Source: Bacilli bacterium (GTDB lineage: Bacteria; Bacillota_I; Bacilli_A; ML615J-28; CAG-698). From it: DNA of 64,000 nt. Where the stretch lies: positions 512,001 to 576,000 of the forward strand of contig JBMNLZ010000002.1 of the NCBI GenBank assembly GCA_050953065.1, in the 5' to 3' direction. The notes under the pieces were generated by a model, which made no database searches, was not told the DNA's origin, and saw only the letters and a program-made list of their open reading frames with translations. Positions 1-64,000 of the stretch are shown here, piece by piece (the stretch's first letter is position 1; the number at the start of each line of letters is the position of its first letter). A program made the translations under genes and the position numbers.

Positions 1-1209
1 GATAAAACGACTCTAACAACTGAAGTTGCAACTTTAGGAATTCAAAAGAATAACTTAGAAACTGAAATTACTAATTTAGAAGGAGTTGTAGATTCGCTAG
101 AAGCTTCAGTTGAATCTAAAAATGCAACTATTACTTCCCTAGATAATCAAATTAGTGAAAAGAATAATACTATTATATCTTTAGATAATGAAATTGCTAG
201 TAAGAATGCTTTAATAACTAATTTGCAAGCTCAAATTACTGAATATGAAGAAGATGTTTTATTAGTTGAAGATTTAACTGAAGAGATTGCTCAACTTGAA
301 TTAGATGTAGCTGCTTTAGAGGCTAATAAGACAAGTTTGCAAACTGATGTTACAGCACTAGAGTCTACTAAAGCAACTCTAACTACTGATATAGCAAATT
401 TAAATCAACAAAAAACAATTCTAACAAATACAATAAATTCTCTTAATTCTCAAGTAACTATTTTACAAGGTGATAAAGCAACTTTAGAAACAGAGATTGC
501 TGCTTTAAATCAAGAGTTATTAGAATTAGAACAAGAAGCTGAAGAGTATCATTTATATTTATTTAATTTATTTAATGAGATTTCACTTGATATAATGAAA
601 GCAAATATTGTTGTTAAAACATATAAATTTAGTAATTGCCTTGGAACTGGTAGTGGAATTATTATAAAAGAAGATACAACATATTATTATTTATTAACTA
701 ATAATCACGTTGTTTATATTGAAAATCAAACAAATCTATCTTATAAAGCAATTGATTTTAGAGGAAACGAGTATATTGCCAGTTTACAATTTAGAGATCC
801 TAACCATGATCTAGCATTGTTAAGAATTACTAAGGATTCAGAATTGCCAGTTTTAAGAGTTATAACATTAGAAACAACTAATCCTCTTTCTCAAGATAGA
901 ATAATTGCGATTGGTCAACCTTTAAGACAAACAAATACAGTTACTTTTGGTAAAATTACAACTTATACGACTATGACTTTAGGTGATACTCCGCCATCAG
1001 TTTCAAATGTAACATATAGTGTTATAATGCATGATGCAACGATTTTACCAGGAAGTAGTGGAGGAGTCTTACTTAATATGAGTTTAGTTGCAGTTGGTAT
1101 AAATTATGCTGGAAGTTATGATCCTGAAACTGAAGAGTTTGTAATTGGTGCAGCTATTCCAATAGAAAAGGTTCGTTTGTTTTTAACTGAAAATAGTTTT
1201 ACTTTATAG
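1..1209 (+). CDS. Trypsin-like (S1C/HtrA-like) serine protease with long N-terminal coiled coil, no PDZ; 5'-truncated by window edge
   Basis: Frame 1 is open from base 1 (DKTTLTTEVATLGIQ...), so the TTG at 223 is not the real start. Triad motifs TNNHVV, DLALL and GSSGG; heptad repeats upstream. Confidence 0.85.
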   Translation, partial: DKTTLTTEVATLGIQKNNLETEITNLEGVVDSLEASVESKNATITSLDNQISEKNNTIISLDNEIASKNALITNLQAQITEYEEDVLLVEDLTEEIAQLELDVAALEANKTSLQTDVTALESTKATLTTDIANLNQQKTILTNTINSLNSQVTILQGDKATLETEIAALNQELLELEQEAEEYHLYLFNLFNEISLDIMKANIVVKTYKFSNCLGTGSGIIIKEDTTYYYLLTNNHVVYIENQTNLSYKAIDFRGNEYIASLQFRDPNHDLALLRITKDSELPVLRVITLETTNPLSQDRIIAIGQPLRQTNTVTFGKITTYTTMTLGDTPPSVSNVTYSVIMHDATILPGSSGGVLLNMSLVAVGINYAGSYDPETEEFVIGAAIPIEKVRLFLTENSFTL

Positions 1210-1221
1210 AGGTAAATAGAT

Positions 1222-2151
1222 ATGAAAAGAAAAATATTTTTTATATTCTTATTAATTTTAAGTGTTTCATTATTAGTGGGTTGTGATTTTTTAGATTTTT
1301 CAAACTACGATAATAGTAGTAGCACTAATAGTGATTTAACAGCATTACAAGCTGAAAAGGCTAGATTGCAATTAGAGATCGATCGCCTTGAAGCAAGAAT
1401 TGCTGAAATTAAAGAAGAAAACGGTATTGTAAGTGAATTTAATAGTGATGCTGAACTTTACGATATAATCAATGAAATTTCCTTAGAGGTTGTTAAGGCT
1501 AATGTTATCGTATATGCAAAAACTTATAGAGTATCAATGTGGGGTGGAAGTTCTTTAGTTGCAACTGGTCAAGGAAGTGGAGTTATTTTTAGTCAATCAA
1601 GCAATGAATTATATTACTATGTTTTAAGCAATCATCATGTTGTTGCTCCTGATTCAAAGTATACTTCTTCATCATATTCTATGAATTATACAATCAAAGA
1701 CTATAAAGCTAATGAATATACAGCAGATTTGTTATTTAGTTCAGCGGATTATGATTTAGCAGTTTTAAGATTTAGAAAAAATTCTGAACATCCATTAAAA
1801 TCACTTCAAATTGAAACAGTCAATCCTGATCCTGGAAATGTTGTTGTAGCGATTGGTCAACCAGAAGGCCAAAGCAATACAATTACATTTGGTCAAATAA
1901 TAACATATAGTAAAGTTACTTTAAGTGATACACCTATTAGTGAATCAAATGTCAAGTTTGATGTAATAAGTCATGATGCTCCGATAAATTCAGGCAGTAG
2001 TGGTGGAGTGTTGCTTAATTCAAGTTTACATATAGTAGGTATTAATTATGCAGGTAGTCATGATGATTATGGTAATTTTGTTAGAGCATATGCAATACCA
2101 ATTGAAAAAGTAATTGAATATTTAACTGACAATGGATTTTCATTAAAATAA
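1222..2151 (+). CDS. Lipoprotein trypsin-like serine protease, paralogue of the upstream gene
   Basis: Signal peptide ending in lipobox LVGC, short coiled coil, SNHHVV / DLAVL / GSSGG triad; AGAGGT RBS. Confidence 0.85.
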   Translation: MKRKIFFIFLLILSVSLLVGCDFLDFSNYDNSSSTNSDLTALQAEKARLQLEIDRLEARIAEIKEENGIVSEFNSDAELYDIINEISLEVVKANVIVYAKTYRVSMWGGSSLVATGQGSGVIFSQSSNELYYYVLSNHHVVAPDSKYTSSSYSMNYTIKDYKANEYTADLLFSSADYDLAVLRFRKNSEHPLKSLQIETVNPDPGNVVVAIGQPEGQSNTITFGQIITYSKVTLSDTPISESNVKFDVISHDAPINSGSSGGVLLNSSLHIVGINYAGSHDDYGNFVRAYAIPIEKVIEYLTDNGFSLK

Positions 2152-2174
2152 AAAAAGGCCTTGAGGCCTTTTTT
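2150..2174. terminator. Bidirectional intrinsic terminator
   Basis: AAAAAGGCC-TTGA-GGCCTTTTT between convergent genes. Confidence 0.8.
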
Positions 2175-3042
2175 AAATTCCAAAAATTATATTTATTAAG
2201 TATCCAATTCCAAAAGATATTGCAGCAACAGTTAAACTAATTGCAGTCATTTGGAAAAATCTTTTCTTAAATGGTAAGTCTTTAGCAACAGAGATATAGT
2301 AGTTAAAGACTAAAATAATTAATACAACTGAAGTTAACATAATTCCTAGTGCTAAGAATTTATTGTTTCCAAGTAATAAGTAAGGTAGTATTAGAATTGC
2401 TACTGTGATAATATATGCTATTCCTGTGTAAAGTGCAGATTTTAAAGCATCTGGTTTTCCTTCTGTTTTAGCACTTAAGTATTCACTTGATGCCATTGAA
2501 AGACTTGCAGCAATTCCAGTTATCAAGCCACTGACAACAATAATTGTTGGATCTGTCATAGCTAGAGTTAGTCCAGCTAGAGCTCCAGATAACTCTACAA
2601 GTGCATCGTTTAATCCTAAAACAATAGAACCTACATAATTTAGGCTTTCTTCATTTAAAAGAGAAAGTAGTTTTTGTTCGTGCTCATCTTCCTCAGCTGC
2701 AATTTTTAAAGCCTCAGGAATATATTCAGCTAATTTTTGATATGTCTTATTAGCATGGTTTTCACCTTTTTCCATTAATTTTAAAGTGAAAGTATAACCA
2801 AAAAGCCTGCTCATCAAAGTATAGATGAAGATTTTAAACCTATTAGGTTTAATTTTTTCTTTTGTGTGTGATTCCCAAAAAGCATTATGAGCTTTTTCTT
2901 GTTTAGCAATTTTTTCTAATATCTTTTTATTTTCTTCGTTTTTGATTCTTTTAGCAATATTTAAATAAACATAGTATTCAGTAATCTCACCTTTTTGCAT
3001 TTTCCTGATCAGTTTTCTTATTTCTTTAGGATATGTTTTCAT
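2173..3042 (-). CDS. VIT1/CCC1 family iron transporter with N-terminal rubrerythrin/ferritin-like domain
   Basis: ExxH pairs (EKAH, EDEH) followed by VLGLNDALVE and SMASSEYLS VIT1 motifs. Confidence 0.85.
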   Translation of the reverse strand: MKTYPKEIRKLIRKMQKGEITEYYVYLNIAKRIKNEENKKILEKIAKQEKAHNAFWESHTKEKIKPNRFKIFIYTLMSRLFGYTFTLKLMEKGENHANKTYQKLAEYIPEALKIAAEEDEHEQKLLSLLNEESLNYVGSIVLGLNDALVELSGALAGLTLAMTDPTIIVVSGLITGIAASLSMASSEYLSAKTEGKPDALKSALYTGIAYIITVAILILPYLLLGNNKFLALGIMLTSVVLIILVFNYYISVAKDLPFKKRFFQMTAISLTVAAISFGIGYLINIIFGI

Positions 3043-3350
3043 TTTACTTCTCCTAATAAAGATAGTATTTTTTGTTTTGATAGAAATCCTGCAGTTCGAT
3101 TTATTTCTTTACCATCATTAAAAACTACTAAAGCAGGAATTGTCCAAACATTATAACTGTCCGATAATTCTTCATCTTTATCAACGTTTACTTTAAATAT
3201 TTTAACCTTACCGGCAAGTTCTTTTGCAAGTTCTTCTAGGATTGGAGATATCATTTTACAAGGACCACACCAGTCTGCGTAAAAATCTACTAATACTTTG
3301 CCTTTTGAATTTAAGACTTCCTGGTTGAAATTTTCTTTAGTTAAGATCAT
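3039..3350 (-). CDS. trxA: Thioredoxin
   Basis: DFYADWCGPCKM motif, 103 aa. Confidence 0.95.
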   Translation of the reverse strand: MILTKENFNQEVLNSKGKVLVDFYADWCGPCKMISPILEELAKELAGKVKIFKVNVDKDEELSDSYNVWTIPALVVFNDGKEINRTAGFLSKQKILSLLGEVK

Positions 3351-3496
3351 AAATATCCTCCTATTAATTTGATTATATATTATTTTTTAGAAATCTCAAG
3401 TAATTTGCTTTAAAACAAGTAAGAATCTATTAAAATAAATTGAGATTTATTTAAATTTGTGATATGATATATTATAATTAAGAGTAGAGGTAAAAT

Positions 3497-4294
3497 ATGA
3501 AGTATGTTTTAGTAACTGGTGCTGCAGGTGGACTTGGTAGTGCTGTTGTTAATAGTTTAGCTGAAAAAGATTTTTTTATCTTTGCAACTGATGTAAAAGA
3601 TACAAAGTTTGAAGCAAGAAATGTTAAATTTTTTCAATCAGATATTACATCAAACGAAAGTATAGAAGAGTTAAAAAGAAAGATAAAAAAACATACTGAT
3701 ACTTTATTTGGTATAGTTAATACTGCTGGGATTTTCTTCTTAGATTCTTTTGTGGAAGGAGAAGAAGAAAAACTAAGAAAGATTATTGAAATTAATTTCT
3801 TTGGAACCTATAGAGTTAATAAAATATTCTTTGAAATGTTAAAACCAAAATACAGCAAAATTATAAATGTTGCAAGTGAGGTAAGTAGATATACTCCTCA
3901 ACCATTTAATGGTTTTTATACTTTAAGTAAACAAATGGTTGATACATATACTCATGCTTTAAGAAGGGAATTAAATTATTTAGATATTAAAGTAATTAAA
4001 ATAGAACCAGGCAGTTTTAAAACCAAAATGCTTAATGCTGCAGATGATGAGTTTCACATTTTGGTTGATAAAACTGCATATTATAAAAACAACTTGCTTA
4101 AACTAAAAAAACTTATGGATGCTGAACTTTCAAAAGAAAATAATCCTAAAAAGTTTGGTAAACTAGTTTTAAAGATTCTAAAAAGAAAGAAGAATAAACT
4201 AAATTATAGAATCTGTAATAGTTATAAATTAGCATTATTAGGAATGCTTCCTGCTAGAATGCAGGATAGACTACTTAAAAGAATAATTAGGTAA
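3497..4294 (+). CDS. Short-chain dehydrogenase/reductase
   Basis: TGAAGGLG, NTAG and YTLSK motifs. Confidence 0.9.
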   Translation: MKYVLVTGAAGGLGSAVVNSLAEKDFFIFATDVKDTKFEARNVKFFQSDITSNESIEELKRKIKKHTDTLFGIVNTAGIFFLDSFVEGEEEKLRKIIEINFFGTYRVNKIFFEMLKPKYSKIINVASEVSRYTPQPFNGFYTLSKQMVDTYTHALRRELNYLDIKVIKIEPGSFKTKMLNAADDEFHILVDKTAYYKNNLLKLKKLMDAELSKENNPKKFGKLVLKILKRKKNKLNYRICNSYKLALLGMLPARMQDRLLKRIIR

Positions 4295-4305
4295 GAGGGA
4301 TAAAA

Positions 4306-5154
4306 ATGTATAAGGTATTAGAAAAAAGAAATTTAAATCCAAGTGTAGGTTTTTTAAAAATTGAAGCGCCGTTAGTTTCAAGAAGGGCTGAACCTGGGCA
4401 ATTTATTATCCTAAGAGCAAACGAAGAAGGCGAAAGAACACCTTTTACTATTTATGATTATGATAGAGAAAAAGGTACTATTAGTATAATCTTTCAAATT
4501 GTTGGCGCTACTACTAGAAGATTAGATGCATTAAAAGTAGGAGATTATATTTTAGATGTTGTAGGTCCTTTAGGAAAAGCGGTAGAATTTGATAATGTTA
4601 AAGATGCAATCGTAGTAGGTGGTGGAGTGGGATGTGCGATAGCATTTCCAATTGTTAAAAAACTTCATAATCTAGGAATAAATGTTACTTCAATCATTGG
4701 CTTTAGAAATAAAGATTTAGTAATTTTAGAAGATGAGTTTAAAAAAGTGAGCAATGACTTTTATCTTATGACAGATGATGGGTCACATGGTGAAAAAGGA
4801 ATGGTAACTGATGCTTTAAGAAGATTACTTGAAAAGAAAAAATATGATAAAGTATATGTTATTGGACCTTTGATAATGATGAAGTTTGTATCTTTACTAA
4901 CAAAAGAATTTAATACTTCAACTGTTGTTAGTATGAATTCAATTATGGTTGATGGAACTGGAATGTGTGGAGGCTGTAGAGTAACAGTTGGTGGAGAAGT
5001 AAAGTTTGCATGTGTTGATGGACCTGATTTTGATGGACACTTAGTTGATTTTGATGAAGCAATTCAAAGAAGCAGAATTTATGCTGATGTTGAGAAAAAG
5101 CGGGATGAGGCTACGTGCAATTTGTTTAAGGTGAAAAAAGATGAACTTAAGTAA
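4306..5154 (+). CDS. nfnA: NfnA/SudB-like flavoprotein subunit (FAD/NAD, 2Fe-2S)
   Basis: PGQFIILR, GPLG, GGGVG and MVDGTGMCGGCRV...FACVDGPDF motifs. Confidence 0.85.
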   Translation: MYKVLEKRNLNPSVGFLKIEAPLVSRRAEPGQFIILRANEEGERTPFTIYDYDREKGTISIIFQIVGATTRRLDALKVGDYILDVVGPLGKAVEFDNVKDAIVVGGGVGCAIAFPIVKKLHNLGINVTSIIGFRNKDLVILEDEFKKVSNDFYLMTDDGSHGEKGMVTDALRRLLEKKKYDKVYVIGPLIMMKFVSLLTKEFNTSTVVSMNSIMVDGTGMCGGCRVTVGGEVKFACVDGPDFDGHLVDFDEAIQRSRIYADVEKKRDEATCNLFKVKKDELK

Positions 5155-6526
5155 GAAAAAAAATGAAATGCCTTCTCAAGCACCTTTTGAAAGGATAAAA
5201 AACTTTGATGAGGTTGCTTTAGGTTACACTTTTGAGATGGCGCTAGATGAAGCGTCTAGATGTTTAAATTGTAAGAATCCACCTTGTGTTAAGGGTTGTC
5301 CTGTAAATATTAATATTCCAAGGTTTATTTCAAAAATAAAAGAAAAAGAAATTAAAGAAGCATATGATGTAATTAGTGAATATAGTCTTTTTCCAAGTAT
5401 TTGTGGTAGAGTTTGTCCTCAAGAAACTCAATGTGAAGCACAATGCGTTAGAGGAAAAGCAGGAGAGCCTGTTGGAATTGGTTATTTAGAAAGATTTGTA
5501 GCTGATTATGTTTATGAAAACAAAAGTAAAAGAAGTATTATTAAAGAAAAAGATAATAATATTAAAGTTGCAGTAGTTGGTTCTGGTCCTGCAGGCTTAA
5601 CTTGCGCATCAGAACTTGCAAGAAGAGGATATAGGGTAACTATCTTTGAAGCATTACATGCTGCAGGTGGAGTTTTAGCATATGGAATTCCTGAGTTCAG
5701 ATTACCTAAAAAAATCTTAGCAGATGAAATAGAAAGACTAAAAAGTTTAGGTGTAGAAATTCTAACAAATGTTATTATTGGTAAATCTTTAACAATTGAA
5801 GATATTTTTAGTGATGGTTATAAGGCAGTTTATCTTGGTACTGGAGCTGGTCTTCCTAAATTTATGAAGATTCCTGGAGAAAATGCTAATGGTGTCTTTT
5901 CTGCTAATGAATTCTTGACAAGAATTAATTTAATGAAAGCATATAAGGAAGGTTATGAAACACCAATTTATAGAGCTAACAAGGTTGCAGTTGTAGGTGG
6001 TGGAAATGTTGCAATGGATGCTGCAAGATGTGCTAAAAGGCTAGGAGCAAATGAGGTTTATATAATTTATAGACGTAGTGAAAAGGAAATGCCTGCAAGA
6101 CTTGAAGAAGTACATCATGCAAAAGAAGAAGGAATTAAATTTATGTTACTAAGCAATCCAACTGAAATTGTTGCTGAAAACGGTAAAGTAGTTGGAATTA
6201 AATGTGTTAAAATGGAATTAAAAGAAACTGATTCAAAGGGTAGAATGACTCCAGTTGAAATTAAAGATAGTGAATTCTTTACCAAAGTTGATGCTGTAAT
6301 TATGGCTTTAGGAAATCATCCAAATCCTGTATTAACAAAAACAACAGATAATTTAGAAGTTGACTCTAGAGGTTGTTTAATAGTTGATGAAAACTATCAA
6401 ACTTCTAGAAAGGGTATTTTTGCAGGTGGTGATGCTGTAACAGGAGCTGCAACAGTAATCTCTGCGATGGGAGCAGGGAAGGTTGCTGCTAAAAACATTG
6501 ATGAATATTTAAAAAATTCTAAATAA
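5141..6526 (+). CDS. nfnB: NfnB/SudA-like (GltD-like) subunit; with nfnA likely an electron-bifurcating transhydrogenase
   Basis: RCLNCKNPPCVKGCP, CGRVCPQETQCE, GSGPAG and GGGNVAMD motifs; overlaps nfnA; no large GltB subunit adjacent. Confidence 0.85.
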   Translation: MNLSKKKNEMPSQAPFERIKNFDEVALGYTFEMALDEASRCLNCKNPPCVKGCPVNINIPRFISKIKEKEIKEAYDVISEYSLFPSICGRVCPQETQCEAQCVRGKAGEPVGIGYLERFVADYVYENKSKRSIIKEKDNNIKVAVVGSGPAGLTCASELARRGYRVTIFEALHAAGGVLAYGIPEFRLPKKILADEIERLKSLGVEILTNVIIGKSLTIEDIFSDGYKAVYLGTGAGLPKFMKIPGENANGVFSANEFLTRINLMKAYKEGYETPIYRANKVAVVGGGNVAMDAARCAKRLGANEVYIIYRRSEKEMPARLEEVHHAKEEGIKFMLLSNPTEIVAENGKVVGIKCVKMELKETDSKGRMTPVEIKDSEFFTKVDAVIMALGNHPNPVLTKTTDNLEVDSRGCLIVDENYQTSRKGIFAGGDAVTGAATVISAMGAGKVAAKNIDEYLKNSK

Positions 6527-6562
6527 AATTTATAAAAAACAATGAAAAAGTTTTATTTTGAA

Positions 6563-6591
6563 TTGACTTTAGTGAATTTAATTGATAAAAT
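6563..6591 (+). promoter_or_regulatory. Sigma-A-type promoter of the NCS2 permease
   Basis: TTGACT-17 nt-TAAAAT with TG extension. Confidence 0.6.
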
Positions 6592-6657
6592 AATAATGGT
6601 TTTTAAAAAAAAGCAATTAAAGTAATTATTGCTTAAAAAAAGAAAAAGGAGAGTATT

Positions 6658-8295
6658 ATGGAAAAAGAAAACAAAAAAGATTCTGCAACTAAAAAAACTT
6701 CTACAACTAAAAAAGAAGAAGTTGTAGAAAAAGAAGAAGTTGTTGAAGAAGAAGCAGTTGAAGAAGAAGCAGTTGAAGAAAAAGTAGAAAAGAAAGAAAA
6801 GCCAGTTAAAGCAGAAAAAGAAAAAACTGAAAATGCTTTTGCTGAAAAACTAGACAAATTCTTCGGAATTACTGCAAAGGGTTCTACTATTAGGACTGAG
6901 ATTATTGCTGGTTTAACTACATTCTTTGCAATGTGTTATATTTTGTTAGTTAACCCAGATCAAATGACTGGATTTACTCGTTTTACATTTGCTTTCGCAC
7001 CTGAAGTTATGCAAGTTTATTATGCAATCTTTATTGCTACTGCTATTGGTGCAATTATTGGTACGTTGTTAATGGGCTTATATGCAAAGATGCCTTTTGC
7101 TCAAGCTCCTGGTATGGGCTTAAATAGTTTCTTTGCTACAGCATTTATTTTTGGTGCATTTACAGCATTAGAATTAGCTCCTGCAAATATTCCTGAAATG
7201 TATAAAGCAGGTCTTTCAATTATTCTGGTAGCTGGATTCTTATTCTTAATTATTTCAATTACTGGACTTAGAAAAGCAATAATAAAGGGAATGCCTATTG
7301 TTTTGAAAAAAGCAATTCCTGCTGGAATTGGTTTATTTATTGCATATATTGCTTTCCAAAATGCTGGAATCATTCAAGCTAATCCTTTTGTTCAAGTTCA
7401 ATTAGTTGACTTAACTGCAGGATGGTATGAAATTGCTGGTCCTATAGCAGCTTTACTTGGATTTTTCTTAATTGCTGCACTTTCAAAAACTAAACTTAAG
7501 GGTGGTTCAATTATAATTGGTATTTTAGGAACTACTGTTTTATATTACTTGTTTAATATTGGAAACGCAGATGCTTATGTTGCATTTACTGATCCATTAG
7601 TTAATCCTTTTACAGCTTTTAAAAATTTTGGTGAAGTAGGATTATTTGGTGCTTTCCAAGGATTTAAATATTGGACTGCTGAAAATGTATTTTCAGTAAT
7701 TATGCTAGTAATTACATTCTGTTTAGTTGATATGTTTGATACTTTAGGAACACTTCAAGGAACTTGTGCTGAAGCTGATATGTTAGATGAAGAAGGAAAT
7801 CCTCAAAGATTAAATCAAGCTATGGCAAGTGATGCTATTGCAACTGTTACAGGTGCTTTAGCTGGTACATCAACTGTTACTACATATGTTGAGTCTGCTT
7901 CTGGTATATCAGTAGGTGGAAGAACTGGTCTTACTTCAGTTGTTGTTGCTGCTTTGTTCTTCTTAGCAATGTTCTTATCACCAATTGCTACTATTATTCC
8001 GGGTGTTGCTACTGCTCCAGCTTTAATGTTTGTTGGGGTATTAATGTTAAAGAATATTAAAGATGTTGATTTTTCAGATATTACAAATGCAGTTCCTGCA
8101 TTTATGACATTAGTTATGATGCCACTTACTTATTCAATTTCAAATGGTATTGCTTTAGGTATGATTTCATATGTAATCTTAAAAGCTGCATCGATTCGTT
8201 CAGCAAGTGATACTAAAGAATTCTTCAAAAATAATTATATCTTAATAATTTTGTCGATTCTATTCTTGCTTCGTTTCTTCTTAGTTAAAATGTAA
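6658..8295 (+). CDS. NCS2/AzgA-family (PbuG-like) guanine/hypoxanthine permease with charged N-terminal tail
   Basis: TEIIAGLTTF, AQAPGMGLN, DMFDTLGT and YVESASGISVGGRTGLT motifs; adjacent to the pur cluster. Confidence 0.9.
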   Translation: MEKENKKDSATKKTSTTKKEEVVEKEEVVEEEAVEEEAVEEKVEKKEKPVKAEKEKTENAFAEKLDKFFGITAKGSTIRTEIIAGLTTFFAMCYILLVNPDQMTGFTRFTFAFAPEVMQVYYAIFIATAIGAIIGTLLMGLYAKMPFAQAPGMGLNSFFATAFIFGAFTALELAPANIPEMYKAGLSIILVAGFLFLIISITGLRKAIIKGMPIVLKKAIPAGIGLFIAYIAFQNAGIIQANPFVQVQLVDLTAGWYEIAGPIAALLGFFLIAALSKTKLKGGSIIIGILGTTVLYYLFNIGNADAYVAFTDPLVNPFTAFKNFGEVGLFGAFQGFKYWTAENVFSVIMLVITFCLVDMFDTLGTLQGTCAEADMLDEEGNPQRLNQAMASDAIATVTGALAGTSTVTTYVESASGISVGGRTGLTSVVVAALFFLAMFLSPIATIIPGVATAPALMFVGVLMLKNIKDVDFSDITNAVPAFMTLVMMPLTYSISNGIALGMISYVILKAASIRSASDTKEFFKNNYILIILSILFLLRFFLVKM

Positions 8296-8305
8296 GTAAA
8301 AATAT

Positions 8306-8347
8306 AAGCTAAAATATTTATGAAAATAGATATTTTAGCTTTTTTTT
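8306..8347 (+). terminator. Intrinsic terminator after the permease
   Basis: AAGCTAAAATAT...ATATTTTAGCTT followed by a T run. Confidence 0.75.
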
Positions 8348-8384
8348 AAGTAAAAAAATTTATTGTGTAAATGTTTACATATGT

Positions 8385-8413
8385 TTGTAAAAAAAGGGAG
8401 TTAATGGTATAAT
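8385..8413 (+). promoter_or_regulatory. Promoter of the pur leader
   Basis: TTGTAA-17 nt-TATAAT with TGn extension, about 10 nt before the riboswitch. Confidence 0.75.
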
Positions 8414-8423
8414 AAGACATAAT

Positions 8424-8500
8424 AAGAGGTTTGTATAATCGCTTGAATATGGAAAGCAAGTTTCTACCTTAAGACCGTAAATCTTAAGACTACAAATTTT
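8424..8500 (+). ncRNA. Purine riboswitch aptamer, guanine-type
   Basis: TTGTATAATCGCTTGAATATGGAAAGCAAGTTTCTACCTTAAGACCGTAAATCTTAAGACTACAA matches the xpt-type core; the discriminator (GAC before the 3' P1 strand) is C, which indicates guanine. Confidence 0.95.
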
Positions 8501-8561
8501 AGAACATAAGCGAATAATACCCTCTATACATTTTAAAAAATTGGTAAAAGGAGGTACAAAT

Positions 8562-8639
8562 ATGAGAAATTTAATTTTTGCGAATTTAACAACTGTTTGT
8601 AACACTTCTTTTATTTTTGGTGTGTTTTTAAACAACTAA
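8562..8639 (+). CDS. Putative 25-aa leader peptide MRNLIFANLTTVCNTSFIFGVFLNN
   Basis: Near-perfect SD AAGGAGGT (8548-8555) 6 nt before ATG; stop TAA overlaps the terminator hairpin. Below the ORF track size cut-off. Confidence 0.6.
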   Translation: MRNLIFANLTTVCNTSFIFGVFLNN

Positions 8640-8666
8640 ACATTAACTATTTGTTAATGTTTTTTT
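8638..8666 (+). terminator. Attenuator/terminator before purE
   Basis: AAACATTAAC-TATTT-GTTAATGTTT followed by a T run. Confidence 0.7.
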
Positions 8667-8690
8667 ATTAATATATTAGGAGGGAATATT

Positions 8691-9170
8691 ATGAAACCGG
8701 TTGTTAGTGTTATTATGGGCTCAATTAGTGATAAAGAGGTAATGAGTAAAGCTTTTGAAATTTTAGATAGTTTTAATGTGGCTTATGAGAAAAAGGTTAT
8801 GAGCGCTCATAGGACACCAGAAGAAGTGGCAAGTTTTTCTAAGAATGCAATTAATAATGGAATTAAAGTAATAATTGCTGGAGCTGGAGGGGCTGCACAT
8901 TTACCTGGTGTTATTGCTTCTATGACAGTCCTGCCTGTAATTGGTGTGCCTATTTTAGGTAAGTCAACAGCTGGTTTGGATTCACTTTTGTCAATTGTCC
9001 AAATGCCAAGTGGAATCCCTGTTGCAACAGTTGGAATAAATGGAAGTGCAAATGCTGCTTTATTAGCAGTTGAAGTATTAGCAGTAAATGATATTTCTTT
9101 ACAAAAAAGGTTAGTTGAATATAGAGAAAAAATAAAAAAATTATCATTAGAAAGCAATAAGGGATTATAA
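8691..9170 (+). CDS. purE: N5-CAIR mutase / AIR carboxylase
   Basis: IMGSISD, SAHRTP, AGAGGAAHLPG and IVQMPSGIPVATV motifs. Confidence 0.95.
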   Translation: MKPVVSVIMGSISDKEVMSKAFEILDSFNVAYEKKVMSAHRTPEEVASFSKNAINNGIKVIIAGAGGAAHLPGVIASMTVLPVIGVPILGKSTAGLDSLLSIVQMPSGIPVATVGINGSANAALLAVEVLAVNDISLQKRLVEYREKIKKLSLESNKGL

Positions 9171-9173
9171 AGT

Positions 9174-12100
9174 ATGAATAAATATAGAATCTTTGTTGAA
9201 AAAAAAGAAGGCTTTCAAATAGAAGCTAAAGCATTAGCAAATGAATTTAATAGTAATTTAAATCAAAAAATAAGAAATGTAAGATTTATCAATATATATG
9301 ATGTTTTCAATATCTCAAAAGAATTATTAGAAAAAGCTAAAAGTTTAGTTTTTGCTGATAAAGTTCAAGATGTAATATATGATGATATTAAAGATTTAAA
9401 AATTGGAAATAATCAATTTTTTGCAATTGAATTTTTACCAGGTCAATTTGATCAAAGAGCAGATAGTACAAAACAACTAATTGCATTTATTGATCCAAAA
9501 GCTGAAGTTTTTGTAAAGACTGGTAAGTTAATTGTTTTAGAAGGCGAAGTTGATTTAGAAAAAGTAAAAGGATATTATATCAATAAAATTGAAACTAGAG
9601 AAAAAGATTTAAATGTTTTAAATTATAGTGATAATGATTTGCCAAAACCAGTTGGTTTTGTTGAAGATTTTTTTGATTTATCTTCAAAAGAATTAGTTGA
9701 TAAATTTCAACTAGCAATGTCAGTTAAAGACATGGATATGATAAAAGAACATTATACGAGTGAGGCAAGAAAACCAACTGTAACTGAAATTAAAATGTTA
9801 GATACTTATTGGTCAGATCATTGTCGTCATACAACATTTGAAACAGAACTTGATATTGAAATTAAGGATAAAAGAATAAAACAAGCTTTCGAAAAATATT
9901 TATCAATGAGAAACGTTTTAAAGCGTGAAGCTAAGCCTGTTACATTAATGGATATGGCTAAGATAAACATGCTTTATGAAAAAAATCAAAATAATTTAAA
10001 AGATTTAGAAATTTCAGAAGAAACTAATGCATGTAGTATTTATATAGATGTTGATGTAGATGGAAAAATAGAAAAATGGTTATTGATGTTTAAAAATGAA
10101 ACTCATAATCATCCTACTGAAGTAGAACCTTTTGGTGGGGCTTCAACTTGTGTGGGTGGTGCTATTAGAGACCCATTAAGTGGAAGAAGCTATGTATATC
10201 AAGCACTTCGTGTAACTGGAGCAGCTGATATTACAAAACCAATCTCTGAAACTTTAGAAGGAAAACTACCTCAAAGAGTGATTTCTAAAAAAGCTGCTTT
10301 AGGTTATTCTTCTTATGGAAATCAAATTGGTTTACCTGCAAGTTATATTAAAGAGATTTTTCATGAGGGATATTTAGCTAAAAGAATGGAATTAGGAGCT
10401 GTAATTGCTGCTTGCCCTGTTGAAAATGTTATTAGAAAAACTCCACAAGAAGGAGATGTTGTAATCTTACTTGGTGGAAGAACTGGAAGAGATGGGATTG
10501 GTGGAGCAACAAGTTCATCTAAACAACACACTGATACATCTTTAGAACAATCAGCAGCTGAAGTGCAAAAAGGTAATGCTCCTGAAGAACGTAAAATTCA
10601 AAGATTGTTTAGAAAAGCAGAAGTAACTACGTTAATTAAAAAAGCTAATGATTTTGGTGCAGGTGGAGTTAGTGTTGCAATTGGTGAATTAGCAGATGGT
10701 TTAGAGATCTATTTAGATAAAGTTCCAGTTAAATATAAAGGTTTAAATGAAACTGAACTTGCTATATCAGAGTCTCAAGAAAGAATGGCAGTTGTAGTTA
10801 GTAAAAAAGATGTAGAAAAGTTTATTAAACTATCAAGTGAAGAAAACTTAGAAGCAACAGTTGTTGCTAAGGTAACTTCAAATAATCGTTTAATAATGAA
10901 ATATAATGATAAAGTAGTAGTTAATTTAAGTAGAGATTTTATCAATACAAATGGTGCAAGACAGAATGCTAAAGTTGTTATTGCTGAAGCAAATTATGCA
11001 GAACTTGCTAAAACTTGTAAAACTACTAATTTAAAAGAAGATATAGTTACTAATTTAAGTGATTTAAATGTTTGTAGTCAAAAAGGATTAATCGAAATGT
11101 TTGACTCAACAATTGGTGCATCTACAGTTTTGATGCCTTATGGTGGAAAATATCAAGAAACTCCAACTCAAGGTTCAGTTGGATTAATCCCAGTATTGGA
11201 AGGTAATACTAAAACATGTTCTATAATGACTGTTGGATATAATCCTGTTTTATCAAGTATTAGTCCATATCATGGAGCTAAATATGCGATTGTTGAATCA
11301 ATGGCAAAACTAGTTGCTATGGGTGGAGAGTATGAAAAAGTGAGATTTACTTTCCAAGAGTATTTTGAAAAATTAGGTAAAGATAGTTCTAAATGGGCTA
11401 AACCTACTGCAAGCCTATTAGGAGCAGTTGAAATATTAAATGAATTTAATTTAGCATCAATTGGTGGTAAAGATTCAATGAGTGGAACATTTAATGATTT
11501 AAATGTACCTCCTGCTTTAATATCTTTTGCTGTTACAACAGCAAATAGTGATAATATTGTATCACCTGAATTAAAATCATCAGGAAACTATTTGTATTTA
11601 GTAAAAGCAAATTATGATAAAGACTATTTACCAAATGCTTCTTTATTAAAGAAAAACTTTAAATTAGTAGAAAAGTTAATTAAAGAAAAGACTATTGTTT
11701 CAAGTTATGCTTTAGAGTTTGGTGGACTATCAGCAGCTTTAATTAAAATGTCTTTAGGAAATAAATTAGGTTTAGATGTTTCAACTAAAGAAAATCTATT
11801 TGATATAACTTATGGAAATATAGTAATTGAGTCTACAAAAGAACTAACTCTAGATAATTTTATTAAATTAGGTAAAGTAACAGATGGAACTATTATAATA
11901 AATGGCTGTACTTTAACTCATGAAGAAGCACTTAAAGCTTTAAAAGCACCTCTTGAAAAGATTTATCCAGAATATGGTAGAAGTGTAAATAGTAATTTAA
12001 GTATTTCTAAAGATTGTTATGATAAAGTTAGTCCTAAATTTAATAAAACTAAAGTTAATGTATTAATTCCAGTCTTTCCTGGAAGTAATAATGAATATGA

Positions 12101-12848
12101 TATTTATAAAGCGTTTCTTGAAGAAAAAGCTAATCCGAAAATGTTAGTATTTAAGAATCTAACATTTAAAGATATTAGCAATTCGATTATTGAATTAAAA
12201 GAAGCAATTGATAAAACAGATATTCTTGTTATTGGTGGAGCTTTGCCAGCTGGAGATGGAAGTGATGGTTCTGGAAAATATCTTGCATGTATTTTAAATA
12301 ATCAAGAAATAAAAGAAGCAATAGAAAAATTAATTGCTAGAAAAGGACTAATTTTAGGAATTAGTAGTGGTTTCCAAGCTTTAGTAAAAGCGGGATTATT
12401 GCCATATGGAGACTTTAAAACAAAAGAGTCTTCACCTACTTTAGTAAAAAATGAAATCAACAGATATGTTTCTAAGTTTGTAAAAACAAGAGTTACGAGC
12501 CTAAAATCTCCTTGGCTTTCTTCGTTTGAAGTAGGAGAAGTTCATGAAGTTGCTATTAGCCAAGGTGAGGGTGGTTTTGTAGTAGATTTAGAAATGGCTA
12601 AAAATTTATTTGATAATGGGCAAGTTGCTTTTCAATATTGTGATTTTGAAGGGAAAGTAACGAATGATCCAAAATATAATCCAAATGGAAGTTTATATGC
12701 CATTGAAGGGATTATTTCAAAAGATGGATTGATTTTAGGAAAAATGGGACATTCTGAAAGAAAAGATGAAAATGCTTTTAAAAATATTTATGGAAATAAA
12801 GTTCAAAATATCTTTGCTAATGCAGTGAATTATTTTAAAGGCATTTAA
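9174..12848 (+). CDS. purL: Single-chain FGAM synthase with degenerate glutaminase site
   Basis: YWSDHCRHTTF, ETHNHPTEVEPFGGA and DFGAGG; the C-terminal GATase reads GISSGFQ instead of GICNGFQ. Confidence 0.95.
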   Translation: MNKYRIFVEKKEGFQIEAKALANEFNSNLNQKIRNVRFINIYDVFNISKELLEKAKSLVFADKVQDVIYDDIKDLKIGNNQFFAIEFLPGQFDQRADSTKQLIAFIDPKAEVFVKTGKLIVLEGEVDLEKVKGYYINKIETREKDLNVLNYSDNDLPKPVGFVEDFFDLSSKELVDKFQLAMSVKDMDMIKEHYTSEARKPTVTEIKMLDTYWSDHCRHTTFETELDIEIKDKRIKQAFEKYLSMRNVLKREAKPVTLMDMAKINMLYEKNQNNLKDLEISEETNACSIYIDVDVDGKIEKWLLMFKNETHNHPTEVEPFGGASTCVGGAIRDPLSGRSYVYQALRVTGAADITKPISETLEGKLPQRVISKKAALGYSSYGNQIGLPASYIKEIFHEGYLAKRMELGAVIAACPVENVIRKTPQEGDVVILLGGRTGRDGIGGATSSSKQHTDTSLEQSAAEVQKGNAPEERKIQRLFRKAEVTTLIKKANDFGAGGVSVAIGELADGLEIYLDKVPVKYKGLNETELAISESQERMAVVVSKKDVEKFIKLSSEENLEATVVAKVTSNNRLIMKYNDKVVVNLSRDFINTNGARQNAKVVIAEANYAELAKTCKTTNLKEDIVTNLSDLNVCSQKGLIEMFDSTIGASTVLMPYGGKYQETPTQGSVGLIPVLEGNTKTCSIMTVGYNPVLSSISPYHGAKYAIVESMAKLVAMGGEYEKVRFTFQEYFEKLGKDSSKWAKPTASLLGAVEILNEFNLASIGGKDSMSGTFNDLNVPPALISFAVTTANSDNIVSPELKSSGNYLYLVKANYDKDYLPNASLLKKNFKLVEKLIKEKTIVSSYALEFGGLSAALIKMSLGNKLGLDVSTKENLFDITYGNIVIESTKELTLDNFIKLGKVTDGTIIINGCTLTHEEALKALKAPLEKIYPEYGRSVNSNLSISKDCYDKVSPKFNKTKVNVLIPVFPGSNNEYDIYKAFLEEKANPKMLVFKNLTFKDISNSIIELKEAIDKTDILVIGGALPAGDGSDGSGKYLACILNNQEIKEAIEKLIARKGLILGISSGFQALVKAGLLPYGDFKTKESSPTLVKNEINRYVSKFVKTRVTSLKSPWLSSFEVGEVHEVAISQGEGGFVVDLEMAKNLFDNGQVAFQYCDFEGKVTNDPKYNPNGSLYAIEGIISKDGLILGKMGHSERKDENAFKNIYGNKVQNIFANAVNYFKGI

Positions 12849-12897
12849 ATAAATTTGAAAAATAAGATTTAGGTAAGATGAATCCTAAATAGAATGG

Positions 12898-14280
12898 ATG
12901 GATATGGAAAAGGTATTCAAAAATAAAATTAATGAAGAATGTGGTGTTGTAGCAGTATTTAATTGCCATGATGCCTCAGAAATTGTATTTTATGCTTTGC
13001 ATGCTTTACAACATCGTGGTCAAGAAGGTTGCGGAATGGTATGTGCTAATAATGGTGATTTTAAATTAATTAAAGGTCCAGGATTAGTTCATGAAAACTT
13101 TCATGATAATACTTTAAAAAAGCTAGTTGGCGATATGGGAATAGGACATGTGAATTATCCAAGCATTAGAAGCGGTAATGATGTTTCGATGTTACAACCA
13201 TATTTGTTTAGACATTGTGACGGAGACTTTGCCATCGCTAATAATGGTAGTATGACTAATTATCAAGAAATTAGACTTTTTCTTGAGCATAATGGTAGTA
13301 TATTTCAATCAAACTCTGATGCTGAAATGATTGCTCATTTAATCAAGAAAGAACAAAATGCCAACATGTTAGAATCTATAAAAGGAGCATTAAATAAAAT
13401 AGAAGGTAGTTTTTCATGTGTTATTATGACTGAAGATAAAATTTATGCATGTCGTGATAAACATGGTTTTAAACCTTTAGCACTTGGAAAATTAAATGGT
13501 GGTTATATCGTTGTTTCTGAAACATGTGCTTTTGAACTTTGTGTAGCCGATTATATTAGAGATATAGAACCAGGTGAAATCTTAGTGATTTCTAAGGATG
13601 GTTTACATAGTGAAAAATACAGTAAAGATATTAATCATCATATGTGTGCTATGGAATATATTTATTTTGCAAGACCAGATAGCGAGATTGAAGGAATTAA
13701 TGTTCATTTATTCCGCCGTGAAACTGGAAGACTATTAGCTAAAGAAAGCCCAGTTGAGGCTGATGTTGTTGTAGGGGTTCCTGATTCATCACTTTCTGCT
13801 GCTATGGGATATGCTGAGGAAAGTAAGATTCCAAATGAAACTGGATTGATTAAAAATAAATATGTTGGAAGAACTTTTATTCAAGTTGCCCAAAGATTAA
13901 GAGAAAGAACAGTTCGTATGAAACTATCTACTGTTTCAGCGGTTGTAAAGGGCAAAAGAGTTGTTTTAGTAGATGATTCAATTGTTAGAGGAACAACATC
14001 TAAAAGAATTGTTACACTTTTAAGAGAAAGTGGAGCAAAAGAAGTGCATGTTAGAATTTCTTCTCCTCAAATGCAACATTCTTGTTATTATGGAGTTGAT
14101 ACTTCTACAGAAGAAGAATTAATTGGAGCTAATAAAACACTTGAAGAAATTAAAGAAGCAATTGGAGCAGATACTCTTGCATTCTTATCAGTTGATTCTT
14201 TATATAAAGCTAGTAAGAGAGCACAGTTATGTACTGCATGTTTTAATGGAGTATATCCAACAAAAATTAGAAAGAAATAA
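12898..14280 (+). CDS. purF: Amidophosphoribosyltransferase (propeptide, Fe-S type)
   Basis: [31 protein letters not shown] and CTAC motifs. Confidence 0.95.
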
Positions 14281-14303
14281 ATGTAAAGGATTTTTTAAAA
14301 AAT

Positions 14304-15323
14304 ATGAGTAAAATATATAAAAGTGCTGGCGTTGATTTAGAAGCAGGATATGAAGGTGTACGTTTAATTAAAGAACACGTTCTAAAAACAAAAAGATTAG
14401 GGATGATGGGCGGAATTGGTTCTTTTGGTGGGATGTTTGATTTATCTATTTTAAAGTATAAAGAACCGGTTTTAGTAAGTGGAACTGATGGAGTTGGAAC
14501 AAAATTAATGATTGCTCAACTTTTAGATATTCATGATACGATTGGACAAGATGTTGTAGCGATGTGTGTTAATGATGTTTTAGCACAAGGAGCAGAACCA
14601 ATATTCTTTTTAGATTATATTGCAATTGGAAAAAATGATCCTTTAAAAGTTTCAGAGATTGTTAAAGGAGTAAGTGATGGGTGTATAAAAGCAGGCGCTG
14701 CTTTAGTTGGAGGGGAAACTGCTGAGATGCCTGATATGTATCAAAAAGATGAATATGACATTGCAGGGTTTACTGTAGGAGTTGTTGAAAAAAGTAAGAT
14801 AATAGATGGCTCTAAGGTAAGCGCTGGGGATGTTTTAATTGGAATTAAATCTTCTGGAATTCATTCAAATGGTTATTCTTTAGTTAGAAAGATAGTTTTT
14901 AAAGACCAAAAACTTAATTTAGAAGAACAAGTAGGACCTAAAAAATTAAAAGAATGGTTAATTGAACCTACTAGAATCTATGTAAAGAGTGTTTTAGAAG
15001 TTATTAAAAATGTTGACGTTCATGCGATTGCTCATATAACAGGTGGTGGATTTGATGAAAATATTCCAAGAGCCTTAAATAAAAATCAAGGAGCAACAAT
15101 CTTTGAAGAAAAACTTCCTAAATTAGAAATTTTTAAATATTTAGAAGAAAAAGGTGGAGTTAATCACCGTGAAATGTATAATGTTTTTAATATGGGAGTT
15201 GGAATGATTATTATCGTTAAAAAAAATGATGCTAAAAAAGTAATTGAAATTTTAAATAAAAATGGTGAAGAAGCATTTGAAATTGGAGTAGTTACTACTA
15301 AAGAAGGAATTGAAATATTATGA
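14304..15323 (+). CDS. purM: AIR synthetase
   Basis: [23 protein letters not shown] and [11 protein letters not shown] motifs. Confidence 0.95.
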
Positions 15324-15871
15324 ATATAGCAGTTTTTGCTTCTGGGAATGGTAGTAATTTTGAAGCCATTGCTAAAACAAAATTTAAAAAAATAAAAATA
15401 AAACTTTTAATAACTGATAAAGAGAATGCATATTGTATTGAAAGAAGTAAAAGGTTAAATATTCCTTATTTTGTTTTTCCGTATAAAAAGTTTAAATCAA
15501 AAAAAGAATATGAAGAAAACATTTTAAAAAAATTAAAAGAAGAAAAAATTGATGTTATAGTTTTAGCTGGTTATATGAGAATTTTAGAAGATACTATTCT
15601 AAATGCTTATGAAAATAAAATTATTAACATTCATCCTTCGCTATTACCTGCTTTTAAGGGAATGAATGCAATTGAAGAAGCCTATAAAGCAGGGGTAAAA
15701 ATTATTGGTATAACAGTTCATTATGTTAATAAAGAATTAGATGGTGGCGAAATAATCGCTCAAGAATGTTTTAAAATTAAGAATTTAACATTAAAAGAAA
15801 CGGAAGCTAAAATACATAAGCTAGAACATAAACTTTATCCGAAAGTGTTAAAAGAATTATTTGATAGGTGA
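15320..15871 (+). CDS. purN: GAR formyltransferase
   Basis: [15 protein letters not shown] and INIHPSLLP motifs. Confidence 0.95.
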
Positions 15872-15875
15872 TATT

Positions 15876-17111
15876 ATGAAAGTTTTAATAATAGGAAGTG
15901 GGGGACGCGAACACGCAATTGCCTCTTACATTGCAGCATCAAAACATAAACCACAAGTTTTTGTAGCAAAAGGAAATGCTGGGATGACTTGTGCAACGCT
16001 TGTTAATATTAATGAAGATGATAATAAAGCATTAGTTAGATTTGCTTTAAAGGAAAAAATTGATTTAACAATCGTTGGGCCTGAAGCTGCTTTAAATAAT
16101 GGGCTAGTTGATGACTTTAGAAAAAATAATTTACTAATCTTTGGACCAACAAAAGATGCGGCTAGAATTGAAAGCAGTAAAAAGTTTGCTAAAGAATTAA
16201 TGGAAAAATATGATATTCCAACCGCTAAATATAAAGCTTTTTCTAATTATGAAGACGCAATTGAATATATACAAAAAAACACCCTTCCTATGGTTATAAA
16301 ATATGATGGGCTTGCTGCTGGGAAAGGTGTTGTAATTGCTAACCTTTTTGAAGAAGCAGAAGAATTTTTAAAAGAAATCTTTTTAAAAGGTAAGTATGAC
16401 ACTAAAGAAGTTATTATTGAAGAATACTTAGAAGGTCCAGAATTTTCTTTAATGGCTTTTGTTAATAAAGATAAAGTTTATCCTATGGAAATAGCACAAG
16501 ACCATAAAAGAGCTTATGATTATGATATGGGGCCTAATACTGGTGGAATGGGTGCATATAGTCCTGTTAATATTATTTCTAAAGAAGATATTGACTATGC
16601 AGTAAAGAATATTATGGAAAAAACTGCCAAAGCATTAGTTAGTGAAGGAATCTGTTATTTAGGGGTTTTATATGGTGGTTTGATGAAAACCAAAGATGGA
16701 ATTAAAGTCATTGAGTTTAACGCAAGATTTGGAGACCCAGAAACTGAAGTAGTTTTACCTAGACTTAAGAATGATTTACTAGATGTAATATTAAATGTTA
16801 TTGCTAAAAAAGATTTTAAACTTAATTGGACAAATGATATATGTTTAGGTGTAGTAATGGCTTCAATTGGATACCCAGGAAATTACAAGAAAAATTGTGA
16901 AATAAGTAATATTCCAGAAGAAGATGTTTTTCATATGGGAACTAAAATAGAAGATGGCAAAATAGTAAATAATGGTGGTAGAGTTTTAATAGTTTTAGGA
17001 AAAGGTAAAACTTTTCTAGAAGCTAGAGAAAATGCATATAAGAAGGTAGCAGAAGTTCAATCTAAGAATTTATTTTTTAGAAAAGATATAGGCTATCAAA
17101 TGATTAAATAA
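15876..17111 (+). CDS. purD: GAR synthetase
   Basis: GSGGREHA, DGLAAGKGV, GPNTGGMGAY and EFNARFGDPE; start moved to ATG 15876 after AGGTGA RBS. Confidence 0.95.
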   Translation: MKVLIIGSGGREHAIASYIAASKHKPQVFVAKGNAGMTCATLVNINEDDNKALVRFALKEKIDLTIVGPEAALNNGLVDDFRKNNLLIFGPTKDAARIESSKKFAKELMEKYDIPTAKYKAFSNYEDAIEYIQKNTLPMVIKYDGLAAGKGVVIANLFEEAEEFLKEIFLKGKYDTKEVIIEEYLEGPEFSLMAFVNKDKVYPMEIAQDHKRAYDYDMGPNTGGMGAYSPVNIISKEDIDYAVKNIMEKTAKALVSEGICYLGVLYGGLMKTKDGIKVIEFNARFGDPETEVVLPRLKNDLLDVILNVIAKKDFKLNWTNDICLGVVMASIGYPGNYKKNCEISNIPEEDVFHMGTKIEDGKIVNNGGRVLIVLGKGKTFLEARENAYKKVAEVQSKNLFFRKDIGYQMIK

Positions 17112-20127
<3,016 letters not shown>

Positions 20128-20135
20128 GAGAAGAA

Positions 20136-21689
20136 ATGAAAGCATTAATAAGTGTTTTTTATAAAGATGGAATAGTTGATTTTGCAAAAAGATTAAATAA
20201 ATTAGGTGTAGAGATTGTTTCAACTGGTGGGACTTATAAAACGTTAAAACAAAACGATGTTCCTGTTTTAGAAGTTTCTGATTTAACAGGATTTAGGGAA
20301 TGTTTAGAAGGAAGAGTTAAAACTCTTCATCCTGTGATTCATGCAGGAATTTTAGCCAAAAGATCATCTGATGAACATATGAAACATTTAAAAGAACTAA
20401 AAATTGATACAATTGATTTTGTTGTAGTAAATCTTTATCCTTTTAAAGAGGTAATCTTAAAAGAGGATACGACATTTGATTTAGCAGTTGAAAACATAGA
20501 TATCGGTGGACCGACAATGTTAAGAGCTGCTGCTAAGAATTACCAAGATGTGGTAGTGATAGTTGACCCTAAAGATTATGAAAAAGTTTTAGATGAATTA
20601 GAAAAGACGAAAAATGTATCAATGGAAACAAGACTTTATTTAATGCAAAAAGTATTTGCTCATACAGCTGCATATGATGCATTAATAGCAAAATATTTAT
20701 CAAATAAAAGAGAAGATTATTCATTCCCAGAAAATTTAACTTTAGTATATGAAAAAGTTCAAGATATGAGATATGGAGAAAACCCTCATCAAAAAGCAAG
20801 CTTTTATAAAGATGTGTTAGATAATCGTGGCAATTTGCCAAGTGCAATTCAATTAAATGGTAAAGAATTATCTTTTAATAATATTAATGATACTAATGGT
20901 GCTTTAGAATTATTAAAAGAATTTGAAGAACCAACTGTTGTTGCATGCAAACATGGCAATCCATGTGGTGTTGGAAGTGCTGATAGTATATATGAGGCTT
21001 GGAGTAAAGCATTTAATGCAGACAAAGTTTCTATTTTTGGTGGAATTGTAGTTTTAAATAGAGAAGTTACTTTAGAAATAGCTTTAGAAATGAATAAAAT
21101 ATTTTTAGAAGTGATAGTTGCACCAAGCTATGAAAAAGAAGCTTTAGAAGTTTTACAATCAAAGAAGAACTTAAGAATCTTACAAATAAAAGAAGATATT
21201 ATGTTAAAACAATCAGAACATGCATATGATTTAAAGAAAATCAATGGCGGATTGATTGTTCAAACGGTAGATAGTATTATTTTAGGAGATTCTTTAAATA
21301 ATGTTACTAAGAAAAAACCAACAAAAGAAGAGATGGAAGATTTAATCTTTGCAATGAAGGTTGTTAAGTTTGCAAAATCAAATGGTATTGTAATTGCAAA
21401 AAATAAGCAAACTATTGGAATTGGTCCAGGTCAAGTTAATAGAATTTGGGCTGCTAAACAATCAATTGAACATGCTGGTGAGTTAATTGGTGAAGGAGTA
21501 ACAAAAGGAGCAGTTTTAGCTTCAGATGCATTCTTTCCATTTGATGATGTTGTAAGAGTTGCTAATGATGCAGGAATTACTGCGATTATTCAACCAGGAG
21601 GATCTATAAAAGATCAAGATAGTATTGATAGATGTAATGAATTTAATATCGCAATGGTATTTACAGGAGTTAGACATTTTAAACATTAA
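20136..21689 (+). CDS. purH: Bifunctional AICAR formyltransferase/IMP cyclohydrolase
   Basis: [22 protein letters not shown] and SDAFFPF motifs. Confidence 0.97.
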
Positions 21690-21710
21690 AAAAATAGAAT
21701 GGAGTATCTT

Positions 21711-22574
21711 ATGAAAAATCTAAAAACATTAAAAGAATTAGAAATTAGCGAAATTTTAGAAATACTTAAAGATGCAAAAGAATTTAAAAACGGTATGGTT
21801 TATAAATTAAGCGATAAAGTTATAGCTAATTTATTCTTTGAACCATCTACAAGAACCCAAAACTCATTTAATATGGCAGCATTGAAACTTGATATGAAAG
21901 TAATCAATTTCAATGCTAATATGTCATCACTACAAAAAGGTGAATCTTTTTATGATACAGTTAGAACATTTGAAGCTTTGGGGGTAGATGCTTTAGTTAT
22001 TAGACATTCACAAGATAGATACTATGATGAATTAAAAAATATAAAAGTTCCGATAATCAATGCAGGGGATGGAGTTGTAAGCCATCCCAGTCAAACGTTA
22101 TTAGACCTTTTTACTATTTATGAAGAGTTTGGTAAGTTTGAAGGCTTAAATGTAATGATAGTAGGAGACATTAAACATTCAAGAGTAGCTCACGAAAATA
22201 TTGATATTATGAAACGCCTTGGAATGAATTGTTTTGTTTCGGGAGCTTTAGAGTTTAAGGAAGATGGTTTTGATTGGGATGATTTTGATGAAGGTTTAAA
22301 GAAAGCTGACATTGTAATGATGTTGAGAATTCAACATGAACGTCATCAAGAAAGGCTACAAATGTCTATTACTGAATATCTAGAAAAATATGGACTAACT
22401 CTTTATAGAGTAAATCAAATGAAGCCAAATGCAATAATCATGCATCCTGCTCCATTTAATAGAGGTGTTGAAATAGAAGGAGCAGTAGCTGAATGTGAAA
22501 AGTCTAGAATTTTTAAACAAATTGAAAATGGGGTTTATGTAAGACAAGCCATCATTAAAAGGAGTTTCTCATGA
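21711..22574 (+). CDS. pyrB: Aspartate carbamoyltransferase
   Basis: FFEPSTRT, HPSQTLLD and MHPAP; start placed at ATG 21711 after GGAG. Confidence 0.95.
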   Translation: MKNLKTLKELEISEILEILKDAKEFKNGMVYKLSDKVIANLFFEPSTRTQNSFNMAALKLDMKVINFNANMSSLQKGESFYDTVRTFEALGVDALVIRHSQDRYYDELKNIKVPIINAGDGVVSHPSQTLLDLFTIYEEFGKFEGLNVMIVGDIKHSRVAHENIDIMKRLGMNCFVSGALEFKEDGFDWDDFDEGLKKADIVMMLRIQHERHQERLQMSITEYLEKYGLTLYRVNQMKPNAIIMHPAPFNRGVEIEGAVAECEKSRIFKQIENGVYVRQAIIKRSFS

Positions 22575-23833
22575 TATTTACTTTAAAAAATGCTAGAATT
22601 TATATGAATAATAAATTCTTACAAAAAGATATTTTGGTATCAGATGGTAGGATATCTGAAATTGATACAGATATTGAAGAAGGAAGAATAATAGATTGTA
22701 AGAATAAGTTAGTTGCACCTGCTTTTATTGACCCGCATGTTCATGGTAGACAACCAGGATATGAATATAAAGAAACTATTGCAACAGTTACTAAAGCTGC
22801 TGCAAAAGGTGGCTATACTAAAATCTTTTTGATGCCTAATTTAAAACCTGTTCCAAGCAATTTGGAAAATCTGAACTTGATTTTTAATATTATAAAAAAA
22901 GATGCTTTAATTGATTGTTATCAATTAGCATCAATTACTAAAAATCAATCAGGAAAAGATGGATTAAGTGATATTGAAAGGTTAGCTCCTTATGTTGTTG
23001 GATTTTCTGATGATGGGAAGGGCGTAGTTGATAGCGGAACAATGTATGAGGCAATGTTGAAAGCTAAGAAATATAATAGAGCAATTCTAGCTCATGCTGA
23101 AGATGAATCGCTTCTTTATGGTGGGGTAATTCATAAAGGGCAAATTAGTGAGGAACAAAACATACCAGGCATTCTTTCGGCTAGTGAAACTGTACAAGTA
23201 GCAAGAGATTTAGTGCTAGCAGAAGCAACAAAAGTTCATTATCATTTATGTCATGTATCAGCTAAAGAAACTCTTTCTTTAGTTAAATATTTTAAAGATA
23301 GAGGCGTTAATGTAACGGTTGAGGCTACACCTCATCATATTTTGTTAAATGAAACAGATTTAAAAGATGATGGAATTTATAAGGTTAATCCACCGCTTCG
23401 TAGTAAAGAAGATCAAGAAGCAATTATTAAGGCTCTTCAAAATGGTGTGATTGATATGATTGCAACAGATCATGCTCCACATAGTGAAGAAGAAAAAAAT
23501 AAAGGGTTATTAAACTCTTCCTTTGGTATGGTTGGAATTGAAACTTCTTTTGGATTATTGTATACTTATTTGGTTAAACAAAAGAAGATAAGTTTAGAAA
23601 AACTTTTAGATATGATGAGTCTAAATGTAAGCAAAGCATTTGGAATTGAGAGTAATCAAATAAAAGTTGGAAATAGTGCTAATTTAGTCGTTATTGATTT
23701 AGAGAAAGAGTTTATTATAGATAAGAATAAATTTGTAAGTAAAGGGAAAAACACTCCTTTTAATGGATATAAATGTTTTGGACAAATTATAATGACGGTT
23801 TCAAAAGGGGAAATAGTATATGAATTACAGTAA
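22571..23833 (+). CDS. pyrC: Dihydroorotase
   Basis: DPHVH, KVNPPLR and ATDHAPH motifs. Confidence 0.95.
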   Translation: MIFTLKNARIYMNNKFLQKDILVSDGRISEIDTDIEEGRIIDCKNKLVAPAFIDPHVHGRQPGYEYKETIATVTKAAAKGGYTKIFLMPNLKPVPSNLENLNLIFNIIKKDALIDCYQLASITKNQSGKDGLSDIERLAPYVVGFSDDGKGVVDSGTMYEAMLKAKKYNRAILAHAEDESLLYGGVIHKGQISEEQNIPGILSASETVQVARDLVLAEATKVHYHLCHVSAKETLSLVKYFKDRGVNVTVEATPHHILLNETDLKDDGIYKVNPPLRSKEDQEAIIKALQNGVIDMIATDHAPHSEEEKNKGLLNSSFGMVGIETSFGLLYTYLVKQKKISLEKLLDMMSLNVSKAFGIESNQIKVGNSANLVVIDLEKEFIIDKNKFVSKGKNTPFNGYKCFGQIIMTVSKGEIVYELQ

Positions 23834-24893
23834 AAAGATAGTTTTAGAAAATGGAATAGTTTTTGAAGGAATTGGATATGGTGCTGATGCTGAAGTGATT
23901 GGTGAAATATTGATAAATACTTCAATGGTAGGATATCAAGAAGTTTCTGCTGATTCGGTTTATCTAGACAAAATTGTAGTTATGACATATCCTTTAATTG
24001 GAAATTATGGAATCAATTCTGATTATGATAAAACTAAAAAAATGAAGCCTTCAGCGTTAGTTGTTAGGGATTATAATGATAAACCATCTAACTTTAGATC
24101 AATTAAATCTTTAGCAGAACTTGCTGAGGAAAATGGGGCTGTAATTTTATCAGATATAGATACAAGATATTTAACGAATATCTTAAGAAAAGAAGGTTCG
24201 ATGATTGGTATTATTACTGATACTTCTAATTCGTTAGAATATTGTATAGAAAAAATTAAAGCATATAAAGAAAAACCTAAAACAACTTCAAAAGTTAGTG
24301 TTAAGAAGAAATGGGTTTCAAAAACTGAAAATCCGAATTATGATGTTGTTGTAGTGGATTTAGGAACAACTGTTGAGCTAGTTAATGCATTAAATCAAAA
24401 TAGATGTAATGTAACTGTTGTTCCAATTACTGTCAAAGCAGAAGATATAAAAGAATTACATCCAGATGGAGTAATTTTATCAAATGGACCAGGTAATCCT
24501 GAAGATTATACGGAAGTAATAGATTTAGTTAAAAAGATTCAAGGTAAATTACCTTTGAATGGAATTTCTCTTGGAATGCAAATTATAGCTTTAGCAAACA
24601 ACGCTAAAACTAGAAAATTAGAATTAGGACATTTCGGTTGTAATATTCCTGTAAGAGAAATTGAAAGTGGTAAAATAAGAATTACTACACAAAATAGTGC
24701 ATATGAAGTAATTGAGGACTCTTTAGAAAAAACTGATTTTGAAATTGTTTTTAAAAATGTTTTGGATAATACTATTCAAGGTATCAAAGATAATAAAAAG
24801 TTAATTTATGCAATTCAATATTATCCTGATGAATCAACTGATTTTTATGGCATCTTTATTGAAAATATCAAAATACAGAAGCAGGGGGCCTAA
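23820..24893 (+). CDS. carA: Carbamoyl-phosphate synthase small subunit, catalytically degenerate
   Basis: GYQE, TYPLIGNYG and SNGPGNP retained; GISLGMQ (for GICLGHQ) and QYYPD (for QYHPE). Confidence 0.9.
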   Translation: MNYSKKIVLENGIVFEGIGYGADAEVIGEILINTSMVGYQEVSADSVYLDKIVVMTYPLIGNYGINSDYDKTKKMKPSALVVRDYNDKPSNFRSIKSLAELAEENGAVILSDIDTRYLTNILRKEGSMIGIITDTSNSLEYCIEKIKAYKEKPKTTSKVSVKKKWVSKTENPNYDVVVVDLGTTVELVNALNQNRCNVTVVPITVKAEDIKELHPDGVILSNGPGNPEDYTEVIDLVKKIQGKLPLNGISLGMQIIALANNAKTRKLELGHFGCNIPVREIESGKIRITTQNSAYEVIEDSLEKTDFEIVFKNVLDNTIQGIKDNKKLIYAIQYYPDESTDFYGIFIENIKIQKQGA

Positions 24894-24896
24894 ATT

Positions 24897-27800
24897 ATGC
24901 CAAAAAGAACAGATATAAAGAAAATCTTAGTTATAGGATCTGGACCAATTGTAATTGGTCAAGCGGCTGAATTTGACTATGCAGGAACCCAAGCTTGTCT
25001 TGCTTTAAAAGAAGAAGGATATAAAGTAGTTTTGATAAACTCAAATCCAGCTACAATTATGACAGATACAATCATTGCAGATAAAGTATATATGGAACCA
25101 CTTAATTTAGAGTTTGTATCTAGAATTATCAGAATGGAACGCCCTGATGCATTATTACCAACTTTAGGCGGTCAAACTGCTTTAAATTTAGCTGTTCAGT
25201 TATATGAAAAAGGAATTTTAGCTGAATGTAGAGTAGAAGTAATTGGAACTTCAATTGATTCTATTGAGCATGGAGAAGATAGAGATTTATTCAAAAAACT
25301 ATGTGAAAGAATTTCACAACCTGTTTTGGAAAGTTTTATTGCAACAAACAAAAAAGAAGCTATTCAATATGCTAATCAAATAGGTTATCCTATTATTGTT
25401 AGACCTGGATATACTTTAGGAGGAACTGGTGGAGGCTTTGCAGATAACGATGCTCAATTATTATATTTAGTTGATAATGCTTTAAGTTTATCTTCAAATA
25501 ATACTGTTTTGATTGAAAAATCAATTAAGGGTTATAAAGAAATAGAATTTGAATGTATGAGAGATCATAAGGGGACAACTATTACTATTTGTTGTATGGA
25601 AAATATTGATCCAGTAGGTGTACATACTGGAGATTCAATGGTAGTTTGTCCGAGTCAAACTCTTGCAAGCAAAGAATATAATATGTTAAAACAAGCAAGC
25701 ATAAAAATTATTCAAGCTTTAGACATTATAGGTGGTTGTAATATTCAGTTTGCACTAGACCCTAATAGTTTTGATTATTATGTGATTGAGGTTAATCCTC
25801 GAGTTTCAAGATCATCAGCTCTTGCTAGTAAAGCAAGTGGTTATCCAATTGCTAGAGTAAGTTCAAAAATTGCAGTTGGTTTAAATTTAGATGAAATCGA
25901 TCTTTCATGTACAAAAGCATGCTTTGAACCTTCTTTAGATTACATTGTTGTAAAATTGCCAAGATTTCCATTTGATAAGTTTGTAAAAGCTAACAGAAAT
26001 TTATCTACTCAAATGAAAGCAACTGGCGAGGTTATGAGTGTTGGTAGAACATTTGAAGAAGCTTTTTTAAAGGGGATTAGATCTTTAGAGATTGGTGTTA
26101 ATCATATTTATCTTAAAAAGATGGCTGATAAATCAACTGAAGATTTACTTAAAAAAATAGAAAAACCTACTGATGAGGGGATTTTTGTTATTGCTGAGTT
26201 GTTAAGAAGAGATATTTCTGTTAGACAAATAAATTCTGTTACTAAAATAGATGCATATTTTTTAGATAAAATTAAATTAATAATTGATTTTGAAAAAGTA
26301 TTTAAAGCAGATCCTAGTTTAGATAATATTAAAAAGGCTAAACGTATGGGCTTTTCTGATGCATATCTAGCAGAAGTTATGGGAATGGATGAAATTGAAT
26401 TTTTCTTATTAAGAAAAGAAAATAATATTTTTCCAGTTTACCATATGATAGACACTTGCGCAGGTGAGTTTGATAGTTATGTGCCTTATTTATATTCAAC
26501 ATATGAATCATTTAATGAATCAATTGTGACTGAAAAAGAAAAAGTAATAGTTCTAGGGTCTGGTCCTATTAGAATAGGTCAAGGAGTTGAGTTTGACTAT
26601 TCAACAGTGCATGCCATTTGGGGTATTAAAGAAATGGGGTATGAGGCTATTGTAATTAATAATAACCCTGAAACTGTTTCAACGGATTATTTAATTTCTG
26701 ATAAATTATATTTTGAAGCTCTAACAATTGAAGATGTAATGAATATTATTACATTAGAAAAACCAAAAGGAGTGATTGTAGAACTTGGTGGTCAAACTGC
26801 TATTAATTTAGCAGAAAGACTTGATAGATTAAATATTCCAATTATTGGTAGTGATCCTAAAGCAATTGAAAGAGCAGAAAATAGAAAAAGCTTTGAAGCT
26901 TTAGTAAGAGAATTAAAAATTCCTCAACCAAAAGGGAAAACTGTTAATAATATGGCTGATGGAATAAAGACAGCAGAAGAGATAGGTTATCCTGTTTTAG
27001 TTCGTCCATCTTATGTTTTAGGTGGAAGAGCTATGCAAATTGTTTATGAAAATGAAGGATTAGTTAGATATTTAAACGAAGCCTTCTTAGTAGACAGCAA
27101 ACAACCTGTTTTAATTGATAAATATGTAAGTGGAAAAGAAGCTGAAGTAGATGCAGTATGTGATGGGGTTGATGTTTTTATTCCTGGTATAATGGAACAT
27201 ATTGAAAGAACAGGAGTTCATTCAGGAGATTCAATTAGTGTGTATCCACCAGTATCTTTAAGTGATAAAGTAAAAGAAAAGATTTGTGAGTATACAATAA
27301 AATTAGGCCTTGAAATAGGGATTGTTGGTTTGTTTAATATCCAGTTTATTGTTGAAAAGAATGATCAAGTATCTGTAATTGAGGTAAATCCTCGTTCAAG
27401 TAGAACAGTACCTTTTATTTCCAAAGCAACAAAAGTTAATCTTGCCAACATTGCAACAAAAGTTATGCTTGGTAAAAGTTTGAAAGAACAAGGCTTTACA
27501 ACTTGTTTGCTTGAAAAAGAATCAATTTATTATGTAAAAGCTCCGACATTTTCTTATTCTAAAATTGGTGGGTTAGATGCTGTTTTAAGTCCTGAAATGA
27601 AATCAACAGGAGAAGCAATAGGATATGATTCTTCTTTAAATAGGGCATTATATAAAGCATTAAAAGCAAGTAATCAAAAAGTTATTAATTATGGAACAGT
27701 TTTTGTAACGGTATCTGATAAAACAAAAGAAGAAGCATTGCCACTGGTTAGAAGATTTTATGAATTAGGTTTTAATATTGTAGCAACAAGAGGAACGGGT

Positions 27801-28067
27801 ATGTTTTTAAAAGAACATGGTATTAAAACTAGAGTTATGAAAAAAATTAGTGAGAATTCTGAAGAAATATTAGAAGAAATTAGAAAAGGATATATTTCTT
27901 ATATTATAAATACAGTAAGCAGTTATGATGACAGTGGTACTAGGGATGGGGCTATTATTAGAAAAGTTGCAGTTGAAAATAATATTACACCATTTACATC
28001 TCTTGATACTGTAAGAGTTTTATTAGATGTCCTTGATGAAATTACTATGAAGGTGAGAACAATTTAG
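24897..28067 (+). CDS. carB: Carbamoyl-phosphate synthase large subunit
   Basis: MPKRTDI, IGSGPIVIGQAAEFDY, two ATP-grasp halves with EVNPR. Confidence 0.97.
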   Translation: MPKRTDIKKILVIGSGPIVIGQAAEFDYAGTQACLALKEEGYKVVLINSNPATIMTDTIIADKVYMEPLNLEFVSRIIRMERPDALLPTLGGQTALNLAVQLYEKGILAECRVEVIGTSIDSIEHGEDRDLFKKLCERISQPVLESFIATNKKEAIQYANQIGYPIIVRPGYTLGGTGGGFADNDAQLLYLVDNALSLSSNNTVLIEKSIKGYKEIEFECMRDHKGTTITICCMENIDPVGVHTGDSMVVCPSQTLASKEYNMLKQASIKIIQALDIIGGCNIQFALDPNSFDYYVIEVNPRVSRSSALASKASGYPIARVSSKIAVGLNLDEIDLSCTKACFEPSLDYIVVKLPRFPFDKFVKANRNLSTQMKATGEVMSVGRTFEEAFLKGIRSLEIGVNHIYLKKMADKSTEDLLKKIEKPTDEGIFVIAELLRRDISVRQINSVTKIDAYFLDKIKLIIDFEKVFKADPSLDNIKKAKRMGFSDAYLAEVMGMDEIEFFLLRKENNIFPVYHMIDTCAGEFDSYVPYLYSTYESFNESIVTEKEKVIVLGSGPIRIGQGVEFDYSTVHAIWGIKEMGYEAIVINNNPETVSTDYLISDKLYFEALTIEDVMNIITLEKPKGVIVELGGQTAINLAERLDRLNIPIIGSDPKAIERAENRKSFEALVRELKIPQPKGKTVNNMADGIKTAEEIGYPVLVRPSYVLGGRAMQIVYENEGLVRYLNEAFLVDSKQPVLIDKYVSGKEAEVDAVCDGVDVFIPGIMEHIERTGVHSGDSISVYPPVSLSDKVKEKICEYTIKLGLEIGIVGLFNIQFIVEKNDQVSVIEVNPRSSRTVPFISKATKVNLANIATKVMLGKSLKEQGFTTCLLEKESIYYVKAPTFSYSKIGGLDAVLSPEMKSTGEAIGYDSSLNRALYKALKASNQKVINYGTVFVTVSDKTKEEALPLVRRFYELGFNIVATRGTGMFLKEHGIKTRVMKKISENSEEILEEIRKGYISYIINTVSSYDDSGTRDGAIIRKVAVENNITPFTSLDTVRVLLDVLDEITMKVRTI

Positions 28068-29715
<1,648 letters not shown>

Positions 29716-29716
29716 T

Positions 29717-30400
29717 ATGGTAATTATTGCATTAGATTTTGAAAATAGAGAAAAAACTTTTGAGTTTTTAAAGAAGTTTAATGAACAGTTATATGTAAAG
29801 GTTGGGATGGAATTGTTTTATGCAGAAGGTCCATCTATTATAAAAGATATAAAAGCCTTAGGTCATAAGATTTTTCTTGATTTAAAATGTCATGATATTC
29901 CTAATACTGTAAAAAAAGCAATGGGAAGTCTTGCAAAACTAGATGTTGATATAATTAACATTCATGCAGCTGGTGGAATTAAAATGATGAGCGAAGCTTT
30001 AGATGGTTTAAGAGAAAATGGTTCAAAAGCCTTATTAATTGGAGTTACTCAATTAACTTCAACTGATAAAGAAACAATGAATAATGAAATTATGATTCCA
30101 GGTGAAGTAATTGAAGCAGTTAAGAAGTATGCTTTAAATGCAAAAAAAGCTGGTTTAAATGGTGTGGTTTGTTCACCTTTAGAAGTAGAAGCAATTAAAG
30201 AGGTTTGCGGGAAAAGTTTTATTACTGTAACTCCGGGAATTAGACCAAAAGAAGCATCTATTGATGATCAAAAAAGAATCACAACTCCAAAAGATGCAAA
30301 AAGAATTGGATGTGATTTTATAGTTGTAGGACGTCCAATAACTAAAGCTGATAATCCAGTTGAAGCATATAGAAAAATAAGAGAGGATTTTACAAACTAA
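29717..30400 (+). CDS. pyrF: Orotidine-5'-phosphate decarboxylase
   Basis: [17 protein letters not shown] and TPGIR; start moved to ATG 29717 after AAGGAG. Confidence 0.95.
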
Positions 30401-31026
30401 TGAAAGAAGTAGCAAAAGCCTTATTAGAAATAAAAGCTGTATTTTTATCACCAGATAAACCATTTACTTGGGCAAGTGGAATTAAATCACCGATTTATTG
30501 TGATAATAGATTAATATTATCATACCCAAAAGTGAGAAAAATGATTGAAAATAAATTTGCTATGATGGTAAAAAATGAATTTCCGGATTGTGAGTTATTA
30601 ATGGGAACTGCAACTGCTGGAATTCCTCATGCAGCATACATTAGTGAAATCTTAAATTTGCCGATGGGCTATGTTAGAAGTAGTAGTAAAGATCATGGAA
30701 GAAATAATCAAATTGAAGGGAAGTATGAAAAAGGCCAAAAGGTTGTAGTTATTGAAGACTTAATTTCAACTGGAAAATCTTCAATTGAAGTTGTTAATTC
30801 ATTAATTGAAGCAGGAGTAGAAGTTTTAGGAATCGCATCAATTTTTACTTATGAATTAGAAAAAGCAAAACAAAACTTTGAAAGCATGAAGATAAAAACT
30901 ATCTCACTTACTAACTATTCAACTTTAATTGAAGTTGCCATTGAAGAAAAATATATTGCTAGTGATTCAATGGATAAATTAATTAAGTGGAAAAAAGATC
31001 CAAGCGATGAAAGTTGGATGCTTTAA
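30400..31026 (+). CDS. pyrE: Orotate phosphoribosyltransferase
   Basis: FTWASGIKSPIYCDNR and VIEDLISTGKS motifs. Confidence 0.95.
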   Translation: MKEVAKALLEIKAVFLSPDKPFTWASGIKSPIYCDNRLILSYPKVRKMIENKFAMMVKNEFPDCELLMGTATAGIPHAAYISEILNLPMGYVRSSSKDHGRNNQIEGKYEKGQKVVVIEDLISTGKSSIEVVNSLIEAGVEVLGIASIFTYELEKAKQNFESMKIKTISLTNYSTLIEVAIEEKYIASDSMDKLIKWKKDPSDESWML

Positions 31027-31039
31027 TACATAAATTGTC

Positions 31040-31069
31040 TTGACAAAACACTTAAAAGTGTAGTATAAT
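31040..31069 (+). promoter_or_regulatory. Consensus sigma-A promoter of the T-box/lyase unit
   Basis: TTGACA-18 nt-TATAAT. Confidence 0.85.
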
Positions 31070-31091
31070 CTTTTATAGATTGATTAATATA

Positions 31092-31301
31092 GGCGTAGAA
31101 GAAATCGGAGTAGTTTTTAATAACTTACTAATAGAGAGTGTTTGGTTGGTGGAAAAACATGGAGTTTTAAAGACGAATTACAATTTTGGAGCTTATCGTA
31201 TGCTTTGCGTTAAAAAGTATAAAGAGCATCTGTTAAAGATGAAGTAAAGGTGGTACCGCGGAAAAGTTTTCGTCCTTGAATTAATTCAAGGACCTTTTTT
31301 T
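31092..31301 (+). ncRNA. T-box riboswitch, Tyr specifier (UAC)
   Basis: AGTA loop-E, AGAGA and GGTGGAA apical motifs; GAA-T-TAC-A specifier loop (TAC 31179-81); T-box AAGGTGGTACCGCG (31247-60) with CGTCCTT partner; terminator GTCCTTGAAT-TA-ATTCAAGGAC followed by a T run. Confidence 0.9.
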
Positions 31302-31333
31302 ATAAAAATAAATTAATAGGAGAAGTAAAAAAA

Positions 31334-32779
31334 ATGAAAATTAAAATGTTTAACGGTGAAAATTTACCTTTAGAAATGCATAAGGTAAAAATTGTTCAAA
31401 AATTAAATTTAATCCCAATCGATCAAAGAAAAAAGGCAATTGAAGAAGCAGGCTTTAACACATTCTTACTTAAAAATAGAGATGTATTTTTAGACATGCT
31501 TACAGATAGTGGTGTTAATGCAATGAGCGATAATCAATTAGCAGCTATGATGGTAGCAGATGATGCTTATGCAGGGAGTGAAACATATTATAGATTTGAA
31601 GAAAAATTAAGAGAAATTATAACTTTGCCTTATATTTTACCAGCTCATCAAGGAAGAGCTTGTGAGAATATTATTAGTCATGCATATGTAAAAAAAGGTG
31701 ATATTGTACCGATGAACTTTCATTTTACTACTACAAAATCTCATATTACTCTTAATGGTGGAACAGTTATTGAGTTATTAATTGATGAAGGATTAAATGT
31801 GAATAGTAATTATCCTTTTAAAGGGAATATGGATTTAGTAAAATTAGAAAACTTCTTTAAAACAAATGGAACTGAAAATGTACCGTTTGTAAGAATAGAA
31901 GCTGGAACGAACCTAATTGGTGGTCAACCAATTTCACTAGAAAACTTCAAAGCAACTACTGCTTTATGTAAAAAATATAAAGTTAGAACAGTATTAGATG
32001 CAAGCCTACTTCAAGATAACTTATATTTTATTAAAACAAGAGAAGAGGCTGCTAAAAACAAATCAATTAGAGAGTTAACAAAAGAAATTTGTTCTGAATT
32101 TGATATTGTATATTTTTCTGCAAGAAAATTTGGTTTTGCAAGGGGTGGAGCAATCTGCATTAAAGATGAAAAAGAATGTTTGAAAATGAAAGCGCTAGTC
32201 CCTCTTTATGAAGGTTTCTTAACTTATGGTGGAATGAGTGTCAAAGAAATTGAAGCTATTACTGTAGGACTTGAAGAAACTATGGATGAAGATATTATCT
32301 CTCAAGGACCTTTATTTATAGAATATATGGTTAAGGAATTAGAAAAAGCAGGTGTACCTGTTGTTACTCCAGCAGGAGGGCTTGGATGTCATTTAAATGC
32401 TAAGGCCTTTGTTTCTCATTTATCTTCTAAAGATTATCCAGCAGGGGCTTTAAACGCGGCTTTATATCTAATAAGTGGTGTTAGAGGTATGGAAAGAGGA
32501 ACACTTTCAGAACAAAGAAATCCTGATGGAACTGAAGTTTATGCAGAAATGGAACTTGTGAGACTTGCTGTACCTAGAAGAGTCTTTACTTTATCTCAAA
32601 TTAAATATGCTATAGATAGAATTGTTTGGCTTCATAAAAATAAAGATTTAATTGGTGGATTAGAATTTTATGATGAGCCTGAAATTTTAAGATTCTTCTT
32701 TGGTAGATTAAGACCAGTAAATAATTGGCCTGAAAAATTAGTAAAGAAATTTAAAGAAGATTTTAAAGATAGTTTATAA
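31334..32779 (+). CDS. PLP-dependent beta-eliminating lyase, tyrosine phenol-lyase-like (TPL/tryptophanase family)
   Basis: DMLTDSG, DAYAGS, HQGRA, PFKGNMD, SARK (PLP Lys), YEGFLTYGG and RLAVPRRV; specificity positions FTTT, MERG and LRFF are TPL-type. Confidence 0.85.
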   Translation: MKIKMFNGENLPLEMHKVKIVQKLNLIPIDQRKKAIEEAGFNTFLLKNRDVFLDMLTDSGVNAMSDNQLAAMMVADDAYAGSETYYRFEEKLREIITLPYILPAHQGRACENIISHAYVKKGDIVPMNFHFTTTKSHITLNGGTVIELLIDEGLNVNSNYPFKGNMDLVKLENFFKTNGTENVPFVRIEAGTNLIGGQPISLENFKATTALCKKYKVRTVLDASLLQDNLYFIKTREEAAKNKSIRELTKEICSEFDIVYFSARKFGFARGGAICIKDEKECLKMKALVPLYEGFLTYGGMSVKEIEAITVGLEETMDEDIISQGPLFIEYMVKELEKAGVPVVTPAGGLGCHLNAKAFVSHLSSKDYPAGALNAALYLISGVRGMERGTLSEQRNPDGTEVYAEMELVRLAVPRRVFTLSQIKYAIDRIVWLHKNKDLIGGLEFYDEPEILRFFFGRLRPVNNWPEKLVKKFKEDFKDSL

Positions 32780-32789
32780 TATAACAGTA

Positions 32790-32822
32790 AAAAGTCTTAA
32801 TATTTTATTAAGACTTTTATTA
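32790..32822 (+). terminator. Terminator after the lyase
   Basis: AAAAGTCTTAATA-TTT-TATTAAGACTTTT inverted repeat. Confidence 0.75.
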
Positions 32823-32878
32823 TTTATTAAAGAATTATTAAAAATAAAATAATAAAATTGTTTTCATTATAAAAACAC

Positions 32879-32907
32879 TTGTATTTAAAATAAAAACAAT
32901 GTATAAT
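32879..32907 (+). promoter_or_regulatory. Promoter of the thr operon
   Basis: TTGTAT-17 nt-TATAAT. Confidence 0.6.
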
Positions 32908-32935
32908 ATATAAAAAGTATAAAAAAGGAATAATT

Positions 32936-34393
32936 ATGTTTACAAGTACAAGAAAGAAAATTAACGTTTCTAGTTCAAAAGCTATTATAGATGGAATTTC
33001 AAAAGATGGTGGCTTATATATTGTTGATAGAATTCCGAAAGTAAAGATTGAAGAATTAGTTAATCTAAATTATAAAACTCTAGCTGTTAAAATTTTGAGT
33101 TTATATTTAAAGGATTTTAGTATTGAAAGTCTTGAAAAAATAGTTAGTGAGGCTTATGCTAAATTTGATATAGAAGAAGTAGTTAACTTAAAAGAGTTTG
33201 GTAATTTTTCATTTTTAGAACTTTATCATGGCCCAACTCTTGCTTTTAAAGATTTAGCATTAACTGTTTTACCGCTTTTAATGAATGAAGCAAAAAAAAT
33301 TAATAATGATAAATCAAAAACTATTATTCTAACTGCTACATCTGGAGATACTGGTAGTGCTGCTTTAAGTGGTTTTAGTACAGTTGATAATAGTGGAATT
33401 ATTGTAATTTATCCTAATAAGGGAATTAGTCAAATTCAAGAAAAACAAATTCTTTCATTTACTAATAATCAAGCTAAAGCATTTGCTTTAGAAGGTAATT
33501 TTGATGATGCACAAAACTTAGTAAAGAAAATTTTTGGTGGAAGTGAGTTCTTAGCAGCTCTAAAAAATAAAAATGTTTCAAGTGCAAATTCAATTAATAT
33601 AGGACGTCTTATTCCTCAAATTGTTTATTATTTTTATAGTTATATTAAATTAGTAAAAAACAAAAGTGTTAAACTACATGATAAAATTAATTTTTGTGTA
33701 CCTACAGGAAATTTTGGAAATATTTTAGCGGGTTATTTTGCTAGTTGTATGGGGTTACCTGTAAAGAGGTTAATTTGTGCATCAAATATTAATAATGTTT
33801 TACATGACTTTTTTGAAACAGGAATTTATGATAAAAATAGAGTTTTAGAATTAACGAATTCTCCTTCAATGGATATCTTAATTTCTTCTAATCTTGAAAG
33901 ACTTTTATATTATATTTCTGGTAAAAAGCCTAACAAAGTTCGTGAATTGATGGATAAATTATCTACTGTTGGAAGATATCAAATTTCTTCTTCAATGAAA
34001 AGAAGAATGAAAATCTTCGAAAGAGGTTATGCTGATGATAAAGAAACTTTAGAAAATATAAAGGAAGTTTTTGAAAAGCATCAATATTTGATTGATACAC
34101 ATACAGCGGTAGGATATAAGGTTTATAAAGATTATCAGTATAGGACTAATGATAATACAAAAACAGTAATTTTATCAACTGCAAGTGGCTTTAAGTTCCA
34201 AGATGCTGTAATTGAAGCTTTAGGCATAAAGAAAGGGAATTCTTTAGTTGAATCTTTAAAATCAATTAGTGATTATACAAAGATAAAAATACCTTCTTCA
34301 CTGGAAAAAATTGCTAATAAAGAATTTATAAAAAATGAAATTTCTAGTAAGGAAGCAATTGATAAAATTAAAAAAACTATAGGTGATTTATAA
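32936..34393 (+). CDS. thrC: Threonine synthase
   Basis: ELYHGPTLAFKD, ATSGDTG, NSINIGRL and VPTGNFGN motifs. Confidence 0.95.
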   Translation: MFTSTRKKINVSSSKAIIDGISKDGGLYIVDRIPKVKIEELVNLNYKTLAVKILSLYLKDFSIESLEKIVSEAYAKFDIEEVVNLKEFGNFSFLELYHGPTLAFKDLALTVLPLLMNEAKKINNDKSKTIILTATSGDTGSAALSGFSTVDNSGIIVIYPNKGISQIQEKQILSFTNNQAKAFALEGNFDDAQNLVKKIFGGSEFLAALKNKNVSSANSINIGRLIPQIVYYFYSYIKLVKNKSVKLHDKINFCVPTGNFGNILAGYFASCMGLPVKRLICASNINNVLHDFFETGIYDKNRVLELTNSPSMDILISSNLERLLYYISGKKPNKVRELMDKLSTVGRYQISSSMKRRMKIFERGYADDKETLENIKEVFEKHQYLIDTHTAVGYKVYKDYQYRTNDNTKTVILSTASGFKFQDAVIEALGIKKGNSLVESLKSISDYTKIKIPSSLEKIANKEFIKNEISSKEAIDKIKKTIGDL

Positions 34394-35262
34394 TGATTAA
34401 AATTTTAGTGCCAGCTACATCAGCAAACATTGGACCTGGTTTTGACTCTATGGGGATGGCTTTAGAACTTTATAATGAATTTACTTTTGAAAAAAGTAAT
34501 TCTTGGGAATTCATTGATTTTGATTCTAAATATGCCTCAATAAATAACAATTTAGTTGCTCAAGTGATGATTAAGACTTTTGAAATTTTAAATGTAAAAG
34601 AATATTCTTTTAAAATTAAAATAAAAAGTGATATTCCTGATTCAAGAGGACTTGGTAGTAGTGCTACATGTATTATTGCAGGAATCTTAGCAGCTGATTA
34701 TTATGCTAATAGTAAATTAAGTAAGAGTCAGATCTTAGAGATTGCATATCTTTTTGAAAACCATCCTGATAATATTACTCCAGCTTTAGTTGGCGGACTG
34801 GTAACAGCAACTAAACTAGAGAAGGAAATTTTTTATAAGAAATATGAAATAGGAGATGAGTTAAAATACACTTTAATTATTCCTAATTTTGAGATATCAA
34901 CTGAAGCAAGCCGTAAGGCTTTACCTAAAGAATATAAAACTTCTGATGTTGTGTTTAATGCATCTAGAATTGTAAATCTACCACATATCTTACAAAGTGG
35001 AAACATTGATGTTTTGAAAGAGTTAACTTTAGATAAAATTCATGAACCTTATCGCTTACCATTAATTGAAAAAGCAGTTGAGATTAAAAAGTTAGCTTAT
35101 GAAAATAATGCATCTTGTACACTTAGTGGGTCTGGGTCTACTTTATTAATTATTAGTAAAACATTAGATGTTATTGAAAAACTAAAGAAAAATATTGATA
35201 GCAGTTGGAAGGTTAAAACCCTAAAAATTGATAATATAGGAGCAAGAGTGATTGAAATATGA
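34393..35262 (+). CDS. thrB: Homoserine kinase
   Basis: VPATSANIGPGFD, PDSRGLGSSA and HPDN motifs. Confidence 0.95.
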   Translation: MIKILVPATSANIGPGFDSMGMALELYNEFTFEKSNSWEFIDFDSKYASINNNLVAQVMIKTFEILNVKEYSFKIKIKSDIPDSRGLGSSATCIIAGILAADYYANSKLSKSQILEIAYLFENHPDNITPALVGGLVTATKLEKEIFYKKYEIGDELKYTLIIPNFEISTEASRKALPKEYKTSDVVFNASRIVNLPHILQSGNIDVLKELTLDKIHEPYRLPLIEKAVEIKKLAYENNASCTLSGSGSTLLIISKTLDVIEKLKKNIDSSWKVKTLKIDNIGARVIEI

Positions 35263-35690
35263 AAAATGAATATTTGATTGTTCATAAAAGTATACTTCCT
35301 AGTTATTATGAAAAAGTAATTATAACTAGAGAAATGATAGAACAAAAAAAAATGAGTGTTTCTGAGGCTTGTAAATTAAATGATATTAGTAGAAGTACTT
35401 ATTATAAGTATAAAGATTATCTATTCTTACCATCTAAGGAATTAGGTAAAAAAGTTTTATTAGCATTTGTTTTACAAGATGTAAAAGGAGTTCTTTCAAG
35501 TATTTTAAATTTCATAGCTGAGATGCATGGCAATATTATTGCTATAAATCAAGAAGTGCCAATTAACTATACTGCTTATGTAACTTTAACAGTTGATATT
35601 GTAGAGTTAGATGTATCATTAGATGTATTATTAGATAATTTAAGAAAAATGTCTGGCGTTAATAGAGCAGATTTAATAGCGGTTGAATGA
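35259..35690 (+). CDS. thrR: HTH + ACT regulator (ThrR/PheB family)
   Basis: SVSEAC...ISRSTYYKYKD HTH, C-terminal ACT (DVKGVLS); located within the thr operon. Confidence 0.8.
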   Translation: MKNEYLIVHKSILPSYYEKVIITREMIEQKKMSVSEACKLNDISRSTYYKYKDYLFLPSKELGKKVLLAFVLQDVKGVLSSILNFIAEMHGNIIAINQEVPINYTAYVTLTVDIVELDVSLDVLLDNLRKMSGVNRADLIAVE

Positions 35691-35699
35691 GGTGAACAA

Positions 35700-36803
35700 A
35701 TGGAAGTAGCAATATTAGGATTAGGAACTATAGGCTTTGGAGTCTATGAGTTAATTAATAAAAGTGAATATCTAAAAGATGTTAAGGTAAAAAAGGTTTT
35801 AGATAAAGATAAATCAAAGGAAAGTCTTTTAAAACCAGGACAATTAACAGATAATTTTGAAGAGATTTTAAATGATGATAATATAAAAATTGTTTTTGAA
35901 GTGATGGGAGCAAGAGACTTTAGTTATCAATGTATTAAAAAAAGTTTAGAAAAGAAAAAACATGTTATAACTGCAAATAAGGAAGTTATTGCACTTTATT
36001 TAGATGAACTAACAACAATCGCTAAAAACAATAAAGTTAGTCTAATGTTTGAAGCATCAGTAGGTGGAGGAGTGTTTTTAATTACGCCATTACTTGAATG
36101 TGTTAAAATTAATGAAATTAAAAATATTTTAGGAATTTTAAATGGCACGACTAATTACATTTTAACTAAAATGAGTCAGGATAATTTAGATTTTAAAGAA
36201 GCTTTAAAGTTGGCCCAACAAAAAGGTTTTGCTGAGGCTAATCCAACAGCGGATTTAGAAGGCCTAGATATAGTTAGAAAAATAGCAATCCTTTCAATGA
36301 TTGCTTATAAGGGTGTATTAGATATTGAAGAGATTTATCATTTTGGAATTTCTAATATAGAGTATAGTGATATTGTATATTTAAAAAAATTAGGTTATGA
36401 TATTAAATTGATTGGTTCTTCATTTAACAATAATAATGAAATTGATATTTTAGTAGAACCAGTTGCAGTTAACAAATATAATATACTATCGGGAGTTACC
36501 CAAGAATTTAATGGTATCTTTATTGATGCAAGTATTAACGATAAATTGATGTTTTATGGTAAAGGGGCCGGAAGATATCCGACAGCTAATGCTTTAATTA
36601 ATGATATGATTAAGGTTTTAGAAAACAAAGGAAACAACTATTTTACAAATAAAAACAAATTAACAATTAGACCAGATTTAACTAAAAAAAGCGAATATTA
36701 TATTAGATTTAAAAATGGTCGCCAAATTATGACACATGAAATCACAAGAGAAGAGTTCTTGAGTCAATTAGATAATATAAAATTTTATACAAGAATAATA
36801 TAA
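35700..36803 (+). CDS. hom: Homoserine dehydrogenase
   Basis: GLGTIG, TANK, EASVGGG, GILNGTTNYIL and GKGAG motifs. Confidence 0.95.
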   Translation: MEVAILGLGTIGFGVYELINKSEYLKDVKVKKVLDKDKSKESLLKPGQLTDNFEEILNDDNIKIVFEVMGARDFSYQCIKKSLEKKKHVITANKEVIALYLDELTTIAKNNKVSLMFEASVGGGVFLITPLLECVKINEIKNILGILNGTTNYILTKMSQDNLDFKEALKLAQQKGFAEANPTADLEGLDIVRKIAILSMIAYKGVLDIEEIYHFGISNIEYSDIVYLKKLGYDIKLIGSSFNNNNEIDILVEPVAVNKYNILSGVTQEFNGIFIDASINDKLMFYGKGAGRYPTANALINDMIKVLENKGNNYFTNKNKLTIRPDLTKKSEYYIRFKNGRQIMTHEITREEFLSQLDNIKFYTRII

Positions 36804-36815
36804 GGAGAAATAAAT

Positions 36816-37802
36816 ATGAAAAAATACAATGTTGCATTAGTTGGAGCTACTGGATTAGTAGGTTCTACATTTATTAAAATTTTACAAGAAAAGAATTTTC
36901 CTGTTAAGAATTTAAAATTATTAGCATCAGCTAATAGTGCTGGTAAACAAATCGAATGTTTTGGTAAGATGTGGACAGTTGAAGAGTTAAAAGAAGATTC
37001 TTTTAAAGATGTTGATATTGCTTTGTTTAGTGCAGGTGGTTCAATTAGCCAAAAATTTGCACCAATCGCTGCAAAAGCAGGAGCAACTGTAATTGATAAC
37101 TCAAGTGCTTGGAGAATGGATAAGAACGTTCCTTTAGTAGTACCAGAAGTTAACTTTGATTCAATTAAAGATGCTAAGTTGATTGCAAATCCAAACTGTT
37201 CTACAATTCAAGTAATTCTACCTTTAGCAGCTTTAAAACAAAAATATGGTTTAAAGAAAGTTAATTTTGCTACTTACCAATCGGTTTCAGGAAGTGGAAT
37301 GAAGGGAATCAATGATTTACTTGTAACAAGAAAAGGTGAAAAGAATACTTTTTACCCTTATCCAATTGTTGATACTTGTATTCCTCAAATAGATGTTTTT
37401 CTTGAAAATGGATATACAAAAGAAGAAATGAAGATGGTTGATGAAACAAGAAAGATTCTAAATTTACCAGATTTAAAAGTTAGTGCAACTTGTATTAGAG
37501 TTCCTGTTTTATCATGTCATGGTGTTTCTATTCAAGTAGAATTAGAAAAAGATTTCAAAGTAGAAGATGTTAAAGAATTAATGAAAAACTTCCCAGGAAT
37601 AGTTTTAGCAGATGATCCAAGTAATGCAGTTTACCCAGTTTCAACAATTGCTACAAATACTGATAATGTTTATGTAGGACGTATTAGAAGAGATTTAAGT
37701 ACTGAAAAAGGATTACTATTATATACAGTAGCTGATAATATTAGAAAAGGGGCTGCAAGTAACGCTGTTCAAATTGCTGAAAAAATTATTGCCAGCAAAT
37801 AA
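36816..37802 (+). CDS. asd: Aspartate-semialdehyde dehydrogenase
   Basis: VGATGLVG, ANPNCST and DNIRKGAA motifs. Confidence 0.95.
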   Translation: MKKYNVALVGATGLVGSTFIKILQEKNFPVKNLKLLASANSAGKQIECFGKMWTVEELKEDSFKDVDIALFSAGGSISQKFAPIAAKAGATVIDNSSAWRMDKNVPLVVPEVNFDSIKDAKLIANPNCSTIQVILPLAALKQKYGLKKVNFATYQSVSGSGMKGINDLLVTRKGEKNTFYPYPIVDTCIPQIDVFLENGYTKEEMKMVDETRKILNLPDLKVSATCIRVPVLSCHGVSIQVELEKDFKVEDVKELMKNFPGIVLADDPSNAVYPVSTIATNTDNVYVGRIRRDLSTEKGLLLYTVADNIRKGAASNAVQIAEKIIASK

Positions 37803-37804
37803 AA

Positions 37805-38095
37805 ATGGGTGTAAAGAATCAAATTCTTCAAAAAGATAGTATTATTACTTTAATAAATGATGAGGGAAAAGATATCTCTTTCCATATGGTTGCAGGTATA
37901 AACCATGAACATGATTATTATGTTATTGTAGAACCACTTTCTAAATATTCTGATATAAAAGAAAATAGCTTAGTGATTTATAAAGTTTTAGATGAAGAAG
38001 TAAGTAATAAATCTTTTGAATTAGTAATTGATAAGGAAATTATTTTAGAAGTATTTAAAAAGTATGAAAAACTTTTAGAATTAGAAAAAAGTTAA
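37805..38095 (+). CDS. Small acidic protein, DUF1292-like
   Basis: IITLINDEGK...F...Y pattern resembles DUF1292; weak RBS. Confidence 0.55.
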   Translation: MGVKNQILQKDSIITLINDEGKDISFHMVAGINHEHDYYVIVEPLSKYSDIKENSLVIYKVLDEEVSNKSFELVIDKEIILEVFKKYEKLLELEKS

Positions 38096-38117
38096 TAAAT
38101 CTTTTAAAAGGTGAAAC

Positions 38118-38426
38118 ATGATATTGAGTAAATTTTTTACTATCATAATTTTTATTGCTTTAGTAGTAATTATCTTAATAGTTTTATATTTTATATTTTT
38201 AAAAATGAAATGGGTTAAAACTAAACAAAAGGCTGATAGATTAATAGAAGCTAGTGATTTAGAAAGAAAAATTATTGATATTATAGCTGATGATGATAAA
38301 ATTAGTATTTTAGAAATTGCTAAAAAACTTAATGTAAAAGCTAAGGTAGTAAAAACTACGATTGATGAATTAATCGACAACGATTTATTAAGTTATGAGA
38401 ATAATAGATGGGGTATATTTAAATAA
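38118..38426 (+). CDS. Single-TM protein with C-terminal winged-HTH-like domain
   Basis: Hydrophobic N-terminal helix, then ISILEIAKKLNV...VKTTIDELIDNDLL; AAGGTGA RBS. Confidence 0.6.
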   Translation: MILSKFFTIIIFIALVVIILIVLYFIFLKMKWVKTKQKADRLIEASDLERKIIDIIADDDKISILEIAKKLNVKAKVVKTTIDELIDNDLLSYENNRWGIFK

Positions 38427-38438
38427 ATATACCCTTTT
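38410..38438 (+). terminator. Terminator
   Basis: GGGTATATTTA-AA-TAAATATACCC followed by a T run. Confidence 0.7.
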
Positions 38439-38497
38439 TAATTGAAAAAAAATCTGATTGTGATATAATATATATAGTAAAAAGAAAGAAATAGTTT

Positions 38498-39028
38498 ATG
38501 TTAGTATTAATTGGACCTAGCGCTTCTGGTAAAACTGAAATTGCTAAAATCTTAATTGAAAAATATAACTTTGAAAAGTTAGTTACTTATACTACTAGAA
38601 AAAAAAGAGTTAATGAAAAGTGTGGTATTGATTATCATTTTGTGAGTAAAGAAGAATTTTTATTAATGAAAGATAAAAATGAATTTATTGAAACTACATT
38701 TTATAATGATAATTATTATGGTACTAGGATTAAAGATATTAGTGATAATAAGGTAGTAATACTAGACCCAGCGGGTGCTAATAATTTTTTAAATTATTTT
38801 AAAGATAGGATATATACTGTTTATTTAGAAACAACCAAAGAATTAAGAAAAAAAAGAATGCTTGAAAGACATGATGAATTAGATTTAATTCATAAAAGAT
38901 TAGAAAACGATGATAAGATTTTTAATAAAGAAAATATAAAAAAAATAAATAAGGTAATAATAAATGAGCAAACAACATTAGAGATACTAGCTCATGAAAT
39001 ATATAATTTATATATAAATAGAAAGTAG
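38498..39028 (+). CDS. gmk: Guanylate kinase family protein
   Basis: GPSASGKT, TYTTR, GIDYHF and NYYGT motifs. Confidence 0.75.
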   Translation: MLVLIGPSASGKTEIAKILIEKYNFEKLVTYTTRKKRVNEKCGIDYHFVSKEEFLLMKDKNEFIETTFYNDNYYGTRIKDISDNKVVILDPAGANNFLNYFKDRIYTVYLETTKELRKKRMLERHDELDLIHKRLENDDKIFNKENIKKINKVIINEQTTLEILAHEIYNLYINRK

Positions 39029-39036
39029 AGGATATT

Positions 39037-39612
39037 ATGGCAAAAATTTTAATTGAAACATCAGCAAGACATGTTCACGTAAGTGAGAAAGATTTAAAAA
39101 CGCTTTTTGGAAAAGATGGATGTCTTACAGTTAGAAATGATTTATCACAACCAGGACAATTTGCATCAAATGAAAAAGTTGAATTGGTAGGTCCAAAGAG
39201 AAGCATTAAAAATGTTTCTATTTTAGGTCCTGTTAGAGCTGCTACACAAGTTGAAATTTCAGCAACTGATGCTAGAAGTTTAGGAATTGATGCAGTTGTT
39301 CGTGAATCGGGGGATATAGCTAATACTCCTGGATGTAAAATAATTGGCCCTGCAGGAGAAATAGAAATTAAAGAAGGTGTAATTGTTGCTAAAAGGCACA
39401 TACATGCTACTCCTGAACAAGCTAAAGCTTTAGGAATTATGGATAAGGAAATAGTAGGAGTAGAAGTAAATAACGATGTGCGTTCTATAGTGTTTAAAGA
39501 TGTTGTAGTTCGTGTTAGTCCAAAATTTGAAAGTGCTATGCATATTGATACAGATGAATCAAATGCTGGGATGATAGCACCTAATACATACGGAAAAATA
39601 ATTAAGTACTAA
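39037..39612 (+). CDS. pduL: PduL-family phosphate acyltransferase
   Basis: SARHVH, LSQPGQFA, KRHIH and MHIDTDE motifs. Confidence 0.9.
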   Translation: MAKILIETSARHVHVSEKDLKTLFGKDGCLTVRNDLSQPGQFASNEKVELVGPKRSIKNVSILGPVRAATQVEISATDARSLGIDAVVRESGDIANTPGCKIIGPAGEIEIKEGVIVAKRHIHATPEQAKALGIMDKEIVGVEVNNDVRSIVFKDVVVRVSPKFESAMHIDTDESNAGMIAPNTYGKIIKY

Positions 39613-39617
39613 TAATT

Positions 39618-39645
39618 AAAAATGCCTGCTTAATAGCAGGCATTT
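39618..39645. terminator. Terminator between convergent pduL and tRNA
   Basis: AAATGCCTGCT-TAAT-AGCAGGCATTT. Confidence 0.8.
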
Positions 39646-39657
39646 AAAATAGACAAA

Positions 39658-39733
39658 TGGTACACCTTTAGGGATTCGAACCCTAGACCCATTGATTAAG
39701 AGTCAATTGCTCTACCGACTGAGCTAAAGGTGC
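39658..39733 (-). tRNA. tRNA-Lys (anticodon CTT)
   Basis: Reverse complement GCACCTTTAGCTCAGTCGGTAGAGCAATTGACTCTTAATCAATGGGTCTAGGGTTCGAATCCCTAAAGGTGTACCA: 76 nt cloverleaf with encoded CCA. Confidence 0.95.
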
Positions 39734-39748
39734 ATATAAACTAAAGAT

Positions 39749-39777
39749 ATTATATAATATTTTTTCTAAAATGGCAA
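39749..39777 (-). promoter_or_regulatory. tRNA promoter
   Basis: TTGCCA-17 nt-TATAAT on the minus strand. Confidence 0.7.
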
Positions 39778-39844
39778 ACTCTAATTTAAAAAAATATGTC
39801 ATTTTTTTAAAAAAAGTAATATAATATAAATGGGTGAATAAAAG

Positions 39845-40492
39845 ATGTGGGCAGATTTTTTTAATTCTTTAATTTATATAGTTCCAGCTGCACTGATTGC
39901 AATTGTATTGCATGAGTTTGCACATGGTTTTGTATCTCATCTTTTAGGTGACCCTACACCAAAAGAAGGAGGTAGGCTTTCACTTAACCCATTAAAACAT
40001 CTAGACCCAATTGGAACAATATGTTTAATATTTTTTAAATTTGGTTGGGCAAAACCAGTAATGGTAAATCCAAGATATTACAAAAATCCAAAAACAGGCA
40101 TGGTTTTAGTGGCGCTGGCTGGTCCTTTTATGAATTTGTTAATTGCTTTTTTATGTGTATTTGGACTAGGAATTTATCTTAAAACTGGTGGAAGTTATTA
40201 TATTGAATTTAATTCATATTTTATTACGTTTATTCAATTTTTAATAGTAATAAATATTGGACTTGGAGTTTTTAATTTAATTCCTTTTCCACCACTAGAT
40301 GGTTCAAAAATTTTAGGAGCAATTCTTCCAGAAAATGTTTATTTTAAAATAATGGCATACGAGCAATATGGCATGATTGTTTTACTTTTATTGTTGTCAA
40401 CAAATCTACTAACAAAACCACTTGTTTATTTACAAGAAGGAATATTTGATGCTTTTTGGAATTTAACTAAAATAATTTTAAAAATATCTTAG
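39845..40492 (+). CDS. Site-2 protease (M50) family
   Basis: HEFAH, LAGP and NLIPFPPLDG motifs. Confidence 0.92.
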   Translation: MWADFFNSLIYIVPAALIAIVLHEFAHGFVSHLLGDPTPKEGGRLSLNPLKHLDPIGTICLIFFKFGWAKPVMVNPRYYKNPKTGMVLVALAGPFMNLLIAFLCVFGLGIYLKTGGSYYIEFNSYFITFIQFLIVINIGLGVFNLIPFPPLDGSKILGAILPENVYFKIMAYEQYGMIVLLLLLSTNLLTKPLVYLQEGIFDAFWNLTKIILKIS

Positions 40493-40633
40493 AAAAGATT
40501 GTTTTGTTTTAGTTATTTCTAGTGTCAAACTAACATAGATAAAAAAACATTAACATTGCTAAAGAGAAAATGAGAAAAATATTGCAATATAGATAAAATA
40601 TATTATATAATATATTTGTATAAAGGGGAAAGT

Positions 40634-41653
40634 ATGAATACTAAAAATAATGAAAAATTTGAATTAGTTGAACAAGAAGATAATCAAGTTGTAGAAATAA
40701 AAGAACCATTAACTCCAAAGACTAAAAAACAAACCAGAAGAAATAAGTTTTGGATTGCAATTGGAATTGGTTCTGCTTTGTTTTTATTGATACTAATCAT
40801 AAGTAGTATTTTGTCGATTGGTGAAAAATTAAGAAATATTCATGAATATGTAGAATATGGGTTTTATGTTTTAGCATTTTTTTTAATATATTTCTTAATA
40901 ATTAATCCTGTAAGAGTAGTTCTTTTTGCACCAACTTTTTCTATTGTTAGTATTCTAGATCAAAAAACAGGTAAAAGTTATAGATTATGTAAAAAGATTA
41001 GAAAAAATATTTTATCTAAGACTGAAATTCCTGAAGAAGGGAAAGAAATTCTTACTAGAAAAGCTTCATCAAAAACTGAATTAAAAGAAAACTTACATAC
41101 ATTTTTTAACACTTATGTAAAAAAAGAAATTAATAAAGTTATCTTTAAAAATGCTAAAACGGTAATGATATCAACTGCTATTTCCCAAAATGGAAAACTT
41201 GATATGTTAACTGTGATTGCGGTTAATTTAAAAATGATTAAAGAGATTGTTGAAAAATGTGGATTTAGGCCTAGTTATGCTAAACTAGGAAAACTATCGC
41301 TTAATGTATTAACGACTGCTTTAATTGCAGAAGGGTTAGAAGGAATTGATTTTAATGAATTGTTTCCAAATACAACTGCTAATATATTAGCTGATATTCC
41401 ATTTGTTAGGACTTTGATTAATAGTATTTTGCAAGGTATTTCAAACGCTTTGCTTACTATTAGAATTGGTATTGTTACAAGAAGATATTTATTTTCTGAA
41501 TATAAAGAACTTGATAAGTCAGAAGTTAGGAAAGAAGCGTTTAAAGAGTCAGTTAAAATGTTACCAGTGGTAATAAAAGATGTTATAGCATACTTCCCAA
41601 GTCGTATTGCTAAAATGTTTACAAAACAAAAAATGGATAAAGCAGAAGCTTAA
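40634..41653 (+). CDS. DUF697/YcjF-like membrane protein
   Basis: Two TM helices, then TAISQNGKLD, GFRPS and QGISNALLTIRIG; ATG 40634 after AAGGGG preferred as start. Confidence 0.7.
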   Translation: MNTKNNEKFELVEQEDNQVVEIKEPLTPKTKKQTRRNKFWIAIGIGSALFLLILIISSILSIGEKLRNIHEYVEYGFYVLAFFLIYFLIINPVRVVLFAPTFSIVSILDQKTGKSYRLCKKIRKNILSKTEIPEEGKEILTRKASSKTELKENLHTFFNTYVKKEINKVIFKNAKTVMISTAISQNGKLDMLTVIAVNLKMIKEIVEKCGFRPSYAKLGKLSLNVLTTALIAEGLEGIDFNELFPNTTANILADIPFVRTLINSILQGISNALLTIRIGIVTRRYLFSEYKELDKSEVRKEAFKESVKMLPVVIKDVIAYFPSRIAKMFTKQKMDKAEA

Positions 41654-41676
41654 AAGAGGGAGGATAAGTAGAGCTT

Positions 41677-43281
41677 ATGGTTATTATTGATATAGTTGTT
41701 ATTGTTTTAGTTATATTCTTTTGTTTGCTAGGTTTAAGAAGAGGGCTTTGGAATTCATTGTTTAAATTAATTTCAGCCGTTTTGTGCATACCTTTAGCAA
41801 TTTTATTTGGAAATATTCTTTATGGAAAATTAAAGACAATTAATTTTGATCAACTTACTGGTGGTAAGATTCCAATTGAAAGCATTGATGAGATTGTTCC
41901 TAAATTAAGAGAGATAGAAGGAGCAGCAGAAATATTTGATGCAGTACCTTCATTAGAAGTGTTAATTGAAAATTGGTCAGAAGTTTTTGTAAAGGTTTTA
42001 GTTATATATCTAACTGGGTTAGTTTTATTTGTTGCTATGATATTAATATCTAACTTGCTTTGGCATTTGCTTTTGAAGCATTTCTTCCCAAAAGATATGA
42101 AAATTCGAATTGGCGGAGTCTTTGTTTCATTAGTTCAGTCATTAGTAATTATTAGTTTTATTCTAATGCCAGCAATTATTGCTCGCCCATTAGTTGCTAA
42201 ACTAGAAGAGTCAGAGATTATGACTGAAGAAATGAAAAACGAGATGGCTGCTCCAGTAGATTATGTTGATAGTTCTTTTTCATTTAAGATAGTTTCAAAA
42301 CTAGCCAGTCCTTTTGCAAAAGGGGTTGGTAAATATACACATGAAGATAAGAAATATAATGCTTTTGGTGAAGTAGGAGAAGCTATTGATGTAATAGATT
42401 TAGGTCTTTCAATCAAAAACAGATTGACAGATAATAGCGATATGTTCCATATTGATTTTGGAACAATGAATGTTATTGAATTAAGAGCAGCTTTAAATAA
42501 TATTGGGGATGAATTAGGCAAAATCGATGATTCTTTAAATAAATTAAATCAAACAAGTAATGTTAGAAATGTTACTGAAGAGTTAGTAATATATTTATTG
42601 GAAAAATTGTTTGCTGAATCTGGTTCATTAGAATCAGTTGATTTGTCTAGTATTGATTTTTCAGAAAAGTTTAATATTAAAGATCAAGTTTTACCATTGT
42701 TATTTGCTGAAGCGATTGCACAACTTGAAACACAATATCCGTTCCTTGCAGGTTATGATTTAAGTTCAATGACTTTTGATGAAATCGTTAATGAAATAGT
42801 TGCTTTTGCTGCAGCTGCAGCTTTATATAATGATATTAACTCAATTATGCAAGATATAAATAATATTAATAATATTGATCCAGAAATGATGCTACAATAT
42901 TTTGAAGATATCGAAAACAGTGAGATTGCTCAAGATTTAATTGAGAATGTTATTTCAGAATTAGCTGAAGATGCTGGATTAGAAATAGACGATGTTGATT
43001 TTATAGATGAAGGTCAATTGATGGCAAGATTAATGATTCTTTCAAAATCAACAGATCCTAATGCAGAAGGGTTTGAGGAAGAATGTATAGCAGTAGCATT
43101 AGCTGTAAGTAGAAGTGTTGCAACTTATCAATTTGTAATAATGTCAACTTCACCTACTAAACATATGGTTACTGTTAATTTATCTACATATCTAAATATT
43201 CAATCAGCACTTGCTAATGCTGATCCTGCAATCGATTCAACTGTTCAAGCTAATGTTATGAATATTTATCAAGTAGGATAA
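41677..43281 (+). CDS. Membrane protein with CvpA-like N-terminus and large acidic helical C-terminal region
   Basis: IDIVVI...GLRRGL N-terminus and several TM segments; GGAGG RBS. Confidence 0.6.
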   Translation: MVIIDIVVIVLVIFFCLLGLRRGLWNSLFKLISAVLCIPLAILFGNILYGKLKTINFDQLTGGKIPIESIDEIVPKLREIEGAAEIFDAVPSLEVLIENWSEVFVKVLVIYLTGLVLFVAMILISNLLWHLLLKHFFPKDMKIRIGGVFVSLVQSLVIISFILMPAIIARPLVAKLEESEIMTEEMKNEMAAPVDYVDSSFSFKIVSKLASPFAKGVGKYTHEDKKYNAFGEVGEAIDVIDLGLSIKNRLTDNSDMFHIDFGTMNVIELRAALNNIGDELGKIDDSLNKLNQTSNVRNVTEELVIYLLEKLFAESGSLESVDLSSIDFSEKFNIKDQVLPLLFAEAIAQLETQYPFLAGYDLSSMTFDEIVNEIVAFAAAAALYNDINSIMQDINNINNIDPEMMLQYFEDIENSEIAQDLIENVISELAEDAGLEIDDVDFIDEGQLMARLMILSKSTDPNAEGFEEECIAVALAVSRSVATYQFVIMSTSPTKHMVTVNLSTYLNIQSALANADPAIDSTVQANVMNIYQVG

Positions 43282-43299
43282 TTTTTAAAATTTAAATTT

Positions 43300-43334
43300 A
43301 ACTTCTTAAGTATTAATTACTTAAGAAGTTTTTT
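43300..43334 (+). terminator. Terminator
   Basis: AACTTCTTAAGTA...TACTTAAGAAGTT followed by a T run. Confidence 0.75.
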
Positions 43335-43408
43335 GTTTTAAAAACAAAATTATAAATTGTAAAATATTAATCTTTATGGTATAATTCTTAAGTATTTAGG
43401 AGCCTTTT

Positions 43409-44938
43409 ATGAGTATTTTAAAAGTAGAAAATTTAAAATTTAGTTATGGCGAAAATGATCTATTTAATAATGTTAATTTTGATTTACATTTAAATGATCA
43501 TTTAGGCTTAGTTGGTGCTAATGGTAGTGGAAAAACAACATTTTTAAATTTAATATCACATAAAATTTATCCTGATAAAGGAAGTGTTACGTGGGATAAT
43601 AAAGTTAGTTTTAGTTACCTAGACCAACATTTAAAGATAGATACCAATATTACTATTGAAAAATATTTATATGATGTTTATGAAGAACTTTTTTTAAAAG
43701 AAAAAGAAATGAATAAACTATATAAATCTTTAGAAAATCCAGATGGAGTTGATATTGACAGGATTTTAAATAAAGCCTATAATATTCAAAGTTATTTAGA
43801 AGAAAAAGATTTTTATCAAATTAAATCAAAAATTGGGAATGTTTTAAATGGCTTAGGGATAAATGTAGAAGAAGATAGACTTCTTAGTGAGTTATCAAGT
43901 GGCCAAAGAATTAAAGTGTTTTTAGCTAAAATGCTTTTAGAAGAAAAGGATGTTTTATTATTAGATGAACCAACTAACTTCTTAGATGCAGTTCATATTG
44001 ATTGGCTAACTAAATATTTGAATAATTATAAAAATGCATTTATTGTAATTTCACATAATTATGTTTTTTTGAATGCAATTTCAAATTGTATTGCAAATCT
44101 TGAGAATAAAGATATTGTTAAATACAGGGGGGATTTTGAAAGTTTTTTGCTTCAAAAAAGTTTAAGGGATAATTTTTATAAAAAAGAATATGAAGCACAA
44201 CAAAAAAGAATTAAAAGTTTACAAGAGTTTGTTGATAAAAATATTGTAAGAGCAACAACTGCCAAACGAGCTAAAAGTAGACAAAAACTTTTAGATAAAA
44301 TTGTGGTTATGGAAAAACCTCAAAGTGAGAAAAAGGTCCATTTTGAGTTTAAGTTTACTAGTGGATTTAATAGAAAAGCATTAATCTTAAATGATTTATG
44401 TATTGGTTATAAGAAGAGTTTATTAGCACCTTTGAATTTTTCTATATCTTTTGGAGAAAAGGTTGTTATTATTGGTAAAAATGGTGTTGGTAAAACAACC
44501 TTTTTAAAAACAATTTTAGGTGAAATTCCTGCCATTAGTGGAAGTTATAAGTTAGATGAATTAAATAAAGTTTTGTATTATAAGCAAGAAGAAGCGTTAG
44601 AAAATATTACCCCGCTTCAGTATATAAAGAATTTATATATGTTAATGACTGATGAGGATATTAGAAAACTACTTGCAAGGTATGGAATAAGGGGAAAACT
44701 TGCTTTAAAGACAATGGATAAGTTAAGTGGTGGAGAAGTAACTAAAGTGAGATTTGCAAGACTTAGTTTAGAAAAATCTAATTTATTGATCCTAGATGAA
44801 CCGACTAATCATTTAGATAATACTGCTAAGAAAGCTTTGTTTGAAGCTGTTAATAAATATGAAGGAACTGTAATCATGGTTTCTCATGAAAAAGAATTTT
44901 ATAAAGAATTAAATATGAAAGAGATTAAATTTGAATGA
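43409..44938 (+). CDS. ABC-F family ribosome-associated ATPase
   Basis: Two Walker A motifs (GANGSGKT, GKNGVGKT), two LLDEPTN-type Walker B motifs, no TM segments. Confidence 0.92.
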   Translation: MSILKVENLKFSYGENDLFNNVNFDLHLNDHLGLVGANGSGKTTFLNLISHKIYPDKGSVTWDNKVSFSYLDQHLKIDTNITIEKYLYDVYEELFLKEKEMNKLYKSLENPDGVDIDRILNKAYNIQSYLEEKDFYQIKSKIGNVLNGLGINVEEDRLLSELSSGQRIKVFLAKMLLEEKDVLLLDEPTNFLDAVHIDWLTKYLNNYKNAFIVISHNYVFLNAISNCIANLENKDIVKYRGDFESFLLQKSLRDNFYKKEYEAQQKRIKSLQEFVDKNIVRATTAKRAKSRQKLLDKIVVMEKPQSEKKVHFEFKFTSGFNRKALILNDLCIGYKKSLLAPLNFSISFGEKVVIIGKNGVGKTTFLKTILGEIPAISGSYKLDELNKVLYYKQEEALENITPLQYIKNLYMLMTDEDIRKLLARYGIRGKLALKTMDKLSGGEVTKVRFARLSLEKSNLLILDEPTNHLDNTAKKALFEAVNKYEGTVIMVSHEKEFYKELNMKEIKFE

Positions 44939-46752
44939 ATATAAGAAACATTGCAATTATTGCTCATGTTGATCATGGGAAAACAACTTTAGTAGATCAA
45001 TTATTGAAACAATCTGATACTTTAAAAAACAGAGAAACTATTTCAGAACGTGTAATGGATAATAATGCCATAGAAAAAGAAAGAGGCATTACTATTCTTG
45101 CTAAGAATACTGCAATTTATTATAAAGATTATAAGATTAATATTCTAGATACTCCAGGGCACTCTGATTTTAGTGGTGAGGTTGAAAGAATTTTAAAAAT
45201 GGTTGATGGGGTTTTATTAGTAGTAGATGCTTTTGAAGGCTGTATGCCTCAAACTCGTTTTGTTCTTTCAAAAGCATTAGAATATAATTTAAAACCAATT
45301 GTAGTAATAAATAAAATTGATAGAGAGTTTGCAAGACCTAATGAAGTATTAAATGAAGTTTTTGATTTGTTTATTGATTTGAAAGCAAGTGATGAACAAA
45401 TTGATTTTAAGAGTGTTTTTGTTAGTGCTACTTTAGGAACTTCTAGTTTAAATAGTGATATAAAAACTCAAAGTAAAACTATGGCACCTCTACTTGATTT
45501 AATAATTAAAGAAATTCCTTTTCCAAAAGTTAAAAAAGAAGGAGGAATGCAATTTCAAGGAGCTCTATTAGATTATAATGACTATGTTGGAAGAATGGCG
45601 ATTGGAAGAATTGAAAGAGGAACAGTCAAAGTTAATGAAATGGTTTGCTGTTTAAGAAATGATGGTTCTAGAAAAGAGTTTAGAATTCAAAAGTTGTATA
45701 GTTTTTTAGGTTTAAAGAAAATTGAAGTAGAAGAAGCTTATGCTGGGGATATTGTTGCAATTAGTGGTCTAAGTGATATTAATGTTGGTGAGACAGTTTG
45801 TGAGATTGGTATAGAAGAAGCACTTTCTCCAATTAAGATTAGTGAACCAACTGTTGAAATGCTTTTTTCTGTTAGTACAAGTCCTTTTGCTGGTAAAGAA
45901 GGAAAGTTTGTTACTTCAACTAAAATTGATGATAGACTAAATAAAGAAACTCAAAAAGATGTTAGCCTAAAAGTTAAACGAATTGGGATAAGTGATGAGT
46001 GGTTAGTTTTAGGAAGAGGTGAACTTCATTTAGGAATTTTAATTGAACAAATGAGACGTGAAGGATTTGAATTTCAAGTATCAAAACCAAAACCTATTTT
46101 AAAAGAAAAAGATGGTGTTCTTTTTGAACCTTATGAATATGCAGTGATTGATACTCCAAATGATACTGTGGGGTCTGTTATAGAGTTGTTAGGTAATAGA
46201 GGTGGTGCTTTAAAAAATATGAGTAGTGATGATAAGCACACTAAGTTAGTTTATAGTGTTCCTTCAAGAGGCTTAATAGGATTTATGACTGATTTTATGA
46301 CTGTAACAAAAGGCTATGGAACTTTAAGTCATGTTTTTGAAGAATATAAAGAAGTTGAAAATATTAATTATGGTTCTAGAAAACTAGGAGTATTAGTTTC
46401 TACTAATCAAGGTAGAGTAACTGCTTATGGAATTAGTCAAGTAGAAGATCGGGGAGTTTTCTTTGTTGAACCAAATGATGAAGTGTATGAAGGTCAAATT
46501 GTTGGTGAATGTAATAAAGATGATGATTTAGCAGTTAATATAACTAAAGCAAAACAAATGACAAATATGAGAAGTGCAACAAAAGATAGTACTGTTGTTT
46601 TAAAGAGAGCCAAAAAGATGAGCCTTGAAGCATGCTTAGATTATATTAATGATGATGAGTTGCTTGAAATAACTCCTAAAAGTATTAGATTAAGAAAAAA
46701 GATTTTAAATACAGTTGAAAGGAAAAAGTTTGATAGTAGAAAAAGCAATTAA
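44935..46752 (+). CDS. typA: Translational GTPase TypA/BipA
   Basis: [23 protein letters not shown] and GRGELHL motifs. Confidence 0.97.
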
Positions 46753-46766
46753 AAGCTTAAAAAGTC

Positions 46767-46795
46767 TTGCAATTTAATAAAAAATATAGTAAAAT
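46767..46795 (+). promoter_or_regulatory. Promoter of the arg leader
   Basis: TTGCAA-17 nt-TAAAAT. Confidence 0.65.
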
Positions 46796-46825
46796 ATAGG
46801 GGACCGAAGAAGTTTTTAAGATATT

Positions 46826-47052
46826 AATCGAAGATCAAGAAGAGTAGTAATATCTTTTTGTTAAAGCAAGTTAGAGATGATGAGAGTCTAACACAAAAAA
46901 TATTATGAACCGCATCTTGGGAGATAACCATTTGAAATAGTAGTAGAATGGTCGTTAATAAGCGTTAATTATTAGAGGGGTTATAGATGTAACAATTAGA
47001 GTGGTACCGCGGAAAGATTTCGTCTCTTTTATTTTTAAAAGAGACTTTTTTT
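46826..47052 (+). ncRNA. T-box riboswitch, Arg specifier (CGC)
   Basis: AGTA loop-E, GATGAGA apical loop, GAA-C-CGC-A (CGC 46911-13), AGAGTGGTACCGCG (46998-47011) pairing with CGTCTCT; terminator GTCTCTTTTA...TAAAAGAGAC followed by a T run; precedes the arg genes. Confidence 0.9.
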
Positions 47053-47081
47053 ATTATATTGATATGAAAAGGAGAAAGTAA

Positions 47082-48296
47082 ATGAAAAAAATTAAAAAAG
47101 TTGTTTTAGCTTATTCAGGAGGTTTAGATACTTCTATTATTATCCCATGGTTGAAAGAAAACTATGGTTGTGAGGTTATTGCTGTTGCTGGTAATTTAGG
47201 TCAAGATAAAGAATTAGAAGGCTTAAAAGAAAAAGCTATTGCTACTGGAGCTTCAAAAATTTATATTGAAGATTTAACAGAAGAATTTATTACTGATTAT
47301 ATATATCCAACTTTAAAAGCTGGAGCTAAATATGAAAACAAATATTTGCTTGGAACTTCATTTGCAAGACCAATTATTGCGAAAAGAGTTGTAGAAATTG
47401 CTTTAAAAGAAAATGCTGATGCCATTGCTCATGGATGTACTGGTAAAGGAAATGACCAAGTAAGGTTTGAATTAACAATTAAAGCTTTTGCTCCTAATAT
47501 GAAAATTATTGCTCCATGGAGGATTTGGGATATTAAGAGTAGAGATGAAGAAATAGATTATGCAATTGCAAAAAATATTCCTTTAAAGATTACAAGAGAA
47601 ACAAACTATTCAAAAGATATGAATATTTGGCATTTATCTCATGAAGGAATGGATTTAGAAGATCCAGCTAATGAACCAAATTTTGATAAGATTTTAGAAT
47701 TAGGTGTTTCACCTGAAAAAGCACCTGATAAACCAACTTATATTACAATTGATTTTGAAAAAGGAATTCCTGTTGCAGTTGATAATAAAAAATTAGATCC
47801 TGTAAAAATGTTAAGGTATTTAAATGAAATTGGCGGAGCAAATGGAATTGGAATCATTGATATGGTAGAAAACAGACTAGTTGGTATGAAGAGTAGAGGT
47901 GTTTATGAAACACCAGGTGGAACGATTCTTTATGCAGCTCATGAAGCGTTAGAATCAATTTGTTTAGATAGAGATACACAACACTACAAACATCAAGTAG
48001 CAATCAGATTTGCTGAGTTAGTATATTATGGACAATGGTTTACACCATTAAGAGAAGCTTTATCTGCTTTTGTTGATAAAACTCAAGAAACTGTGACAGG
48101 GTCAGTAAAATTAAAACTATATAAAGGCAATATTACACCTGCTAGTATTACAAGTCCTTATTCACTATATTCTGAAGAAATCGCAACTTTTGGTGAAGAT
48201 CATGTTTATAACCAAAAAGATTCAGAAGGATTTATAAATTTATTTGGACTACCAATTCAAGTTAAGGCTTTAACTGATAAGAAAAATAAAAAATAG
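47082..48296 (+). CDS. argG: Argininosuccinate synthase
   Basis: [23 protein letters not shown] and KSRGVYETP motifs. Confidence 0.97.
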
Positions 48297-48307
48297 GAGA
48301 AAAATTT

Positions 48308-49690
48308 ATGAAAAAAATGTGGGCAGGAAGATTTGAAAAAAATCTAAATAAAAAAGTTGATGATTTTAATTCTTCATTACATTTTGATATGAGAATGTAT
48401 CAAGAAGACATTATTGGATCGATTGCTCATGTTGAAATGCTTGCAGAGCAAGGAATAATAAGTAATGAAGATTCAAAAAAAATCAAGAATGGTTTAATTG
48501 AAATTCTTGATGAAATTAATAATGGTAAACTTGAGATTAAAGATGCTGAAGATATTCATATGTTTGTTGAAGCAAAACTAATAGAAAAGTTAGGTGAAGT
48601 TGGTAAAAAACTACATACTGCAAGAAGTAGAAACGATCAAGTAGCTCTAGATATAAAGTTATATTTAAAAAAAGAAATAACTTTAATTAAAAAAGAATTA
48701 ATTCAATTAATTGAAAAAACATTAAAAATTGCAGAAGATAATAAAACTAGTGTAATGCCTGGATATACTCATCTTCAAAGAGCTCAACCCATTACCTTTG
48801 CTCATCACTTATTGGCATATTGTTTTATGTTCTTAAGAGATACTGAAAGATTAGATGATACATATAAAAGAATGGATTATTCACCACTTGGTGCTTGTGC
48901 TTTAGCTGGAACAACTTATCCAATTAATAGAGTTAATGTTGCTAAAAAATTAGAGTTTGAAGGAGTTGTTTTAAATAGTCTTGATGCAGTGTCTGATAGA
49001 GATTATGTAATAGAACTAGCTTCAAATATTTCAGTAATTATGATGCATTTGTCAAGATTTTCAGAAGAAGTTATTCTTTGGAGTACTTCTGAATTTAAAT
49101 ACATTGAATTAGATGATGCTTATTCGACTGGCTCTAGTATTATGCCACAAAAGAAAAATCCTGATGTTGCAGAACTTGTAAGAGGAAAATCAGGAAGATC
49201 ATTTGGTAATTTGATGGCTTTGTTGACTGTTTTTAAAGGGCTACCTTTAGCATATAATAAAGATATGCAAGAAGATAAAGAAGCTATTTTTGATAGTATA
49301 GATACAGTGAAAATGTGTTTAAGTGTTTTTGGTGATATGTTAGCTTCTATTAAAGTAAATAAAGATAAAATGAAAGAAGCCGCTAGTAGTGGTTTCATGA
49401 ACGCTACAGATGTTGCTGATTATTTAACTAAAAAAGGTTTAGCCTTTAGAGAAAGTTATGAAGTTGCAGGGAAGTTAGTGGCTGAAGCAATAAAATCTAA
49501 GTATACTTTTGAGTCAATGCCACTTGATGTATACAAAAAATTTAGTAATAAATTTGAAGATGATATTTATAAGGTAGTTGATATTGAAAAATGTGCTTTC
49601 AGTAGAAATTCTTTAGGTGGTCCTGCTGTAAAAGAAGTAGAAAAACAAATTGAATATATAAAGAAAGAAATTAAAAAAAATGAAGTATAA
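48308..49690 (+). CDS. argH: Argininosuccinate lyase
   Basis: HTARSRNDQ, GYTHLQRAQP and GSSIMPQKKNPD motifs. Confidence 0.97.
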   Translation: MKKMWAGRFEKNLNKKVDDFNSSLHFDMRMYQEDIIGSIAHVEMLAEQGIISNEDSKKIKNGLIEILDEINNGKLEIKDAEDIHMFVEAKLIEKLGEVGKKLHTARSRNDQVALDIKLYLKKEITLIKKELIQLIEKTLKIAEDNKTSVMPGYTHLQRAQPITFAHHLLAYCFMFLRDTERLDDTYKRMDYSPLGACALAGTTYPINRVNVAKKLEFEGVVLNSLDAVSDRDYVIELASNISVIMMHLSRFSEEVILWSTSEFKYIELDDAYSTGSSIMPQKKNPDVAELVRGKSGRSFGNLMALLTVFKGLPLAYNKDMQEDKEAIFDSIDTVKMCLSVFGDMLASIKVNKDKMKEAASSGFMNATDVADYLTKKGLAFRESYEVAGKLVAEAIKSKYTFESMPLDVYKKFSNKFEDDIYKVVDIEKCAFSRNSLGGPAVKEVEKQIEYIKKEIKKNEV

Positions 49691-50612
49691 AGTATTTATA
49701 GATGGCCAAGAAGGAACTACTGGTCTTAGAATTTTTGAAAGATTAAAAAATAGAAATGAAATTGAACTTCTTAGTATTGATAGTGATTTAAGAAAAGATA
49801 GTGTTGAACGTCAAAAACTAATAAATCAATCTGATTTAACAATTCTTTGTTTACCAGATGTTGCAAGCAAAGAAGCAGTTACTTTAGTTACTAATCCAAA
49901 TACTAAAATAATTGATGCTTCAACTGCTTTTAGGACATCTAATGATTGGGCGTATGGACTACCTGAATTATCAAATAATCATTTTGAGAAAATTAAAAAT
50001 TCTAAAAGAGTTGCTGTTCCAGGATGTCATGCAAGTGGTTTTATTTCTTTAGTATATCCTTTGGTTGTTAATAATATCATTGATAAATCTGCTATTATGT
50101 CATGTGTTTCAGTGACTGGATATAGTGGTGGTGGTAAAAAAATGATTGCAGATTATGAGAATAAATCAAGAGATATTGCACTAGATAGTCCAAGACAATA
50201 TGCTTTAACTCAAATGCATAAACATTTGCCTGAAATGAAAACTATCTGTGGGTTAGAAAATGAACCAATCTTTATTCCGATAGTATCAGATTATTATTGT
50301 GGTATGGTTGTGAATGTTACTTTACATAAAAATAATATGAAAACAGTTAAAACATTTGAAGAAATAAAAAAGATGTATAGTGATTTCTACAAAAACCAAA
50401 AATGTGTTAGATATATTAAAACAGAGGATGCTTATCTTGCAAGCAATACTCTTGCAGAAAAAGACTATTTGGAAATATTTGTTTTTGGAAATGATGAAAG
50501 AATGACACTAGTTGCAAGATTTGATAATTTGGGCAAAGGTGCAAGTGGTGCTGCTGTGCAATGTATGAATATCATGCTTGGACTAGATCCAACAACTGGA
50601 CTAGCTCTATAA
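49680..50612 (+). CDS. argC: N-acetyl-gamma-glutamyl-phosphate reductase (short type)
   Basis: VFIDGQEGTTGL, PGCHA and DNLGKGASGAAVQ motifs. Confidence 0.95.
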   Translation: MKYKVFIDGQEGTTGLRIFERLKNRNEIELLSIDSDLRKDSVERQKLINQSDLTILCLPDVASKEAVTLVTNPNTKIIDASTAFRTSNDWAYGLPELSNNHFEKIKNSKRVAVPGCHASGFISLVYPLVVNNIIDKSAIMSCVSVTGYSGGGKKMIADYENKSRDIALDSPRQYALTQMHKHLPEMKTICGLENEPIFIPIVSDYYCGMVVNVTLHKNNMKTVKTFEEIKKMYSDFYKNQKCVRYIKTEDAYLASNTLAEKDYLEIFVFGNDERMTLVARFDNLGKGASGAAVQCMNIMLGLDPTTGLAL

Positions 50613-50624
50613 AGGAAGGTCAAA

Positions 50625-51836
50625 ATGAAAGTTATAACAAACGGAATATGCGCTGCTAAAGGATTTAAAGGAGCGGGCATTCACTGTGGTATTAGAAAAA
50701 ATCGTAGCAAGAAAGATTTAGCTTTAATCTTTAGTGAAAAAAAAGCTAGTGCAGCTTGTGTTTATACTACTAATCTAGTTAAAGGTGCACCAATCTATGT
50801 TACACAAAGAAATGTTGCTGATGGATTTGCACAAGCAATAATTTGCAATAGTGGTAATGCTAATACTTGTAATGCTAATGGACAAGAAATAGCTCAAAAA
50901 ATGTGTGATTTGGTAGCAAATGAATTAAAGATAAATGCTAGTGATGTTATAGTTGCATCAACTGGTGTTATTGGGGAACCTCTTAATATTAAAGCAATTG
51001 AAGATAATATTGATATTTTGGTTGCATCCCTTGGTAATGATAGTAGTAGTGTGGCACATGCTATAATGACAACTGATTTAGTTGAAAAAGAAATTGCTGT
51101 TTCTTTTGAAATTTCAGGAGTTGAGTGTAGATTAGGTGGAGTTGCAAAAGGCTCTGGAATGATTAATCCTAATATGGCAACAATGTTAGTTTTCTTAACA
51201 ACTGATGTTAGTATAGAAAAAAGTTTGTTACAAAAAGCATTACTTGATGCAACAAACGATACTTTTAATATGGTAAGTGTTGATGGCGATACATCAACTA
51301 ATGATATGGTGAGTATTCTTGCCAATGGTATGGCGAACAATAAAACAATTACAAAAATAGATGCTGATTATCAAACATTTTATAATGCTTTAGTTTATGT
51401 GATGAAACATTTATCTAAAGCAATTGCACAAGATGGAGAAGGTGCTACTAAACTATTAGAGTGTAATGTAGTCGGTGCTCCAACAAAAGAAGCAGCTAGA
51501 ATAATTGCTAAAAAAGTTATTTCTTCATGCTTAGTTAAAGCAGCAATGTTTGGTTCTGATGCTAACTGGGGAAGAGTTTTATGTGCCATTGGTTATAGTG
51601 GAGTAGATGTTAAAATTAATTTAATTGATGTAAAATTTGAAAGTGAAAAAGGGGAAATTTTGGTTTGTCAAAATGGAGCTGGAGTACGCTTTGATGAAGA
51701 GAATGCGAAATCAATTTTAAAAGAAAAATATGTAAAGATTAATATTTCTTTAAACCAAGGGAACTTCAATGCTACTGCTTGGGGCTGTGATTTAACATAT
51801 GATTATGTAAAAATTAACGGCGATTATAGAAGTTAG
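50625..51836 (+). CDS. argJ: Ornithine acetyltransferase
   Basis: NSGNAN, KGSGMINPNMATML and DGDTSTND motifs. Confidence 0.97.
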   Translation: MKVITNGICAAKGFKGAGIHCGIRKNRSKKDLALIFSEKKASAACVYTTNLVKGAPIYVTQRNVADGFAQAIICNSGNANTCNANGQEIAQKMCDLVANELKINASDVIVASTGVIGEPLNIKAIEDNIDILVASLGNDSSSVAHAIMTTDLVEKEIAVSFEISGVECRLGGVAKGSGMINPNMATMLVFLTTDVSIEKSLLQKALLDATNDTFNMVSVDGDTSTNDMVSILANGMANNKTITKIDADYQTFYNALVYVMKHLSKAIAQDGEGATKLLECNVVGAPTKEAARIIAKKVISSCLVKAAMFGSDANWGRVLCAIGYSGVDVKINLIDVKFESEKGEILVCQNGAGVRFDEENAKSILKEKYVKINISLNQGNFNATAWGCDLTYDYVKINGDYRS

Positions 51837-51846
51837 GAGATTTAAA

Positions 51847-52698
51847 ATGGATATTACTAATGATGTAAGAACGAAAGTTTTGATTCAAGCTTTACCATAT
51901 ATTCAAAAATACTACAATAAAGTTGTGGTTGTTAAATATGGTGGTAATGCTATGACTGATGAAAATCTTAAAAAAAGTGTAATTGAAGATGTTGTTTTAT
52001 TATCTTTGATTGGGATGAAGGTTGTCTTAATTCATGGTGGAGGACCTGAAATATCTGGTATGCTTACTAAGTTAGGTATGAAAAGTGAATTTATTGATGG
52101 TTTAAGAGTTACAGATAAAGATACAGTTGAAGTTGTACAAATGATTTTAGCTGGTAAAATCAATAAAGACTTAGTTAATTATGTTCAAGCTGCTGGTGGA
52201 AAAGCAATTGGTCTTTCTGGAATTGATGCAAAAATAATTGAAGCAAAACCGATTAATAAAAAATTAGGTTTTGTTGGTGAAATTACTAATATCAATCCTA
52301 CACCAATTTTAGAGTTGCTAAATCTTGGATATATTCCAGTTATTTCAACTGTAGCAAGTGATAAAGAAGGAAATACTTACAATATCAATGCTGATACTGC
52401 TGCTGCAAGAATTGCAGGAGCATTAGAGGCTGAAAGTTTTCTTTCTTTAACTGATGTAATAGGTTTACTTAAAGATAAAGATGATCCAACTTCACTAATT
52501 TCTTCAGTTAATGTTTCTGAGGTTAAGTCTTTAGTAAAAGAAGGCATAATTTCAGGTGGAATGATTCCAAAGGTAGAATGTTGTTGTGAGGCAATTAGAA
52601 GAGGTGTTAAAAAAGTATTTATAATTGATGGCAGAGTTCCTCATTCGATTTTAATTGAATTGTTAAGCGATGAGGGGATAGGAACGATGTTTACTTAA
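51847..52698 (+). CDS. argB: Acetylglutamate kinase
   Basis: VKYGGNAM, HGGGP, NINAD and GGMIPK motifs. Confidence 0.97.
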   Translation: MDITNDVRTKVLIQALPYIQKYYNKVVVVKYGGNAMTDENLKKSVIEDVVLLSLIGMKVVLIHGGGPEISGMLTKLGMKSEFIDGLRVTDKDTVEVVQMILAGKINKDLVNYVQAAGGKAIGLSGIDAKIIEAKPINKKLGFVGEITNINPTPILELLNLGYIPVISTVASDKEGNTYNINADTAAARIAGALEAESFLSLTDVIGLLKDKDDPTSLISSVNVSEVKSLVKEGIISGGMIPKVECCCEAIRRGVKKVFIIDGRVPHSILIELLSDEGIGTMFT

Positions 52699-52714
52699 AA
52701 AAGGGAGAATAAAA

Positions 52715-53881
52715 ATGGATTTTTCTAAAATAAAATATGAAGATAATAAATATATTCTTAATTCATATAAAAGATTTGATGTAGCTCTTAAGAGTGGAAA
52801 AGGTTCTACATTTTATGATGTTAATGATAAAAAGTATATTGACTTTTCTTCAGGCATAGCAGTTAATACATTTGGAATTGCTGATTCTAAATGGGTTAAG
52901 GCTATTACAAAACAAGCGAAGACATTACAGCATGTTTCAAATCTATACTATTCATTACCTCAAATAGAACTTGCTAAAATTCTTTGTAGAAAAACAAAAA
53001 TGAAAAAGGTGTTTTTTGCTAATTCAGGAGCAGAAGCTAATGAAGGAGCAATCAAAGCAGCAAGAAAATATAGTTTTGATAAATATGGTGAAAACAGATT
53101 TGAAATTATTACTCTTAAAAATAGTTTCCATGGTAGGACGATGGCTACATTATCAGCTACTGGACAAGACTTATTTCATAAGTTTTTTAATCCTTTTTTG
53201 GAAGGATTTAAATATGCAACAGCAAATGATATTACTTCAGTAAAGTCTTTAGTTAGCAAAGCAACTTGTGCGATAATGCTTGAGACGATTCAAGGTGAGG
53301 GTGGAGTTTTAAATCTAGAAGAAGAGTTTTTAAAAGAAGTAGAAAAGATATGTAAGAAGAATGATTTAGTTTTTATCATTGATGAAGTACAAACTGGAAA
53401 TGGGAGAACTGGTTATTTTTATAGCTATATGGAATATAATCTAAAACCTAATATTGTTACTACTGCAAAAGGGCTAGGTGGTGGATTACCAATTGGTGCA
53501 ATTTTATTTGACAGCAAATTAGAAAATACTATTGGTTATGGTGAGCACGGTTCGACTTTTGGTGGAAATCCAATTGCTGCAGCAGGAGCTGTTAGTGTTT
53601 TAAAAAGGATTAATGATAACTTCTTAGAAGAAGTAAAGAAAAAATCAAAAATTATTTTTAATAAACTGTCTACTTTTAAAAAAGTAGGAGAGATTAGTGG
53701 AAAAGGTTTAATGATAGGTTTTAAAACTTCTTTAAATGCAGATGAAGTTGTTGATCTTTGTCTAGATAAAGGACTATTAGTATTAAAAGCAAAGGATAAG
53801 ATCAGAATTTTACCTCCTTTAAATATTTCACATGAAGAATTAGAAGAAGGGCTTTCTATCTTAGAGGGGATTTTAAAATGA
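52715..53881 (+). CDS. argD: Acetylornithine aminotransferase
   Basis: NSGAEANE, SFHGRT, DEVQTG and AKGLGGG motifs. Confidence 0.93.
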   Translation: MDFSKIKYEDNKYILNSYKRFDVALKSGKGSTFYDVNDKKYIDFSSGIAVNTFGIADSKWVKAITKQAKTLQHVSNLYYSLPQIELAKILCRKTKMKKVFFANSGAEANEGAIKAARKYSFDKYGENRFEIITLKNSFHGRTMATLSATGQDLFHKFFNPFLEGFKYATANDITSVKSLVSKATCAIMLETIQGEGGVLNLEEEFLKEVEKICKKNDLVFIIDEVQTGNGRTGYFYSYMEYNLKPNIVTTAKGLGGGLPIGAILFDSKLENTIGYGEHGSTFGGNPIAAAGAVSVLKRINDNFLEEVKKKSKIIFNKLSTFKKVGEISGKGLMIGFKTSLNADEVVDLCLDKGLLVLKAKDKIRILPPLNISHEELEEGLSILEGILK

Positions 53882-54780
53882 AACATTTTTTAAAAATGAG
53901 TGACTTAAGCACTCAAGAGATTATTGATATTCTAAATTTAGCTGATCAATTAAAATATCAGAAAAAAAATAATGTTGCACATAATCATTTACAAGGTAAA
54001 ACTTTGGGAATGATTTTTCAAAAAGCTTCTACAAGAACAAGAATTTCTTTTGAAGTTGCAATGTATGATTTGGGTGGCTATCCTTTATTTTTAAGTGCCA
54101 ATGATTTGCAAATAAGTAGAGGAGAGCCTATTCAAGATACTGCAAGAGTTTTATCTAGATATCTAGATGGGATAATGATTCGTACATTTGCTCAAAAGGA
54201 AGTTGAAGACTTAGCAAAATATGGTTCAATTCCTGTAATTAATGGATTAACTGATTATGAGCATCCTTGTCAAGTTATGGCAGATTTAATGACAATCAGA
54301 GAATTTAAAGGAAGTTTTAAAAATTTAAAGGTAGCTTACATTGGAGATGGAAACAATATGGCTAATTCTTTAATTGTGGGATGTTTAAAACTTGGTATGG
54401 AAATCACTGTTGCAACGCCTAAAGGTTATGAACCAGCTGAAGATATCTTAGCTTGGGCAAAAGACTTTGAAGGATTTAAGTTAGTTAATTCACCAGTAGA
54501 GGCTGCAAAAGATGCTGATGTTTTATTTACGGATGTTTGGGCTTCAATGGGACATGAAAAACAAGTAGAAGCTAGACAAACTGCTTTTAAAGGTTTTCAA
54601 ATTAACAAAGATTTATTGAAAAATGCAAAAAGCGATGCAATAGTTCTTCATTGTTTACCAGCACATAGAGGTGAAGAAATTACAGAAGAAGTATTTGAAG
54701 ATAACGCTGAAGTGATTTTTACTGAAGCAGAAAATAGATTACATGCTCAAAAAGCTATATTAGTTACTTTATTGAAATAG
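53878..54780 (+). CDS. argF: Ornithine carbamoyltransferase
   Basis: STRTR, HPCQ and HCLP motifs. Confidence 0.97.
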   Translation: MKHFLKMSDLSTQEIIDILNLADQLKYQKKNNVAHNHLQGKTLGMIFQKASTRTRISFEVAMYDLGGYPLFLSANDLQISRGEPIQDTARVLSRYLDGIMIRTFAQKEVEDLAKYGSIPVINGLTDYEHPCQVMADLMTIREFKGSFKNLKVAYIGDGNNMANSLIVGCLKLGMEITVATPKGYEPAEDILAWAKDFEGFKLVNSPVEAAKDADVLFTDVWASMGHEKQVEARQTAFKGFQINKDLLKNAKSDAIVLHCLPAHRGEEITEEVFEDNAEVIFTEAENRLHAQKAILVTLLK

Positions 54781-54832
54781 TTTGATATAATATAACAAAT
54801 AAAAATTGCTTAAAGAAAGCGAGTAAATTAAT

Positions 54833-55849
54833 ATGATTATTACTTTTAAGAAAAATGCTCCCATCAATGAGCTAAATGAATTAGTTTCAAAATTAGAAAC
54901 CTTAGGAATAAAAATTGCTGATGCAAGCAGTGATAATCTGGGACTGTTTGGTTTGATTGGTGATACTTCAGTTGTAGATATTGAAAAAATTCAAGCTTAT
55001 TCTTGGGTGCTTGAAGTTACAAGAATTACAGTTCCCTATAAAAAAGCCAGTAGACAGTTTCATCCTATTGATACAATTGTTGATGTTTCTTCTGTAAAAA
55101 TTGGTGGAAATGAAAAGGTGGTAATTATTGGAGGACCATGCTCTGTTGAAAATGCAGAGCAAATTGATGAAATAGCTAAAGGAGTAAAAGAAGCAGGAGC
55201 TGTTTTATTAAGAGGTGGTGCATATAAACCGAGAACATCACCATATGTATTTCAAGGGCTTGAAAAAGAAGGCATTGATTTGTTAAAGGCTGCAAAAGTA
55301 AAATATGGTTTACCAATCGTTTCAGAAATTATGTCAGTTGAAAAGGTTGATGAATTTGTAGAGAATGTTGATTTAATCCAAATTGGTGCAAGAAATATGC
55401 AAAATTTTGATTTGCTTAAAAAGGTAGGGAAAACAAATAAACCAATTCTTTTAAAAAGAGGATTATCAAATACTATACAAGAATGGTTGATGAGTGCTGA
55501 ATATATTTTAAATAGTGGTAATCCTAATGTTATTCTTTGTGAAAGAGGAATTAGAACTTTTGAACCTCTAACTAGAAATACTTTAGATTTATCAGTTATT
55601 TCAATTGTTAAAAAATTATCACATTTACCAATTATTATTGATCCATCTCATGCAACAGGAAACTGGGAATTAGTTGAAACTATTTCGCTAGCAGCGATTG
55701 TTGCGGGATGTGATGGCTTGATGATTGAAGTTCACAACAATCCTGAAAAAGCTTTATCAGATGGTCAACAATCTTTAAAGATTGATAAGTTTAAAGATTT
55801 GGTAGTAAAAGCAAAAAAACTTGCTCAATTTATTGGTAGGGATATATGA
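54833..55849 (+). CDS. aroF: DAHP synthase, type I-beta with N-terminal ACT-like domain
   Basis: GPCSVE, RGGAYKPRTSPY, IGARNMQN, LCERG and DPSH motifs. Confidence 0.93.
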   Translation: MIITFKKNAPINELNELVSKLETLGIKIADASSDNLGLFGLIGDTSVVDIEKIQAYSWVLEVTRITVPYKKASRQFHPIDTIVDVSSVKIGGNEKVVIIGGPCSVENAEQIDEIAKGVKEAGAVLLRGGAYKPRTSPYVFQGLEKEGIDLLKAAKVKYGLPIVSEIMSVEKVDEFVENVDLIQIGARNMQNFDLLKKVGKTNKPILLKRGLSNTIQEWLMSAEYILNSGNPNVILCERGIRTFEPLTRNTLDLSVISIVKKLSHLPIIIDPSHATGNWELVETISLAAIVAGCDGLMIEVHNNPEKALSDGQQSLKIDKFKDLVVKAKKLAQFIGRDI

Positions 55850-56694
55850 TTTTAAAGAGTAAAAACATCTTAATAGTAGGCCTAGGTTTAATTGGAGGAA
55901 GTTATGCCGAAGGCTTAAGCAAAAAGGGATATAAGGTTTTTGGAATTGATATTGATAAAGAAGCCGTCAAATATGCTAAAGAAAAGAAGTTTATTGATAA
56001 TAAGGGTTTAACAGAAGAAGAGATCTTAGCTCAAAGTGATATTATTGTTTTAGCAATATATCCTACTAAAGTTGTTGATTTTTTAAAAGAACATCAAAGT
56101 AAACTTAAAGAAAATTGTATAATTACTGATACAAGTGGTATTAAACTTTCAGTGGTTAATCCTGTTTTAGAAGTTTTAAGAGAAGACATAGATTTTGTTT
56201 TTTCTCATCCAATGGGAGGAAAAGAATCAAAAGGTATTTATAATGCAGATGCAAATGCTTTTAAAGGTGCAAACTTTTTAATTATTCCGACTGCTAAAAA
56301 TAAGAATGAGTCAATTGAAGTAATAAAAGAATTAGCAAGAGTTTTAGAATTTAAAAATATTGAAACTATTTCAATTGAAGAACATGATAAAACGATAAGT
56401 TTTTTATCGCAATTAACACATGCCATTGCAGTTAGTTTAATGAATTCTAAAGAAAATAGTAATTTTATAAAGTATACTGGGGATTCTTTTAGAGATCTAA
56501 CTAGAATCGCTAAAATAAATGAAGACTTATGGTCAGAGTTATTTTTGCTAAATAAAGATAATTTACTTGAAGATATTGATCTTTTTATATCTGAATTAGA
56601 AAATTTAAAGGATAAAATTAAAACTGATGATAAAGAAAGCTTAAAGAAATTGTTTGTTGAGGCAACAAAAAGAAGAAAGGCATTTGATAAATAA
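55846..56694 (+). CDS. tyrA: Prephenate dehydrogenase
   Basis: GLGLIGGS, HPMGGKE, EHD and SFRDLTRIA motifs. Confidence 0.92.
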   Translation: MILKSKNILIVGLGLIGGSYAEGLSKKGYKVFGIDIDKEAVKYAKEKKFIDNKGLTEEEILAQSDIIVLAIYPTKVVDFLKEHQSKLKENCIITDTSGIKLSVVNPVLEVLREDIDFVFSHPMGGKESKGIYNADANAFKGANFLIIPTAKNKNESIEVIKELARVLEFKNIETISIEEHDKTISFLSQLTHAIAVSLMNSKENSNFIKYTGDSFRDLTRIAKINEDLWSELFLLNKDNLLEDIDLFISELENLKDKIKTDDKESLKKLFVEATKRRKAFDK

Positions 56695-56772
56695 TTTTTT
56701 TAATATTGTTTGTTTTGTTTGATTTTCAGGATAATTTATGTATAATTATATTAGATATATTTGGAGGTAGAG

Positions 56773-57621
56773 ATGGAAAAATTTGTAATTATAACTGACA
56801 GTTCAAGCGACTTACCTAAAGAATTTTATGAAAAGAATCAAATTGTTGTTGAACCGTTTACAATTAGTGTTAATGAAAAAGAACTTGTTGATGGTGATTT
56901 AGCTGTTATGGAACTTTTTGAATTAGCAGAAAAGGAAAAAGCTATTCCAAAAACTGCTGCTGTTTCACCTGCAAGATTTATGGAAATTTTTGAGAAAGTT
57001 GTTGAAGCTGGTAAAAAGGCTGTTTATATTGGACTAGGTAGTGGTTTTTCATCAACTCTTCAGAATGCTGTAATTGGAAAAGAAGATTTTGAAGGGAAAA
57101 TATACGTTATTGATTCAGGAAACTTATCTTCTGGAACAGGACTTTTATTACTTAAATTAGTAAAATTTAGAGATGAAGGTTTATCTATAGAAGAAAGTGT
57201 TGCTAAAATTGAAGCATTAGTACCTTTAGTAAGGACACAATTTGCTATTAGTACACTAGAGTATTTACATAAAGGTGGAAGATGTAGTGGTACTGCAAGA
57301 TTTTTTGGAACGCTATTAAAAATTTATCCAATTGTGCGTGTGATAGATGGTAAAATGGAGGTAGCTAAAAAAGGTCGTGGTAGATTTGAAAATGCTTTAG
57401 ATATTGTATTTGATTATTTCGAAAGCGATTATAAAGATAATAACATTGATCTTGATTGTGTGATGGTAACACATCCTTATGCACCAAAAGATGCAAAATA
57501 TCTTAAGGAGAAATTAGCAGCAGCAGGAGTTAAAAATATTTTAGAAACAAATGCAGGTTGTACTATTGCTACGCACTGTGGACCAAGAACAATCGGTATT
57601 TTATACATTAAAAAACACTAA
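56773..57621 (+). CDS. DegV/FakB fatty-acid-binding protein
   Basis: ITDSSSD, PKTAA, LEYLHKGGR and HCGP; ATG 56773 after GGAGGT. Confidence 0.92.
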   Translation: MEKFVIITDSSSDLPKEFYEKNQIVVEPFTISVNEKELVDGDLAVMELFELAEKEKAIPKTAAVSPARFMEIFEKVVEAGKKAVYIGLGSGFSSTLQNAVIGKEDFEGKIYVIDSGNLSSGTGLLLLKLVKFRDEGLSIEESVAKIEALVPLVRTQFAISTLEYLHKGGRCSGTARFFGTLLKIYPIVRVIDGKMEVAKKGRGRFENALDIVFDYFESDYKDNNIDLDCVMVTHPYAPKDAKYLKEKLAAAGVKNILETNAGCTIATHCGPRTIGILYIKKH

Positions 57622-57641
57622 ACCAAGGAAACTTGGTTTTT
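57620..57641 (+). terminator. Terminator
   Basis: AAACCAAG-GAAA-CTTGGTTT followed by T. Confidence 0.75.
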
Positions 57642-57710
57642 GTTTTATCAAACAAGTTGACAAACAATTATTGATATAATATAATTTTTTTACAATGTAA
57701 AGGAGGTTAT

Positions 57711-58568
57711 ATGGAAAAATTTGTAATTATAGCAGATAGTACTAGTGATATCCCAAAGGAGTTAAGAGATAAATATAATATTGAAATAATTCCTCTATGC
57801 ATTAATATCGGCGAGGACATTTATAAAGATGGAGTTGAATTATCAACAGTTGAATTGTTTGATTTAGCAGAAAAAAAGAAGACGTTGCCTAAAACTTCTG
57901 CGATTGCTCCGGATGAGTTTATAGAAGTATTTAAAAAACATCTTAATCAAGAAAAAAAAGTTTTATTTATAGGAATTGGAAGCGGCTTTTCTGCGACACT
58001 TCAAAATGCTCATATTGCATTTGGTGAATTTGAAAAAAATGTTTACATTGTAGATTCTGAAAAATTATCGATTGGAACAGGTTTTGTAGTATTAAAAGCT
58101 TGTGAATTAAGAGAAGAAGGTAAGTCAATTGATGAAATTGTGAAAGTACTAAATGAATATAAAACAAGGGTAAGGACTTATTTTGCAATCAGTACATTAG
58201 AATATTTACACAAAGGTGGAAGATGTAGTGGTACTGCAAGATTATTTGGTGCAATGTTAAAGATAACACCAATAATTAGAGTAGCATTAAATAAAATGGA
58301 AGTAGCTAAAAAGCCAAGAGGAAGATATGAAAAAGCTTTGGATGAAATGTTAGTATATTTTAATGAAGATTTAAAAAAGAATAATGTTGATCTAAATAAG
58401 GTTGTCTTAATTTATCCACATCCTAAAGCATTAAATGATGTTGAATATATGAAGAAGGAATTACATAAATTAGGAGTAAAAGACTTTATAACAACAACTG
58501 CTGGTTGTACAATTTCGACTCATTGTGGACCAAGAACGATTGGTCTTGCTTATGTAGTTAAACAATAA
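57711..58568 (+). CDS. DegV/FakB fatty-acid-binding protein (tandem paralogue)
   Basis: Same motifs as the upstream copy; AAGGAGGT RBS; TTGACA and TATAAT elements upstream. Confidence 0.92.
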   Translation: MEKFVIIADSTSDIPKELRDKYNIEIIPLCINIGEDIYKDGVELSTVELFDLAEKKKTLPKTSAIAPDEFIEVFKKHLNQEKKVLFIGIGSGFSATLQNAHIAFGEFEKNVYIVDSEKLSIGTGFVVLKACELREEGKSIDEIVKVLNEYKTRVRTYFAISTLEYLHKGGRCSGTARLFGAMLKITPIIRVALNKMEVAKKPRGRYEKALDEMLVYFNEDLKKNNVDLNKVVLIYPHPKALNDVEYMKKELHKLGVKDFITTTAGCTISTHCGPRTIGLAYVVKQ

Positions 58569-58572
58569 AATT

Positions 58573-58599
58573 AAAACAAAGCTTTTAGCTTTGTTTTTT
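58573..58599 (+). terminator. Terminator
   Basis: AAAACAAAGC-TTTTA-GCTTTGTTTT followed by T. Confidence 0.7.
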
Positions 58600-58638
58600 C
58601 TTTAAAGATTTGGAAAAATATGTTATAATAATAAATTA

Positions 58639-59436
58639 GTGGAGAAGAAGATTATGGGTAAGTATATTTATTATAATTATGGTTATTCAAAAAATAGTAA
58701 TAAAAAGATTAATTACATTAAAGAAAGTGGTTTTGATGGTGTTTTTTTATTTTGTAATTGGAAGACGAATAAAAGGTTAGTTAATAAGATTAGGAAAAAT
58801 GGTTTAGAGATTGAAACACTACATTTACCTTATAGACATATGTGTAATAATTTATGGGTTGAAGGTAAAAAAGGTGAACAATATAAAAATACAATCATTA
58901 AAGGAATAAAAAAATCTTCAAAACTTAATATCAAAACTGTAATTATGCATATTTCAAGCACTGATAATCCTCCTGAATTTAATATGCTAGGGATAAAAAG
59001 AATTAATGAAATTTTAAAATATTGTGAAAAATATGATATCTATATAGCTTTTGAAAATTTAAGGAGATTAGATTATCTAGATTATGTTTTTGAAAACTGT
59101 GAATCTGAATATTTGAAGTTTTGTTTTGATAGTGGGCATGCAAATGCATTTACTAAAAATATTGAGTCTTTTCCTTGGGATAAATATAAAGATAAACTTC
59201 ATTGTTTGCATTTACATGATAATAATGGTGATTTTGATGAGCATAAAATTCCTTTTACTGGTAATATTGATTGGAAAAAACTAATGGATAATTTAAATAA
59301 AATAAATTATTTAGGGAATTTAACTTTAGAGGTTATTCATTGTTTTCATAAAGATAAAATTAAGGATGAAAAAGAATTTCTTAAAAAAGCATTTAAAGCT
59401 GCTTCAAAATTAGAGGAGTTAAGAAAGAATGGTTGA
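58639..59436 (+). CDS. Xylose-isomerase-like TIM barrel (sugar phosphate isomerase/epimerase family)
   Basis: AFEN, FDSGH, HLHDN...DEH, GNIDW and TLE metal-ligand motifs; start may be ATG 58654. Confidence 0.85.
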   Translation: MEKKIMGKYIYYNYGYSKNSNKKINYIKESGFDGVFLFCNWKTNKRLVNKIRKNGLEIETLHLPYRHMCNNLWVEGKKGEQYKNTIIKGIKKSSKLNIKTVIMHISSTDNPPEFNMLGIKRINEILKYCEKYDIYIAFENLRRLDYLDYVFENCESEYLKFCFDSGHANAFTKNIESFPWDKYKDKLHCLHLHDNNGDFDEHKIPFTGNIDWKKLMDNLNKINYLGNLTLEVIHCFHKDKIKDEKEFLKKAFKAASKLEELRKNG

Positions 59437-61678
59437 ACTATTAGCCCCAGCTGGTGATTACCAGTCCTATAAAATAGCTCTTTTATCAGGAGCAAATGCT
59501 ATCTATCTTGCAGGTAAAAAATTTGGAGCAAGAGCAAATGCTTCAAATTTTACAAAAGAAGAAATTGAACAAATCATAAAAGAAGCACATTTTTATGGTG
59601 TTAAAATTTATATTGCAGTTAATACTGTTTGTTATGATGAGGAAATACAAGATGTGCTTGAATTTATAGACTTTGTTTATCTAGCAGGCTGTGATGCTGT
59701 AATTGTTCAAGATTTAGGGTTAATAAACATCATTAGTAAAAGATATCCTGATCTAGAGATCCATGCATCAACTCAAATGAATGTTCACAGTGTTTCGCAA
59801 GCTCAAACTTTAAAAGATTTAGGAGTTAAAAGAATTATACTTGCTAGAGAATTAAGTTTAGAAGAAATAAAAGAAATTATCGAAAAAGTTAAAATAGAAG
59901 TAGAAGTTTTTGTTCATGGAGCTCTATGTTATTCATATTCTGGCAATTGTTTATTTAGTAGTGTTGTAGGAAGACGTAGTGGAAATAGAGGACAATGTGC
60001 TCAACCATGTAGAATGCTTTATGAACTTAATGGTGAAAAAAGTTATTTAATGAGTATGAAAGATTTAAACACTCTTGAACTAATTGGTGAACTTTGCAAG
60101 ATAGGAGTTAAATCTTTAAAGATTGAAGGAAGACTTAGAAAAAGTGAATACGTTTATGTTGTAGTAAATAGCTATAGAAAAGCACTGGATGCATTTTATA
60201 AAAAGGAAAAAATTGATTTAAACTATTATCAAAATGAGCTTAAAAAAGTCTTTAGTAGAGACTTTACAAAAGGACATATCTTTAAAGATAATGAAAAAAT
60301 TAATTTTGATAATCCAAGACATTTTGGTGAAAAGGTTGGAGAAGTAGTTAAAACAATTGGTGAATTTGTTTTTATTAGATTTGATGAAAAAGTGAATAAT
60401 CAAGATGCTTTAAGAATTGTTACTGATAAAGAAGAAGATGGTTTGATTATTAACGATTCAAAGATTTATGAAAAATTAAAAACAAATAATGTTTTAAAAT
60501 TAAAAGCACATAGTAAAAATTTACTAGGTGGAATTGTCTATAAAACTTCAGATTTTACTCAAACAAAAGAAATGTTTGAAAAATTAAATCAAAAAAAGTT
60601 TGTTGAAATAGATGGTAAAATATCTTTAGAAAATGATTATCTTTCTTTAGAAGTAACTGATGGAATAAATGTTTTAAAAGAATTAAGCACTTCAAAAGTT
60701 TTAGCATCATCTTCAACTAATTTCTTAGAAAGAATCATTCAACAGGTAAATAAGAGCCAAAACTATAATTTTTTGTTTAAAGACCTTAAAATGCTCATAG
60801 ACCGCCCTATTTTCCTGCCTGTTAGCGAAATTAACGAATTAAGAAGAAGAGTATTGGATAGACTAAAAACGATTAGAGAGCAAAAATACACAAGAAAGAT
60901 TAATAAAAAGTATGAATTTGATAATTTTGTAATAAAAAACAAAGATTCTAGGATAGAATTTATTGCACATAGCAAAGAGCAATTAGAAGCATTAAACGAA
61001 GTTTTTGTGAGTGAAGTTTATGTTCCGTTTGATTTGTTTGAAAAATATGAGGGAAAATTTAAGAGAATAAAACTTTTATATTTAGAAGAGCGAATTGCTG
61101 ATGATATAAAAATTGATCCTAAAATAACAATGATGCAAACTTTATCAAACGAAAAAATTTTATCATCAAGTATATATTTAAACGTAACGAATATTTATGC
61201 TGTTAATTTACTTCATAGTTTTGGAGTTGAAAATGTTGGTCTTTCAATTGAATTAAATAAAAATCAAATTTTTAATTTAGTCAAGAATTATTATGATTTG
61301 TTTAAACAAACACCATCTTTAACTGTCATGGTTTATGGTAGATATTCTTTGATGATAACAAGAAATTGTTTCATAAAAGAAAAACAAGGCTGTAAGAATT
61401 GCAAGAGTAAGTTTATTATAAAAGATAGAATGAATAATGAATTCGTAGTTGTTAGAAGGAAAAATTGTATTATAGAAATACTTAATTCTAAAAAAATAAA
61501 CTTGTTAAATAATCTTGAAGAAATGAAAAATAATGGTATTAAAAACTTTTTAGTTTGTTTTACAGATGAAGATTATGAGGAAACACTTCTTGTAGCTAAT
61601 AGTTATAAAAATGTTTTTGAAGGTAAAAAAAGTGATTTTATTATAGAAGATGTTACCTTTGGATATTATAATTTATAA
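59429..61678 (+). CDS. U32 family protein, long RlhA-like form (RNA hydroxylation)
   Basis: ELLAPAG, HGALCYSYSGNC, GNRGQCAQPCR and LKIEGR; 749 aa. Confidence 0.85.
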   Translation: MVELLAPAGDYQSYKIALLSGANAIYLAGKKFGARANASNFTKEEIEQIIKEAHFYGVKIYIAVNTVCYDEEIQDVLEFIDFVYLAGCDAVIVQDLGLINIISKRYPDLEIHASTQMNVHSVSQAQTLKDLGVKRIILARELSLEEIKEIIEKVKIEVEVFVHGALCYSYSGNCLFSSVVGRRSGNRGQCAQPCRMLYELNGEKSYLMSMKDLNTLELIGELCKIGVKSLKIEGRLRKSEYVYVVVNSYRKALDAFYKKEKIDLNYYQNELKKVFSRDFTKGHIFKDNEKINFDNPRHFGEKVGEVVKTIGEFVFIRFDEKVNNQDALRIVTDKEEDGLIINDSKIYEKLKTNNVLKLKAHSKNLLGGIVYKTSDFTQTKEMFEKLNQKKFVEIDGKISLENDYLSLEVTDGINVLKELSTSKVLASSSTNFLERIIQQVNKSQNYNFLFKDLKMLIDRPIFLPVSEINELRRRVLDRLKTIREQKYTRKINKKYEFDNFVIKNKDSRIEFIAHSKEQLEALNEVFVSEVYVPFDLFEKYEGKFKRIKLLYLEERIADDIKIDPKITMMQTLSNEKILSSSIYLNVTNIYAVNLLHSFGVENVGLSIELNKNQIFNLVKNYYDLFKQTPSLTVMVYGRYSLMITRNCFIKEKQGCKNCKSKFIIKDRMNNEFVVVRRKNCIIEILNSKKINLLNNLEEMKNNGIKNFLVCFTDEDYEETLLVANSYKNVFEGKKSDFIIEDVTFGYYNL

Positions 61679-61752
61679 CTAAAAACTTTTTATTGTTTTT
61701 TTTAATGAAATATTATATAATACTAGAGTGAATGTATATTAAGGAGGCAGAA

Positions 61753-63813
61753 ATGAAAGAATACAAAGCTGATTCGATTAGAAATATTGCTATACTAGGA
61801 CATATGGGGTGTGGGAAAACATCTTTATGTGAATCAATGTTATATGTTAGTAAAGCAATTGAAAAAAAAGGAGAAGTAGAACGTAAAAATACAGTAGGTG
61901 ACTTTTTACCAGAAGAACAAAATAGACAAACTACACTAAGTTCTAGTTTAATACCTATTGAATGGAAAAATACCAAAATTAATTTTTTAGATACTCCAGG
62001 TTCTGAAGAATTTATTGGTGAATTAACAAATGTGTTAAGTGTTGTTGATGGGGCCATAGTATTAATAGATTCTTCAAGAGGAGTTGAAATTGGTACTGAA
62101 AGAGTATGGGATGAACTTGCTAAAAGAAATATCCCTATAATCATAGTTAACAATAAACTAGAAAAAGAAAATATTAAATACAATGAAGTGCTAAATAGCA
62201 TTTCTGAAAAGTTAGATAAAAAAGCTACACAGTTTTTTATTCCATTTGGAGTTAGTGAGAACTTTAATGGTTATGTTGATGTAGTTTCAAAAAAAGCTTT
62301 TTCATATGCTAGTGGAAAAGCCGCTGAAGTAAGTATTCCTAGTGATTTAAGTAGTCAAGTTGAAGAAAACAACGGAAGCATTATTGAATTTGCAGCTGAA
62401 ACATGTGAAGAATTACTTGAAAAATATTTTGGTGGTGAAGAATTAACTGTTGATGAAATTGCTAAAGGCTTAAAAAACAGTTTAAAAAACCGCGATATTT
62501 TCCCAGTAGTTACAACTTCGGGACTAAAGAACATTGGAATAGAAGGCTTGTTAGATGCAATCATAGCTTACATGCCAGCAGCATCAGAGTTTGAAAAAGA
62601 AGGGATTAATCCAAAAGACAACTCAAAAGTTGTTAGAAAAACAACAGATGCTAGTCTTTCTGGTTTAGCATTCAAAACTACGATTGATGCTTTTGTTGGA
62701 ACTATTACAATGTTTAGAGTATATTCTGGTTCTTTAAAAACTGCTCAAGAAGTTTATTTGCCAGAAGAAGATACAACAGTTAAAATGCCTCAATTATTTA
62801 CTTTAATGGGAAAAACGCAAATTCCTTTAGAAACAATTTATGCTGGTGATATTGCAGCTGTTGCTAAATTGCCAGAAATTACAACTAATGTAAGTTTTTG
62901 TGATAAAAAGGATCCAATTGTATTTGAAAAAATTGAATATCCTACACCTACAATTTATATCGCAATTTCTCCAAAAAATAAACAAGATGAAGATAAAATT
63001 TCAACATCACTTCAAAAGATTCAACTTGAAGATGCAAGTTTTGAAATAAAGAGAAATGAAGAAACTGCTCAAATGTTATTAGGTGGCCAAGGAATGACGC
63101 ATTTAGGTTATATTGTTGAAAAAATGCGTAATATGTTTAAAGTTGAACTTGAAACTTCAGATCCAAAAATTGTTTACAGAGAAACAATTAAAGCTAAAGG
63201 AGAAGCTCAAGGTAGACATAAAAAGCAATCAGGTGGAGCTGGACAATTTGGTGATGTTTGGATTAGATTTGAACCAACAGAAGAAGAATTTGAATTCGCA
63301 GAAGAAATTTTTGGTGGAGCCGTACCTAAAAACTATTTCCCAGCAGTTGAAAAGGGCTTAAGAGAAGCGATGAAAAGAGGACCTTTAGCAGGATTCCCTG
63401 TAATTGGTGTTAAAGCAACTTTATATGATGGATCTTATCATCCAGTTGACTCAAATGAATTATCGTTTGTTTTAGCTGCTCAACTTTCTTTTAAAGAAGC
63501 TTGTAAAAGTATTAAACCTGCTATTTTAGAACCAATTATGAAAATTAATGTTATTGTAAAAGATGAATACTTGGGTGCTATTATGGGGGACGTTACTAAA
63601 AGACGTGGTAGAGTATTAGGAACTGAACCACGAGATAATGGCTGGCAAGAAGTTATTGCTGAAGTTCCTGAAAGTGAAATTATTAAATACACAACAGATT
63701 TGAAAGCTTTAACTCAAGGAAGTGGACGTTTTAGTAGAAGTTTCTTAAGATATGAAGAAGTTAGAGACGATAGTTTAGTATCAAGAATAATTAACGAATA
63801 TAAAAAACAATAA
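61753..63813 (+). CDS. Divergent elongation factor G paralogue (EF-G2-like)
   Basis: EF-G domain motifs (YRETI, HKKQSGGAGQFG, DGSYHPVDS), but G1 GHMGCGKT, G3 DTPGS and G4 NKLE; not in the str operon; ATG 61753 after AAGGAGG. Confidence 0.9.
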   Translation: MKEYKADSIRNIAILGHMGCGKTSLCESMLYVSKAIEKKGEVERKNTVGDFLPEEQNRQTTLSSSLIPIEWKNTKINFLDTPGSEEFIGELTNVLSVVDGAIVLIDSSRGVEIGTERVWDELAKRNIPIIIVNNKLEKENIKYNEVLNSISEKLDKKATQFFIPFGVSENFNGYVDVVSKKAFSYASGKAAEVSIPSDLSSQVEENNGSIIEFAAETCEELLEKYFGGEELTVDEIAKGLKNSLKNRDIFPVVTTSGLKNIGIEGLLDAIIAYMPAASEFEKEGINPKDNSKVVRKTTDASLSGLAFKTTIDAFVGTITMFRVYSGSLKTAQEVYLPEEDTTVKMPQLFTLMGKTQIPLETIYAGDIAAVAKLPEITTNVSFCDKKDPIVFEKIEYPTPTIYIAISPKNKQDEDKISTSLQKIQLEDASFEIKRNEETAQMLLGGQGMTHLGYIVEKMRNMFKVELETSDPKIVYRETIKAKGEAQGRHKKQSGGAGQFGDVWIRFEPTEEEFEFAEEIFGGAVPKNYFPAVEKGLREAMKRGPLAGFPVIGVKATLYDGSYHPVDSNELSFVLAAQLSFKEACKSIKPAILEPIMKINVIVKDEYLGAIMGDVTKRRGRVLGTEPRDNGWQEVIAEVPESEIIKYTTDLKALTQGSGRFSRSFLRYEEVRDDSLVSRIINEYKKQ

Positions 63814-63819
63814 GGATAT

Positions 63820-63843
63820 GGGCTAATTTATTAGCCCTTTTTT
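63820..63843 (+). terminator. Terminator
   Basis: GGGCTAAT-TT-ATTAGCCC followed by a T run. Confidence 0.8.
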
Positions 63844-63849
63844 AAAATA

Positions 63850-64000
63850 ATGATTATAAAATATATTGTAGAAGACGAAAATGTTTTAATAAAAGATTAT
63901 TTAAAAAATAAAAATCTTTTAAGTAATTTTTTAAAAAAAGTTAAGTTGTATGGTGAATTTAGAATAAATCAAGAAATTGCTAAAAATTATTATCCTTTAA
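63850..64000 (+). CDS. Partial ORF, possibly RluA-family pseudouridine synthase N-terminus
   Basis: MIIKYIVEDENVLIKDYLKNKNLLSNFLKKVKLYGEFRIN... is open to the window end; family call from weak resemblance only. Confidence 0.4.
   Translation, partial: MIIKYIVEDENVLIKDYLKNKNLLSNFLKKVKLYGEFRINQEIAKNYYPL

What the first reader, a model, noticed from the sequence alone, without database searches (positions are those of the whole stretch)
9174..24893. All three class I glutamine amidotransferase domains have lost the catalytic Cys in parallel (PurL, GuaA, CarA)
Seen: PurL GISSGFQ (AGT, 12363-65), GuaA GISYGMQ (AGT, 18844-46) and CarA GISLGMQ (TCT, 24567-69), where the family nucleophile elbow is G-I-C-x-G-x-Q. 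Two different Ser codon families are used, so this is not a codon reassignment, and Cys is intact elsewhere (GuaB GSICTT, Asd NPNCST). Glutamine-pocket residues are also changed: PurL SQGEG for SHGEG and GGALPAGD for GGFSxGD; GuaA WMGEGD for WMSHGD. All ORFs are full length with intact synthetase motifs. Established: Cys-to-Ser mutants of such enzymes lose glutamine-dependent activity but keep NH3-dependent activity. Inference: the organism has rewired nucleotide synthesis to use free ammonia and keeps the GATase domains as structural scaffolds. A less likely alternative is a Ser-His-Glu amidase acting on another amide donor, since HxE survives in PurL and GuaA.
Basis: partly seen in the sequence, partly recalled or inferred. 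Interest (0 to 1): 0.85.

Follow-up and report, generated by a model that had tools for sequence, protein, structure and literature searches.

The report
Glutaminase-dead amidotransferase domains in nucleotide synthesis
Three nucleotide-building enzymes of this small wall-less-type bacterium have lost the cysteine that normally extracts nitrogen from glutamine, so they most likely use free ammonia instead, a change that recurs in its relatives and parallels the ammonia-specific carbamoyl phosphate synthetase of vertebrates.

Summary
PurL, GuaA and CarA each have Ser where the class I amidotransferase nucleophile Cys should be, at exactly the stated codons (AGT, AGT, TCT). The same Ser is present in independent assemblies that are 93-98% identical, so it is not a read error.

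Further changes at family-invariant sites accompany it:
- CarA has also lost the triad His and Glu.
- PurL has 15 lineage-specific changes at otherwise invariant sites of its glutaminase domain.
- GuaA has two (SH to GE).

The losses came at different times. CarA-Ser is shared by the whole genus. The PurL and GuaA changes are confined to this species cluster.

The same pattern runs through the order (106 genomes):
- 18 of 23 CarA lack an intact triad.
- 4 of 18 PurL lack Cys.
- 3 of 28 full-length GuaA lack Cys, and 27 more genomes have only a GuaA with no glutaminase domain.

The Ser-bearing domains are still under purifying selection.

Best reading: the glutaminase function is dead and the enzymes run on free NH3, with the domains kept as scaffold, a bacterial parallel to vertebrate CPS I.

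The rewiring is only partial. glnA is present, PurF keeps its Cys, and pyrG was not found. I found no description of this in bacteria. I rate it a new variant of a known kind, of moderately high interest.

The parts
9174..12848 (+). purL, large single-chain FGAM synthase (1224 aa), full length
   Evidence: NCBIfam TIGR01857 scores 1691.6 bits against a cut-off of 1057. Pfam finds the linker, AIRS_C and GATase_5 domains.
12051..12836 (+). PurL glutaminase (GATase_5) domain, aa 960-1221, with a remodelled glutamine pocket
   Evidence: Pfam GATase_5, E 1e-61. There are 15 G000-only changes at sites invariant in G001 plus four outgroups, against 1 in G001. dN/dS against G001 is 0.17 (NG86, dS saturated), the same as the synthetase part.
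12363..12365 (+). PurL Ser1064 (AGT) in place of the nucleophile Cys
   Evidence: It aligns to the Cys of Salmonella PurL. 119 of 119 nearest homologues have GICNGFQ.
12561..12563 (+). PurL Gln1130 (CAA) in SQGEG, where the family has SHGEG
   Evidence: 119 of 119 homologues have SHGEG.
12750..12758 (+). PurL His1193-Ser-Glu1195 (GHSER), the surviving HxE
   Evidence: It aligns to MPHPER of Salmonella PurL. GHSER is present in 114 of 119 homologues.
12898..14280 (+). purF (460 aa). The class II nucleophile Cys15 (TGT, 12940-12942) is kept, but Asn86 replaces the Arg of HVRY and Asn115 replaces the His of HNGN.
   Evidence: Arg is present in 135 of 150 representative relatives and Cys in 135 of 150. 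G001 shares both changes.
18574..20127 (+). guaA, two-domain GMP synthase (517 aa), full length
   Evidence: NCBIfam NF000848 scores 747.7 bits against a cut-off of 400. Pfam finds GATase, NAD_synthase and GMP_synt_C.
18844..18846 (+). GuaA Ser91 (AGT) in place of the nucleophile Cys
   Evidence: 80 of 80 named-genome relatives and 118 of 120 database relatives have Cys.
18988..18993 (+). GuaA Gly139-Glu140 (WMGEGD), where the family has Ser-His (WMSHGD)
   Evidence: The Asp of the motif and the Gln of GxSYGMQ are kept.
19099..19107 (+). GuaA His176-Pro-Glu178 (FHPE), triad His and Glu kept
23820..24893 (+). carA, carbamoyl phosphate synthetase small subunit (357 aa), directly followed by carB (24897-28067)
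   Evidence: NCBIfam NF009475 scores 340 bits against a cut-off of 221. carB TIGR01369 scores 1450.5 bits against 1027.
24567..24569 (+). CarA Ser250 (TCT) in place of the nucleophile Cys
   Evidence: G001 has TCA at the same site.
24696..24701 (+). CarA Ser293-Ala294 (QNSAY), where the family has QNH(S/G)(Y/F)
24822..24830 (+). CarA Tyr335-Pro-Asp337 in place of the triad His-Pro-Glu
8691..31026 (+). 17-gene nucleotide synthesis cluster: purE-purL-purF-purM-purN-purD-guaB-guaA-purH-pyrB-pyrC-carA-carB-pyrK-pyrD-pyrF-pyrE. All ORFs are open.
   Evidence: ORF list and NCBIfam names.

Best explanation
The glutaminase halves of PurL, GuaA and CarA can no longer hydrolyse glutamine. The synthetase halves most likely take free NH3 directly. 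The dead domains are kept because the synthetase needs them for folding, for subunit contacts or for the ammonia path. This is the same solution as in vertebrate CPS I.

Shown:
- The nucleophile Cys is Ser in all three enzymes, with further losses at family-invariant sites.
- The state is inherited across independent assemblies.
- The CarA loss is older (genus level) and the PurL and GuaA losses are younger (species level).
- The domains remain under purifying selection.
- The same domains have decayed, or are missing altogether, in many relatives of the order.

Inferred:
- Loss of glutamine-dependent activity and use of NH3, from published Cys mutants and from CPS1.
- A high-ammonia habitat as the permissive condition.

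The switch is partial. PurF keeps its Cys, glnA and a glutamate dehydrogenase are present, NadE is the single-domain form, and pyrG, glmS, gatA and asnB were not found.
For: 1. Ser sits exactly on the nucleophile Cys in alignments to solved structures.

2. Other invariant sites are lost too.
- CarA: His to Tyr and Glu to Asp in the triad, and QNH to QNS.
- PurL: 15 G000-only changes at invariant sites of the domain against 1 in G001. Most sit in five conserved motifs: PGTNC, GGFSxGDEP, GICNGFQ, NRH and SHGEG.
- GuaA: SH to GE, where 120 of 120 relatives outside the clade have SH.

3. It is not an artefact. Assemblies 93-98% identical share the Ser in all three enzymes.

4. Timing. G001 and a third lineage (P0006) have CarA-Ser but Cys in GuaA, and G001 also has Cys in PurL.

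5. The domains are still constrained.
- The ratio of GATase divergence to divergence in the rest of the protein, within the Ser clade, matches Cys-bearing pairs: GuaA 2.0-2.1 against a median of 1.66, CarA 1.0-1.1 against 1.17.
- dN/dS against G001 (NG86) is 0.13 for the CarA GATase domain, 0.17 for PurL and 0.24 for GuaA.

6. Order census of 106 genomes.
- CarA: 23 genomes have it; 5 are canonical, 17 lack Cys, and 1 has Cys but has lost the triad His.
- PurL: 18 have the domain; 14 have Cys and 4 do not.
- GuaA: 55 have it; 25 have Cys, 3 lack it, and 27 have only a form with no glutaminase domain. In both loci examined, that short gene has no glutaminase gene next to it; in one it directly follows guaB.

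7. The CarA tree gives at least three separate Cys-less clades.

8. Literature (passages read).
- PfGMPS C89A loses Gln-dependent activity and keeps NH4Cl-dependent activity, and the isolated ATPPase domain works with ammonia (PMC4673825).
- Human CPS1 cannot use glutamine, and Ser294 replaces the Cys (PMC4655335).
- Two-domain GMP synthetases and ATPPase subunits use external ammonia in vitro (PMC10526850).
Against: - No enzyme assay exists, so NH3 use is an inference.
- GuaA and PurL keep the triad His and Glu. GuaA also keeps the Gln and Asp that bind glutamine in PfGMPS. A slow or altered Ser-based hydrolysis is therefore not excluded.
- Reported NH4+ Km values of GMP synthetases run from tens of mM to over 100 mM (PMC10526850 table). 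NH3 use would need a high-ammonia setting or improved affinity, and neither is shown.
- No Amt ammonium transporter was found in a genome that is 94% complete.
- PurF still has its Cys, and glnA is present. Glutamine therefore probably remains the donor for one purine step.
- The relative-rate excess in G000 PurL also affects the synthetase part (18 against 4 changes), so the extra change is not confined to the dead domain.
- For GuaA the branch excess is small and not significant (6 against 3).
- dS between G000 and G001 is saturated, so the dN/dS values are only rough.
Confidence: 0.72

Rival explanations
1. The Ser-His-Glu sites of GuaA and PurL are still active hydrolases. They would be serine-type glutaminases, or amidases acting on another amide donor, that still feed ammonia to the synthetase.
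For: - His and Glu survive in both enzymes.
- GuaA keeps the Gln of GxSYGMQ and the Asp of the GD motif. The equivalent residues bind glutamine in PfGMPS.
- The domains remain under purifying selection.
- From my own recall, not from any call: peptidase E (family S51) uses Ser-His-Glu in a related fold.
Against: - It is impossible for CarA, which has lost His and Glu.
- PurL has lost several further invariant motifs, including GGFS, SHGEG and NRH.
- GuaA has lost the SH pair, which is present in 120 of 120 relatives outside the clade.
- Ser or Ala replacement of the nucleophile abolishes glutamine use in E. coli PurF and in AsnB, as stated in PMC3261824 (passages). Ala replacement does the same in PfGMPS.
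- Relatives dispense with the domain entirely.
Confidence: 0.12
2. This is reductive decay, not a working rewiring. The organism salvages nucleotides, and the de novo pathways are on their way out, with the glutaminase sites the first to go.
For: - Many genomes of the order lack these genes. PurL's GATase domain was found in 18 of 106 and CarA in 23 of 106.
- pyrG was not found in G000 or G001.
- One assembly of a near-identical strain has PurL split inside the glutaminase domain (P0363 plus P0365 on one contig).
- G000 PurL shows excess change in the synthetase part as well.
Against: - All 17 genes of the cluster are open and score above the curated full-length cut-offs.
- dN/dS is 0.06-0.24 in every domain tested.
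- The synthetase domains are 95-96% identical between strains.
- CarA-Ser has persisted through at least three lineages down to 70% identity, with conserved replacement motifs.
Confidence: 0.12
3. Sequencing, assembly or binning artefact at the three codons.
For: None found. I could not examine the raw reads.
Against: - Cluster members from other sources carry the same residues: three full-length GuaA, four full-length CarA, and three PurL sequences that cover the site.
- The changes are accompanied by many other substitutions in the same pockets.
- G001 has CarA-Ser encoded by a different synonymous codon, TCA against TCT.
Confidence: 0.01

Closest known systems
Vertebrate carbamoyl phosphate synthetase I (CPS1), ammonia-specific
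   Same: The catalytic Cys of the glutaminase domain is replaced by Ser. The domain is kept as an inactive ancestral module. The enzyme must take up external ammonia (PMC4655335, passages read). Human CPS1 is also a sequence match to this CarA (5dot_A, E 1.1e-37).
   Different: CPS1 is a single fused chain, whereas here carA and carB are separate genes. In the aligned sequence CPS1 keeps more of the site, while this CarA has also lost the triad His and Glu. N-acetylglutamate dependence was not examined. The origin is independent: this CarA nests among canonical bacterial CarA in the tree.
E. coli CPS small-subunit Cys-to-Ser mutant (PDB 1C30/1C3O)
   Same: The best-matching solved chain (1c30_B) itself reads GISLGHQ at the aligned site, whereas 1t36_B reads GICLGHQ. 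The natural protein here therefore resembles a laboratory mutant. That 1C30 is the C269S mutant is my recall.
   Different: The mutant keeps His, Glu and QNHGF. The natural protein has lost them.
GMP synthetase nucleophile mutants and ATPPase-only units (PfGMPS C89A; archaeal two-subunit GMPS)
   Same: Removing the nucleophile removes glutamine use and leaves NH4Cl-dependent GMP synthesis. The ATPPase unit alone works with ammonia (PMC4673825; PMC10526850).
   Different: Those are laboratory constructs, or subunits that have a glutaminase partner in vivo. Here the Ser form, and in relatives the partner-less short form, is the natural state. No separate GuaA-type glutaminase was found in 13 genomes with the short form.
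Archaeal PurF' lacking the N-terminal Cys
   Same: It is a natural amidotransferase homologue without its nucleophile, proposed to be ammonia-dependent (PMC3261824, passages read).
   Different: It is a class II (Ntn) enzyme found in archaea, and it is untested. In the present genome PurF keeps its Cys.
CPS III of the ureotelic fish Alcolapia
   Same: Convergent shift of a CPS towards ammonia. I saw only the search listing, meaning the title and the start of the abstract (PMC7657897).
   Different: It is a vertebrate urea-cycle enzyme. I did not read the details.

Membership tests
Catalytically competent class I (triad) glutamine amidotransferase domain | GATase or GATase_5 fold recognised by the family profile | tested here: met
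   Pfam: GATase_5 E 1e-61 (PurL), GATase E 1.8e-44 (GuaA), GATase E 1.5e-31 (CarA), all.
Catalytically competent class I (triad) glutamine amidotransferase domain | Nucleophile Cys at the G-x-C-x-G elbow | tested here: not met
   Ser is present in all three enzymes and aligns to the Cys of solved homologues.
Catalytically competent class I (triad) glutamine amidotransferase domain | Triad His and Glu (H-x-E) | tested here: inconclusive
   Kept in PurL (GHSER) and GuaA (FHPE). Lost in CarA (YYPD)..
Catalytically competent class I (triad) glutamine amidotransferase domain | Family-invariant His-containing strand of the glutamine site: PurL SHGEG, GuaA MSHGD, CarA QNH(S/G) | tested here: not met
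   PurL has SQGEG (0 of 119 relatives do), GuaA has MGEGD (only this clade), CarA has QNSAY..
Catalytically competent class I (triad) glutamine amidotransferase domain | Glutamine hydrolysis coupled to the synthetase | not testable with these tools
   Needs an enzyme assay.
FGAM synthase, large single-chain PurL (NCBIfam TIGR01857) | Full-length match above the curated cut-off | tested here: met
   1691.6 bits against 1057, covering aa 5-1221.
GMP synthase, two-domain type (NCBIfam NF000848) | Full-length match above the curated cut-off, with the ATPPase and C-terminal dimerisation domains | tested here: met
   747.7 bits against 400. GMP_synt_C E 3e-37.
Carbamoyl phosphate synthetase small subunit (NCBIfam NF009475, TIGR01368) | Full-length match above the curated cut-off, and adjacency to carB | tested here: met
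   340 bits against 221, and 336.5 against 307.35. carB follows at 24897.
Ammonia-specific CPS (CPS I type) | Ser in place of the glutaminase Cys | tested here: met
   The CPS1 feature is taken from PMC4655335.
Ammonia-specific CPS (CPS I type) | Single fused polypeptide, and N-acetylglutamate activation | tested here: not met
   carA and carB are separate ORFs. N-acetylglutamate dependence was not tested. This works like CPS I but is not a member of that family.

The most novel reading that the evidence does not exclude
The Ser-bearing domains of GuaA and PurL are not dead. They keep His and Glu and stay under purifying selection. They may have been re-tooled into Ser-His-Glu amidohydrolases, or into glutamine-sensing regulatory modules. 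In that role they would either use a different amide donor or gate the uptake of free ammonia by the synthetase. That would make this order a natural experiment in converting thiol amidotransferases into serine enzymes or sensors.
Probability: 0.1. Interest if true: 0.85.

Novelty: new variant of a known kind. Interest (0 to 1): 0.66.

Why it matters
Glutamine is the textbook nitrogen donor for purine, GMP and carbamoyl phosphate synthesis in bacteria. The CPS1 paper I read states that all CPS types except CPS1 use glutamine.

This genome is one of an order of small wall-less-type Bacilli in which the glutaminase function has been given up repeatedly, in three different enzymes:
- by Cys-to-Ser or Cys-to-Gly changes;
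- by loss of the whole triad;
- in GuaA, by a form with no glutaminase domain at all.

In this genome the rest of each enzyme stays conserved.

If the enzymes do run on ammonia, three consequences follow:
1. Annotation pipelines that name these proteins 'glutamine-hydrolyzing' are wrong for this group.
2. Metabolic models of gut, rumen and digester communities would need a direct ammonia route into nucleotides.
3. The lineage offers natural, graded material for studying what the 'dead' domain does, such as ammonia entry, allostery or stability. That question is still open for CPS1.

Tried and rejected
- **Recoding of Cys codons.** Rejected. The cluster contains 89 TGT/TGC codons, tRNA-Cys is present, and the Cys of GuaB, Asd and PurF are intact.
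- **A second, intact glutaminase subunit elsewhere in the genome.** Not found. PF00117 gives only GuaA, CarA and a C26-type protein, and PF13507 gives only PurL.
Rejected. glnA is present.
- **Relative-rate test.**
  - For GuaA it was inconclusive: 6 against 3 changes in the GATase domain and 5 against 1 in the ATPPase domain.
  - For PurL it was positive in the GATase domain (15 against 1), but the synthetase part also showed an excess (18 against 4), so it does not isolate the domain.
- **Apparent convergent 'ALP' motif shared by G000 and genus g7 PurL.** It disappeared in a more careful alignment and I dropped it. The NRH-to-NRY change is still shared by G000 and by G007 and G024.
- **Repeated deletion of the GuaA glutaminase domain.** Not shown. 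The short forms fall mostly in one clade, and one origin is not ruled out.
- **The careful CarA tree did not finish.** The counts of separate clades rest on the quick tree.
- **Literature.** Seven searches found no report of natural Cys-less PurL, GuaA or CarA in bacteria. The library lacks most subscription journals, and supplements were closed, so this is not proof of absence.
- **Amt transporter.** Not found in a genome that is 94% complete. That says little either way.
Full report
**What is there**

Window positions 8691-31026 hold one same-strand cluster of 17 open genes: purE, purL, purF, purM, purN, purD, guaB, guaA, purH, pyrB, pyrC, carA, carB, pyrK, pyrD, pyrF and pyrE. Each of the 17 scores above at least one curated NCBIfam cut-off. 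The window lies in a 1.55 Mb genome of three contigs with about 29.5% G+C, estimated 94% complete. The nearest named records are uncultured Bacilli labelled Anaeroplasmatales or Acholeplasmatales.

Each enzyme has Ser at the nucleophile position:

| Enzyme | Motif | Codon | Window position |
|---|---|---|---|
| PurL | GISSGFQ | AGT | 12363-12365 |
| GuaA | GISYGMQ | AGT | 18844-18846 |
| CarA | GISLGMQ | TCT | 24567-24569 |

- Pfam recognises complete GATase_5 or GATase domains in all three.
- Alignments to solved structures place each Ser on the nucleophile Cys.
- For CarA, the best-matching PDB chain (1c30_B) itself reads GISLGHQ, while 1t36_B reads GICLGHQ. From recall, 1C30 is the E. coli C269S mutant.
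It has QNSAY in place of QNH(S/G)(Y/F) as well.

**More than chance, and not an artefact**

- PurL: 119 of 119 nearest database homologues have GICNGFQ and SHGEG.
- GuaA: 80 of 80 nearest genome copies have Cys and MSH(G/S)D. In the large protein collection 118 of 120 have Cys, and the 2 with Ser belong to this clade.
- CarA: 111 of 120 are canonical, 3 form the Ser clade, and 6 form a separate Gly clade.
- Cluster members from other assemblies, 93-98% identical, carry the same Ser in all three enzymes. One sister strain reads GISNGFQ and SQSEG in PurL.
- Cys codons are used normally: 89 in the 17 genes. tRNA-Cys(GCA) is present, and the catalytic Cys of GuaB and Asd are TGT.

**Order of events**

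- The same-genus genome G001 has Ser in CarA, encoded by TCA where G000 has TCT, and it shares the YYP motif. It has Cys and canonical pockets in GuaA and PurL.
- A third lineage has CarA-Ser (P0006, 70% identical).
- The CarA loss is therefore old, at genus level. The PurL and GuaA losses are recent, at species-cluster level.
- In PurL, G000 has 15 changes at domain sites that are invariant in G001 plus four outgroups, against 1 in G001. Most sit in five conserved motifs: PGTNC, GGFSxGDEP, GICNGFQ, NRH and SHGEG.
- In GuaA only C91S, S139G and H140E touch conserved motifs.

**The rest of the genome**

- Only three PF00117 matches exist: GuaA, CarA, and a 218-aa peptidase C26-type protein that keeps its Cys (LLGICRGIQ).
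- There is no second PurQ-type domain.
- Not found: CTP synthase (also missing in G001, but present in 24 of 41 sampled genomes, 21 of them among the 24 same-family relatives), GlmS, a GatA-type amidase, AsnB and an Amt transporter.
- NadE lies in a 252-aa open frame, single-domain size.
- glnA and a glutamate dehydrogenase are present.
- PurF keeps its N-terminal nucleophile Cys15 after a 14-residue leader.
- In both G000 and G001, PurF has Asn for the Arg of HVRY and Asn for the His of HNGN. Arg is present in 135 of 150 representative relatives. From recall, that Arg binds glutamine in E. coli PurF. I did not test what the change does.

**The dead domains are still constrained**

Within the Ser clade, the GATase domain diverges relative to the rest of the protein no faster than in Cys-bearing pairs:

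| Enzyme | Ser-clade ratio | Baseline median | Baseline pairs |
|---|---|---|---|
| GuaA | 2.0-2.1 | 1.66 (interquartile 1.09-2.5) | 78 |
| CarA | 1.0-1.1 (deep pairs) | 1.17 | 1080 |

dN/dS between G000 and G001 (NG86; dS about 0.8-1.0 and saturated, so the values are rough):

| Enzyme | GATase domain | Other domain |
|---|---|---|
| CarA | 0.13 | 0.17 |
| PurL | 0.17 | 0.17 |
| GuaA | 0.24 | 0.07 |

The CarA tree shows a long stem leading to the Ser clade (1.04 changes per column), followed by short branches (quick tree only). This fits a burst of change at the time of loss, followed by renewed constraint.

**The pattern runs through the order**

A census of all 106 genomes held for the order, G000 included:

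| Enzyme | Genomes with it | Intact Cys | Without Cys, or no domain |
|---|---|---|---|
| CarA | 23 | 5 canonical, plus 1 (G039) with Cys but the triad His replaced | 17: 3 Ser (G000, G001, G040), 13 Gly, 1 Asn |
| PurL GATase domain | 18 | 14 | 4: G000 Ser; G105, G007, G024 Gly (genus g7) |
| GuaA | 55 | 25 (full length) | 3 full length without Cys (G000 Ser; G008 and G076 Gly), plus 27 with only a short form |

- The three g7 genomes with Gly in PurL are all the genomes held for that genus, and they show different degrees of decay.
- The short GuaA starts at about residue 200 of the full-length protein. Its open frames are 311-352 aa, apart from two cut by contig ends.
- G096 has both a full-length (Cys) GuaA and a short one.
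- I examined two loci with the short gene. In G023 it directly follows guaB. In G007 a ROK-family gene lies upstream and guaB downstream. Neither has a glutaminase gene beside it.
- In 13 genomes with the short form, the whole-genome search found no GuaA-type glutaminase.
- The CarA tree gives at least three separate Cys-less clades nested among canonical ones.
- The short GuaA forms fall mostly in one clade, so one or two origins suffice.
- G000 is the only genome of the 106 in which all three enzymes are Cys-less.
- It is not the only genome left with no competent purine-pathway glutaminase of this class. Genus g7 combines a dead PurL domain with a short GuaA.

**How it most likely works**

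- Published work shows that removing the nucleophile abolishes glutamine use and spares ammonia-dependent synthesis.
  - PfGMPS C89A and the isolated ATPPase domain: PMC4673825, passages read.
  - External ammonia use by GMP synthetases in general: PMC10526850, passages read.
  - Ser or Ala replacement of the PurF nucleophile, as summarised in PMC3261824: passages read.
- Human CPS1 is a natural ammonia-specific enzyme whose catalytic Cys is Ser294. It keeps the ancestral domain, and a separate ammonia entry path has been proposed for it (PMC4655335, passages read).
- I therefore read the three enzymes as ammonia-dependent synthetases with retained but non-hydrolytic amidotransferase domains. 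Confidence is 0.72.
- The sequence facts and the constraint are shown. The catalytic consequence and the role of habitat ammonia are inferred.
- The switch is partial. PurF and glutamine synthetase remain.

**Rivals**

- **A working Ser-His-Glu hydrolase or sensor in GuaA and PurL (0.12).** His and Glu are kept, and GuaA keeps the Gln and Asp whose equivalents bind glutamine in PfGMPS. This reading is excluded for CarA.
- **Early reductive decay of pathways made redundant by salvage (0.12).** The patchy presence of these genes in the order favours it, as does a split PurL in one near-identical assembly. The intact 17-gene cluster and the low dN/dS count against it.
- **Artefact (0.01).**

**Known or new**

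- Ammonia-specific relatives of glutamine amidotransferases are a known kind: CPS I, single-domain NadE, and the proposed archaeal PurF'.
- Seven literature searches found no report of natural Cys-less PurL, GuaA or CarA in bacteria. They also found no report of a partner-less short bacterial GuaA.
- In the passages I read, the GMPS review describes bacterial enzymes as two-domain with a conserved Cys-His-Glu triad.
- The library omits most subscription journals, and supplements were closed, so earlier mentions may exist.
- I rate this a new variant of a known kind. It would moderately surprise a specialist, mainly because of the repeated, multi-enzyme, order-wide pattern.

Noticed in passing
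Relatives' loci L016 (1498-2475, minus strand) and L018 (1489-2427, plus strand); order census: About half of the GuaA-bearing genomes of the order (27 of 55) have only a 311-352 aa GuaA made of the ATPPase and C-terminal domains. In both loci examined no glutaminase gene lies next to it, and in 13 such genomes no GuaA-type glutaminase was found anywhere. The short forms fall mostly in one clade. I found no description of such a bacterial form.
   Followed up: partly
window 12898-14280 (PurF; Asn86 at 13153-13155, Asn115 at 13240-13242): PurF keeps its nucleophile Cys15. In this genus, however, Asn replaces the Arg of the HVRY motif and the His of HNGN. Arg is present in 135 of 150 representative relatives. 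Among those 150, 8 have Ser or Gly at the Cys position. The glutamine site of the one remaining amidotransferase may therefore be altered too.
   Followed up: partly
own genome (whole), G001 and the sampled relatives: No CTP synthase (pyrG) was found in G000 or its genus mate G001, although 24 of 41 sampled genomes have one, 21 of them among the 24 same-family relatives. GlmS, GatA-type amidase, AsnB and an Amt transporter were also not found. The genome is estimated 94% complete.
   Followed up: partly
own genome C1:243083-243739 (locus L003, 1237-1893, plus strand): A stand-alone 218-aa peptidase C26 / class I GATase-fold protein with its Cys intact (LLGICRGIQ) and a WHPE motif lies next to coaD. 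It is the only class I fold in the genome that keeps the nucleophile. Its function is unknown.
   Followed up: no
window 4306-6526: This is a pair of genes annotated by family models as a PyrK-like FAD/NAD-binding protein and an 'NADPH-dependent glutamate synthase' (GltA type, TIGR01316 587.6 bits). No large GltB-type class II amidotransferase is present in the genome, because PF13522 hits only PurF. From recall, such pairs are often NfnAB-type transhydrogenases and not glutamate synthases.
   Followed up: no
This is either a frameshift in that strain or an assembly error.
   Followed up: no
Locus L018, 2447-3313 and 3310-3915 (genome G007); G024 PurL frames: In G007, guaB appears as two overlapping frames of 288 and 201 aa. 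In G024, PurL matches three consecutive frames of 188, 857 and 310 aa. These are either split genes or frameshifts in genus g7, the genus with the dead PurL glutaminase domain.
   Followed up: no
window 31334-32779: A tryptophanase-family gene (NF009709, 585.7 bits) lies directly after the pyr genes. From general knowledge, such enzymes release ammonia from tryptophan.
   Followed up: no
GuaA of G008 and G076 (loci L014/L031 and L189): Two unrelated genomes have GuaA reading LGIGYGMH, with Cys changed to Gly and the following conserved Gln changed to His. G076 has also lost the triad His (FYPEN). Other genomes of G008's genus keep Cys. The same two-residue pattern therefore arose twice.
   Followed up: partly

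Follow-up and report, generated by a model that had tools for sequence, protein, structure and literature searches.

A tyrosine-specific T-box leader precedes a tyrosine phenol-lyase-like gene: a possible route from phenol to tyrosine

T-box leaders activate genes in response to uncharged cognate tRNA, and the founding example of the tyrosine class is the Bacillus subtilis tyrS leader, whose specifier is UAC. Amino-acid operons are also known to be controlled by leader-peptide attenuators of the pheL/trpL type. In the B. cereus group, the tyrosine operon and the gene for phenylalanine-4-hydroxylase, both of which serve to produce tyrosine, are described as being controlled by tyrosine T-boxes (excerpts of PMC2494555). 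Tyrosine phenol-lyase (TPL, EC 4.1.99.2) is an enzyme whose chemistry is reversible and includes β-replacement, with L-Ser and L-Cys being used; reversal of the classical enzyme needs high phenol, pyruvate and ammonia, and phenol inhibits TPL (excerpts of PMC10170061). The canonical tpl gene is induced 32-fold by excess L-Tyr through TyrR (excerpts of PMC10170061 and PMC1173090). Here, we describe a locus in which a leader of the tyrosine class stands before a gene of the TPL family. The sequence examined, referred to as the window, was a stretch of 64,000 nt from a Bacilli bacterium (GCA_050953065.1, contig JBMNLZ010000002.1, positions 512,001-576,000, forward strand), and all positions below are counted within it. 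The locus of interest, at 31040-32779, consists of a promoter, a T-box leader, a terminator and one lyase gene, all on the + strand.

Structure and specificity of the T-box leader

The predicted σ70-type promoter, TTGACA-18 nt-TATAAT at 31040-31069, matched the consensus at 12/12 positions, as the initial annotation had proposed, and was the top of 11 promoter-like sites in a consensus scan of 30900-33100. When the leader was compared with the Rfam covariance model RF00230, it aligned at 31087-31280 over the full model (positions 1-219) with 105.6 bits (gathering score 93, E 2.8e-22), and the specifier was aligned as UAC. The AG bulge AGAGAG, the distal loop GGUUGGUG and the S-turn AGUA/GAA were visible in the Rfam alignment of the leader. 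In the same alignment, Stem II (model positions ~109-134) was deleted and the IIA/B-like CGUAUGCUUUGCGUUA was retained. Considering that the alaS, serS, pheS and thrS leaders of the same genome are equally reduced in Stem II, its loss is a lineage variant. The earlier description of the leader as complete thus holds for the full-model match, the bulge and the terminator but not for Stem II.

The T-box bulge UGGU, located within AAAGGUGGUACCGCG at 31251-31254 on the basis of the sequence and the Rfam alignment, matches the A73-CCA end of the tRNA-Tyr(GUA) of this genome, in agreement with the compatibility that had been predicted. Since the tRNA-Thr(UGU) of the same genome also carries A73, the discriminator base is uninformative for distinguishing Tyr from Thr. 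The terminator scan placed an intrinsic terminator with a 9-bp stem, a 4-nt loop and a T run at 31272-31301 (hairpin 31272-31293), which was the only terminator-like site from the consensus scan of 30900-33100. In the Rfam alignment, terminator and antiterminator share one strand, which is 5' in the terminator stem and 3' in the antiterminator helix, as in other T-boxes, so that the two structures are mutually exclusive. The leader therefore resembles described tyrosine-class T-boxes (RF00230) in its whole-model match, the AG bulge of Stem I, the distal loop, the S-turn, a UAC specifier followed by a purine, the UGGU bulge, the terminator/antiterminator pair and the σ70 promoter. It differs from them in lacking Stem II and in its target, which is a TPL-family lyase and not tyrS or a known tyrosine pathway gene. 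This genome yielded 10 T-boxes, and none of them is followed by tyrS.

The specifier region reads GAA-U-UAC-A, with GAA at 31175-31177, the tyrosine codon UAC at 31179-31181 (Rfam model positions 91-93) and the purine A at 31182. The tyrosine codon initially read from the leader was kept in 31/31 T-boxes before orthologues of the lyase gene. A second T-box of the window (46822-47030, 128.6 bits) precedes argG and carries the specifier CGC (Arg), so that it serves as the internal control for which it had been proposed. While the pattern GAA-N-codon-A gives both UAC and the CGC of argG, it was rejected as a general rule, because the spacer is 0 bases in pheS and 2 bases in thrS of the same genome. 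The reading rule that worked was a codon plus a purine adjoining the lower stem; with this rule, the specifier fitted the gene behind it in 9/9 other T-boxes of the genome (valS GUA, alaS GCU, O-acetylhomoserine sulfhydrylase AUG, serS UCU, trpB UGG, asnS AAC, pheS UUC, thrS ACU and argG CGC).

Because thrC-thrB-hom-asd lie directly downstream and the genome has a tRNA-Thr(UGU), we considered a threonine reading, in which the specifier would be ACA, one base 3' of UAC, and the leader would be a threonine switch for the lyase and the following thrC-thrB-ACT-hom-asd. The sequence GAAUUACAAUUUU permits ACA followed by a purine A that directly adjoins the 4-bp stem, and the sole tRNA-Thr found in the genome has the anticodon UGU, which pairs perfectly with ACA, and also carries A73. 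Furthermore, thrC starts 157 bases past the lyase stop without a T-box of its own, and the base after UAC in the 31 orthologue T-boxes varies (A in 23, G in 6 and C in 2), by which ACN would stay a Thr codon throughout. However, the threonine reading demands an unexplained invariant U preceding ACN in all 31 T-boxes, and it places a purine after the codon in 3/31 compared with 29/31 for UAC. The distance between UAC-N and the K-turn GA is 4-5 bases, the same as in the nine calibrated T-boxes of the genome, whereas ACN would lie only 3 bases away in two loci, outside the calibrated range. The T-box-preceded orthologues in other genomes do not adjoin thr genes, and the thrS T-box of this genome uses ACU. 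In addition, a TG-extended -10 box before thrC was read by eye, and folding of the sequence past the lyase stop codon revealed an A+T-rich hairpin that runs into a T-rich tail (32786-32821, + strand; MFE -12 kcal/mol, z -3.6, 1/200 shuffles folding equally well). This hairpin, which was missing from the consensus terminator scan because it has only 2 G-C pairs, is a probable terminator separating the lyase from thrC. With UAC in 31/31 orthologue T-boxes and a purine next in 29, the ACA specifier was ruled out, and threonine control of the lyase is extremely improbable. Judged by its specifier and conservation, the leader is a tyrosine-specific T-box.

The lyase and its relatives

As initially described, a single β-eliminating lyase gene stands behind the leader in 31040-32779. 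Its product, denoted as P0001 (31334-32779), is a PLP-dependent, TPL-like lyase of 481 aa, which was compared with family profiles and placed in a tree. P0001 scored above the cut-offs of PF01212 (166.8 bits, cut-off 27) and of the broad NCBIfam subfamily NF009709, named 'tryptophanase' (585.7 bits, cut-off 285). Its score on the TPL equivalog TIGR02618 was 435.9 bits, below the cut-off of 720.7, while a true TPL representative (P0136) scores 733, and its scores on the tryptophanase models TIGR02617 (TnaA) and NF053783 were 351 and 397.8 bits against cut-offs of 825.8 and 750, respectively. As such, P0001 is neither TPL nor tryptophanase by NCBIfam cut-offs. The best solved relative was Citrobacter freundii TPL (E 1.2e-111), with ~40% identity in a full-length alignment. 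In the tree, which comes from a quick IQ-TREE run, 14/14 family rows formed their own clade (SH-aLRT 100) on a long stem, sister to the TPL-type clade, and the joint support of the two was 98. By this placement, the family is a sister clade of TPL, and it is very conserved. The caveat that the protein may represent a distinct subfamily was well founded, considering the separate clade and the TIGR02618 score.

Compared with the TPLs of C. freundii (2ez1/1tpl) and Erwinia herbicola (1c7g), P0001 belongs to the same PF01212 fold family, aligns over the full length and occupies the nearest tree branch. In C. freundii numbering, the family keeps Y71, R100, F123, T124, N185, D214, S254, K257, M379, R381, R404, F448 and F449. 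K265, Y79, R388, T132, F454 and F455 of P0001 correspond to TPL K257, Y71, R381, T124, F448 and F449, respectively, and are invariant in 33 family sequences. In TPL, K257 forms the Schiff base, R381 acts as the base and Y71 as the acid, while T124 fixes the phenol hydroxyl and F448/F449 contact the ring (excerpts of PMC10170061). P0001 carries the TPL-type motifs FTTT, MERG and LRFF, as well as the deviations from classical TPL that had been pointed out, DASL for DATR and SARK for SGKK. The family-invariant replacements of TPL residues are R217 to L225, K256 to R264 and M288 to F, and E69 to D and N262 to R/K were found in all 14 members tabulated. R217 and K256, each retained in 27/30 TPL-type and other relatives, are conserved in both TPL and tryptophanase. 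Considering the changes at positions 217, 256, 288, 69 and 262, the chemistry may differ from that of TPL unpredictably. Unlike TPL, the family also has a C-terminus that is ~25 residues longer.

Most databases name P0001 a tryptophanase, while some sources name its relatives 'tyrosine phenol-lyase'. P0001 shares with tryptophanase the superfamily and the broad NF009709 match; however, it has T124, M379, R381 and F448 where tryptophanase-type proteins have D, V, I/L and H, and it lies across the main split of the tree. On these sequence grounds, the tryptophanase label on P0001 is a mis-annotation. Activity on another substrate would be a different matter: the enzyme could make or split another aromatic amino acid, or act only as a serine/cysteine desulfhydrase/dehydratase, with tyrosine control being indirect. 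The active site is not identical to that of TPL, given the changes at 69, 217, 256, 262 and 288, and there are many unclassified branches in the wider superfamily. Elimination from L-Ser and L-Cys is likewise described for enzymes of the TPL family (excerpts of PMC10170061). On the other hand, T124, R381 and F448/F449 were kept in 14/14 family members, whereas D at 124 was found in 20/25 and H at 448 in 19/25 of the non-TPL-type relatives, and the two independent kinds of Tyr-tRNA sensor described below point to tyrosine. We regard such a function as very unlikely.

Tyrosine sensors before orthologous genes

The clade was found in at least 586 species genomes, from phyla that include Firmicutes, Bacteroidota, Spirochaetes and Verrucomicrobia, and also in Alpha- and Betaproteobacteria, Actinobacteria and one archaeal MAG. 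When the upstream regions were surveyed, a T-box was found before 31/54 Firmicutes-type orthologue loci with readable upstream DNA; Tyr (UAC) T-boxes thus precede orthologues in 30 other genomes, which belong to several Firmicutes orders. Of these 31 T-boxes, 22 reached the gathering score of Rfam, and the remaining 9 scored lower (48.5-90.4 bits, E <= 1e-7). The T-box-regulated gene is mostly alone, with the downstream genes being different or on the other strand.

Before four other loci, we found Tyr-run leader peptides together with terminators. The leader peptide is MLNSISKNLNYYYYYYI in L029, ..NVNYYYYYF.. in L008 and ..YMYYYYRSS.. in the Bacteroidetes loci L011 and L012. Among 78 non-T-box loci, only these four had convincing Tyr runs, those of L083 and L110 being weak. 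In the loci of Proteobacteria, Spirochaetes and Verrucomicrobia, no leader peptide with >=3 Tyr in 8 residues was found within 400 bases. Like attenuators of the pheL/trpL type, the L029, L008 and L011/L012 leaders combine a short ORF, 4-6 consecutive Tyr codons and a terminator. The window has no such attenuator; its T-box is another device with the same regulatory end. With these predicted leader peptides, the gene has a further kind of Tyr-tRNA sensor that is unrelated to the T-box.

When 353 flanking ORFs were clustered, no neighbour was conserved across phyla. As synteny was lineage-local only, conserved neighbours were rejected as a clue to the substrate or a transporter, and no phenol source or transporter was linked to the lyase gene among the neighbours examined. 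A DUF554 membrane protein lies downstream in 7 loci and is not general. Literature searches, judged at the level of titles and abstracts, returned no description of the pairing of a Tyr T-box with a TPL-like lyase. In Wels 2008 (PMC2494555) and Sun 2013 (PMC3766115), word searches returned no 'tryptophanase', 'phenol' or 'tnaA', and in Wels 2008 no 'lyase' either.

A possible supply of tyrosine from phenol

To compare tyrosine pathways, prephenate dehydrogenase (tyrA) was counted as PF02153 above its cut-off. It was not found in 18/31 genomes with the T-box pairing, where 'not found' differs from 'absent' since the compared genomes are mostly MAGs of unstated completeness, and it was present in 69/69 genomes whose orthologue has no Tyr sensor (20 Firmicutes-type and 49 from other phyla). 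A Fisher test on the Firmicutes-type part gave p = 1e-5, a value that overstates the significance because related genomes are not independent. All 66 MAG-rich control genomes had tyrA. In 12 of the 18 genomes, chorismate synthase was not found either, while the other 6 had chorismate synthase without a detectable tyrA. The genome of the window has DAHP synthase (54833-55849), tyrA (55846-56694) and chorismate synthase, and is therefore not dependent on the lyase.

Because the gene is under a Tyr-starvation switch and many genomes with this pairing have no detectable normal tyrosine pathway, the lyase most likely makes tyrosine from phenol, a reading to which we assign a probability of roughly 0.55. 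This proposal of the initial annotation was strengthened by the UAC T-boxes (31/31), the Tyr-run leaders, the link to missing tyrA and the phenol residues; its premise that the cell needs a phenol route failed for this genome. The regulatory logic of induction by tyrosine starvation is strongly supported by the sequence comparisons. Uncharged tRNA-Tyr(GUA) would pair with the UAC of Stem I through its anticodon and with UGGU through its free ACCA end, so that the antiterminator would replace the terminator at 31272-31301 and the lyase gene alone would be transcribed from the consensus promoter. The direction of the reaction, the substrates including the three-carbon donor, the affinity for phenol and the physiological role are what we infer from these data. 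The lyase would run in the synthesis direction, joining scavenged phenol with a three-carbon amino-acid unit to give L-tyrosine, and the unit could come from pyruvate and ammonium by reverse elimination or from serine/cysteine by β-replacement. One possibility, by analogy with TrpB, is that serine as the donor makes the reaction effectively irreversible. In this genome, where tyrA is present, the lyase would be a cheap salvage route, whereas in the many relatives where tyrA or the entire shikimate pathway is missing, tyrosine of endogenous origin would come from the lyase alone. The D for E69, L for R217, R for K256 and R/K for N262 would then be adaptations for synthesis at low substrate; the changed positions are near the cofactor and at the monovalent-cation site.

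The same locus could instead encode an ordinary catabolic TPL, which degrades Tyr to phenol, pyruvate and ammonia, with the T-box being incidental or serving nitrogen/carbon supply. Such a function would agree with the alignment to solved TPLs, which covers the full length at ~40% identity, with the retention of all phenol-handling residues and with the name 'tyrosine phenol-lyase' given to relatives by some sources. Moreover, tyrA was present in all 69 sensor-less genomes, and there the lyase could be catabolic. However, a T-box is on when the tRNA is uncharged, whereas canonical tpl is on in excess L-Tyr; a cell short of tyrosine would only harm itself by destroying it, and still the pairing is kept across 31 loci, and the gene acquired a further sensor of Tyr starvation in the form of the Tyr-run leader peptides. 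Shikimate-less carriers would also degrade an amino acid beyond their making, and P0001 scored below the TPL equivalog cut-off (435.9 vs 720.7) and falls in its own clade with support of 100. A catabolic role for the T-box-controlled enzyme is thus quite unlikely.

Detoxification fits a gene that is on when the tRNA is uncharged equally well as synthesis. The lyase would destroy analogues that block tyrosyl-tRNA synthetase (ring-substituted tyrosines, m-tyrosine or DOPA): the poison would raise uncharged tRNA-Tyr, the T-box would fire, and the lyase would remove the poison. Auxotrophs that rely on uptake would be most exposed, by which the link to missing tyrA could also be explained, and TPL accepts L-DOPA and other ring-substituted tyrosines (excerpts of PMC10170061). 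However, no particular analogue is pointed to, the ring pocket is the tyrosine/phenol site, unchanged in the 14 members tabulated and invariant in the 33 aligned, and such an enzyme would attack tyrosine too. We consider detoxification unlikely, as it is less economical than biosynthesis, for which there is precedent in the Tyr T-box regulon.

If tyrosine is indeed made from phenol, the clade may be a natural 'tyrosine synthase', in which a single, non-orthologous enzyme stands in for the prephenate-dehydrogenase route and draws on environmental phenol; the chances of this seem about even. Shikimate-less bacteria could in that case subsist on the phenol that neighbours excrete when they ferment tyrosine, and a cross-feeding loop from Tyr to phenol and back to Tyr would be closed in guts and digesters. 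The 'tryptophanase' label would be wrong in at least 586 species-level genomes, with the actual role being anabolic, and metabolic models would be mistaken in treating carriers as tyrosine auxotrophs in any setting that offers phenol. For gut phenol, from which the uremic toxin phenyl sulfate is derived, microbes would act as a sink in addition to being sources. The TPL fold would hold a natural tyrosine-forming counterpart of TrpB, with defined residue changes.

The genome itself has a stand-alone trpB (TIGR00263, 539 bits) behind a Trp (UGG) T-box, and neither trpA nor trpC was found in it. A stand-alone trpB was rejected as a shared companion of the lyase, since trpB was found in 1/5 tyrA-less relatives, and there with trpA. 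Taken by analogy, trpB under a Trp T-box is a comparable one-enzyme salvage of an aromatic ring: in both cases, one PLP enzyme is under the T-box of its own amino acid and could rebuild that amino acid from the free ring. TrpB differs in having fold type II and in using serine and indole, so the analogy is one of logic and not of homology.

The lyase transcription unit and its specifier

The lyase gene of the window (G+C of 29-30%), which belongs to a three-contig, 1.55-Mb draft genome that is 93.9% complete, lies in one compact transcription unit at 31040 to 32779 on the + strand. The unit opens with a sigma-70-type promoter, TTGACA-18-TATAAT (31040-31069, +), whose 12/12 consensus matches bear out the promoter of the initial annotation. 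Across the T-box leader (31087-31280, +), the whole Rfam model RF00230 was matched at 105.6 bits, above the gathering threshold of 93 (E = 2.8e-22), and the alignment displays the AG bulge, the distal loop GGUUGGUG, the S-turn elements, the T-box sequence AAAGGUGGUACCGCG and the terminator. While the leader had been described as complete and does match the whole model, Stem II is deleted, as it is in several other T-boxes of this genome. The leader's terminator with its T run (31272-31293, +) and a ribosome-binding site on the same strand, the latter read by eye only, precede the lyase ORF (31334-32779, +; 1446 bases), which encodes the 481-residue protein P0001. A hairpin rich in A+T and trailed by T-rich sequence lies seven bases past its stop (-12 kcal/mol, z -3.6, equal stability in 1/200 shuffles), and thrC, thrB, an ACT protein gene, hom and asd are directly downstream. 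Elsewhere in the window, a purine riboswitch aptamer (RF00167, 77.6 bits; 8411-8512, +) precedes ORFs starting at 8691 and 9174, and an ABC-F family ATPase (43409-44938, +) has 'ribosomal protection-like ABC-F' as its best model, at 368.1 bits against a cut-off of 380.

This genome holds ten T-boxes, the lyase leader and nine others, and the genes behind the nine, assigned by family search, were used to calibrate the specifier reading. The specifiers are GUA (valS), GCU (alaS), AUG (O-acetylhomoserine sulfhydrylase), UCU (serS), UGG (trpB), AAC (asnS), UUC (pheS), ACU (thrS) and CGC (argG), the last confirming the internal control of the initial annotation. A codon plus purine abutting the lower stem was right for 9/9 of these, and the same rule gives UAC-A in the lyase leader with a u/a pair extending the stem, or ACA-A otherwise. 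The GAA-N-codon-A pattern used previously led to the UAC reading, which was upheld, but its spacing after GAA is not fixed (0 bases in pheS, 2 in thrS). In the thrS leader (contig C2:360103-360311), UAA replaces the usual S-turn GAA and two spacer bases precede ACU; its string holds UAC twice, so that the specifier is easily misread from a single sequence. The 3' halves of the lyase (31196-31280), asnS and pheS T-boxes are nearly identical (..UUGCGUUA-AAA..AUAAAG.GCAUCU.. and CAAAGGUGGUACCGCGGAAAAGUUUUCGUCCUUGAA), which suggests a recent duplication or conversion with Stem I alone re-specified.

Since the thr genes lie downstream, the sole tRNA-Thr found in the genome has anticodon UGU, and tRNA-Tyr and tRNA-Thr share A73, we seriously weighed ACA (Thr) as the specifier. 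The UGGU bulge, earlier cited as fitting tRNA-Tyr, is compatible with it but does not discriminate, because A73 is common to both tRNAs. Orthologue loci came from a protein search (33 loci), a family-alignment search (best 80 of at least 586 relatives) and 400 genomes sampled from the window's phylum; nine of these genomes, the window's included, carry an orthologue at 60% identity or more. A T-box stands directly upstream of the orthologue in 31/54 Firmicutes-type loci with readable upstream DNA, after exclusion of same-contig duplicates (L079, L099, L131) and 5'-truncated loci (L023, L026, L027). Twenty-two reach the Rfam gathering threshold (the window, L010, L031, L047, L048, L050, L054 and 15 more) and nine fall below it, at 48.5-90.4 bits and all with E <= 1e-7 (L049 and eight others, one clipped by the locus end); no T-box was found in any of 15 rescanned motif-negative Firmicutes loci. 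The specifier position holds UAC in 31/31, with A as the next base in 23 loci, G in six and C in two, the specifier of 23 loci being taken from a motif-anchored printout rather than a covariance-model alignment. The Thr reading would place ACA, ACG or ACC always behind an unexplained invariant U, with a purine next in just 3/31. Moreover, UAC-N lies 4-5 bases from the K-turn, like the nine calibrated leaders, whereas ACN would be 3 bases away in two loci, and elsewhere the regulated gene is usually monocistronic and without thr neighbours. On this evidence the Thr specifier was rejected. Based on the conserved UAC, the K-turn spacing and the non-thr contexts elsewhere, we take the lyase leader to be Tyr-specific, as initially proposed, and its thr neighbourhood to be coincidental.

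A distinct clade beside tyrosine phenol-lyase

P0001 matches PF01212 and the NCBIfam subfamily NF009709 ('tryptophanase') at 585.7 bits, and it scores 435.9 bits against the tyrosine phenol-lyase (TPL) equivalog (cut-off 720.7) and 351 and 397.8 bits against two tryptophanase equivalogs (cut-offs 825.8 and 750). Its best solved relatives are the TPLs of C. freundii and E. herbicola (E about 1e-111), with tryptophanases at 1e-92 and weaker. Among the best 120 matches, identities are 65-99%, nearly all lengths are 477-514 residues, and the source names are 'tryptophanase' or 'tyrosine phenol-lyase'; clustering at 50% reduces the family to essentially one full-length representative (60% identity) and one at 49%. 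A quick-search tree that set 14 family members beside 30 other representatives groups the family as one clade on a long stem (SH-aLRT 100); its sister is the TPL-type group, with a joint support of 98, and the tryptophanase-type rows lie apart. The possibility of a distinct subfamily, raised before as a caveat, is supported by this clade and by the score below the TPL cut-off. Eight proteins of about 890-930 residues (P0123-P0126, P0130, P0132-P0134) each match P0001 over two stretches at 32-37% identity, the better of which fills the C-terminal half, and may represent double-domain lyases with the domains in tandem.

Residue positions were hand-mapped on a HMMER alignment to 2ez1 and tabulated on a MAFFT alignment. 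Family-specific L225, R264 and F295 (TPL R217, K256 and M288) are invariant in 33 aligned sequences, and R217 of TPL presumably touches the cofactor. Position 69 is D in 14/14 tabulated members and position 262 is R (12) or K (2), where E69 and N262 of TPL are, we assume, part of the monovalent-cation site. The family retains Y71, R100, F123, T124, N185, D214, S254, K257, M379, R381, R404, F448 and F449, and T124, M379, R381 and F448 agree with the earlier assignment of TPL-type rather than tryptophanase-type residues; among the 25 rows outside both the family and the TPL type, 20 have D at 124, 13 have V at 379, 12 have I or L at 381 and 19 have H at 448. According to excerpts of PMC10170061, K257 of TPL carries PLP and takes off the alpha proton, R381 as base and Y71 as acid serve ring tautomerisation and C-C cleavage, T124 holds the phenol hydroxyl, F448/F449 press against the ring, and the classical enzyme requires K+ or NH4+.

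Tyrosine sensors and the tyrosine pathway in carriers

The 78 loci without a T-box were screened for short Tyr-rich upstream ORFs. L029 (a Johnsonella MAG) has a promoter, a ribosome-binding site and MLNSISKNLNYYYYYYI-stop, behind which come alternative hairpins and a terminator. A terminator also accompanies the upstream ORF ..NVNYYYYYFMEARSYN of L008 and ..AAYMYYYYRSS.. of L011 and L012 (Bacteroidetes). The case is weak for L083 (MVEKYYY) and L110. Considering that runs of at least four identical residues in any forward frame are as frequent for Leu and Ala as for Tyr (4/78) and occur for Arg in 10 regions, the Tyr count is unremarkable by itself, and the four loci are putative attenuators by ORF context and terminators, not by run count. 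Two unrelated sensors of uncharged or scarce Tyr-tRNA thus appear to govern one gene family in two phyla.

The implicit premise that the cell needs the lyase fails here, because the genome has its own pathway: DAHP synthase (54833-55849) and prephenate dehydrogenase (tyrA, 55846-56694) are in the window and chorismate synthase is on another contig, so this genome can, as judged from its genes, make tyrosine without the lyase route. An Arg (CGC) T-box heads argG-argH-argC-argJ-argB-argD-argF (the whole region being 46822-56694), and just 52 bases separate it from the two tyrosine genes, which share its strand and lack a separate T-box; for these reasons they may ride on the arginine operon, or they may use an unseen promoter.

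Among orthologue-carrying genomes, grouped by regulatory feature before tyrA (PF02153 above its cut-off) was counted, tyrA was found in 13/31 with the T-box pairing, 20/20 Firmicutes-type carriers without a Tyr sensor, 49/49 carriers of other phyla and 2/5 with a Tyr-run leader (L029 and L083, not L008, L011 or L012). Most of the genomes compared are MAGs of unstated completeness, for which not found does not mean absent. Of the 18 T-box genomes in which tyrA was not found, chorismate synthase was likewise not found in 12 and is present in the remaining 6. Four of the 12 belong to the window's class and are 96-99% complete, one being a closed 2.0-Mb chromosome, and since tyrA was seen in 66/66 MAG-rich controls, incompleteness is an unlikely cause. 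For the Firmicutes-type table, Fisher's test gave p = 1e-5, with related genomes counted as if independent.

The window's genome offers a parallel to the lyase behind its Tyr T-box: a canonical trpB (C2:593007-594269, -; TIGR00263, 539 bits) stands alone outside the window behind a Trp (UGG) T-box (C2:594366-594607), and the genome, at 93.9% completeness, yielded no trpA (PF00290) or trpC (PF00218). The arrangement resembles a salvage of indole to tryptophan, and the parallel is not general among lyase carriers.

Proposed role of the lyase

In T-boxes generally, uncharged tRNA stabilises the antiterminator and the gene is turned on. Tyr starvation would accordingly leave tRNA uncharged, favour the antiterminator and switch on the single lyase gene, and a TPL-like enzyme with its phenol site kept would then supply tyrosine. 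If so, the ring must come from phenol, and the three-carbon unit would be pyruvate plus ammonium, or serine/cysteine. Considering the kept phenol site, the two Tyr-starvation sensors and the concentration in genomes without another Tyr route, we give this reading a probability of roughly 55%.

Less likely readings are that the lyase is a catabolic TPL, that it acts on tyrosine analogues, or that it has another substrate. The classical enzyme is catabolic, with 32-fold induction by L-Tyr via TyrR (excerpts of PMC10170061 and PMC1173090); in contrast, the lyase of the window is predicted from its T-box to be switched on by Tyr starvation. Two points speak against tyrosine synthesis: classical TPL reverses only at high phenol, pyruvate and ammonia and is inhibited by phenol (PMC10170061), and the lyase gene has neither a transporter nor a source of phenol linked to it. 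The classical enzyme is also capable of beta-replacement and accepts L-Ser and L-Cys (PMC10170061). There is precedent for Tyr-forming genes, phenylalanine-4-hydroxylase among them, being under Tyr T-box control in the B. cereus group (PMC2494555). Among carriers lacking a Tyr sensor (69 genomes), the enzyme could be catabolic. T-boxes and TPL-family enzymes are known kinds; what appears new is that a separate clade is regulated in the opposite sense and probably acts anabolically. Literature searches returned no assay of any family member, and neither full-text searches nor word searches in T-box regulon papers gave a description of the pairing or the clade.

Several orthologue loci have further features. 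A DUF554 membrane protein gene (PF04474, 214.5 bits in L051, at 2355-3062) lies just downstream on the same strand in seven loci (L051, L083, L110, L113, L115, L116, L133), whose carriers are Bacteroidaceae, one Bacillota MAG and one relative from the order of the window, and its product may be a transporter partner. In L024, a Bacillota MAG, the orthologue is preceded at a distance of about 900 bases by a c-di-GMP-I riboswitch (2984-3073, 74.3 bits), with no long ORF between them. In one relative (genome G237), a gene for a Dabb (stress-responsive A/B barrel) protein of 96 residues (L053:4468-4758) precedes the orthologue and formate-tetrahydrofolate ligase follows, the three apparently forming one operon without a T-box. 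The contig of L018, titled Oscillospiraceae bacterium, is probably mis-binned, since its flanking genes and tRNA match Oxalobacter loci L015-L022.
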